Counted from the stretch's first letter, positions 1 through 49,207 are shown. The stretch is DNA of 49,207 bases from Octopus bimaculoides (GCF_001194135.2 NC_068991.1:7544748-7593954), one strand, 5' to 3'. Translations and numbers: made by a program. Notes: generated by a model not told the origin, from the sequence alone.

Positions 1-544
1 CCCCCCCCCCTGCCACACACACACACACACACATTATCTACAAACATTAAAAAAAAATTTCTTTGTTACCGACAACCACAATCAATAAAATTCACTCTGA
101 ATGAACTAAATAGATGACATGTTTACATTACATCTTTTTTTTGAAAAAAACTGAATGTCTTGGAAAGAATAAGAACCAGGCAAATAGCATTAACAATTAC
201 ATATACCAAAATATGTGGCATATACAACAGGGACGGGGTGGAGGGGGCGGGGATAGAACAAAAACAAGAAACAAACAAAAACAAAAATAATGAAATATAA
301 TTTTTAATTATTTTTTTTTTAATGGTATTTTGCAATTTTCTGTAAATTTCTTTCATTGCTAGACTTTATGAATCAAAGACGATTCATCCGTGATCATCCC
401 TCTGAATCCTATTTATTTCACTTCATATGTGCAGCTTTGATTATTTGTTCTTTTAAACATTTTGAAATGTTAATATTTGCATTTGTGTTACTCATAGATT
501 TATTTATTATACACACTATCTGTGTGTGAAATTGCATATTTACT

Positions 545-577
545 CGTGCATACATCTACTTGCATATATACATACAT

Positions 578-628
<51 letters not shown>

Positions 629-655
629 CATATATATATATATACATATATGTAT

Positions 656-718
<63 letters not shown>

Positions 719-777
719 CATATACATACATTTGATACAAATACATAAATAAATGTTTATATATAGTGTGCATGTTT

Positions 778-815
<38 letters not shown>

Positions 816-1150
816 ACGTATGTGTGTGTGTGCACGTATGTGTGTGTGTGCACGTATGTATGTGTGTGTATGTATACATATATACATAGAAAATGCATTA
901 TGTATGTATATGTATGTGTACATATATATATGTATGTATATATATGTAGATATATATATTTATATATATATATATATATATCTAATATATATTATATATA
1001 TATACATATATTATAAATATACATACATAATATATGAATATATATATATATATATTTATACACATACATACACATACATACACATATACACATCTATACT
1101 GATGCATTCACACATACACATCTATACTGATACATTCACACATACATAAC
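545..1150. repeat. Compound (TA)n/(CA)n/(TG)n microsatellite block, representative of many in the window
   Basis: Directly visible dinucleotide repeats; they explain the low-complexity ORFs in the track. Confidence 0.97.
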
Positions 1151-1401
1151 AATGATCGTCTACAGTATATTTATTTATCAGTGGGTTGTCGATTAGTAAA
1201 CTGCAAGCTGGATTATAATTTTTTTTTTTTTTATTTGGTTTCTAAAAGTGAAATTGAGAAAAGAAAAAAAATATATATATATAAAATAAAGAAACAAACA
1301 AAAGAATGTCAATCAGTAAAAAAAATATCTTTGAAGGATAAATAAACATATATATAAATATATCTATATATATATANNNNNNNNNNNNNNNNATATATAT
1401 G

Positions 1402-1439
<38 letters not shown>

Positions 1440-3977
1440 AACACTTGTATTGCGTAAAAGTATAATATATAAATATATTAAAAAAAAATACAGTTTTTAT
1501 TTATGAATATTTTTTCATACTTGCCTTTGTTGAACAGCTGACAGAAAATTTGTTTATTCATGAATTAAGGAAGTTATGCTATGGTTCTCGTTAAGTAAAA
1601 GAAATAATCAGTTATTTCATAATGACATAATTATTTATCCCCAAAAAATAAATAAAAATGTTTATAATTATATAATTTTAGTGAAAAGTAAAGTGTGCAT
1701 AATTATAAATTAAAAGTGTTTTTAGAATAATTCAATTGACCAATCAATCAAACAAACAAACAACCAACCAACTTACTAACCAACCAATCAACCAATTGCT
1801 TTTGAATATAGAGAAATAATAATTGTTCACTTGGAACCAATGAAAGAATGGTCGAAATTACTCTGGAGAAGGTGAAGTGGTGAAAGTAATTTAATTTTTG
1901 CAAATAAATATAAACTCTTCAAAATCAGACAAAAACGAAAACTTTTATAACAATAAACTTTCTTTGGTATTAATCTTACTACTAAAACTATTCTAAGATG
2001 TTCAACTTCAATTGAAGGCAATTGAAATTAAGGCCTTGAAGGGATTTATGATTGCATATACATATAACTACATACATACATACATGCACACACACACACA
2101 CAAACATATATATTATATGCAAATATATATATATATGTATACACGCATGTGTATATATTTANNNNNNNNNNNNNNNNNNNNNNNNNNNNNNNNNNNNNNN
2201 NNNNNNNNNNNNNNNNNNNNNNNNNNNNNNNNNNNNNNNNNNNNNNNNNNNNNNNNNNNNNNNNNNNNNNNNNNNNNNNNNNNNNNNNNNNNNNNNNNNN
2301 NNNNNNNNNNNNNNNNNNNNNNNNNNNNNNNNNNNNNNNNNNNNNNNNNNNNNNNNNNNNNNNNNNNNNNNNNNNNNNNNNNNNNNNNNNNNNNNNNNNN
2401 NNNNNNNNNNNNNNNNNNNNNNNNNNNNNNNNNNNNNNNNNTATATATATATTAAAGGATTCAAAGCAGGAAAAATGTCAACTGTTTTTTTAGACTGCTC
2501 CCTTCATTAAAAGCTTTTGCATTTAACAAACTTATTATCATAAATTGCATTGTAAACGCTCTCTCTCTCTCTCTCTCTCTCCTAGTTGAAGTGATTTTAT
2601 TCAGCAAAAAATATACACCCAATTATGATATATAAAGCTTTTGATTAAAGTAATGAAATACAGGATATTGTATAGAGAATTTCAAGGTACCCTAGCAAAA
2701 ATATCTTAATTATAGTTTTCTGTATGAAATAATACCTTGAAAATATATTTCTCTGAAAATTGTTTTGTTATTTCTCAAAGAAAAAAAGAAAAAATCTACA
2801 AATCAGGAAAGAGATATTATTTTTTAATCTGAGAAAATAATCTGAATTATGTTTAGAAAGAAACAGTCATGCTTCTGTGTATGTGTGTGTATACATGAGT
2901 GTAAATGTGTGTGTATGAACGAGTGCATGTGTGCATGCATGTGTATGAGTGTACGTGCAAGCAATGTGCGCGAATGTGCTTGACAGATGAAAAAAAAAAA
3001 GGTTGAAGTTGCAGCCTCAACTGATAAAAGATATAAGATAGATTTTCAGGTATATCATAATTAGATATCAAATATCAAAAGCTCTTGGTTTCACAGAAAA
3101 AAAAAGCAAAAATAAAAAAGACAAAACAAAACAAAAAAAATGACATTGAAATATAGACATTGAAATTTTATGTTTGTGATCTTTACTTCGTTCATTTGAG
3201 ATCATCTAATGTTAGTAAAAAAAAAAATAAATAAATAAAAATAAAAATCTTAATGGAGCTATATAAGTTTGAGTGAAAAAGATGAAGAAAAGAAAACATG
3301 AATCTCAACTATTTATTAATACTTGTGAGCATTCCAAGGTGAAATAAAAATTATTTCTTTGCATTTTAATTCTTTTCTCCTTTTTTTAAAAAATAAATTT
3401 TGTTGAGATTTAAAAGAAATGAAAAAAAAAATAATAATAAACGAAAATTGTTGGTATTTGAAATTTGTTATATATTTACATTATTAGTTTCTGGAAAATA
3501 AAAAAAAAAATACATGAAACAATTGAAACTGTGTAAGAGTTTTGATTCCACAAAATGGCTTCTTTTTTAAAATGCATACTTGTCTTTCTTAAATGGTGAT
3601 TGGACCAATCTATTGGCATTTCATTCTTGTGTCCGAAACAACAGAATAACTGATCTCTCCCAAAATGTCTGTCGATATTCAGATCTGTTTACCTACCTAC
3701 CTATCCATCTATCTATCTATCTATTTACCTGTGTGTCTGTCTGCCTCTCTCTCTCTCTAAGGAGTAATTAACAGTCGACAACTGAGGAGGGGTTAGACTT
3801 CTTATGGTATTTTGTCCAGTACTTGTCTCTCATTATGTGTTTACTTATTTTTCACTCATTGGCGATGTCATGCTCTTATTGTATATTTTTTGGTGCTTTG
3901 TCTTGCACTTATGTCTCATGTGTTCATGTATTTTTCACTTGTTGGAAATGTCCTGTACTTGATGTATTTTATATTTA

Positions 3978-4005
<28 letters not shown>

Positions 4006-4009
<4 letters not shown>

Positions 4010-4600
4010 AGCTATGGACACACAAGAGGTGCAGTGGAATAATAGGAAGATTAGAGAAAGTAATTTTCATATGTCGAAGATGCACAGGAGCCATAAAAAC
4101 TACAGTTACTCAAGAATTTGATTTTCTCAAATGCCCTGGAGGCGCTTTAGAGGTAGTGGACAATTTCTGCTACCTAGGGGACCAAATTAGTTGTAGGGGA
4201 GTATGTATGGAGAGTGTAATGGCTAAAATAAGAATAGAATGGAGGAAATTCAGAGAGCTTTTACCTCTGTTGGCAACCGAAAGTTTCTCTCTCTGAATGA
4301 AAGGAAGATTTTATGATGCATGTATGCAAACAGCAATTCTACATGGTAGTGAGACATGGACCCTGAATGCAGGGACATACGAAGGCTTTAGAGGAATGAG
4401 ACTAGAATTTTCCACATGGTGTGTGATGTTAGTGTACATGTGCAATAGAATGCTAGTGTAGTGAGAGAGAAGTTAGGCATAAGGATATAAGAGGAATTAG
4501 ATGCAGTGTGCAAGAGATAAGACTGCACTGGTTTGGTAATGTGATGCAGGTGGATGCTGACAGCTCCATAAAGAAATGTCAACCTCTAAAAGTGGATGTC
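4006..4600 (+). mobile_element. Non-LTR retrotransposon (RTE-like LINE) C-terminal fragment with stops and frameshifts
   Basis: CKLWTHKRCSGI..CRRCTG..VVDNFCYLGDQI..IRIEWRKFRELLPLL..KGRFYDACMQTAILHGSETW..LHWFGNVM. Confidence 0.85.
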
Positions 4601-5283
4601 ACTTGCACTGGAAACATTCCCAAAGACCATCGCATTTTGGGAGAACTTGTTTTCACATGTGGAACATTACATGGATTGTAGGCAAGCCACATGTTGATCT
4701 GGGTGTTATGCAACTGGTCCTGACAGAAGTTCTTTTCATTTGAGAAGAACTAGATCATCCCTTGCTCAGCAGGATGCCTCGTCTTGTTCACAAGCTTCTT
4801 TGCTTTCCTCAAGCAGTTCTCTTTGTCCATTGCACTTCTTCTACAAATGATAATGAAGGTCTTCATTCAGGGTCAGTTCCATGGTGATGATTCCAACACT
4901 CATCTCTTTCAGCAGAGCCCAGATTCCCTTGCTTGGATCTTCCATCACCTTGTCCTGCAGTGAATTCCAGTATGTGGATACAAGTTAGAATGCCTGCTGT
5001 GTCTCTTCCTGCTGGCCATGTCTTTGATGGCTCCGTTGCAGCAATCCATGTCACGCCTTACAGTGGTGATGTTTGCATTCTGATACCTGGTGTGAATCCT
5101 CAAGATACAGCTAAATCTTCTCCAATATTCAGAAGGCTTCCAGTCCTCCATGCCAACTAAAATTTTCTCAACTACAACTTTAATCTTTATGCTCCCCAAT
5201 GCCATCGACTGTCCACCAATTGAATCAAGCTGTTCCTGAAAAAAAGGCGACATCAAAAATCGTCAAATTTAGCCCAAACACCT
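4596..5283 (-). mobile_element. Tc1/mariner (maT/DD37D-like) transposase fossil, 5' portion
   Basis: ENCLRKAKKLVNKTRHPAEQGMI*FFSNEKNFCQDQLHNTQINMWLAYNP..MVFGNVSS resembles the WFFSDEKxF first catalytic motif. The left end is TA-GGTGTTTGGG-like. Confidence 0.75.
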
Positions 5284-5662
5284 AAACACACACACATGCA
5301 CATCATTAGTAAATCATAAATCTAAAAGTATATTCTAAGTTATAGACCAGCCATTAGAGTCTGATGAGACGTGTGTAAAGCTAAACACTTTATGGATGTG
5401 AAACCCTATGAACCAGCAATAACTAACATTCTCTAAATATATATATATTCTTTTATTCTTTTACTTGTTTCAGTCATTTGACTGTGGCCATGCTGGTGCC
5501 CTGCCTTTAGTTGAGCAAATCAACCCCAGGACTTATTCTTTGTAAGCCTAGTACTTATTCTATCGGTCACATTTGCCAAACCGCTAAGTTACGGGGACGT
5601 AAACACACCAGCATCAGTTGTCAAGCGATGTTGGGGGGACAAACACAGACACACAAACATAT

Positions 5663-5708
<46 letters not shown>

Positions 5709-6779
5709 GGCTTCTTTCAGTTTCTGTCTACCAAATCCACTCACAAGGCTTTTGGTCGACCCGAGGCTCTATATATATATATATACAAACACACGCACAC
5801 ATATAACAATACATAAACACACATATATGTGTGTACACACATATGCACACACACACACACATCAGCAGCCACAGGATCATTTAATGTCCCTTTTCCATAC
5901 TGGCATGGATTGGACAGTTCAACAGGAACATGATGAAGCAAAAAGACTGTACCAAGCTTCATAGTCTGTTTTGACATGGCCTCTACAGCTAGATGCTCTT
6001 CTAAATGTCAACCTCTGTACAGAAAGTACTGAGTACTTTTTACACTGCACCAACATCAGTGAAGTTACCAGGTAACTGGCAAACCCAGACAAGGTTGTTG
6101 TACTGAGAGGGAAGTGGGTTTGTGCCAAGTGATGACAGGTAAAACAATGATACAGGAACAAGAGTGTTGCAGTACGAGAGATACATGGTTAGTTCAGGTG
6201 GAAAAGAGAAATGGTGATGAAGATGTATCTGAGAGCATAACTCAAATTACAGGAAAGTAATTATAACAGAAGTGGTACAGAGGATCGAATGTGTGTGTAT
6301 GTGTGTGTGTGAGAGAGAGAGAGAGAGATTGTGTGTGTATTTTTAGATCATTGATCAATATATCAGAAATTCCTGATTATGGCATATAACTACTCAGAAT
6401 GATTCACTTGGATTATTGCATTTAGAAATACTGATGACTCTTCAGACATAGCTTCTGTTATGCTGAAGTATACATAGACCTTGGCAGGCTCATGCTGATA
6501 AAAACAGCCAAAATGAAACAGTGAAAAATTATAACGTTTTTCTAGAAGAAAAGAGCAGTAGCTTCTTTTGGATGGATGTTTTCCATGGTTGACCTGTGTC
6601 AGTTGTGTGTGTACACATGTATGTTGTGTTCTCTGTCATGCATAGCAGGTTGGCACTGTCGTATTCTATTAGTCCTGGATGTTGTCAAATGACTGACTAT
6701 GGAAGCATCTAGAGTGGCACACCAACAGAAGGCTGCATCAATTAAGGGATCTTGATTATGATGATGATACATGTATAAA

Positions 6780-7035
6780 GTAAAGGTAGTTACCTTCGCG
6801 AGTCATGCTGACTCTTAAGGGCTGGCTTCCCAGTTGCCATGGCATATAAATTCCCTACCTGGACAGGACGCCAGTCTGTCACAGGATTTCTCATTTTTGC
6901 CAGCTGAATGGACAGGAGCAAAGTAAAATGAAGTGTTTTGCTTAAGAACACAACACACTGCCTGGTCCAGGAATTGAAACCACAATCTTATGATCATGAA
7001 TCTAACACTTTAATCGCTAAGCCACACACTTTCAC
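6780..7035 (-). mobile_element. tRNA-derived SINE, degenerate
   Basis: Reverse-strand tRNA-like head (GGCTTAGCGATTAAAGTG..GGTTTCAATTCC) followed by GTGTTGTGTTCTTAAGCAAAACACTT. Confidence 0.6.
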
Positions 7036-7099
7036 ATGATACATGTATGTTGCTGCCTCGTTCAGAAATGGGCATAACTACATTGCCAAGATGATTTTG

Positions 7100-7290
7100 A
7101 ATGTTCTACAAAGAAGAAGTTATGTCATCCTACAACAAAGGCATGGCACACATACAGAAATATGTTGGAGCAATAGTGGATCCTTTTAAAGCGAGGCTTA
7201 ATAATAAAAAATCCTCATTTAGAATCAAAGAGAGGTGCAATGTTGCATTAGACAATTATATTTGGCAATCAGAAAATCTTCAATGAAAAG
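7100..7290 (+). mobile_element. Degenerate Penelope-like GIY-YIG endonuclease fragment
   Basis: QKYVGAIVDPFKARLNNKKSSFRIKERCNVALDNYIWQSE resembles the PLE motif YIG.t...FK.R..nHkssF....t.Ls.yiW.lk. Confidence 0.6.
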
Positions 7291-8054
7291 TTTTGCCTTG
7301 CTTCAAACAAACATTCAAAATCTGAACATTTTCATGGACTAAACATAATTATGCATGAAGAAGCACTTTTCACAAATACATCTATAGACTGTCACCAAAA
7401 AATAAGCACAGGAGAGGCTGTGTGGTAAGAAGCTTGCTTCCCAACCACGTGGTTCCGGGTTCTTTTACTACAGCCTTGGGGCGACCAAAGCCTTGTGAGT
7501 GGATTTGGTAGATGGAAACTGAAAGAAGCCTGTCATATGTCTGTGTGTGTGTGTGTATCAGTTTGTCCCCCCACCATTGCTTGACAATTGATGCATGGCT
7601 GCAGTCAAATGACTGAAACAAGTAAAAGAATAAAAGAATAATCTGCTGGGAGCTCAGTTGCTGGATTCTGTGGATTTTTGTAATAAGAAACACTGCCAGG
7701 ATGTTGACAGACTGGAAGGGACCACTGCTCGAAACTTTGATGAGAATGAAATGATATTCTGTGATATACATGTGGAACATTCTCAAATGTCTTGCTCTAG
7801 ATTTTGGTATCCAATAGAAAGTGAACAAATAGGATAGGAGATATTGTCAGTTCCAGCATCTTTTACCTCAAATTCTTTCATCAGGAAACTACAGAGCAAC
7901 ATCTTGGCATTAAAAGACATACAATTAGATAAATGCCTTTTAAAACACAGCAAGAGATATTTGTAAGTAAAATTTCAATATATATATATACTATATAACA
8001 ATATGATACAAGTGGACAATGTCTGTAGGGGATATGGGTATATGAGATATTCCT

Positions 8055-8420
8055 TTACTCTTTTACTTGTTTCAGTCATTTGATTGCGGCCATGCTGGGG
8101 CACCACCTTTAGTCAAGCAATTCGACCCCAGGACTTATTCTTTGTAAGCCTAGTACTTATTCTATCGGTCTCTTTTGCCGAACCGCTACGTTATGGGGAC
8201 GTAAACACACCAGCATCGGTTGTCAAGTGATGTTGGGGAGACAAACACAGACACAAACATATATATACATATACATATATATACATATACATATATACGA
8301 TGGGCTTCTTTCAGTCGGCCCGAGGCTATAGCAGAAGAGACTTGCCCAATGTGCCACGCAGTGGGAATGAATCCAGGACCATGTGGTTGGTAAGCAAGGT
8401 ACTTACCACACAGCCACTCC
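8055..8420 (-). mobile_element. SINE copy (same family as 28558-28975)
   Basis: Reverse complement of the family head and tail. Confidence 0.85.
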
Positions 8421-8879
8421 TGCATCTGGGAAAGTTTTCCTATTTTGTGTACATGCATAATGATCAACAAGTAAGATATGGGTTTTATTTGTGGAGTTGT
8501 GACTTATTTTGGTGATATTTATGATAAGACGACTAATCTGAATTTGCAAATATAAGGAAACGAAACTGCAGTCTGTGTGATATTTCTATTCTTATTAATC
8601 ATATTTACATGTAATCATAATTATTTCTGTTTTATTCAGTTAAATAAAAATCTAGCTTGATAACTAAAATAATAAAACTTCTTACATCCATATTAAATTC
8701 AATTATACAGCCACTCTCTTTCATTATAGCGTAAGGGCAAAATTTCGAGGAGCATTCAAGTGTTTTAGCTGTGTGTATGTTGGGGATGGGTGACTTGCGA
8801 AAAAATACGGGAAGCATTGTATTAGATCTTAATAATAACGTTTCATTTTGTTTAGTAGCAGAATTATTTTGTAGATGCA

Positions 8880-9240
8880 ACACACTCAAAATGCACAACA
8901 GTTGCAACGTATTTGATTATATCTAAAAATATCCCCAAACAAGCTGGCCGCAGTACGGTATCTTGCTAAAACAATTCCCCCGCAGCCGCAGGAAAAATTG
9001 ATATCAATTACAGTTATAATCAGAAGTCGCTAGATTTTATACTAAGTCTATGATTTGCAATGTGTCAATTGCAGAGAATCATTATCTCACTTCGCTGCTT
9101 TTACCTATCGACTTGCCTGAAGTGGACTATTTTTTATGCTGAAACTATTTTAAGATTCACCGTGTAAACACGCATGCGTAATAATCGTTCAAAACAAACA
9201 AAAACCGGGAAGTTTAATGTATTTTTTAATTTCCTCCGAT
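8880..9240. promoter_or_regulatory. Candidate CpG-retaining promoter for SLX4 (possibly bidirectional)
   Basis: Local CpG enrichment in non-repeat DNA against a CpG-depleted background. Palindrome ACGCATGCGT (NRF1-like) at 9170-9179 and CGGGAAGT (ETS/E2F-like) at 9206-9213. Confidence 0.45.
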
Positions 9241-9959
9241 TATGTTTTTTTATTAATATCATCTTTTTTTAAAAACATATCTCAACTGAAGATCTTATCT
9301 AGATCCGAATAGCAAGCATAATGTACCAGTATATTGATATCAGAAAGAATAACAGACCAGTATATTCCTATCACAAACAGAGATCAAGAGGAAAACTCCT
9401 TCTTTGACGTATGCATTTCCTTATCGTTATTAACATTCTAAGTAATTGTACTTCAATACAATCAGTACAATTTAAGTAATCGTCATGTTCAGGAATTAGC
9501 GATTTCTGGCCACCGACAGTTGCTTTTATCGAATGTGATATCTAAAAACAAATTAAACAAAACAAAAACAAAAAAAAACTACCAAGGATTTCATTCAATT
9601 GTAAGTTAACTCCTTTTATTCTGAATGTAAGGTTATGTCCGTTAGGAATGTTTTTACAAACAATAAATTCATTAGAGAAAAGTGACTAATGATGTTTATG
9701 GTTAAATGGTTATTGTGCAACCCCGTTCGTCCTTGTTTCACTTTATATACAGGATTTTCAGTTCATACGATAACCACGTGCATAAATTTCACAGAAACAT
9801 TCAAGATTTCTTATCATTTGTCTAAGGCCGTTCTCTCAATGTTTTCAACCCAAATAATGATTAGACGCATAAAAATAAATATATTTTATTTGCATCTGCT
9901 TTTACGTTGTCATCCTACACATTATGACAAACCCAAACAGCAAACAACCTCTTCTGGGT

Positions 9960-10125
9960 GTCTACATTCTTGATAAAATTCGGGATCAAGATGTTAACAT
10001 GGGTCCTCTTCTTTCTACTTGGTGGTTGGAGTTTTTGGCTAATCATCGAAATGTATCTTTGTTGTGTCTTTTCCATAAGTATTTTCATGGTCATTGCTCT
10101 AATGAACCTTCTATTCCCCTTTTTA
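9960..10125 (+). mobile_element. CR1/Jockey-group LINE RT C-terminal fossil
   Basis: LDKIRDQDVNMGPLLS..LANHRNVSLLCLFHKYFHGHCSNE resembles the LshRRnVasLsLfYkY..g.CS.EL motif. Confidence 0.6.
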
Positions 10126-11759
10126 TACCTGCTGCTACGCTCCAGCAGGCTGCCCAGCAAGTTGTCACGTGACACTGTCTAAATTTCCCGCTGCTAGGGT
10201 CCAGTAGGCAGCCTGAGCAGATTGTCACATGACACTGTTGATATTCTGTTCTTTGAGCTTTCTTTTGAATTTGTAGGCCTCTTCTTTTCCCTCTTACAGT
10301 GGCCTCAAGCCTTGTTTGGGACAAAATCGTATTAAAAAGCAAAACAAAGCAATTTCAAAAATCTTTTGAGATTATTGCAAGATGACACTAGAGCAGAGAA
10401 CAAAGCAGTGTTAGGAAATTAAAATTAATTGCAGAGCTTTGATTAAAGAAGCTATTGCAGTATGCTCAAAAGAAGGAACTCTAGAATATGAATTTATCGA
10501 AAGTACTTGGAAACAGGTGAAGGTTGGTGACAGGAAAGGCATCCAGTCGTAGAAACTGGTTCAACAAATACTGTCCAACCTTTGCAAGTATGGAAGAGTG
10601 GATACTAAAATGATGATGATAATGATGTAAGATATTGTTATTTCATACAGTATGTACACAGCACAACAAGATCCAGGTATATAGTAAAAAAGGGAAACTC
10701 TTCATTTTCAGAAATCTTGAAATTTCTCAAGAGGAAGGATTAGTGGATGATGTATGAATAATGACAGCATTAGGTAAAGATCATTTCAAATGTAAAACTT
10801 CCAGAATGAAGAGATAAAATAATGTTTTATCTCTGCAACAAAGGTCTTTTTCTTTTTAAGCATTGTTCTGAAAATCTGTTCAAGTAAAGAAAGTACCACT
10901 AGACCTCAACGTAAACACAAACATCCAGTTGATTCTAAAACTATTTCATACTTCATGCAAAAATTTATATAAAAAAAAATTATTATTGAATCAATTAATA
11001 CCAAGAAACTAAAAAGTAAGTCATGCATGCTAACATAAGGATTACGTATAAACAAAATGAAGAATTAGCATTCAGAACAGCTTCACTTCAGACAATATGA
11101 AACTCAGAAGTTTGTGGTGCTTCTTTGTTTCCAGTGTCTTATGAAAATGGAAGTAGCCCTGTGAATAGGAGATGTTATCCAGGTCAAAAGGTGAATTCAA
11201 ATGATTTAATAGATCTACTCTCTTTAAGTAATTATTCTTACAAACTCTCGTTAACTTTCCTCTGTGACACTGACGCCACTGATTTAAGCCTTTAGCATTT
11301 AACCCAGCCATATCTGGCCCTAATATGCCACCCATTTTATGTTCTAACCAGCCAGATCCAGCCTATCACACCTACCATTCAATGCCATTATAGAATATTA
11401 GCAGAAAGACTGCCCTCCAGGCGCATATTCTTTTGGACACTCCATGTTGAATTGCAAAATTCTAATGTGATATTTGTGTAATAAAGAAATCAAACCAGAA
11501 ATGCCATTAGAACAGCAAAAGTATTGGGAAAGTTACTGTTTGTTGATAAACTTTTTTGCTTTTTAAATGCAATTTACCCAATATTTCTGCTGTTCCTTGT
11601 GGCATTTCTGCGTTCGAAAATAAATTATCATTTTATTTGTATCTTACACACGTTTTGATGCTTATAAAAAGAAAAAATGTTAGTTTGTTTATATATGTAT
11701 ATAAACACGTAGTTGTGCTTTTAGCTTTATAGCATCTAAATTTGCAGATTAATTTGTTC

Positions 11760-11832
11760 GGAGGCAGTTTAGCTTAATGATATAGCACTCAGCCAGTCAT
11801 TGAGGGATGTGGATTTGAGTCTCATGGCTGTT
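11760..11832 (+). pseudogene. tRNA-like remnant (SINE head or tRNA pseudogene)
   Basis: GGAGGCAGTTTAGCTTAATGATATAGCAC..GGATTTGAGTCTC has degenerate A and B boxes but no intact cloverleaf. Confidence 0.4.
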
Positions 11833-12138
11833 TGTTGACAAATTTTTCCATTTATAAAGAGTAATTTACCCAATATTTCTGCTGTTCTAACAGCAAGTTT
11901 GCATTTGAAAGTAAATTATCGTCTTTATTTGTATCTTACAATACACATTTCGACGCTTATAAAAAAAAAACAAATGTAAGTTTGTTTAAATTTATGAATA
12001 TGTAGTTTTTTGTTCAGTTTTTTTTTTTTTCTGAATTTCTTTTTCCCTTATTTAAAAAATTTTAATGACATCTTGCTTTTATTCATTTTTTTTTTTTTTT
12101 CTTGCAGCTCCTTTTTTTCATTTCTTTTCATTTTAACC

Positions 12139-15100
12139 ATGGTTGGAGTGAGAAGAACACCTAAATCAAGTAAGAAAATCACTAAAGAAACAAAAGAAGT
12201 AACTCCCCCCAAAAAATTATGTAAAGATACGGAAAACGAGAAACAAACTGAATGTTTGTTTTTAAAACCTGAGGTGAATTTTAATGATTCCATTGATTTT
12301 AAAACTCCTGAGAGGAAAATTGGTACAGGCAGATCTAGACTCCGTAACCAAATTGATTATGTGAGACTTAACGATCCTCACAAAAAGGAGTATTCTTTAA
12401 TTAGAAAAAACACAAAACAAAATATATCAACAAACACTTCCCTCGAATCTGTAAGTGTAACTCATTCAGAAAGTTCCAAGAAACGTGCAAGAAAATCTTC
12501 CCAAACCAAAAATGAAGATTCACATTTGCAAAATGTTACACCATCTCCGAAACCTGAAAAAATTCATTTATCTCAGCCCAAATCTGTTAAATCTTCAAGT
12601 AAGCAACTTAAGGAGACCAAAAACAAAGTAAATTCTAAATCAAAGACCCCTGATTTTGATAAGAAGTTTCTTGAAGAAAAATCTTTATGTAATACCCTGA
12701 ATCAACAAATTCCCAAGTCTAGATTGCCAAAAAATCAAAATTTGTCTGAATTGGTTCAAAGTTCAGATAATAACGCTTCTTTTTCTGGCCTCACAATCTA
12801 CAAAAGTCCTTCTGACCCCTTGGAAATTGTGAAAAAAGGAAACTCTTCTTTCACTTCAGGTGAGCAGTCTGAAATATCTAATAGCTGTGGGACTTACTTA
12901 CGAAATAGGAGAAAAATTAGTTATAAATTCAATATCAAAGAATCCAGAAAATATGTTCCTGCTGTTACATCTTCACATGTCCCTTCTATTACATCTTCTC
13001 ATGTCTCCTCTGTTACATCTTCACATGTCCCCACCGAAACATCTTCATATGTCTCTGCTGTTACATCTTTATATGTCCCCATTGGAACATCTTCAAATGT
13101 CCCCTCTGCTACATTTTCATATGTCCCCTCTGTTACATCTTCTCATGTTTCCTCTGTTACATCTTCACATGTCTCCACTGAAGCATCTTCACATGTCCCC
13201 TCTGTTACATCCTCACATGTCCTTTCTGTTACATCTTCACATGACCCCTCTGTTACATCTTCACATGACCCCTCTGTTACATCTTCCCGTATCCCTTCTG
13301 TTACGTCTTCACATGTACCCTCTGTTGCATCTTCACATGTTCCATCTTTACATGTCTCCAATGGGACCTCTTCACATGTCTTTTCTCTTACATCTTCACA
13401 TGTCCCCACCGAAGCAGATTCACACTTTTCTACAGCTACATCTCCCCTTGTTTATGCTATTACATCTCCAATTGCTTCCACAGAAACAGGATTTGACCAT
13501 CAACAAAATAAACTGGAATTAGACAATGATTTTACTGAAGTACAAATGAAGATTTGTCCTGCATGCGAAGATGATTTTCCCCTTCTATTATTTGAAGAGC
13601 ATGTACTACAATGTCTTAAGGAACAATTTCAGTCATCCAGCCACAAGCCATTTGACAATAAAACAAAACACAGCCAAATATCCCAAGATGAAATATTAGC
13701 CCAAAAGTTGCATGAAGAACTGAATGAAAATGCCTTGACAACTAATGACTCTCTAGAATCTGACAAAATTATGTGTTGTATATGTAAAACAGATTTGACC
13801 TGCTTGAATTCATTACACAGAACTCAGCATATCAACACATGTATTGACCAAACAGAAAATACAAAAGCTCCCCCTGACACTGTAACAGAATCCGTAGTCA
13901 TTTGTCCTATGTGTGGGCTGCAATTTAAGTCTTTTTCTTTAAGAGAGCTGCATTTCAAAAGCTGTGGAAGGGATAAATTTATTGCACCTGGACAGCATAT
14001 TGTTACTAATGTCCATGGTGAACCCAGCAGATTGACCACAAACAAAAGGCAGTCAAAGAATAGAAAAACATCCAAGTCTAAAAAAGCTCCTGATGATCAA
14101 CTTGAGTTAGCGCTAGCCATGTCTAATTCTCTTCAAGAAGAACAAAACAAACAGGAAGAACAATTAAGCCGGTGTATCCAGAATATAAAAAAAGAAGTTT
14201 TGAAAGAGTTAAAAAATCAGAAAAACAAACAACTTCCATTGTTAGTTAGATTATCAGATGAAGAGCGCCAAGAATGCAATGCAGAAAAAGTTGCTAATAT
14301 TATGAACGAAAATTTTGAAAATGTTTCCTTAAGTAAACGACATAAACATAGTTCCTTAGCTCCAACAGAACCTACCAATCTATGGTTAAAATCTTCACTA
14401 ACTCAGGCAGATTCTTCAAAACTTCCATTCTATGTGAATTCATTGATGCCCCCCATTGAAATGGATGTTGTAAGTGTAGAAAATCGATTGAAATGTTTAT
14501 CGAGAAACACTGAAAGTGTTATTAATCAAAATACAACTGATTCTGCTGATAAAGAAAATGATCAGCAACCAGTAGCACCAAGCCAAACTGCTCTCATCTT
14601 AGCTGAGCTGGCAGGTGACAATGAACCTGCTAATGATTCTATGCACACACCTGTCGAAGATGAGTCACCAAATGTTCAAAAAGAAATGAATGAAGAGTGT
14701 TCAACAGGTTTACTAACATCTTTAAGTTCAGACTTCTGTCAATTAGTCAACAACTCTAGTTTTAGTGATGTTCAGTTTATGACAGCTGATGGAACTAAAA
14801 TTTTTGGGCATAAAATAATTCTTCAAATCAGATGTCCCAATATTTTAAACAGAATCTCTACTCATCTTGAGACACCCATTGTTCATCTGAGCGAAATATC
14901 TCATGATCTGTTAATAGTGTTTCTGAAGTATATTTATGCTGGGCAGTTAAATATAGATGAAACTCAAGCACACAACTTAAAGATGCTCTCCCAGGAGTTT
15001 GAAATGCCTGAATTATTTCATGCCTGTGAGAAAATGTTAAAAACCAGTGTAAATCATAACCAACAAAGTTCAGGTTTTTATCCATCTCCTTTAAAAACAG

Positions 15101-18100
15101 TTGATGATATGATTGATTATTTACTTGAAAGCTCAGATGAAGATGTTGAAAACAGAAATATTTGTCCAGAAAATCCAAGCTGTGATTATAAAATATTAGA
15201 TATAGAGAAACAACCTCAAGATTCTCAGAATGATAACCAGTCTACTGTAACAAGAGATTCTGCCGAATTTCAAAATTCCACAAATACCTCTCCAAATGTT
15301 ATCTCACCTTCTTCGAAAGTTTTGGGAAATTCATTAAATGGATATTCTGGTGATAATGGAAGCAATTTGGATTATTTGTCAAATGTGCCTGTCTCTTCTG
15401 AACTTGGAACATCTGCTCAGTTACCTGAAATAAACTGTGACAATCAGCCAAACAAACCACAATCTAATTACAATATTGATCATTTATCCACTGATAAAAC
15501 TGACAACCCTTGTGATACTGTGATGACACTGCAAAAGTCTCCATCAGACTTAACATCCTCACAGAATACACCTCATTCACCAGAGACTGATAAAGGTTTT
15601 GAGTTAAATAAAAATGTGCTCCCGTCATTCACATCCACTTTGCCTGTTTCTACTAATTTAACTGATAACAGCAATAATAATTCTGAGAATAAAGAGCAAT
15701 GCCAATTAGATAATGCTGAGTTAATTAAAGATTTTTCTCCAATTCCTTTTGAGGATGAATCTTTTAACAATTCTCTTGAGACTAAATCTTATTGTGATGA
15801 TATCACAACACCTGAAAAGGACAACATTCATTACAACAGGGAAAACGTATTAAGTTTAAGTGATGATCTGTCGAATATGTCCAAAGAATTATTTAGTGAT
15901 CATGAGCTAGAAACTGTAGAAAACAACAAAACCAGTATCCAGAATAGTTTTGATAACCAACAAGAGTTCACATCATCTCATCAAATAGTGGAAAATATAT
16001 CTCCTTGCCACAAAGAAAATAAACCAGACATTTCAAACTATAACTTTTCTAGTCATGAAAATGTCTTCTTAATTAAAGACAGTGACGAAATAAATAATAG
16101 TCCAAATGTAGATAATACTGTTGCAGATGATCCAGTTTGTAGAATTATTTATACATCTCAGTCTTTGGCATCTAATGATGGATCAAACAAAGAACTTACT
16201 GTTCCTCTGTCTCTTTCTACAGAGACTAATTGTAATTTAGGAGAGAAATTTTGTTTTCTAAATTCTTCTGCTCCAGTTTTTCCGAAAACACAAGAAGTGA
16301 AGGACATAAATAAAAACCTGAATGAAGATCAACCAGAGACGTTTTCTCAAAACCAAAATAGAAAAAGGAAACAAAGTTCTCTGTCTTCTTCACCATTAAA
16401 TAGGAAGAAAACTAAGAAAGAACTTGAAACGGAAGAGAACAGTCATTTGACTTTATATAATAGAAGTTCTCCAATTTTAAATTCAGACAATTCAAAGTTA
16501 GAAACAAGCAAAGAGGAGCCGTTTTCACCAATCAACTCATTAAATTCGTCTGTTAATTTATGTAATGACAATGGCAGCAATAAAGTGTACACAGTAAATT
16601 CTGAAACAAGTATTACTATAGTTGTTAATGACAGCTATGAAAATACACATCAGTATAAAAATGAGAGTGATCTTGATATAAGTAAGGAGACATATAGTGA
16701 CATTTCTGAGATAAATAATCTGCAAATAAGCCCCAAACAACCTAATGATACTGAGTCAAATAGGGAATCCATTGAAAGTGCATCTCCTGAAAAGAATTCA
16801 AATTATGAAAATGATAGAGAAATATATGAAGAAAGTTTTACTGCTGATGATATGAATGAAACAACTTATGGAAAAGCCCACTTTAGTGTATTAAATAGTT
16901 TTATCCAGGATAATCCTGACTTGTATAAAAAAATACTCGAGTATGAGCCACTTGATTTTGATGTTTTGAAGAAAAGGCTTGGAGAATCTAAAATAAAATG
17001 TTCAAATAAGAAGCTACTTGAATATCTTGAGAATCAGTGTATAACATTTATTTTGAACAAAGATAAACGAAGTAGAAAATCTTGCTCACCACAGAAAAGA
17101 AAAACAGTTAAGGAAAAACTTAACACAGAGGCAAGTAGTAATTTAGAAACAATGGCAAAGGTGGAGGAATTATCAGAGAAATGTTCTTTAAATTCATCTT
17201 TTAATAACATTTCTGATGATTTATATAATTATGAAGACGGGAAAACTAAACAGTTTGACGATGATGTTACAAATGAAGAAGAAAGAGCAGATTTAAAGAA
17301 ACTTTCCCCAAATGTCTCAAATGATTTCTGTTCCGCCAAAGAATACCAAATGGAAACATCTGAAAAACCGAAGAAGAAATTTGTATTCAAAAAGATTACA
17401 GCAAAATCCTCGATTTGCAGTTCAGCAGGAAACAAAACTGTGGATACTGGAACTTCTGACTGCCTTGTGAAATCGTTTACTGAACCATCAGCTTCTGATA
17501 AAAAAATTACAAACAATGAAAACCTTCAGTTAAATCATAATGCCACCAATGACGTCTGGGAACACTTTTGTGATGATTCTCTGGTAGCATTCTCCCCAAT
17601 ACCTTCACATTCCAGAGTCAATTTGGACTCCAGTAAAGATAAACTAGATTTATCTCCTGTAGCTGAACAAAATCTTGCTCACTCTTCATCACATGATTGT
17701 TCTTACACAAGTATTATAGAAGATGTAAAACAGATGTCCTGTCTGGGATCTGAATTAAATTGTTCTTTATCTGATTCATTTGAAAATATTGATCTGAAAC
17801 CTAATCCTAATGCTAAATTTGAAACTCCAGCAAATGTTAACCATCAAACAAACTGTGGTGAAAAAGAGCAAAGTATTCTATCGCCCTTTACTCCAATGCC
17901 AGATTATGATAAAATGTCCACACCAGGCCTAAAAAAAGAGATGAAGAAATACGGGTGCAAAGCAAGACCTAAGAAAAATATGATCAAAGTTCTTAAAGAC
18001 ATCTTTATCAGAACTCATCAGTATAAAAGCGATAGCGAACAAGACACAAGTATGGACACAAATAATGAAATTTCTGAGACAAACAGATTCCAAATAAGCT

Positions 18101-18516
18101 CTCCAGAACCCAAGAATCCTCAGACAGATAAAGAATCAGCTGAGAGTATATCTCCTATAAATATTTCAAGTTTTGAAAATGATGGAGTGGTGATATATGA
18201 AGAAAATTATATTGCTAACGAGACAGAAGAAGTAACGAGTAGTCAACAGACGAATGGAGAAATACTTTTTAGTAAAGTAAATGATTTTATCCAGACTAAT
18301 CCTGACTTCTATAGAAAAGTACTTATGTATGAACCTCTTGATTTTGATGTTTTGAAGAAAACTCTTGAAGAGTCCAATATAAAATGTCCTGCTAATAAAC
18401 TGTTGGAATATCTTGATAACCAGTGTATAACGTTTGCTCTGAGTAAAGATAAACAATCTAAGAGGAAACCACACAGGGGGGGCACTGGCAGACCAAGAAA
18501 AGGAAAGAAAGTGTGA
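12139..18516 (+). CDS. SLX4: Structure-specific endonuclease scaffold SLX4 (FANCP/BTBD12)-like, ~2125 aa, single coding exon
   Basis: 6.4-kb ORF with no stop. ATG at 12139 in strong context (aaccATGG), 31 nt after a poly-T/CAG acceptor (AG at 12106-12107). Domain order matches SLX4: UBZ4-like fingers (CCIC..HINTC 13774-13842; CPMC..HFKSC 13903-13965), MLR-like DDQLELALAMS (~14092), BTB (SDFCQLVNNSSFSDVQF..GHKIILQIRCP, ~14725-15036), SAP (PMPDYDKMSTPGLKKEMKKYG, 17893-18021), C-terminal SLX1-binding domain (YRKVLMYEPLDF..LDNQCITF, 18280-18435). An upstream coding exon cannot be excluded. Confidence 0.93.
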   Translation: MVGVRRTPKSSKKITKETKEVTPPKKLCKDTENEKQTECLFLKPEVNFNDSIDFKTPERKIGTGRSRLRNQIDYVRLNDPHKKEYSLIRKNTKQNISTNTSLESVSVTHSESSKKRARKSSQTKNEDSHLQNVTPSPKPEKIHLSQPKSVKSSSKQLKETKNKVNSKSKTPDFDKKFLEEKSLCNTLNQQIPKSRLPKNQNLSELVQSSDNNASFSGLTIYKSPSDPLEIVKKGNSSFTSGEQSEISNSCGTYLRNRRKISYKFNIKESRKYVPAVTSSHVPSITSSHVSSVTSSHVPTETSSYVSAVTSLYVPIGTSSNVPSATFSYVPSVTSSHVSSVTSSHVSTEASSHVPSVTSSHVLSVTSSHDPSVTSSHDPSVTSSRIPSVTSSHVPSVASSHVPSLHVSNGTSSHVFSLTSSHVPTEADSHFSTATSPLVYAITSPIASTETGFDHQQNKLELDNDFTEVQMKICPACEDDFPLLLFEEHVLQCLKEQFQSSSHKPFDNKTKHSQISQDEILAQKLHEELNENALTTNDSLESDKIMCCICKTDLTCLNSLHRTQHINTCIDQTENTKAPPDTVTESVVICPMCGLQFKSFSLRELHFKSCGRDKFIAPGQHIVTNVHGEPSRLTTNKRQSKNRKTSKSKKAPDDQLELALAMSNSLQEEQNKQEEQLSRCIQNIKKEVLKELKNQKNKQLPLLVRLSDEERQECNAEKVANIMNENFENVSLSKRHKHSSLAPTEPTNLWLKSSLTQADSSKLPFYVNSLMPPIEMDVVSVENRLKCLSRNTESVINQNTTDSADKENDQQPVAPSQTALILAELAGDNEPANDSMHTPVEDESPNVQKEMNEECSTGLLTSLSSDFCQLVNNSSFSDVQFMTADGTKIFGHKIILQIRCPNILNRISTHLETPIVHLSEISHDLLIVFLKYIYAGQLNIDETQAHNLKMLSQEFEMPELFHACEKMLKTSVNHNQQSSGFYPSPLKTVDDMIDYLLESSDEDVENRNICPENPSCDYKILDIEKQPQDSQNDNQSTVTRDSAEFQNSTNTSPNVISPSSKVLGNSLNGYSGDNGSNLDYLSNVPVSSELGTSAQLPEINCDNQPNKPQSNYNIDHLSTDKTDNPCDTVMTLQKSPSDLTSSQNTPHSPETDKGFELNKNVLPSFTSTLPVSTNLTDNSNNNSENKEQCQLDNAELIKDFSPIPFEDESFNNSLETKSYCDDITTPEKDNIHYNRENVLSLSDDLSNMSKELFSDHELETVENNKTSIQNSFDNQQEFTSSHQIVENISPCHKENKPDISNYNFSSHENVFLIKDSDEINNSPNVDNTVADDPVCRIIYTSQSLASNDGSNKELTVPLSLSTETNCNLGEKFCFLNSSAPVFPKTQEVKDINKNLNEDQPETFSQNQNRKRKQSSLSSSPLNRKKTKKELETEENSHLTLYNRSSPILNSDNSKLETSKEEPFSPINSLNSSVNLCNDNGSNKVYTVNSETSITIVVNDSYENTHQYKNESDLDISKETYSDISEINNLQISPKQPNDTESNRESIESASPEKNSNYENDREIYEESFTADDMNETTYGKAHFSVLNSFIQDNPDLYKKILEYEPLDFDVLKKRLGESKIKCSNKKLLEYLENQCITFILNKDKRSRKSCSPQKRKTVKEKLNTEASSNLETMAKVEELSEKCSLNSSFNNISDDLYNYEDGKTKQFDDDVTNEEERADLKKLSPNVSNDFCSAKEYQMETSEKPKKKFVFKKITAKSSICSSAGNKTVDTGTSDCLVKSFTEPSASDKKITNNENLQLNHNATNDVWEHFCDDSLVAFSPIPSHSRVNLDSSKDKLDLSPVAEQNLAHSSSHDCSYTSIIEDVKQMSCLGSELNCSLSDSFENIDLKPNPNAKFETPANVNHQTNCGEKEQSILSPFTPMPDYDKMSTPGLKKEMKKYGCKARPKKNMIKVLKDIFIRTHQYKSDSEQDTSMDTNNEISETNRFQISSPEPKNPQTDKESAESISPINISSFENDGVVIYEENYIANETEEVTSSQQTNGEILFSKVNDFIQTNPDFYRKVLMYEPLDFDVLKKTLEESNIKCPANKLLEYLDNQCITFALSKDKQSKRKPHRGGTGRPRKGKKV

Positions 18517-18880
18517 TTTAGCTTTCATGAAAACAGTTTCTCATAAAACTTGTAAATTCTTCCACCACTTTTTTGTATTTATTTAATGTTTTTGGAATGT
18601 TGTTTAAGGAATGTATTAATTTTTGTATATAAACAAAGATTCCATATTAACTAACGTGACACTCTAATTTATTTACGTTTTTATTTTTTTACTTTTCAGA
18701 GTAAACAGGTCTAGAGATATATTTTTTTTTATTATTAAAAATTTATTATTAATGCTACTTCAAAATCAGCTCATCTGTTTTCTATTTACATACAAATACT
18801 TACATATATATATATATATACAGTTTCGTTACAATTGTGTTAAAGTATATTGTTGAAAATGTATTTTTAATATTACTTCC

Positions 18881-18886
18881 AATAAA
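18881..18886 (+). terminator. Candidate polyadenylation signal for SLX4
   Basis: AATAAA 365 nt downstream of the stop codon in a U-rich 3' region. Confidence 0.4.
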
Positions 18887-20115
18887 ATTTCAGTATTAAA
18901 CACTGGTGATATGTTACGCTAAATGAATCATCACAAACCTAATTGTAGAATTAGAACATCACGGAGCCAAAGGAGACTTGATCGTTTTGGTTGCTTTAAC
19001 ATTTGTACAGCAGACACCAGGTATAAACCTAGGTTGTTCAATAAGCATCGTCCTCACAAATGGATAGGATTTACCATTATAATGGGAACCTTTAAGCCAG
19101 TGAACATTTTCTGATCTTTTGACAATGATGTTTATCTAAAATATAAATGGCAGTATACATGTGTGTGTATGTAGATAGATCATCATCATCATTGTGTAAT
19201 GTCTGTTTTCCATGCTGGCATGGGTTGGATGGTTTGACAGGAGCTGCCCAGGCTCCCTGTCTGTTTTAGCATGGTTTCTACAGCTGGCTGCCCTTCCTAA
19301 TACCAACCAGCACCCACAAGCCTGCTAGATTAGGAACGCTCAACTGGAGATGGCTGCAGGGCCCGTGGCTGTATGCCAGGACAGTTTTACTTATTTTGAT
19401 GTGTCTTCTCAAGCACAGCAAACTGCCAAGAGTCTCATCTGTGATGCTCAACATCTGAAGATCTTTTCTCACTTCTTCATCTCATATTTTCCTGGGCCTA
19501 CCCCTTCCACATGTTCCCTCCACAAATCTATAGCACATTATAACTGAAAGGCTTTGATTTCCAATACTCCGAACTACTCGTTTCCTCTCATCAGCTGGTA
19601 AATAAGTGTGTTGCCAATACAGGCTGAATGTTCAGTGAGCCATGCCAAATCTCCAGCCTCTAAATTGTCTCAACCCAACTCAAGGTGGCAAAGCATATTC
19701 GAAATGATTAATGTCTGCAGATGATGTTTTAATATGATAATAATTTCTAAGAGGCAACTCTGTCACACTAACCAGCTCATGATGCTAATCTATCTCTCTC
19801 CCTCCTTCCTTCTCCCCCTCTCTCTGAAGTGAATTGCATTTTAGATCCTGGTGCATCTCTTGCTTTAGGCTACTATTATATTTTCTTATGACCACTTGTG
19901 TATTTGGAAATCATTGAAATGGTCAGAGAAAAATGGTACAATATCTACAATGTGTGTGTGTGTCTGGGTTCAATTTTATCATTAACTAATCAATTAATTA
20001 ATTAGTTAATTATTGATTAGTTTGTTGTAAACTTTGTCATTTTACTGTAGGTTTTATAGACACTCACACACACACACACATATACATACATACATGTATA
20101 TATATACATACATAT

Positions 20116-20146
<31 letters not shown>

Positions 20147-21200
20147 NNNNNNNNNNNNNNNNNNNNNNNNNNNNNNNNNNNNNNNNNNNNNNNNNNNNNN
20201 NNNNNNNNNNNNNNNNNNNNNNNNNNNNNNNNNNNNNNNNNNNNNNNNNNNNNNNNNNNNNNNNNNNNNNNNNNNNNNNNNNNNNNNNNNNNNNNNNNNN
20301 NNNNNNNNNNNNNNNNNNNNNNNNNNNNNNNNNNNNNNNNNNNNNNNNNNNNNNNNNNNNNNNNNNNNNNNNNNNNNNNNNNNNNNNNNNNNNNNNNNNN
20401 NNNNNNNNNNNNNNNNNNNNNNNNNNNNNNNNNNNNNNNNNNNNNNNNNNNNNNNNNNNNNNNNNNNNNNNNNNNNNNNNNNNNNNNNNNNNNNNNNNNN
20501 NNNNNNNNNNNNNNNNNNNNNNNNNNNNNNNNNNNNNNNNNNNNNNNNNNNNNNNNNNNNNNNNNNNNNNNNNNNNNNNNNNNNNNNNNNNNNNNNNNNN
20601 NNNNNNNNNNNNNNNNNNNNNNNNNNNNNNNNNNNNNNNNNNNNNNNNNNNNNNNNNNNNNNNNNNNNNNNNNNNNNNNNNNNNNNNNNNNNNNNNNNNN
20701 NNNNNNNNNNNNNNNNNNNNNNNNNNNNNNNNNNNNNNNNNNNNNNNNNNNNNNNNATCAATTGAATAATAAAAAATACAAGAATATTTATTTCTACAAA
20801 CGTAGAAATAAAAATAAAAATATGAATGAAAGAATTAGGAAAGAAAAAAATTATTAAGAATAAAAGATTAAACTTTATATATATATATATATATACAAGG
20901 TTTTAATTTAAAAACCTTTAACGATATTACAAACAATAAAGACTAATTATTAATCAAATATTATTAATCAAAAATAACCGAAAATATATAAACACTATTC
21001 AAATCGAAGTTCTAATATTATGTTGAAATGAAACTATAACTTCTAAATAATTTAGTATTAAATAAGTTATCTATTAAAAATAATCTTTAAACAACCAAAT
21101 GAATAATATAAAAAACAAGAATATATACTATTTTCAAATAGTAGAAAATCTTTAGCAAAGTAAAAATAGTACTTATCCATATTTTTCCATAATTCAAACT

Positions 21201-24200
21201 GATTCAGCACAGGTAACTGATTTACTAGGTATATATTGATTATCTGAACTGGAACTTCATGGGGGCGCCTGATTCAGCACAGGTAACTGATTTAGTAGGC
21301 TATATATTGATTATCTGAACTGGAACTTGATGGGGGCGCAGGATTCAGCACAGGTAACTGATTTAGTAGCTTATATATTGATTATCTGAACTGGACTTGA
21401 TGAAGGCGCCGGATTCAGCGCAGGTAACCGATTTAGTAGCTTATATATTGATTATCTGAACTGGAACTTGATAGGGGCACCGGATTCAACACAGGTAACC
21501 GATTTCGTAGCTAATATATTGATTATCTGAACTGGAACTTGATGGCAACGCCGGATTCAGCAGAGGTAACCGATTTAGTAGCTAATATATTGATTATCTG
21601 AACTGGAACTTGATGGGGGCGCCGGATTCAGCACAGANNNNNNNNNNNNNNNNNNNNNNNNNNNNNNNNNNNNNNNNNNNNNNNNNNNNNNNNNNNNNNN
21701 NNNNNNNNNNNNNNNNNNNNNNNNNNNNNNNNNNNNNNNNNNNNNNNNNNNNNNNNNNNNNNNNNNNNNNNNNNNNNNNNNNNNNNNNNNNNNNNNNNNN
21801 NNNNNNNNNNNNNNNNNNNNNNNNNNNNNNNNNNNNNNNNNNNNNNNNNNNNNNNNNNNNNNNNNNNNNNNNNNNNNNNNNNNNNNNNNNNNNNNNNNNN
21901 NNNNNNNNNNNNNNNNNNNNNNNNNNNNNNNNNNNNNNNNNNNNNNNNNNNNNNNNNNNNNNNNNNNNNNNNNNNNNNNNNNNNNNNNNNNNNNNNNNNN
22001 NNNNNNNNNNNNCGTAGCTAATATATTGATTATCTGAACTGGAACTTGATGGCAACGCCGGATTCAGCAGAGGTAACCGATTTAGTAGCTAATATATTGA
22101 TTATCTGAACTGGAACTTGATGGGGGCGCCGGATTCAGCACAGATAACCGATTTAGTAACTGATATATTGATTATCTCAACATTTTCTGGATGGGGGCGC
22201 CAAATTCAGCACAGGTAACCGATTTAGTAGCTAATATATCGATCATCTGAAATTCTGCTCGATGGGGGCGCCAGATTCAGCACAGGTAACCGATTTAGTA
22301 GCTAATATATCGATTATCTTAAATTCTGCTCGATGGGGGTGCCGGATTCATCACAGGTAACCGATTTAGTAGCTAATATATCGATTAACTGAAATTCTGC
22401 TATATTGGGGGCCCCGGATTCAGCACAGGTAACCGATTTAGTAGCTAATATATTGATTATCCGAACTGGAACTTGATGGGGGCGACGGATTCAGCACAGG
22501 TAACCGATTTAGTAGCTAATATATTGATTATCTGAACTGGAAATTGATAGGGGCGCCGGATTCAGCACAGGTAACCGATTTAGTAGCTAATATATTGATT
22601 ATCTGAACTGGAACTTGATGGCAACGCCAGATTCAGCACAGATAACCGATTTAGTAACTAATATATTGATTATCTGAACATTTTCTCGATGGGGGCGCCG
22701 GATTCAGCACAGGTAACCGATTTAGTCGCTAATATATTGATTATCTGAACTTTTTATGGATGGGGGCGCCAAATTCAGCACAGGTAACCGATTTAGTAGC
22801 TAATATATCGATCATCTGAAATTCTGCTCGATGGGGCGCCGGATTCAGCACAGGTAACCGATTTAGTAGCTAATATATCGATTATCTGAAATTCTGCTCT
22901 NNNNNNNNNNNNNNNNNNNNNNNNNNNNNNNNNNNNNNNNNNNNNNNNNNNNNNNNNNNNNNNNNNNNNNNNNNNNNNNNNNNNNNNNNNNNNNNNNNNN
23001 NNNNNNNNNNNNNNNNNNNNNNNNNNNNNNNNNNNNNNNNNNNNNNNNNNNNNNNNNNNNNNNNNNNNNNNNNNNNNNNNNNNNNNNNNNNNNNNNNNNN
23101 NNNNNNNNNNNNNNNNNNNNNNNNNNNNNNNNNNNNNNNNNNNNNNNNNNNNNNNNNNNNNNNNNNNNNNNNNNNNNNNNNNNNNNNNNNNNNNNNNNNN
23201 NNNNNNNNNNNNNNNNNNNNNNNNNNNNNNNNNNNNNNNNNNNNNNNNNNNNNNNNNNNNNNNNNNNNNNNNNNNNNNNNNNNNNNNNNNNNNNNNNNNN
23301 NNNNNNNNNNNNNNNNNNNNNNNNNNNNNNNNNNNNNNNNNNNNNNNNNNNNNNNNNNNNNNNNNNNNNNNNNNNNNNNNNNNNNNNNNNNNNNNNNNNN
23401 NNNNNNNNNNNNNNNNNNNNNNNNNNNNNNNNNNNNNNNNNNNNNNNNNNNNNNNNNNNNNNNNNNNNNNNNNNNNNNNNNNNNNNNNNNNNNNNNNNNN
23501 NNNNNNNNNNNNNNNNNNNNNNNNNNNNNNNNNNNNNNNNNNNNNNNNNNNNNNNNNNNNNNNNNNNNNNNNNNNNNNNNNNNNNNNNNNNNNNNNNNNN
23601 NNNNNNNNNNNNNNNNNNNNNNNNNNNNNNNNNNNNNNNNNNNNNNNNNNNNNNNNNNNNNNNNNNNNNNNNNNNNNNNNNNNNNNNNNNNNNNNNNNNN
23701 NNNNNNNNNNNNNNNNNNNNNNNNNNNNNNNNNNNNNNNNNNNNNNNNNNNNNNNNNNNNNNNNNNNNNNNNNNNNNNNNNNNNNNNNNNNNNNNNNNNN
23801 NNNNNNNNNNNNNNNNNNNNNNNNNNNNATGGATGGGGGCGCCAAATTCAGCACAGGTAACCGATTTAGTAGCTAATATATCGATCATCTGAAATTCTGC
23901 TCGATGGGGCGCCGGATTCAGCACAGGTAACCGATTTAGTAGCTAATATATCGATTATCTGAAATTCTGCTCGATGGGGGCAATGGATTCAGCACAGGTA
24001 ACCGATTTAGTAGCTAATATATCGATTATCTGAAATTCTGCTCTATGGGGCCAATGGATTCAGCACAGGTAACCGATTTAGTAGCTAATATATCGATTAT
24101 CTGAAATTCTGCTCAATGGGGCCAATGGATTCAGCACAGGTAACCGATTTAGTAGCTAATATATTGATTATCTGAACTGGAACTTGATGGCAACGCCGGA

Positions 24201-24990
24201 TTCAGCAGAGGTAACCGATTTAGTAGCTAATATATTGATTATCTCAACTGGAACTTGATGGGGGCGCCGGATTCAGCACAGGTAACCGATTTATTAGCTA
24301 ATATATCGATTATCTGAAATTCTGCTCGATGGGGCCAATGGATTCAGCACAGTTAACCGATTTAGTAGCTTATATATTGATTATCTGAACTGAAAGTTGA
24401 TGGGGGCACTGGATTCAACACAGGTAACCGATTTAGTAGCTAATATATTGATTATCTGAACTGGAACCTGATGGGGGCGCCGGATTCAGCACAGGTAACC
24501 GATTTAGTAGCTAATATATCGATTATCTGAAATTCTGCTCGATGGGGGCCCCGGATTCAGCACAGGTAACCGATTTAGTAGCTAATATATCGATTATCTG
24601 AAATTCTGCTCGATGGGGGCGCCGGATTCAGCACAGGTAACCGATTTAGTAGCTAATATATCGATTATTTGAAATTCTGCTCGCTGGGAGCGCCGGATTC
24701 AGCACAGGTAACCGATTTAGTAGCTAATATATCGATTATCTGAAATTCTGCTCGATGGGGGCGCCGGATTCAGCACAGGTAACCGATTTAGTAGCTAATA
24801 TNNNNNNNNNNTCAGCACAGGTAACCGATTTAGTAGCTAATATATCGATTATCTGAAATTCTGCTCGATGGGGGCGCCGGATTCAGCACAGGTAACCGAT
24901 TTAGTAGCTAATATATCGATTATCTGAAGTTCTGCTCGACGGGGGCGCCGGATTCAGCACAGGTAAGCGATTTAGTATCTAATATATTCA
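21201..24990. repeat. Tandem array (satellite/minisatellite) of a ~70-71-bp unit; about 35 units sequenced, interrupted by 3 gaps
   Basis: Unit GGATTCAGCACAGGTAACCGATTTAGTAGCTAATATATCGATTATCTGAAATTCTGCTCGATGGGGGCGCC and variants; period 70-71 nt. Confidence 0.97.
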
Positions 24991-24992
24991 TT

Positions 24993-25275
24993 CAGTTCTA
25001 TATTTAAGAGATGAGGAATTATTTACATTATTTACATTTGACGGATATTTGTCCTCATCTTGTTTGTTGTTAACACAACGTTTCGGCTGATATACCCTCC
25101 AGCCTTCGTCAGGTGTCTCTGGGAAATTTTGAACCTGGGTTCTCATTCCTAACGATGTTACTATTATATTATTATTATTATTATTATTATTAATCAGGTC
25201 GCTGCCGTGAATCGAACTCGGAATCTTGGTGTTAGTAGCCCGCGCTCTTAACCACTACGCCATATGCCCGTGGGC
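24993..25275 (-). mobile_element. Non-autonomous composite element: tRNA-like Pol III head + (TAA)n + Penelope-like terminal repeat containing a hammerhead motif
   Basis: A box TGGCGTAGTGG (25252-25262), B box GAGTTCGATTC (25209-25219), (TAA)n, then the hammerhead core. The 3' part recurs at 47560-47636. Confidence 0.7.
25072..25117 (-). ncRNA. Minimal type I hammerhead ribozyme motif (Penelope-like element type)
   Basis: 5'-GACAC-CUGACGA-A-GGCUG-gaggguauau-CAGCC-GAAA-C-G-U-U-GUGUU-3': stem I GACAC/GUGUU, stem II GGCUG/CAGCC, catalytic core CUGANGA..GAAA, helix III reduced to the palindrome ACGU. Confidence 0.7.
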
Positions 25276-25909
25276 AATTATGGAGTGAATTTTAGGGCTT
25301 ATAAATCTATTATTTTTCTATCCTTCCTCAATACCGGTTCATGGTTCTGGGTTCAGTCCCATTGCGTGGCACCTTGGGCAAGTGTCTTCCACTATAGCCT
25401 GAGGCTGACCAAAACGTTGTGATATATATATATATATCGTCATATATATATATATATATATATTTGTATGTATGTATATGTCTGTGTGTTTGTCACCCTT
25501 CCATCACTTGACAACTGATGCTGGTGAGCACTTGACAACTGATGAGCGCTTAATACAGTAGCTCAAATTTTTCCTAAACTTAATAGAATCAAACTAACAC
25601 CAAAGAGGCTGGTGTTGATCTGTGTTAGCAATACTTGCATTATTTAGTAAAATCAACAAAGAGTTCAGTGAACTTGCTGAGAGCAGAGGAAGATTTTACG
25701 TTTCAGATAAAGTCTTTTTTCAAGGAAAAGTTAACTGGAAAGAAATTAATGAAAGACAACATGGTTTTACATACTCTAGTTAAAAAAACTAGCTTAATAT
25801 CTTTCTTTCATTGTTGTTTAAAAATATATATCCAATATTTTGTAAAATACTTCAAAAAATAGAAGCGTAAGTTTAGTGGAGAATCAAAAGAGATTTCAGC
25901 AGTTGATAT

Positions 25910-26062
25910 TTAATTCATCTGTTGTCTTTTAATGATTGTTTCAACGATGTCTGGATCTATCAGAGTTGATGTGTCACCAAAATCTTGCTCTTTGTGAGCG
26001 ATTTTTCGCAGGATTCTTCTCATGATTTTACCAGATCTAGTTCGAGGTAAACCAGGCACGAG
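25910..26062 (-). CDS. ACSS1: ACSS1 exon 14 (last coding exon, 153 nt including stop)
   Basis: [38 protein letters not shown]; retains the catalytic, acetylation-regulated Lys of the SGK motif. Confidence 0.93.
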
Positions 26063-26660
26063 CTAAAACAAATATAAATATAAAATAAGATTTAGATTTA
26101 TGAAAGGAACAAAATTGTATACAATAACATTTTTTTCATTCTTAAAGACATGGGATGTATGGTTTAAAAGCTTACTTCACAAACATATGGTTTTCAGTTC
26201 AGTCCTACTGGATGGCACTTTCGGTAAGTGTCTACTATTGGCCCAAACTGACAAATGCCTTGTGAGTGAATTTGGTAAAAGGAAAGTGTATGGAAGCTTG
26301 CCATGTGTTTGGATGTGTGTGTGTGTGTGTATTTATCCCTTACCTACTAATTGACAACCAGTATTGGTTTGTTTACATCCCTATAACTTAGCAGTCTGGC
26401 AAAAGAGACCAACAAGCTAAGTACTAGACTTTTTAAAAAAAGTCCTGGGGGTCGATTCGCTTGACTAAAAGCCCTTCAAAGTGAGGCCCCAGCATAGCCG
26501 CAGTCCAACAACTGAAATAAGTTTAAAATAAATGATAAACATGCATGCGCACACACACACACGTAGCTACTCACAAGCACTCAAATGCATATGCATACAC
26601 ACATGCACATGTGCGCGCATACACACACAGATACTCACAAACATGCATGTGCATGCACAT

Positions 26661-26702
<42 letters not shown>

Positions 26703-29685
26703 ACACACACACACACACACAGAGTAATTTACCTGAATAATATCTGGTTGGGCAAAACTTGTTATTTGTTTTTTTACTATTAGCTTTAGTTCATCTTGAA
26801 TTTCTTCAGCATTTTCAGTTATGTCATCTTTGAGAACTACAAATGCATGGATGCCTGGAATTTAAGATTACAAAAAAAGAAACAAAATAATTATTGTAAA
26901 ACTCGAAAGAATATTTTGAAAAACATGCATATTTATGAAAAAGCATGACTTTATTGCTATAATTAAATCAAATATACACCTTTTTTCTTTTTGTTTTCAT
27001 TTGTTTTTACATCCATTTTTCCATTGTAGCATGGGTTAGATGAATATATGATTGAGGAGCTGTTTTACAACTGGATGTTATTCCTGTCACTAATAATCCT
27101 TCTCTGTGTTTCTGGATTTTTTTATTTCAACATGTCTTTAAGGGCATGAGGTGAGCAGATAGTTTGTTGATAACAAACAACAACAATAATGCTGCTCATA
27201 GCAACTTTCACAGAGTACAGATGTAAACAAACACACACACACACTCACAGATGATGACCTTTTGGTTTCATCTTTTGGTCTCCTACCTGGCCAGCTCCTG
27301 TCGAAGAACTATCCAACCCATGCCAGCAGGGAAGGCGGACATTAAACAATGATGATGATGATATATGAGTCTAGGACAATAGCCCCCCCCCCCACAAGGA
27401 CAATTACCCCTGAGGACAACAGATGATGATTTAAATCTTCTTAATATATTAGAGAGGGGGTAATTGTCCTAGGGGTAGTTGTCTTCGGAAGGAATTGTCC
27501 TATGGTGGGGTAATTGTCCTGATACGATATATATATATATCTGCCAGCCCCGGTCAAACCATCCAGCCTGTGCCAGCATGGACAACAGACGTCAAATGAT
27601 GGTGATGATGCCTATGCGTGTGTATCTTTGTGTTTGTCTCCTTCACCACTTGACAACTGATGCTGGTTTGTTTACATCTATGTAACTTAGCAGTTCAGCA
27701 AGAGAGACTGATAGAACAAGTACCGAACTTAAAAGAAAAGAAATAATAAATGTAAGTGCTAGGGTTGATGTTTTTTTTTTCAACTAAAACCCTTCAAGGT
27801 GGTGCCCCAGCATGGTCACAGTTCAATGACTGAAACAAGTAAAAAATAAAACTACAACAATATCAACTTATGAATAATATCACATACCTTCTCCCTTGAT
27901 ATCATGTGGGAAACTAACCACTGCAGATTCTGCTACAGCACAGTGGTTGGCCTTCAAAGAAAAAAGAAATTCTATAAAGATGGTTAATAATTTTTTTAGA
28001 AAATTGAAATTTGATATTTCATCTCACTTTTGTGGTAAAACTGGCACTCAGTCAGTAAAAACAAGCATTCCAGTTGATCAGATCAATGGAACAGCCTACT
28101 TGGGGAAATAATGTGTAAGTGACTGAGTGCTCCACAGATATAGTTCTCAGGGATATTCAGTGTGACACACACAAAATGACAATAAATCAAGTGGAGTAGG
28201 CACTCAAGCCTGTTTTGCCAGTACCAGCCTTTATGAGCAAGGTTGCTAAGACCAAGTAACTTGCAAGACAGAAATACATATATTGAACGAAATAGTAATA
28301 GACCAAGAAATCTCACTATGGCATCCTCGATCTCAGCTGTACCAAGCCGGTGGCCACTGACATTGATGACATCATCGACTCTCCCGGTAATACGATAAAA
28401 GCCGTGTTCATATCGTATAGCATTGTCTCCAGAGAAATATAAACCTACAGATGAAAAAAAAATATAACATATATAAAGTAATAAATAACAATAAAATTTT
28501 TTTAAATGCTTGAAAATATATTCTTTGAAAAGACATTTAAAAAAAATCTTTTTTATAGGCGTAGGAGTGGCTGTGTGGTAAGTAGCTTGCTTACAAACCA
28601 CATGGTTCCGGGTTCAGTCCCACTGCGTGACATCTTGGGCAAGTGTCTTCTACTATAGCCTCGGGCCAGCCAAAGCCTTGTGAGTGGATTTGGTAGATGG
28701 AAACTGAAAGAAGCTCATCGTATATATTTATATATATATATGTTTGTGCGTGTATATATGTTTATGTGTCTGTGTTTGTCCGCCAACATCACTTGATAAC
28801 CGATGCTGGTGTGTTTATGTCCCTGTAACTTAGCGGTCCAGCAAAAAGAGACCGATAGAATAAGTACTAGGCTTACAAACAATAAGTCCTGGGATCGATT
28901 TGCTTGACTAAAGGCGGTGCTCCAGCATGGCCACAGTCAAAAATGACTGAAACAAGTAAAAGAGTAAAAGAGTAAAGTGTTATTAGTTTTAGATTTTCAC
29001 AAATGATTGCTCCCCTTCAATAAAATGTCTTCTATGGTATTTCATTCTTGAATTTGTTTTGCAAGAATCTCAGCATGAAATCATGTGCTGAAACTGATAT
29101 CGTTGTACTTTGGGAGGATCATTTGGTGAATAAACACACCTGTTGGTTATAGTCCATGTCAGTTTTATTTTCTTTCTTGAATTTTATTATATTTTCTTAT
29201 GACCACTTATGTATTTGGTGTGGTGTTTGGGCTGTGACGAGCTATGTGTTGTGGTGGAGAGGGGTGAGGCAAACAGAGGTGAAGCCAGACCGGAAGGGCC
29301 AAACCGGAAGGGTCAGATCGGAAGTCGGCGACACGCGGTCGAAGGCTAGCACGTGGGGCCAGTGAGAAAACAGCGACGTTACGAGAAAGACGTGTTCTGA
29401 TTAGGAGCGATCGTGTACCCCGCTGCGGTCGGCAAGGTAAGGTCCAACGCTTCATTCTGTCCTTTTGCTTCTTGTTGTCTTCTTCCTCCATCGCACCACA
29501 TTTGGAAATCATTGAAAAGGTCATAGAAAAATGCTATAATATCTACAATGTGTGTGTGTGTCTGGGTTCAATTTTATCATTAACTAATCAGTTAATTAAT
29601 TAGTTAATTATTGATTAGTTTGATGTAAATTTTGTCACTTTACTGTAGCTTTTATAGACACTCACACTCACACACACATATACAT

Positions 29686-29728
<43 letters not shown>

Positions 29729-32700
29729 CATACATACATACATATATATATATATACATATAGACATACATACATACATACATACATACATACATACATA
29801 CATACATACATACATANNNNNNNNNNNNNNNNNNNNNNNNNNNNNNNNNNNATATATGGCTGGTTTCTTTCAGTTTCCGTTTACCAAATCCACTTACAGG
29901 GCTTTTGGTTGGCCTAAGACTATAGTAAAAAACACTTGCCTAAGGTGCCATACACAGAGACAAACCTGAACCGTGTGGTTAGGAGGCAAATTTCTACTAT
30001 ATAGCCATATTTTCATTGGATTTTAATGAATATTTATAAATATTACAAAAGTTAAATTACCTAAGTCAGACTTAAAATATGTATCTATGAAATGAGTTTT
30101 CCCTCCATATATTGTTCTGCACATGCCTGGCCATGGTTGTTTAATACACAGCAGCCCTTCTTTATTGTCCCCTTTTATTTCATTATTCTGAAATTTAAAG
30201 CAAAATTTTTTAAAAAAACCTTTCAATACTTTTAAGAAGAGAAACCAGTATAGAATACTGTTTTCCATTTTATTATTCTTAAAACATCCTTAAGACCAGA
30301 AGGTTCAGTTCTTGCTGCAGTGAGGTGGTTTGTGGGTCTCACTGACCCTGAGAGTTATGCCAGCAGACTGCAAGCTCCTGGTAGAGCCCCTCATGATGGA
30401 TGAAATGCTGAAAAGCAGTTCGTTCAGGATACTAATGATTTTGCTAGCTCGTTGCCTTTACTATGTTGTTTATACCAGTAAATTATATTCATCCATCATG
30501 ATTGATGAAAATCATGGCTTCGGTTACATGGCCATTCAATGGGAAATGTAGCCATAGAGAGATTGAAGAATCATGAGTGCACACACATATGCTATGTCTT
30601 TCATTTGCCCCTTGCAAACGAGGAAACCATGGGGCTGGCAGTATTTATACATTGGATGTAATTCAGCCAACCGTACACTCTCGCTACAATAAATTGAACT
30701 TTTGCTAAAGTAAGAAACCAGTGTTATTAAATGATATATAATGTAAGGTCAGAAGATTTGGAAGAATTAGCAACATGGCGAATGAAGTATAACAAGACTT
30801 CATATATTCTTTTGGGTCTTTAACATGGATTCATTTCTTAGTTGAGTTGTTTTTCCCTTGTCATGCTTTGTTTTGTGATTTCTAATTGTGATTAATAAAT
30901 GGAAGATGGATAGCCTCATTACTTAATACAAGTTATACTTGATGCCCTGTGTAAAGATGACATCTTCAGTGATAACCCAATGACCCAAAAACAGTCAGTA
31001 GATTTTTACTGATGCTGGGCATTTGAGGAAAATCAAATTTTGAAATTAGTGCTAATTATACACAAGAAATTTGATTGGTGGCTATTGGTGTTGCCACCTA
31101 CAGTTCTTTTCAGAATAAGAGAGTTTAATAAGAAATAAAAGGGAAAGTGAAGTTTCTCTTTAAAGGGAGAGAACCACTCAGGGTTAATAATTTTTTTGGT
31201 TTGCTTTATCATTATCATGGGAGGCCTTTCCTTATGAGTGAGAGAACATTATATCATTGCTAAAATATGTTATGACATAACTCTTTTTTCTATACAATTT
31301 ACTCTTGATGCCTTAGATAAAGACAATGTTTTCAGTGATGACCCAATGACCCAATAAGGGTCAATAAAATTATACTTTTTTATTAATACCAGATATTTGA
31401 TAAAAAACAAATTTCAAAGTTAGTGATGGTTATATTATTGCTGAGAAGTGTTGCAACATACCTCTTTATCTATCAAACATGGTTCAACACCATAGAATGG
31501 TCTCATTGGCATAGCTGGAAATATTTCAGCTTTGGAATTGGATGGTCTTGGGGAAATGAGAATACCACCTGTTTCTGAAATAGTGTATATATTTTGCTGT
31601 TAATTTTACTATTAAATAAAAATTATAGACGNNNNNNNNNNNNNNNNNNNNNNNNNNNNNNNNNNNNNNNNNNNNNNNNNNNNNNNNNNNNNNNNNNNNN
31701 NNNNNNNNNNNNNNNNNNNNNNNNNNNNNNNNNNNNNNNNNNNNNNNNNNNNNNNNNNNNNNNNNNNNNNNNNNNNNNNNNNNNNNNNNNNNNNNNNNNN
31801 NNNNNNNNNNNNNNNNNNNNNNNNNNNNNNNNNNNNCATCGTCACCATCACTGCCACTATCGCTGTCATCATCATTGTCATTAATATCATCATGTACTGA
31901 GTAGCAATGTTTTCTTTTTTGATTTTATTATTTTAAAACAGAGGCTACACAAAACAATATACATACATTTTCTTTTTCTCTTGAGCCCAAGGACTGATAA
32001 GTCTAGTTCCTGGCTTTAAGAATATCATGAAAGGCCTTGTTGGAGGCCCAACCCTCTCAGTTCTTTTACAGGGCTTAGAAAAACTGAAGGACCACTGAAA
32101 TAAGTGTGTGAATCTGAGAAGGGAATATGTTGAATAAAATCATAATTAACTGATCCTCTTGTATTTTCTTTTACTCAAAGCCAGGAACTTGTCAGCATTT
32201 ATTGACCATCACAATCTGTAGGATGTTTTTGCATCATATTCTATATGTAATAATTAAATTATATACAACGTGTACTTTATTGTATTTTGTTATGTGTGTG
32301 ATACTCCAGTCCATGGAAAAATTGCCAGACATCAAACCAGTCTACTGTGCAAAAAAAGGTTGGGAACTGCTGCTATGTTTGAGGAATTGGTAACTTGCTA
32401 ATCTCACCTGTTTGCCACCAAGTATCGACAATGTCACACCGTTTCTCTCCAACGTTTTTGTAATACCATTCCCAGGCTTCATGATTAAGAGGTTCTCCAA
32501 CTAAAACAAAGATTTATATTCCAAGAATGAAAAGCAAAGAAAAATTGAAGACAGTCTATAGATATATGCATGCAAAAAAATTAATCAAAATAAACAGAAA
32601 CAATTTAATTAACAGTATTCATCCTCATCACCATCACCATCCTTGTCCTCATCATCATTTAACATTCACTCTTCCATGCTTGCATGGATCAGACAGAATT

Positions 32701-34673
32701 TGTTGAAGTACATCCTTCTATTGTTGGGTGTTCGAACTGTCACAAACCCTCATGTATTTTCAAGCAAAATAGTAGTTTTCCATTGCTAGACATGCATTCC
32801 ACATAAAACCAGACATGACCAACACCACTTGTATGACAGTGATGCTTGTTTACAACCATCACATGATGTCAAGTCAAGGGTACATGCAAACACACAAGAA
32901 CATACATATATACATGACAAGCTTCTTTTAGTTCCATTTACCAAACCCACCCACAAGACTTTGATCAGCCAGAGGCTAAAATAGAAGACACTTGCCCAAG
33001 GTGTCATGCATTGGGACTGACTTCAAGACTGCATGATTGGAAAGCAAGCTAATTAAACATTTAGCTATGCCTGTCTCTATACTATCACATTTAAGAATAT
33101 GAAATATTATGACATTTCAAAAACGTTTTCTCCATGAGATTTATATGTAACATTTTGTGAAAATATTTTGAAATTTTCTTCCTAAAATTTTCAATGATGG
33201 AAAACAAAAAAAAAATTAAAGACTGTCCCTAGATATGTGTATGCAAAAAATTTAGTCAAAACAAACAGAAGCAATTTAATTAATAGCATTCACCATCATC
33301 GTCATTACCACCGCCACCACCACCACCACCACCACTACACCACCACATCCATCATCATCGTCATTTAACATTCCCAGAAATAGTTACAAAAGCAATATTT
33401 TTTTTCCAGTTATGCATTTTGAAACCAAATGTTTTTTTTACGGCTGTCAGTTTCAATGGAAATCCTATACAGTCATTCAGCCTGTTCAATTCTGTAGCCA
33501 AAGCTACCTCACCAGAATCCAGTAACAACAGGCAGTGGTTATTGTTGTTAGGTCCTAATTGGACAGACCTGCGATCAAAGGTTTAAATATTGCATGTTTT
33601 TCATATTTTTGTTTTTTGTCAGATTCATTACATCTTGAATAATCTAATTCAATGTGATTCAGATGGTAGGATGCGATTTGAGAAATACTAGTCACTACCT
33701 GTCACTCTGCTACCTGGTAATGACCTAATCAAGATGAAATAGATCCTTCAGCAGAAACCTACTACAATGGTTATATTGATTTACTCAACAACAACCTTGA
33801 AGCATATTTCTTAATTTTTTTCTTTCACACACACTCTCTCTCTCTCACTTATTTCTCTTTCAACAACAACAACAACAACAACAACAAACTGTCATTATAG
33901 CGAAAATCTTTTTTTAATATCTATGTTTTTCTATATGTTGAAAAACATACAGAAATACACACACACACATACAAACAACTAAAAAGATAACTAAATGTAT
34001 TATATATATATATATATATATATATACAATTATCTTTTGAAGTCTGTGTTGTGTTGACAGACTTGCACTTAAAATTCCTACGTTTTTAATCAAGTCTTGT
34101 TAGTTACTATGGTGACAACACTATCTATCTGTCTATCTATTTTTCATACACATGCACACACACTCTCTCACTGTATTTCTTTCTCAATAACTTTTTCTCC
34201 TCCCCTTCTTCTAAATAAATGTTGTGAACTTACCACTTCCCAGAATGCGCAGAGAGGATTTGTCATAATTATGTACCCATGAATCTCCCATTTTAATCAA
34301 CAAACGAAGAGCTGTGGGTGCCAAGTATATGTGAGTCAACTTAAATCTCTCCACGACTTCCCAATAGCGACCTTTAAAAGAAACAAAAAATGTTTCAAAA
34401 CAAGAAGACATATTTCTCAAGTTTAAGATTGAAAACTTATTACAAAGTTATTAATTGTTGTATCTTTTTGTGCCATATATTTGTTGTTTCTTGTTTGGCA
34501 AAAGTGTGGTACAGGCATGACTGTGCAGTCAAGAAGTTTGCTCCTCAACCACATGGTTTTGGGTTCAGTTCCAGTGTATGGTACCTTGGGCAAGTATCTT
34601 CTGTATTAGCCCAGGGCTGACCAAAGCCATGTGAGTGGGTTTAGAAGACAGAGATGGAAAGAAACCAACTCTG

Positions 34674-34716
<43 letters not shown>

Positions 34717-36316
34717 TGTGTGTGTGTGTATTTATAAATAAGGTGGGGTACCCAAAAGTAACCAGAAATGTTCTCTGTGGAACAAGCCCATTGTAGTTCA
34801 GACTCTTACCACTAGAAGCAACTTGATGCAACCCTCAGGCATCAGTCTGCCAACTGGCAGCATGAAATAAAGCCATACTGCCACATTGTGCATCTTTGTT
34901 TTGCAGTGCTTCTCCTCTGTTTATTGATTTTTGTAATGGCTGAAATGAAGGAACAGCATGCTTCCATGAAATTCTGTTTTCTGCTGGGAAAAATGGTGGC
35001 TGAAACAGTTGTCATGCTTCAAGCAGCTTACAAGGATGCTTCCATGAGAAAACCACAAGTTTACAAGTGGTTCTCATGCTTTGCGATTGGTCAGTTGTCA
35101 TTTTGGGTATCCCCCTAAAAGGACCAATAGAATAAGTACTAGGCTTCAGAAATGTCCTGGGGTTAATTTGTTTGACTGAAACCCTACAAAGCAGTGCTCC
35201 AGCATGGCTACAGTCAAATATCTGAAACAAACATAAACATATTATTTGAATCACAAATATTTGTTACCTGGGTTTGGATAGGTTGGTGTACTCTCAAACA
35301 GAAGTGTTGTGCCTCCATTACTTAGTGGTCCATACACAACATAGCTATGTCCAGTTATCCAACCAATGTCAGCAACACATCCAAAGATATCATCCATTTG
35401 GTAATCAAATACATGCTGTAAATTAGATATAATTACTATGGTAAGTGTTTAATCCTTTAGCATTCAGATTATTCTGTCAAATGTAAAGCTTATGTATTCA
35501 CACCATTTTGAATTAATCCTGCTTCATTTCATAGCTTTGAAATTTCAATGATGTGAGTGTTTATTTTTATAATGACACTCTAAGGTTGCTATGAAAGGCC
35601 AGATCTGACCAGTTTGAACATAAAACAGGTGGAATATTTTGGCTGGACAGGGCTGGTTTAAACTCTAAAGGGTTAAAATTACATCCAATTAGCATCCAAT
35701 TTATCCAATTACATCCAATAACATCCAATTTATCCAATAGATAAATAAATATGTTAAACCACGTCATATGTTTCCATAATAATATCAATTTTACCCGTTC
35801 CTGTTCAATTCTTCTAATTTCTAATGCCCAAGCCAGAATTCGAAACCGCAATTCTATGTCATGAGTCCAACACCCTAACCACAAAGCCACATACCATTTT
35901 TTACTCCATATAGAAGATATTTAATGTTTACAGTGTGTGTGTGGTGGAGAGTTGCAAATTAAAAGATTGCCTTTACTTTGTGTGTAACAGTTGTATACAG
36001 CAAATAACCAGCTTGAGTATGCACAAGTCCCTTTGGACTCCCAGTACTACCAGATGTGTATAACATAAATAAGGGATCTTCACTATCCATCTCTTGAGGT
36101 TTACAATATGGCTTGGAGACTTCACTTAGAGCCTGCAAAATTCAAAAGAAGTAAAGCAATTATCAATGTGTGTGTGTGTTCTGATAATAAACAAAAACTT
36201 CAGAGCATAACTTAACTAAGTGTACATTTAATGATCAACCAGTTAAAAGAGAATGTATGGGAAACATAAAGCAAATTTTATTATTATCTCTATTGTTGTT
36301 GCTTTTATTATTATTA

Positions 36317-36348
<32 letters not shown>

Positions 36349-39300
36349 GAGTGAGAGAGCAGTGTATGCCATCAAAGTGACACAGGGGTACAAATATACG
36401 AAGCCCAATATATCCATCATGACTATCCATCTGATAAAGATACACCAGATACATGCATCACAACCATATGTGCATGACATGGTGATCTCTCATGTCAAGA
36501 TAAACAGTGCATGACCTTGCAGGTTGGGCCCAGTTAGTATTTTCTCCAGATCAAATAAACCATCCCACTCAAAAGGTCTCTGAATAAGGTTTGTTTAAGG
36601 ATGATGAACAAAACACCCAAGTTTCCAGAGGTGAATTATCCAAACCCTAAAGAATTCCTCTCAACACATGGCTATGATGCTCCCCCACTACTTCTGCTCA
36701 TGATCAGAGATGCACATATTGTCAGCCACTAAGGGACATGCTCAACTGGTTAAGGTCAAACAACTGACCAGCAAACCTGTGGTATTAAGCAGAATATTCA
36801 CTGTAGCCCTTCTTTTATACCAAGACAAAACAGTATACATGATAACACTTCCAATCAGTTAAGATCAAAAGCCATGAGAGCCACTATCTGGTACTGCATC
36901 AGGGCATTTATTATTATTATTATCATTAAGTTTTGAGTGTTGCATATTGCTTTGGACACGAGCTTGCTGAAGGAAAAAATAACTAATGGAAAATTAGAAA
37001 CCAAAATTCCAAGTATCCATTTACCTTTTCAAGTGGGATATCAATTTTACCCATTGGGACATCTCCTCCAGTACGTCTGTACACAAAGACCTGCTTTACA
37101 CTTGGACATTTCGATACAGCTGCATCAACTATTTTCTTTAACTCTAGGATTTTCCCACCTCTAACTCCTTGATCAGCAGTTATCACTGTATTCACTTGAG
37201 CTGGAAACATAATCAGCGAATATATAAATTCAAATAGAGAAAGAAAAAGAAAAAAATCACGAGAAAATTATGCATGTACACATTTTCAAATATTGTTTCT
37301 AATTTTGGCACAAGGCCAGCAATTTTAGAGGAAGGGTAAGTCGATTACGTCAACCCAAACCCTGGAAAGATGAAAGGTAAAGTCAAACTCAGTGGAATCT
37401 GCACTCAGAACATAAAGCTGGAAGAAATGCCACGCCGGGGTTGTGAGCACGCCGGGGCTGTGGGCACACCGGGGTCGTGGGCATGCCGGGGTCTTTTCGG
37501 GGTCGATAAATTAAGTACCAGTTAGGCACTGGGGTCGATGTAATTGACTTAATCCCTTTGTCTGTCCTTGTTTTTTCCCCTCTATGTTTAGCTCCTTGTG
37601 GGCAATAAAAAAATACGAAATGTTAGCACACCGGGCGAAATGCTTAGTGGTATTTCGTCTGTCTTTGCGTTCTGAGTTCAAATTCCACCAAGGTCGTCTT
37701 TGCCTTTCATCCTTTCGGAGTCAATAAATTAAGTACCAGTTGAGCACTGGGGCCAATGTAATCGACTTAGCCCCCCCCCCCCNNNNNNNNNNNNNNNNNN
37801 NNNNNNNNNNNNNNNNNNNNNNNNNNNNNNNNNNNNNNNNNNNNNNNNNNNNNNNNNNNNNNNNNNNNNNNNNNNNNNNNNNNNNNNNNNNNNNNNNNNN
37901 NNNNNNNNNNNNNNNNNNNNNNNNNNNNNNNNNNNNNNNNNNNNNNNNNNNNNNNNNNNNNNNNNNNNNNNNNNNNNNNNNNNNNNNNNNNNNNNNNNNN
38001 NNNNNNNNNNNNNNNNNNNNNNNNNNNNNNNNNNNNNNNNNNNNNNNNNNNNNNNNNNNNNNNNNNNNNNNNCCCCCCGCTTCCCCAAAATTGCTGGCCT
38101 TGTGCCAAAATTTGAAACCAATATTAACAGACTTTATAAGGCAACAAGCTGGCTGAATCATTAGCATGTGGGGCAAAATGTTTAGTGCTATTTCGTCTGT
38201 CTGTGTTTGTCCCCTGCCATTGCCTGATAACCAATGTTGGTTTGTTTATGTCCCTGTAACTTATCGGTTTCGCAAAAGAGACTGATGGAATAAGTACCAG
38301 GGTTTAAGATTTAAGTACTGGGGTTGGTTCATTCAACTAAAAAAATTCTTCAAGGTGGTGCCCCAGCATGGCCACATGAAACAAGTGAGAGGTAAAAAAT
38401 AAACAAACTTTATGAGTATTTCAATGTTCATTCAAGGACATAGAACTTTGGTTTTATATGAATTTTCTTTGATACATGAATTGAAAACAAAATGTGAAAT
38501 GAATATTTTTCAGTGATTAAAAATAAATCTGACTGACCATCTTGAATCCTCCCTGCTAATGCTTTATCACTGAATCCTGCAAAGACCACACAGTGGACAG
38601 CACCAATTCGTGCACAAGCCAACATGGCTGCCACAGCTACTGGACACTGAGGCATATAGATAGCAACTCGATCTCCTTTAGTAACATTGTGTTGAAGAAG
38701 CATGTTACCCATCTGGTTAACCATATGGTACAGCTCTCTGGAATAAAAATTCAAAACAATGTCCATGTTAGACATTAGTCAACAGTTTTTTTTTTCCAAA
38801 AGTTGGTTTATGTCTTGGTACTTCTTTACACAGCTGAAAATATTGATTGTTTAAACTTACTGATAGGTAATCTGTTCTTGTTGGCCTGGTTCGTCTTTTT
38901 CCCAAATAAGAGCAATCTTTTTTGGATTTGATTTAGCATGTCGGTCCACACAGTTTACTAGCAAAAAAAAAAATAACACAAAAAAATAAATTAGAGAGAA
39001 AATTATAGAACAAAAAGGAAAATGAGGAAATTTAGGGAGTATCAAATGAGTTTGTTAGCTGTCTTTATTATGACATAGACTTTGAAAGTAAGAGAATACA
39101 GTTCTAAATATCTTCTCAAAATTAACACGCCCAAACAGCCATGCTCATTCATCTCTCGTACCATATTAACTGCAAAGTACAAAAATTGGCCACAAAATCC
39201 TAAATCATTCATATTTCATCATTGTTCTTATCTGTCATAAATTCGCAATAAAAATCCATTTAATCAAGTTTATTTCATTTCTATGGTCTTTAATTCTTCA

Positions 39301-39919
39301 GCATTCAGATTATTCTGTTAAATTTAAAGTTTATGTATTCAGGAATGGCTGTGTGGTAAGTAGCTTGCTTACAAACCACATGGTTCCGGGTTCAGTCCCA
39401 CTGTGTGGCACCTTGGACAAGTGTCTTCTACTATAGCCTCGGGCTGACCAAAGCCTTGTGAGTGGATGTGGTAGACGGAAACTGAAAGAAGCCCATCGTA
39501 TATATATATCATCATCATCATCATCATCGTTTAACGTCCGCTTTCCATGCTAGCATGGGTTGGACGATTTGACTGAGGACTGGTGAAACCGGATGGCAAC
39601 ACCAGGCTCCAATCTAATTTGGCAGAGTTTCTACAGCTGGATGCCCTTCCTAACGCCAACCACTCAGAGAGTGTAGTGGGTGCTTTTACGTGTCACCCGC
39701 NNNNNNNNNNNNNNNNNNNNNNNNNNNNNNNNNNNNNNNNNNNNNNNNNNNNNNNNNNNNNNNNNNNNNNNNNNNNNNNNNNNNNNNNNNNNNNNNNNNN
39801 NNNNNNNNNNNNNNNNNNNNNNNNNNNNNNNNNNNNNNNNNNNNNNNNNNNNNNNNNNNNNNNNNNNNNNNNNNNNNNNNNNGGGGCACTGGCAACGATC
39901 TTACTTGGCTTGCCGGGTC

Positions 39920-39966
<47 letters not shown>

Positions 39967-42792
39967 CATATGTTTGTGTGTCTGTGTTTGTCCCTCCAAC
40001 ATCGCTTGACAACCGATGCTGGTGTGTTTACGTCCTCGTAACTTAGCGGTTCGGCCAAAGAGACTGATGGAATAAGTACTAGGCTTACAAAGAATAAGTC
40101 CTGGGGTCGATTTGCTCGACTAAAGGTAGTGCTCCAGCATGGCCACGGTCAAATGACTGAAACAAGTAAAAGAGTAAAAGAGTAATACCATTTTAAATTA
40201 ATCCTGCATCATTTCATAGCTTTGAAATTTCAATGATGTGATTGTTTATTTTTATAATTACACTATAAGGTAGCTATGAAAGACCAGATCTGACCAGTTT
40301 GAACATAAAACAGGAATATTTTGGCCAGTTATGGCCAGTTTAAATACTAATGGGTTAAGGTCTTAATTTTCCACATAGCACTAAACTTCATGCATAGCAG
40401 ATTACACTGTGATTTCATACAAAATCATAATCCTATGTAAGTCAAAATAGACAGAAGTTATTTACAATATATCAGGTCATAGCTTAGTTAACAAGTTGCT
40501 AGTATTAGAAGGGTATCAATATACTATGTCCTGACCCAGATATGTAAATCTCATCAGCTCATTTCGCCTAACAATAAACTTAATACTTTACAGTTCAACA
40601 CTGTAAGTCATGTAACTACTGTGTACTTGAATGATTCACACACACTTGTTACATTGATTTCAATTCTCACGAAGAATATAACTTGAAGTGAGATATCTTC
40701 CATCTTTCATTGTGATTTGTTTTTGATACAATGAATAAAAATGAAATCTTCAAAGGCATTCAAATAATCCCGCAGATTATGAAATCCAATAAACCAATCC
40801 AGTGTACAGTTATTAGGTTGTCATATTGTGTGGCTGAATAGCTTAGAAGTTTAGACAGGTGCAGGCATGGCTGTGTGGTAGAAGCTTGCTTCCTGACCAC
40901 ATGGTTTGGGGTTCAGTCCCACTGTGTGACACCTTGGACAAGTATTTTCTACTATAGCCTCAGGCCAACAAAAGCCTTGTGAGTGGATTTAATAGACAGA
41001 AACTGAGAGAAGCCTGTCATATATAGGTCATCGTCATCTTTTAACGTCCGTTGTCAATGCTGGTATGGGTTGGATGGTTTGACTGGAACTGGTAAGCTGG
41101 GGAGCTGCACCAGGTTCCAGTCTGATCTAGCATGGTTTTTATGGCTGGATGCCCTTCCTAATGCCAACCACTCCAGAGTGTAATGGGTGCTTTTATGTGC
41201 CACCAGTATCTGCCATGACTATGATTTCTGTCGGTTGAATAGGTCTTCTACTCAAGTACGGCATATTGTCAAAGGTCTCAGTCATTTGTGATTGCTTACA
41301 TGAGGGTCAATGCTCAAAAGGTATTTTTTATGTGCCAATTATGCGACACCGGCATTTGCCACATTGTCTCTGTGATGCCCAACGCTCAAAAAGTGCTTTT
41401 AATGTGCCACTGGCACGGTTCTAATTGCACAAAACCAGCATGTGTGTGTGTGTGTGTGCATGTGTGCATGTGTGTGTGTGTGTGTGTGTGTGCATGTGTG
41501 TATGTGTGTCTGTGTGTATGTGTGCATGTATTTGTGTGTACGCATATGTGCATCCTTGATAGCCTTTCTCTTCTACTGGTCTTTCCCAAAAGCTGGACTC
41601 TAAATTCAGCTGATTGTGTATATTTAGCTAAATTGTCTTTATATTAATTAGAAATAATAGCCATAACAATGATAATTAACAGCTTCTTGTTCAGCCCACA
41701 TTCTTTCAGTGCTGGTCAGCCCATCAACTTGTTTGTCCGTGGTCTTTGAGCATGCAAATATGCATGTGTGTGCGCGTGCGTGCATGCGCACAACAGCTTC
41801 TTCATTTTGTCTTTTTTCACTTTCTCTCCACCTTTCTGATTTTCTTTCCTTTTTTCATTCTTTTTCTCTATAGTGCACATGTTTAATCGGAAAAATGACC
41901 ATAGGCGCAGGAGTGACTGTGTGGTAAGTAGCTTGCTTACCAACCACATGGTTCAGGGTTCAGTCCCACTGTGTGGCACCTTAGGCAAGTGTCTTCTACT
42001 ATAGCCTCGAGCCAACCAAAGCCTTGTGAGTGGATTTGATAGACGGAAACTGAAAGAAGCCCGTTGTATATATATACATATATAATGGCACGTAAAATAT
42101 GTATTTTTCTGAAAGTTATAAAGAAAAAAAGTCTGGCACAGGAGTACACATCTATAGTTATGCCAGATGTAAAAATAACTTGTTAATTAAAGTGAATTTT
42201 TCTTGCTTTTACAACAATTTATATTTGAGTGAATAATTAAATTTAGATGGGAAAAAATACCAGAAAAATTTGAAGGAAGAGATCAATANNNNNNNNNNNN
42301 NNNNNNNNNNNNNNNNNNNNNNNNNNNNNNNNNNNNNNNNNNNNNNNNNNNNNNNNNNNNNNNNNNNNNNNNNNNNNNNNNNNNNNNNNNNNNNNNNNNN
42401 NNNNNNNNNNNNNNNNNNNNNNNNNNNNNNNNNNNNNNNNNNNNNNNNNNNNNNNNNNNNNNNNNATGACAGATGGAAGAAAACTGTAAAATGGAATTTA
42501 AATAAAGCTGTTGAAAGAAAATTTTAAAAACTGTAAAATGAAAAGTAAATTTTTAATTTTAAGAAATGTAAATGAAACTATGTAGGGCAAAAGTAGATAA
42601 AATCTCTATCTTTTCTCTTTTACTTGTTTCAGTCATTGCACTGCAACCCTGCTGAGGCACCACCTTTGAAGGGCTTTAGTCAAACAAATCACCCCACCCC
42701 CCACCCAGTAATTATTATTTAAGTCTGGTATCTATTCTGTTGATCTCTATTGCCAGTTGTCAAACAGTAGGCAGGAACAAGCATGCAAAAAT

Positions 42793-42838
<46 letters not shown>

Positions 42839-43554
42839 ACATATAGATATATACAATTGGCATCCACACATTCATTCACAGGGCATCAGTCAACCCAGGG
42901 TTATAGTAGAAGACATTTGTCCAAGGCGCTGTGCAGTAAGACTGAACCTGAAGCTGTGTGGTTTGCAAAGCAAGCTTCTTAACCACACAGCCATGCATGC
43001 ATGAGTAAAATAAAGCAACTATATGAAAATACATGAAAAACAATTGGATGAAATATAAGTGAAAAACTATGGAGATGAAAATATATAAAAACTATCTCGC
43101 GTAAACTAAATAAAATGAAATCTTTAAGCTGAAAGTAAGTAAAACTAGGAATTCCAGGGTGGAAAGTAAATGAAAATTATAGAATAGTAAATAAATGGGA
43201 AAAAAATTAAAATAAAAACTTACCAGAGACATTAAGTTTACCACCAATAAACCAGTTAATTTCTCCTGTCTTAAAATCACATTTTTGAACTCTATCAAAT
43301 TCTTTATCCCACAACAGACGGCTTATAGCCAACTTTGACCAGAACAAGTTGGGATTTTCAATGCTAAACTTGTATAAATCGTCATGATTTCTAATAGTTG
43401 GATGGTCAATGAATTCCTGCAAGGGACTGGTGCTGTTGAAAGGTTTATGGGGTAGGTTTCTTGTGTAATTTAAAGAGGTAATAATTCTATGTTGTTTAGG
43501 AATCAACAGTTGTTTTCTTATAGGAAAGAAACTTAGTTTTAGTAGAGAGGCCAT
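25910..43554 (-). CDS. ACSS1: Acetyl-CoA synthetase, mitochondrial type (ACSS1-like), whole gene: 14 coding exons, 2046 nt, 681 aa
   Basis: The exons join in frame with GT-AG sites. Motifs: [12 protein letters not shown]-loop, [59 protein letters not shown]. The basic, acid-free N-terminus suggests a mitochondrial presequence. Confidence 0.93.
26733..26854 (-). CDS. ACSS1: ACSS1 exon 13 (122 nt)
   Basis: [30 protein letters not shown]; CAG / GTAAAT. Confidence 0.9.
27370..27525. mobile_element. Foldback/MITE-like element with reiterated subterminal inverted motifs
   Basis: AGGACAAT(A/T)(G/A)CCCC motifs on the left arm and GGGGTAATTGTCCT motifs on the right arm. Confidence 0.6.
27888..27951 (-). 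CDS. ACSS1: ACSS1 exon 12 (64 nt)
   Basis: [21 protein letters not shown]; AAG / GTATGT. Confidence 0.9.
28317..28444 (-). CDS. ACSS1: ACSS1 exon 11 (128 nt)
   Basis: [30 protein letters not shown]; TAG / GTGAGA. Confidence 0.94.
28558..28975 (+). mobile_element. Full-length tRNA-derived SINE, the dominant family in this window
   Basis: tRNA-like head GGCGTAGGAGTGGCTGTGTGGTAAG..GGTTCAGTCCC, central (TA)n, tail AAGTAAAAGAG. Other copies at ~5450-5770(-), 7410-7640(+), 8055-8420(-), 25340-25545, 26165-26520, 27620-27850, 29860-30010(-), 32918-33070(-), 34510-34700, 38160-38395, 39340-40185, 40860-41020, 41905-42065, 42615-43000(-), 44715-44860(-), 48365-48540. Confidence 0.85.
29219..29500. 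mobile_element. Solo LTR (282 bp) with 5-bp target site duplication
   Basis: Termini TGTGGTG...CACCACA, TSD TTTGG (29214-29218 and 29501-29505), GC/CpG-rich. The matching empty site is present at 19903-19907. Confidence 0.85.
30061..30187 (-). CDS. ACSS1: ACSS1 exon 10 (127 nt)
   Basis: [25 protein letters not shown]; CAG / GTAATT. Confidence 0.92.
31462..31574 (-). CDS. ACSS1: ACSS1 exon 9 (113 nt)
   Basis: [37 protein letters not shown]; CAG / GTATGT. Confidence 0.92.
32408..32500 (-). CDS. ACSS1: ACSS1 exon 8 (93 nt)
   Basis: [30 protein letters not shown]; TAG / GTGAGA. Confidence 0.94.
34234..34371 (-). CDS. ACSS1: ACSS1 exon 7 (138 nt)
   Basis: [32 protein letters not shown]; AAG / GTAAGT. 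Confidence 0.93.
34742..35105 (+). mobile_element. Mariner transposon 5' fragment (N-terminal HTH)
   Basis: [49 protein letters not shown] is a typical mariner N-terminus. Confidence 0.85.
35268..35415 (-). CDS. ACSS1: ACSS1 exon 6 (148 nt)
   Basis: [49 protein letters not shown]; CAG / GTAACA. Confidence 0.94.
35451..35679. mobile_element. TTAA-flanked piggyBac-type MITE (other copies ~11284-11400, 39290-40340 interrupted, 45040-45207, 45831-45960)
   Basis: Termini TTAA(T/C)CCTTTAG...CTAAAGGG-TTAA; the internal sequence is shared among copies. Confidence 0.65.
35977..36132 (-). CDS. ACSS1: ACSS1 exon 5 (156 nt)
   Basis: [52 protein letters not shown]; CAG / GTAAAG. Confidence 0.94.
37025..37200 (-). 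CDS. ACSS1: ACSS1 exon 4 (176 nt)
   Basis: [32 protein letters not shown]; CAG / GTAAAT. Confidence 0.92.
37620..37782 (+). mobile_element. Third SINE family (copies ~37290-37430(-), 38090-38135, 49010-49207)
   Basis: TTCTGAGTTCAAATTCC..GAGGTCGACTTTGCCTTTCATCCTTTCGGGGTCGATAAATTAAGTACCAG core, repeated within the window. Confidence 0.7.
38538..38737 (-). CDS. ACSS1: ACSS1 exon 3 (200 nt)
   Basis: [37 protein letters not shown]; CAG acceptor, GTCAGT donor. Confidence 0.93.
38861..38957 (-). CDS. ACSS1: ACSS1 exon 2 (97 nt)
   Basis: [21 protein letters not shown]; TAG acceptor, GTAAGT donor. Confidence 0.92.
39508..39700. mobile_element. (CAT)n-tailed retroposon family (copies ~5870-6130, 10500-10625, 19180-19330, 27290-27360, 27540-27610, 41025-41210, 47200-47560, 47640-47760)
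   Basis: CATCATCATCGTTTAACGTCCGCTTTCCATGCTAGCATGGGTTGGACG..GCTGGATGCCCTTCCTAACGCCAACC recurs many times. Confidence 0.7.
43224..43554 (-). CDS. ACSS1: ACSS1 exon 1 (331 nt; MASLLK..GGKLNVS)
   Basis: [27 protein letters not shown]; donor GTAAGT below 43224. Confidence 0.9.
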
Positions 43555-44679
43555 CGTACTACCACACAGCTACTCTTGAGTAAATATAATACAAAACTGA
43601 ATAGTTCAGATACATCTAACCTGACCTACCTCACTAGCGATTTATGCATGAATGATTACAATTTCATGAACTGAAAGGTTCTCCTATACAGGGAAATAAC
43701 TTCACTGTGAGTATAACATCTATAAAAGTAGTTTAACTGGTCCAGCACAAGGTTAAATATATATATATATATATATANNNNNNNNNNNNNNNNNNNNNNN
43801 NNNNNNNNNNNNNNNNNNNNNNNNNNNNNNNNNNNNNNNNNNNNNNNNNNNNNNNNNNNNNNNNNNNNNNNNNNNNNNNNNNNNNNNNNNNNNNNNNNNN
43901 NNNNNNNNNNNNNNNNNNNNNNNNNNNNNNNNNNNNNNNNNNNNNNNNNNNNNNNNNNNNNNNNNNNNNNNNNNNNNNNNNNNNNNNNNNNNNNNNNNNN
44001 NNNNNNNNNNNNNNNNNNNNNNNNNNNNNNNNNNNNNNNNNNNNNNNNNNNNNNNNNNNNNNNNNNNNNNNNNNNNNNNNNNNNNNNNNNNNNNNNNNNN
44101 NNNNNNNNNNNNNNNNNNNNNNNNNNNNNNNNNNNNNNNNNNNNNNNNNNNNNNNNNNNNNNNNNNNNNNNNNNNNNNNNNNNNNNNNNNNNNNNNNNNN
44201 NNNNNNNNNNNNNNNNNNNNNNNNNNNNNNNNNNNNNNNNNNNNNNNNNNNNNNNNNNNNNNNNNNNNNNNNNNNNNNNNNNNNNNNNNNNNNNNNNNNN
44301 NNNNNNNNNNNNNNNNNNNNNNNNNNNNNNNNNNNNNNNNNNNNNNNNNNNNNNNNNNNNNNNNNNNNNNNNNNNNNNNNNNNNNNNNNNNNNNNNNNNN
44401 NNNNNNNNNNNNNNNNNNNNNNNNNNNNNNNNNNNNNNNNNNNNNNNNNNNNNNNNNNNNNNNNNNNNNNNNNNNNNNNNNNNNNNNNNNNNNNNNNNNN
44501 NNNNNNNNNNNNNNNNNNNNNNNNNNNNNNNNNNNNNNNNNNNNNNNNNNNNNNNNNNNNNNNNNNNNNNNNNNNNNNNNNNNNNNNNNNNNNNNNNNNN
44601 NNNNNNNNNNNNNNNNNNNNNNNNNNNNNNNNNNNNNNNNNNNNNNNNNNNNNNNNNNNNNNNNNNNNNNNNNNNNNNN

Positions 44680-44718
<39 letters not shown>

Positions 44719-46119
44719 GACAGGCTTCTTTCAGTTTCTGCCTTCCAAATCCACTCACAAGGCTTTGGTTGGTCTGAGGCTATAGTGGAAGACACTTTCC
44801 CAAGGTGCCATGCAGTGGGACTGAACCCAGAACCATGTTTCTGACCACACAGCCATGCCTGCACTTGTGTACAAAGTCAAACCTGCACCTTGATCATAAT
44901 TTTTTTATTCTTTTAAATGGTTTCAATCATTTTCGTATCTTCGTTTGTGAGAGCAGTCTAGTTTATTTCAGATATTCTCATTTTAAAAATCCTCTCTGGC
45001 TAATCGTTGAGAAGACATTGGTGTTGCCTTGGCAGAGGTTTGCACTCTCTGAGTGCTCTTGTTCATATTGTTTTGAATTAATCATGCAATATCTTATAGC
45101 TTTGAAATTCCAATGATGTGATTGTATATTTTTTTAATTACATTGTAGGAGTGGTGTGGGAGATCAGATCTGGTCAGTTTAAACACAAAACAGCTAAAAT
45201 ATTTAGGNNNNNNNNNNNNNNNNNNNNNNNNNNNNNNNNNNNNNNNNNNNNNNNNNNNNNNNNNNNNNNNNNNNNNNNNNNNNNNNNNNNNNNNNNNNNN
45301 NNNNNNNNNNNNNNNNNNNNNNNNNNNNNNNNNNNNNNNNNNNNNNNNNNNNNNNNNNNNNNNNNNNNNNNNNNNNNNNNNNNNNNNNNNNNNNNNNNNN
45401 NNNNNNNNNNNNNNNNNNNNNNNNNNNNNNNNNNNNNNNNNNNNNNNNNNNNNNNNNNNNNNNNNNNNNNNNNNNNNNNNNNNNNNNNNNNNNNNNNNNN
45501 NNNNNNNNNNNNNNNNNNNNNNNNNNNNNNNNNNNNNNNNNNNNNNNNNNNNNNNNNNNNNNNNNNNNNNNNNNNNNNNNNNNNNNNNNNNNNNNNNNNN
45601 NNNNNNNNNNNNNNNNNNNNNNNNNNNNNNNNNNNNNNNNNNNNNNNNNNNNTTCTATTTTTATCATCTTTGTTATTAAAGTATTGTTACACTATTTTAA
45701 AAGAAGGATTACATTAATATGTATACTTGTGATTTTGTGAGATTAAAAAAAAAAAAAATTCTTTATATCTGGAAATATCAATAGAAGTTAACAATCGTTT
45801 TGTTTGTAATAAAATTGTAATTCCAAACCTTTAACCCTTTAGTATTTAAACTGGTCATATCTGGCCCAAATATTCTACCTGTTTTATGTTCAAACTGGCC
45901 AGATCTGGCCTCTCACACCTATTTTACAATGTTATTCTAAAAATAAACAATCACATCGTCAAAACATTGGTATTTAGTACATAGAATACACCCTTGAGGT
46001 GCTTTCCTTCAGTGCTGTTGTTCATATTTATTACCAGCATCACTATATTTCCTCTATTTCTTTTCTTGTTTTTTTACTGGTCACTTATTTGGTAAGACTT
46101 AGGTCTTACCAAATAAGTA

Positions 46120-46500
46120 GAATAAAGGATTTGATAGACAAAATAATGGAAACACCACGTCAGATGAAAGTTTTATTATTTAATTTGAAGTTAGTCTACC
46201 TTTGGCATCAATCGCAGCTTTGATCTGTCAAGGAACTGATTCTTACAGATTCTGAGCTTTTTATTTTTTCTTTCTGAGCCACTAGTAAAACCTGCATCAG
46301 CTCTTTCAATGATGATGGTGGAGGGAAGTGGCTCCTCGTTTGCTGTTGCAAAATACACCATAAATTTTGATTATACAGAAATTTGGTGATTTAAAAAATG
46401 GCCTTAAAACATTTATTGCTTGTTTTTTTCTTTTTTTGAAAGCAATATTTGGCAGTTGTTATAAAGATGGAACAACAATTTCATTGTATGAAGCATATAG
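46120..46500 (-). mobile_element. Tc1-like transposase 3' fossil with right end
   Basis: WP..SPNFCII.NLWCILQQQTRSHFPPPSSLKELMQVLL..IKAAIDAKGRLT (WPxxSPDLNxIENLW region), followed by GGTGTTTCCATTATTTTGTC, which resembles a Tc1 TIR. Confidence 0.75.
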
Positions 46501-47559
46501 TGGTATTCGTACATAAGGTTTCATTCTCAGTTTACTTTCATTTAGTTCCAGTTATATGACTACAACCAGCTTCCAACCAGCCATGTTTATTCGCCATTTC
46601 TCTCATGTTACCAAAGATACATGATAGCACATAATACTATTTCACCTTCATATTGCATTACACTTCTCCTGGGTGAACCTGATATTCTACTCTATACTTA
46701 GAAATATAATCCCTATGTCTTGAAAAAAATTCACTAAAACGCTGGTTCCATTTCCTGATTTAACAATGTCTTTTAGTTAAAATATAGATCTACCATCAAA
46801 CTGTTACAGTTAATTTGAGAAGGTATATATATATATATATATATATATAGTGTTCACATTTATAGACAGACAAGTGTTTGTTACTTCAGTGTTAGTGTAC
46901 TTGTGGTTTCTCACACTCACTATTTAAATGACAAAGAGCACTGTGACATAATTTCACACTGAAGATAAGAGATAAGAAATATAAGTAAGTAGAAAATAAA
47001 AATAAAATTATTGAGTTTGTGCATAATTACAAAGAAATGAAAAGAAAAAAGAAAAAAATATATATTAATAAATGACATTATATAACAGCAAAATATTAGA
47101 AAAAAATTATTCAAGTAAAGGAAACTTGCAAATGAATTAAGATGAAATCAGAAATATAATGTGATGATTAAAAGGAGTTTTAAAAAATGGGGAACATCTG
47201 AACGTGGGGTGTAACCGGCCCACTTATGAGTACCCCTCATTCATTGGACAATGAACTTTGCTTGCGAAGACCTATTGAGGCAAGTGAAAACAAATCAAAA
47301 TTGCTGATGTGGCCGATGACAGTACCGCCTGATTGGCAGTCGTGCCAGTGGAACGTTAAAAGCACATCCAAGCGTGATCGTTGCTAGGGCCACAGATTGG
47401 CTCCCATGCCAGTGGCACATGAAAAGCACCTTTCGAGCGTGATCGTTGCCAGCGTCGCCTTACCGGCACATGTGCTGGTAGCACATGAAAAACAACATTC
47501 AAGCGTGGTTGTTGCCAGGGCCAACGGACTGGCTCCTGTGCAGGTAACATGTAAAAGCA

Positions 47560-47636
47560 TTGTGTTAACAAATATCAGTCAAATGTGAATAATGTAAATA
47601 ATGTACATAATTCCTCATCTCTTAAATATAGAACTG
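47560..47636 (+). mobile_element. Truncated 3' part of the same Penelope-like terminal repeat
   Basis: TTGTGTTAAC..AAATATCAGTCAAATGTGAATAATGTAAATAATGTACATAATTCCTCATCTCTTAAATATAGAACTG matches the reverse complement of 24993-25078, with a small internal deletion. Confidence 0.75.
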
Positions 47637-47865
47637 TATGCCTTTCCTATTGCTAACCACTTTACAGAGTGTACTGGGTGCTTTCTATGTGGTACCAGCA
47701 CCAGTGAGGTCACCAAGTAACTTACAAGACAAAACACCTCTACTAAGTGAGGAGTAGTATTGAGGGAAGTGGTTTTGTTTCAGGTGATCAGGTGTTAAAA
47801 TATGAGAGAGAGAGACAGAAACAGGTGTTTTATTGTAGAGGAGGAACAATGGCTATCCCATTTAG

Positions 47866-47873
47866 AAGATAGA

Positions 47874-47907
<34 letters not shown>

Positions 47908-47950
47908 CAGACAGACAGACAGACAGACAGAGACAGAAAGAGAGAGAGGA
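47866..47950. repeat. (GATA)n(GACA)n tetranucleotide microsatellite
   Basis: Directly visible. Confidence 0.95.
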
Positions 47951-48175
47951 TGGTGGTGAAGATGTTTTGGGAGTATGACCACAAGTAACATGGACATAAA
48001 TACAAATGAATGTTTATCAATACAAAGAAATATTTGGCAATTCAACTGAATATTTGATGAAATAAATAAATACAGAAAAATTTATTCTCTTTCAATATAA
48101 TCAGCAATTTTATTAATAATTTACATCTGGATATCAATGGATATTGAATTCATCTGCATCAATGGATCTCCATGT

Positions 48176-48338
48176 TCAGTTAATGACACCTGAGCTGTAA
48201 AGTTGACGTGTATATTCCCACATCAGTATTGCTCCGCTTACGTGAACATTGAGAGAACGGACAATTCCTTGTTGTGGAATCTCAACACACACATCCAAGA
48301 GGGGGATTAGGTTAGCTGGAATGCCTTCGCGTTCATTT
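48176..48338 (-). CDS. TARBP1: Last coding exon of TARBP1 (SpoU/Trm3-like tRNA Gm18 2'-O-methyltransferase); rest of gene lies beyond the window
   Basis: (G)[45 protein letters not shown] contains the SPOUT motifs GxExxG and SLNV. TAG acceptor at 48339-48340. AATAAA on - at 48109-48114 and 48081-48086. Confidence 0.9.
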
Positions 48339-48564
48339 CTAAAAAACAAACAAAACATTGCATTAGACATAGCTGTGTGGTTAAGAAGCTTGCTTTACAA
48401 CCATGTGGTTTCAGGTTCAGTCCCACTGTGCGGCACCTTGGGCAAGTGTCTTTTACTATAGTCCCTGGCCAGCCAACACCCTGTGAGTGAATTTGGTAGA
48501 TGGAAACTGTGTGGAAGCCCATCACATGTGTGTGTGTGTGAGACTGGCTTCCATATAGTGTAGA

Positions 48565-48960
48565 CATATATGTCTACAGTGGAGTTGCAATGGCCCAGTC
48601 GTTAGGGCAGCGGACTCGCGGTCATAGGATCGCAGTTTCATTTCCCAGACCAAGCATTGTGAATGTTTATTGAGCGAAAACACCTAAAGCTCCACGAGGC
48701 TCCGGCAGGGGATGGTGGTGAACCCTGCTGTACTCTTTCACCACAAAGTTCTCTCACACTTTCTTCCTGTTTCTGTTGTACCTGTAATTCAAAAGGACCA
48801 GCCTTGTCACACCCTGTGTCATGCTGATTCTCCCTGAGAACTATGTTAAGGGTACACGTGTCTGTGGAGTGCTCAGCCACTTACACATTAATTTCATGAG
48901 CAGGCTGTTCCATTGATTGGATCAACCGGAACCTTCATCATCGTAACTGACGGAGTGCCA
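48565..48960 (+). mobile_element. Second tRNA-derived SINE family (partial inverted copy ~28040-28260)
   Basis: Head TGGCCCAGTCGTTAGGGCAGCGGACTCGCGGTCATAGGATCGCAGTTTCATTTCCC. The 3' part GTGGAGTGCTCAGCCACTT..GATCAAC..GGAGTGCCA is shared with 28040-28260(-). Confidence 0.7.
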
Positions 48961-49207
48961 CCATATGTCTACAGGTGTATGGCTTGGAATCTGTGCTTAT
49001 CACCACCACCAAATGCTTACCGGTATTTCGTCTGTCTTTACATTCTGAGTTCAAATTCCACCGAGGTTGACTTTGCCTTTCATCCTTTCAGGGTCAATAA
49101 ATTAAGTACCAGTTGTGTACTGGAGTCGATCTAATTGACTGGCCCACCCCTCCCCCAAAATTTTGTGCCTTGTGCCTAGAGTAGGAAAGAATAAAGTAAG
49201 TACCAGT

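What the first reader, a model, noticed from the sequence alone, without database searches (positions are those of the whole stretch)
16620..18460. SLX4 carries two SLX1-binding domains (internal duplication of the C-terminal module)
Seen: a second SBD/CCD at 16894-17049 (NSFIQDNPDLYKKILEYEPLDFDVLKKRLGESKIKCSNKKLLEYLENQCITF) is 39/52 (75%) identical to the terminal one at 18280-18435. The duplicated block extends ~90 aa upstream (THQYKNESD..ISEINNLQIS vs THQYKSDSE..ISETNRFQIS). It also reaches into the last SAP helix (ATAGTTGTTAATGACAGCTAT vs AAAGTTCTTAAAGACATCTTT). In copy 1 the linker and SAP remnant have drifted far more than the SBD, which suggests selection kept the extra SBD. Established: the SLX4 proteins I know have a single C-terminal SBD that binds and activates the SLX1 GIY-YIG nuclease, and a SAP/MBR region that binds MUS81-EME1. 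Inference: this scaffold could load two SLX1 molecules, one on each side of the MUS81 site. That could allow MUS81-independent double nicking of Holliday junctions, or binding of a second or diverged partner.
Basis: partly seen in the sequence, partly recalled or inferred. Interest (0 to 1): 0.8.

Follow-up and report, generated by a model that had tools for sequence, protein, structure and literature searches.

The report
Octopus SLX4 with two SLX1-binding domains
The DNA-repair scaffold gene SLX4 of octopuses carries a second, internal copy of the small domain that normally docks the SLX1 nuclease; the extra copy is real, found so far only in octopods, and kept by selection, but whether it binds a second SLX1 is untested.

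Summary
Window 12139-18516 (+) is one uninterrupted 2125-codon ORF, the SLX4 orthologue of Octopus bimaculoides. It holds two Pfam Slx4/CCD domains. Each passes the curated cut-off alone (57.3 and 61.4 bits; cut-off 24.8). They are 39/52 aa identical, against at most 12/52 by chance.

The duplicated block is larger than reported. It is the whole SAP-linker-CCD-tail module, about 16519-17109 versus 17884-18513. In the internal copy the SAP half has decayed and the CCD is intact.

Both domains occur in O. sinensis, O. vulgaris, an unnamed octopod and Argonauta hians, at the same position. Cuttlefish, a second decapodiform-like relative, gastropods, bivalves and vertebrates have one. Of 205 CCD-bearing proteins gathered here, only the four octopod proteins held at that point have two.

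Between two Octopus-lineage species the internal CCD has pN/pS 0.18 (p = 1e-4). Its predicted fold matches solved Slx4 CCDs. In Octopus it keeps the mapped SLX1-contact residues. In Argonauta it has lost two of them.

The two Octopus modules look partly homogenised after the split from Argonauta.

A second SLX1 docking site is the best reading, but it is inferred. MUS81-independent double nicking is speculation. This is a new variant of a known scaffold, of moderate interest.

The parts
12139..18516 (+). SLX4 (BTBD12/FANCP) coding sequence, 2125 codons plus stop, with no intron and no stop codon inside
   Evidence: ORF list. Pfam Slx4 x2 plus BTB. 83% identical to O. sinensis SLX4 XP_036363086 and 39% to the Argonauta hians orthologue.
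12962..13353 (+). 24-nt tandem repeat, about 16 copies, encoding the (V/P)TSSHVPS serine-rich array in the N-terminal part of SLX4
   Evidence: Tandem Repeats Finder. pN/pS is near 0.9 here.
14740..15048 (+). BTB domain (aa 868-970), the dimerisation domain of animal SLX4
   Evidence: Pfam PF00651, 45.1 bits, cut-off 20.5.
16519..16644 (+). Decayed SAP remnant of the internal module (aa 1461-1502). Only PFSP and nucleotide similarity to the second half of SAP (16576-16637) remain.
   Evidence: PF[ST]P occurs only at aa 1461 and 1916, 42/43 residues before THQYK. Nucleotide score 17 vs null 9.9 +/- 1.4. No significant similarity at the amino-acid level. The MUS81-contact residues are absent.
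16645..16872 (+). Linker 1 (THQYKNES...), paralogue of linker 2
   Evidence: 44% aa and 70% nt identity to linker 2. Orthologue pN/pS 0.47.
16873..17085 (+). SBD1 / internal Slx4 CCD (Pfam core 16888-17049, aa 1584-1637)
   Evidence: Pfam 57.3 bits alone. Six-frame HMM hit. AF2 five-helix model, pLDDT 76. The top 9 PDB fold matches are all Slx4 CCD chains. pN/pS 0.18, p = 1e-4.
17086..17109 (+). Basic tail after SBD1 (SPQKRKT...) and the 3' junction of the internal module, which is shared with Argonauta
   Evidence: The self-BLASTP hit runs to aa 1657 vs 2125. The CS[PT].K[RK]K junction aligns in Octopus and Argonauta and is absent in cuttlefish.
17884..18012 (+). Intact SAP domain (aa 1916-1958) with Y1923, L1931, E1934 and M1935 at the positions of the mouse MUS81-contact residues
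   Evidence: Aligned by motif with Argonauta, cuttlefish, Haliotis, squirrel, turkey and fish SLX4. Residue roles are from PMC3808987. pN/pS 0.12.
18013..18258 (+). Linker 2 (THQYKSDS...)
   Evidence: pN/pS 0.38.
18259..18468 (+). SBD2 / terminal Slx4 CCD (Pfam core 18268-18435, aa 2044-2099)
   Evidence: Pfam 61.4 bits alone. AF2 pLDDT 78. The top 9 PDB fold matches are Slx4 CCD chains. pN/pS 0.12.
18469..18513 (+). C-terminal basic tail
   Evidence: Translation.

Best explanation
Early in octopod evolution, the conserved C-terminal SAP-linker-CCD module of SLX4 was copied within the gene. The copy was inserted about 460 codons upstream of the original. This happened before the Octopus/Argonauta split and after, or apart from, the lineage leading to cuttlefish. 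In the internal copy the SAP half, which is the MUS81/DNA-binding part, decayed. The CCD, which is the SLX1-binding domain, was kept as a folded domain under purifying selection. In the Octopus lineage the two modules were later partly homogenised, most likely by gene conversion. The most likely function of the internal CCD in Octopus is a second docking site for the SLX1 GIY-YIG nuclease on each SLX4 chain. It lies N-terminal to the single MUS81 site. It would raise the local SLX1 dose or stability, or offer an alternative geometry for SLX1 relative to MUS81-EME1 and XPF-ERCC1. Shown: the duplication, its taxonomic range, purifying selection, retention of the mapped contact residues in Octopus, and a CCD-like predicted fold. 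Inferred: SLX1 binding, simultaneous occupancy, and any change in cleavage mechanism.
For: Two PF09494 domains, each above the cut-off alone. A 450-600 nt paralogous block. Both domains are present in O. sinensis (all 3 isoforms), O. vulgaris, a Logan octopod and Argonauta. They sit at the same site with a shared 3' junction. A single CCD is found in cuttlefish (P0022, 90% identical to the Acanthosepion pharaonis BTBD12 model over 48% of its length) and in a second relative. This holds in six-frame translation of whole contigs. An exhaustive profile search of 1.84 billion representatives found no non-octopod with two real hits among the best 150. Only the four octopod proteins held have two among 205 CCD proteins. 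SBD1 shows 9 nonsynonymous and 11 synonymous changes, pN/pS 0.18, Fisher p = 1e-4. The whole gene gives 0.44 and linker 1 gives 0.47. AF2 models of both copies have Slx4 CCD chains from Slx1-Slx4 crystal structures as their top 9 hits (SBD1: 4xlg_B TM 0.81, rmsd 1.4 A). The Cys whose C-to-R change abolishes SLX1 binding in mouse (PMC3808987) is kept in all copies. The L-x-Y that aligns to yeast Y703/F705, which contacts the Slx1 RING (PMC8287910; alignment), is kept in every Octopus copy. Paralogue dS is 0.56 (0.39-0.85) against Octopus-Argonauta orthologue dS of 1.19 (0.92-1.55). This points to later homogenisation.
Against: No binding data exist and no complex model could be run here. Octopus SLX1 was not retrieved. 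In Argonauta the internal CCD reads ILSNES and QCIAY where other animals have L-x-YEP and QCITF. Two near-invariant contact positions are therefore changed, and its dN against Octopus is higher than for SBD2 (0.33 vs 0.23). This fits relaxed or altered function at least there. The internal CCD has no intact SAP beside it, and in yeast SAP-CCD packing is needed for efficient, accurate cutting. The selection test rests on one species pair and 65 codons. The gene-conversion inference rests on noisy dS values, and quartet site patterns are inconclusive.
Confidence: 0.6

Rival explanations
1. The internal CCD is retained but no longer works as a canonical SLX1 dock. It may have been recruited for another role: binding a different RING or GIY-YIG-type partner, packing against the SAP domain, or competing with SBD2 as an intramolecular regulator.
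For: Argonauta SBD1 has lost the aromatic and the proline of the YEP motif and changed TF to AY, yet still scores 49 bits in Pfam and keeps an open frame. SBD1 carries substitutions fixed across Octopus species (RLGES, SNKK, I for V) that differ from SBD2 and from the cuttlefish CCD. Yeast CCD has a second surface that packs on SAP.
Against: In the four Octopus-lineage sequences (O. bimaculoides, O. sinensis, O. vulgaris, Logan octopod) every mapped SLX1-contact position is intact. The domain evolves as slowly as SBD2 there (pN/pS 0.18 vs 0.12, not different, p = 0.71).
Confidence: 0.25
2. Octopus and Argonauta acquired their internal CCDs by two independent duplications, not by one old duplication followed by gene conversion.
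For: An NJ tree groups Octopus SBD1 with Octopus SBD2 (77% bootstrap) to the exclusion of both Argonauta copies. Octopus paralogue dS is below Octopus-Argonauta orthologue dS. The Octopus linkers are still alignable, and the Argonauta linkers are not.
Against: The insertion position is the same, the CS[PT].K[RK]K junction is shared, and the flanks are colinear on both sides. Copy-1-specific states are shared by Octopus and Argonauta: I21, R66, K69, and KNES/NNES after THQY. Two hits at the same site are improbable.
Confidence: 0.08
3. The internal copy is a neutral relic on its way to decay and has no function.
For: The SAP half of the same module has decayed beyond recognition. Linker 1 evolves at roughly the gene-wide rate.
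Against: pN/pS is 0.18 with p = 1e-4 against neutrality. The domain remains above the Pfam cut-off in five octopod genomes, including Argonauta at 39% overall protein identity. The decay is differential: the SAP is lost and the CCD is kept.
Confidence: 0.05
4. The duplication is an assembly or annotation artefact.
For: The window comes from a gap-rich assembly with 13 N runs.
Against: There is no gap within the gene. The copies differ at 19-30% of nucleotides, so they cannot be a mis-collapsed or duplicated read pile. The same structure is seen in independent assemblies of five octopod taxa and on two Logan contigs.
Confidence: 0.01

Closest known systems
Animal SLX4 (BTBD12 / FANCP; MUS312 in Drosophila, HIM-18 in C. 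elegans)
   Same: Same gene: the order is zinc-finger region, BTB, long disordered stretch, SAP, linker beginning THQ, and C-terminal CCD. The SAP residues needed for MUS81 binding and the CCD cysteine needed for SLX1 binding are conserved.
   Different: All described SLX4 proteins have one SAP and one CCD; this is stated as the ubiquitous architecture in PMC8599992 and PMC8287910. Octopod SLX4 has an extra CCD about 270 residues N-terminal to the SAP. The cephalopod coding sequence is also a single uninterrupted ORF.
Fungal Slx4 CCD in Slx1-Slx4 crystal structures (4XLG, 4ZDT, 6SEH/6SEI, 7CQ2-7CQ4)
   Same: Both octopus copies are predicted to adopt the same five-helix fold (TM up to 0.81, rmsd 1.4-3 A). 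Both keep a hydrophobic or aromatic pair at the helix-2 end and a small residue at the end of the last helix.
   Different: Sequence identity is only 12-24%. In fungi the CCD sits about a dozen residues after SAP and packs on it when DNA is bound. The internal octopus CCD has no functional SAP next to it.
Cuttlefish SLX4 (P0022/P0180; Acanthosepion pharaonis BTBD12 CAE1323364)
   Same: The closest single-CCD relative. It shares the KKFTFK motif, SAP, THQYETDS and CCD, and is about 31% identical over UBZ-BTB and the C-terminal region.
   Different: It has no internal CCD anywhere on the 7-kb contig in six frames. The octopod insertion has no counterpart in the alignment.

Membership tests
SLX4 orthologue (whole gene) | BTB/POZ domain in mid-protein | tested here: met
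   PF00651, 45.1 bits, cut-off 20.5, aa 868-970.
SLX4 orthologue (whole gene) | SAP region with the MUS81-contact residues (mouse Y1340, L1348, E1351, L1352) | tested here: met
   PMPDY...GLKKEM aligns by motif with squirrel, turkey, fish, Haliotis and cuttlefish SLX4. Y, L and E are kept and L is replaced by M. Residue roles are from PMC3808987. Pfam SAP itself gave no hit.
SLX4 orthologue (whole gene) | C-terminal CCD/SBD (PF09494) | tested here: met
   aa 2044-2099, 61.4 bits alone.
SLX4 orthologue (whole gene) | UBZ4 zinc fingers and the MLR (XPF-binding) region | not tested
   Cys/His motifs are visible by eye at about aa 478-640. This region has pN/pS 0.35 and aligns to cuttlefish and gastropod SLX4. 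No model was run on it.
SLX4 orthologue (whole gene) | Physical scaffold for SLX1, MUS81-EME1 and XPF-ERCC1 | not testable with these tools
   Needs biochemistry.
Slx4 CCD / SLX1-binding domain (internal copy, SBD1) | Matches PF09494 above the gathering score on its own | tested here: met
   57.3 bits (O. bimaculoides), 56.2 (O. sinensis), 53.4 (Logan octopod) and 49.1 (Argonauta); cut-off 24.8.
Slx4 CCD / SLX1-binding domain (internal copy, SBD1) | Five-helix CCD fold | tested here: met
   AF2 model with pLDDT 76 and helices at 7-22, 24-31, 38-47, 54-63 and 71-74. Foldseek top 9 hits are Slx4 CCD chains with probability 0.96-1.00. Foldseek E-values are weak (0.03-0.3) because the domain is small.
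Slx4 CCD / SLX1-binding domain (internal copy, SBD1) | Conserved Cys at the end of the last helix (mouse C1536; C-to-R abolishes SLX1 binding) | tested here: met
   QCITF, QCVTF or QCIAY in all internal copies. Literature.
Slx4 CCD / SLX1-binding domain (internal copy, SBD1) | Hydrophobic/aromatic pair after helix 2 that contacts the SLX1 RING (yeast Y703/F705; C. glabrata Y679/F681) | tested here: inconclusive
   Met in the Octopus-lineage sequences (ILEYEP). Not met in Argonauta SBD1 (ILSNES). Alignment to 7cq3_B is; sequences are.
Slx4 CCD / SLX1-binding domain (internal copy, SBD1) | Position at the C-terminus, directly downstream of a SAP domain | tested here: not met
   SBD1 is internal (aa 1579-1649 of 2125). 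The SAP upstream of it has decayed. This concerns architecture and not the domain family itself.
Slx4 CCD / SLX1-binding domain (internal copy, SBD1) | Binds and activates SLX1 | not testable with these tools

The most novel reading that the evidence does not exclude
Octopod SLX4 loads two SLX1 nucleases per chain, which would be four per BTB dimer if octopus SLX4 dimerises as human SLX4 does, one on each side of the MUS81-EME1 site. This would give octopods a differently wired Holliday-junction and fork-processing machine. Alternatively, the internal CCD has been re-targeted to a new partner, which would make this a natural experiment in rewiring a nuclease scaffold.
Probability: 0.3. Interest if true: 0.65.

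Novelty: new variant of a known kind. Interest (0 to 1): 0.45.

Why it matters
SLX4 is the Fanconi-anaemia (FANCP) scaffold that controls three structure-specific nucleases. Reviews describe its SAP plus single CCD tail as invariant from yeast to human. A lineage in which selection has kept a second CCD for roughly 100 million years (this time estimate is from my own knowledge and was not tested) is a natural test of several questions. How does SLX1 dose, and its position relative to MUS81, affect junction resolution? Is SLX1 stability limited by CCD availability? The domain is small and easy to express, and pull-down tests would be simple. The finding also corrects public annotation. The orthologues are labelled 'uncharacterized protein', and the O. 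vulgaris model is fused to a stoned-B-like gene. The practical reach is limited. Lineage-specific domain duplications in disordered scaffolds are common, and no phenotype is known.

Tried and rejected
1. A word-indexed protein search with the C-terminal 211 aa returned nothing, not even the protein itself. That search was lost. A frame error wasted.
2. The DNA of O. sinensis SLX4 was not on record. dN/dS therefore rests on O. bimaculoides against one unnamed Logan octopod, plus the saturated comparison with Argonauta.
3. A sequence search of the CCD profile against PDB gave only E = 0.2-0.4 for fungal Slx4. The fold search was needed.
4. I tested whether the duplication was a 1.4-kb tandem unit. 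hhalign of the region upstream of copy 1 against the region between the copies gave one colinear 71-column match at P = 0.11, which is not significant. Tandem versus dispersed origin stays open.
5. Quartet site counts to choose between copy-wise and species-wise grouping were inconclusive: 3:1:0 for amino acids and 8:9:5 for nucleotides.
6. No amino-acid similarity between the copy-1 flank and SAP was detectable. A global nucleotide alignment of the first 20 codons was also not significant. The case for full-SAP duplication rests on the unique PF[ST]P pair and on the 61-nt similarity.
7. The SRA and ENA accessions of the Logan and ENA contigs were not found in any paper. The cuttlefish identity of P0022 was obtained from its 90% match to Acanthosepion pharaonis instead. 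The taxon of L004 remains unnamed.
9. The apparent second hits in other SLX4 proteins (for example P0048) score about 1 bit and fall on the SAP domain. They are not second CCDs.


Full report
**What is in the window**

Positions 12139-18516 (+) form one uninterrupted ORF of 2125 codons. Pfam finds a BTB domain at aa 868-970 and two stretches of the Slx4 family PF09494.

The protein matches itself on a contig of 80,868,371 bp. An Octopus bimaculoides RefSeq protein (XP_014778265) is recorded on a contig of the same length, so the window is almost certainly O. bimaculoides.

The closest relatives are:
- O. sinensis LOC115217132, called SLX4 by UniRef, at 83% identity
- an unnamed octopod assembled from SRA runs, at 78%
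- Argonauta hians, at 39%
- fish SLX4, more distantly

The gene has no assembly gap. The rest of the window has 13 N runs.

**Check of the observation**

- The two quoted 52-residue peptides are exactly as stated. They share 39/52 residues and 126/156 nucleotides.
- No other place in the protein exceeds 10/52, and shuffled proteins reach at most 12/52.
- A nucleotide alignment joins 16620-17068 with 17988-18454 (one search gives the 201-nt core at 78%).
- THQYK opens the linker in both copies.
- Scanned alone, the internal domain scores 57.3 bits and the terminal one 61.4 bits, against a curated cut-off of 24.8.

**The block is bigger than reported**

- Nucleotide similarity continues upstream to 16576 versus 17945. 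The score is 17, the null is 9.9 +/- 1.4, and 0 of 300 codon shuffles reach it. This covers the second half of the SAP domain.
- The motif PF[ST]P occurs only twice in the whole protein, at aa 1461 and 1916. These sites lie 42 and 43 residues before the two THQYK motifs.
- Downstream, the self-BLASTP hit runs to the last residue.
- The unit that was copied is therefore most likely the complete SAP-linker-CCD-basic-tail module, about 16519-17109 versus 17884-18513. Reviews call this the minimal Slx4 architecture (PMC8599992).
- In the internal copy the SAP part is no longer recognisable at the amino-acid level. It lacks the Y/L/E-L residues that mouse SLX4 needs for MUS81 binding.
- The downstream SAP keeps those residues: Y1923, L1931, E1934 and M1935 (PMC3808987).
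- The layout is therefore SBD1, then about 270 residues, then SAP, then about 85 residues, then SBD2.

**Taxonomic range**

- Two CCDs are present in O. sinensis (all three isoforms), O. vulgaris, the Logan octopod and Argonauta hians.
- In an alignment of the region, the internal CCD of Octopus and Argonauta sits at the same place. Both share a CS[PT].K[RK]K junction and have colinear flanks.
- The nearest non-octopod relative is P0022, at 31% identity to octopus. It is 90% identical to the Acanthosepion (Sepia) pharaonis BTBD12 model over 48% of its length, so it is a cuttlefish.
- That contig, and a second more distant relative (L004, 56% identical to P0022), each have a single CCD in six-frame translation of the whole contig.
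- An exhaustive HMMER search with a CCD profile against 1.84 billion representative proteins gave 552 hits. Among the best 150, only the octopus protein has two real stretches. The other '2-stretch' cases have a second hit of about 1 bit on the SAP domain.
- Named single-CCD hits include the gastropods Babylonia, Haliotis, Nucella, Aplysia and Candidula, and the bivalves Sinanodonta, Mya, Mercenaria, Mizuhopecten and Mytilus. They also include a sea star, a hemichordate and many vertebrates.
- Double CCDs are therefore not common in invertebrates. An artefact is excluded by five independent octopod assemblies and by the 19-30% nucleotide divergence between the copies.

**Selection**

I threaded codons onto a protein alignment of O. 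bimaculoides and the Logan octopod (dS 0.23). Nei-Gojobori proportions are:

| Region | pN/pS |
|---|---|
| Whole gene | 0.44 |
| Linker 1 | 0.47 |
| Linker 2 | 0.38 |
| SAP | 0.12 |
| SBD2 | 0.12 |
| SBD1 | 0.18 |

- One search gives distance-corrected dN/dS of 0.41 for the whole gene, 0.15 for SBD1 and 0.10 for SBD2.
- SBD1 has 9 nonsynonymous and 11 synonymous changes. The Fisher test against neutrality gives p = 1e-4.
- SBD1 and SBD2 do not differ (p = 0.71).
- The internal CCD is thus constrained like the recognised functional domains, while the SAP half of the same module decayed.
The sample is one species pair and 65 codons.

**Fold and contact residues**

- AlphaFold2 models of both copies are five-helix bundles, with pLDDT 76 and 78.
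- For each model, the nine best PDB matches are all Slx4 CCD chains from Slx1-Slx4 complexes: 7CQ2/3/4, 4XLG, 4ZDT and 6SEH/6SEI. For SBD1, 4xlg_B gives TM 0.81 and rmsd 1.4 A.
- The mouse C1536R change in the 'highly conserved Cys' abolishes SLX1 binding. This Cys maps to the end of the last CCD helix at the Slx1 interface.
- The corresponding QC(I/V)(T/A)(F/Y) motif is present in every octopod copy.
- Yeast Y703 and F705 contact the Slx1 RING. In C. glabrata, F681 inserts into a pocket on Slx1.
- In the HMMER alignment to 7cq3_B, these residues correspond to L-x-Y of the animal L-x-YEP motif.
- Every Octopus-lineage copy and Argonauta SBD2 keep the motif. Argonauta SBD1 reads ILSNES, and also has AY in place of TF.
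- The Octopus internal CCD therefore looks competent for SLX1. The Argonauta one may be weakened or re-purposed.

**History of the two copies**

- A neighbour-joining tree groups Octopus SBD1 with Octopus SBD2 at 77% bootstrap.
- Paralogue dS is 0.56 (0.39-0.85) in the window and 0.81 (0.51-1.25) in the Logan octopod. The Argonauta paralogues are saturated.
- Octopus-Argonauta orthologue dS is 1.19 (0.92-1.55).
- The shared insertion site and junction argue for one old duplication. The lower paralogue dS then suggests later homogenisation, probably gene conversion, in the Octopus lineage.
- That homogenisation would predate the O. bimaculoides/Logan-octopod split. This is inferred, because quartet site patterns are inconclusive.
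- Whether the original event was a 1.4-kb tandem duplication or a dispersed 0.6-kb copy is unresolved (hhalign P = 0.11).

**Mechanism**

- SLX1 is inactive, and in mouse cells unstable, without SLX4. The CCD binds between its nuclease and RING domains and displaces the inhibitory SLX1 homodimer.
- The best-supported reading is that Octopus SLX4 offers two such docks per chain.
- What that changes is unknown. Human SLX4 homodimerises through its BTB domain, and a BTB domain is present here. If octopus SLX4 dimerises too, two SLX1 per complex do not need a second CCD.
[quoted passage not shown] The internal CCD lacks an intact SAP.
- I therefore rate 'a second SLX1 dock' at about 0.6, a diverged or regulatory role at about 0.25, and 'MUS81-independent double nicking' as unsupported speculation.

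**Novelty**

- Full-text searches found no paper on SLX4 in octopus or cephalopods.
- The reviews and structural papers I read state that a single SAP-CCD tandem is universal.
- The sequences themselves are public but unremarked, with names such as 'uncharacterized protein' and 'stoned-B-like'.
- This is a new variant of a known scaffold. It is real, lineage-specific and selected, but it has no demonstrated functional consequence. I score interest at 0.45.

Noticed in passing
window 12139-18516; L003 3001-9438; L001 94-6738; L005 454-6669; L004 605-6867: The whole SLX4 coding sequence is one uninterrupted ORF in O. bimaculoides, the Logan octopod, Argonauta (a 2145-codon ORF) and cuttlefish. 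On the genomic-looking contig L004 it is colinear, with the ORF broken only into four adjacent called genes. Vertebrate SLX4 has many exons (from my own knowledge), so cephalopod SLX4 may be a retrogene replacement or have lost its introns.
   Followed up: partly
window 12962-13353: A 24-nt tandem repeat of about 16 copies encodes (V/P)TSSHVPS. Its pN/pS is about 0.9. The length differs between species, and the three O. sinensis isoforms differ by multiples of 16 aa. Argonauta has a degenerate Ser/Pro-rich version.
   Followed up: partly
window 28083-43554 (- strand); L003 10777-12438: Exons of an acetyl-CoA synthetase lie downstream on the minus strand (Pfam ACAS_N at 43207-43554 and AMP-binding at 38428-38775). 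The same neighbour in the same orientation is found in Argonauta, so microsynteny is conserved.
   Followed up: yes
L003 8845-9054: The Argonauta annotation removes 255 nt (85 codons of a Pro/Ser-rich insertion inside linker 2) as an intron, although the frame stays open through it. It may be an exitron or an annotation choice. Argonauta also has an 8-aa tandem repeat (N.NTSVCN) just before its SAP.
   Followed up: partly
P0214 (O. vulgaris CAI9730617.1), P0213 (O. bimaculoides XP_014778265): The O. vulgaris gene model fuses a stoned-B-like/MHD-domain gene with SLX4 (4293 aa). This pulls unrelated 'mucin-17' proteins into the same 90% cluster. The stoned-B-like gene is on the same chromosome in O. 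bimaculoides and O. sinensis; the fused O. vulgaris model hints that the two genes are adjacent. Public names for the octopod SLX4 orthologues are uninformative.
   Followed up: partly
window aa 1297-1375 vs 1815-1885 (about 16027-16263 vs 17581-17793): There is a faint colinear similarity between the region upstream of the internal module and the region between the two modules (hhalign, 25% identity over 71 columns, P = 0.11). If real, the original duplication unit was about 1.4 kb and tandem.
   Followed up: partly
window 1-12000 and 18600-49207: The flanks hold 13 N gaps and many TA/CA microsatellite tracts. These create long spurious ORFs of the 'YIYIYI' and 'HTHTHT' kind. None overlaps the SLX4 gene.
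   Followed up: no
window 17371-17394 (aa 1745-1752, KKKFVFKK): A short basic motif K(K/R)KF.FK(K/R) between the two modules is conserved in the four octopod sequences aligned here and in cuttlefish. It has no assigned function that I know of and could be a short linear interaction motif or an NLS.
   Followed up: no
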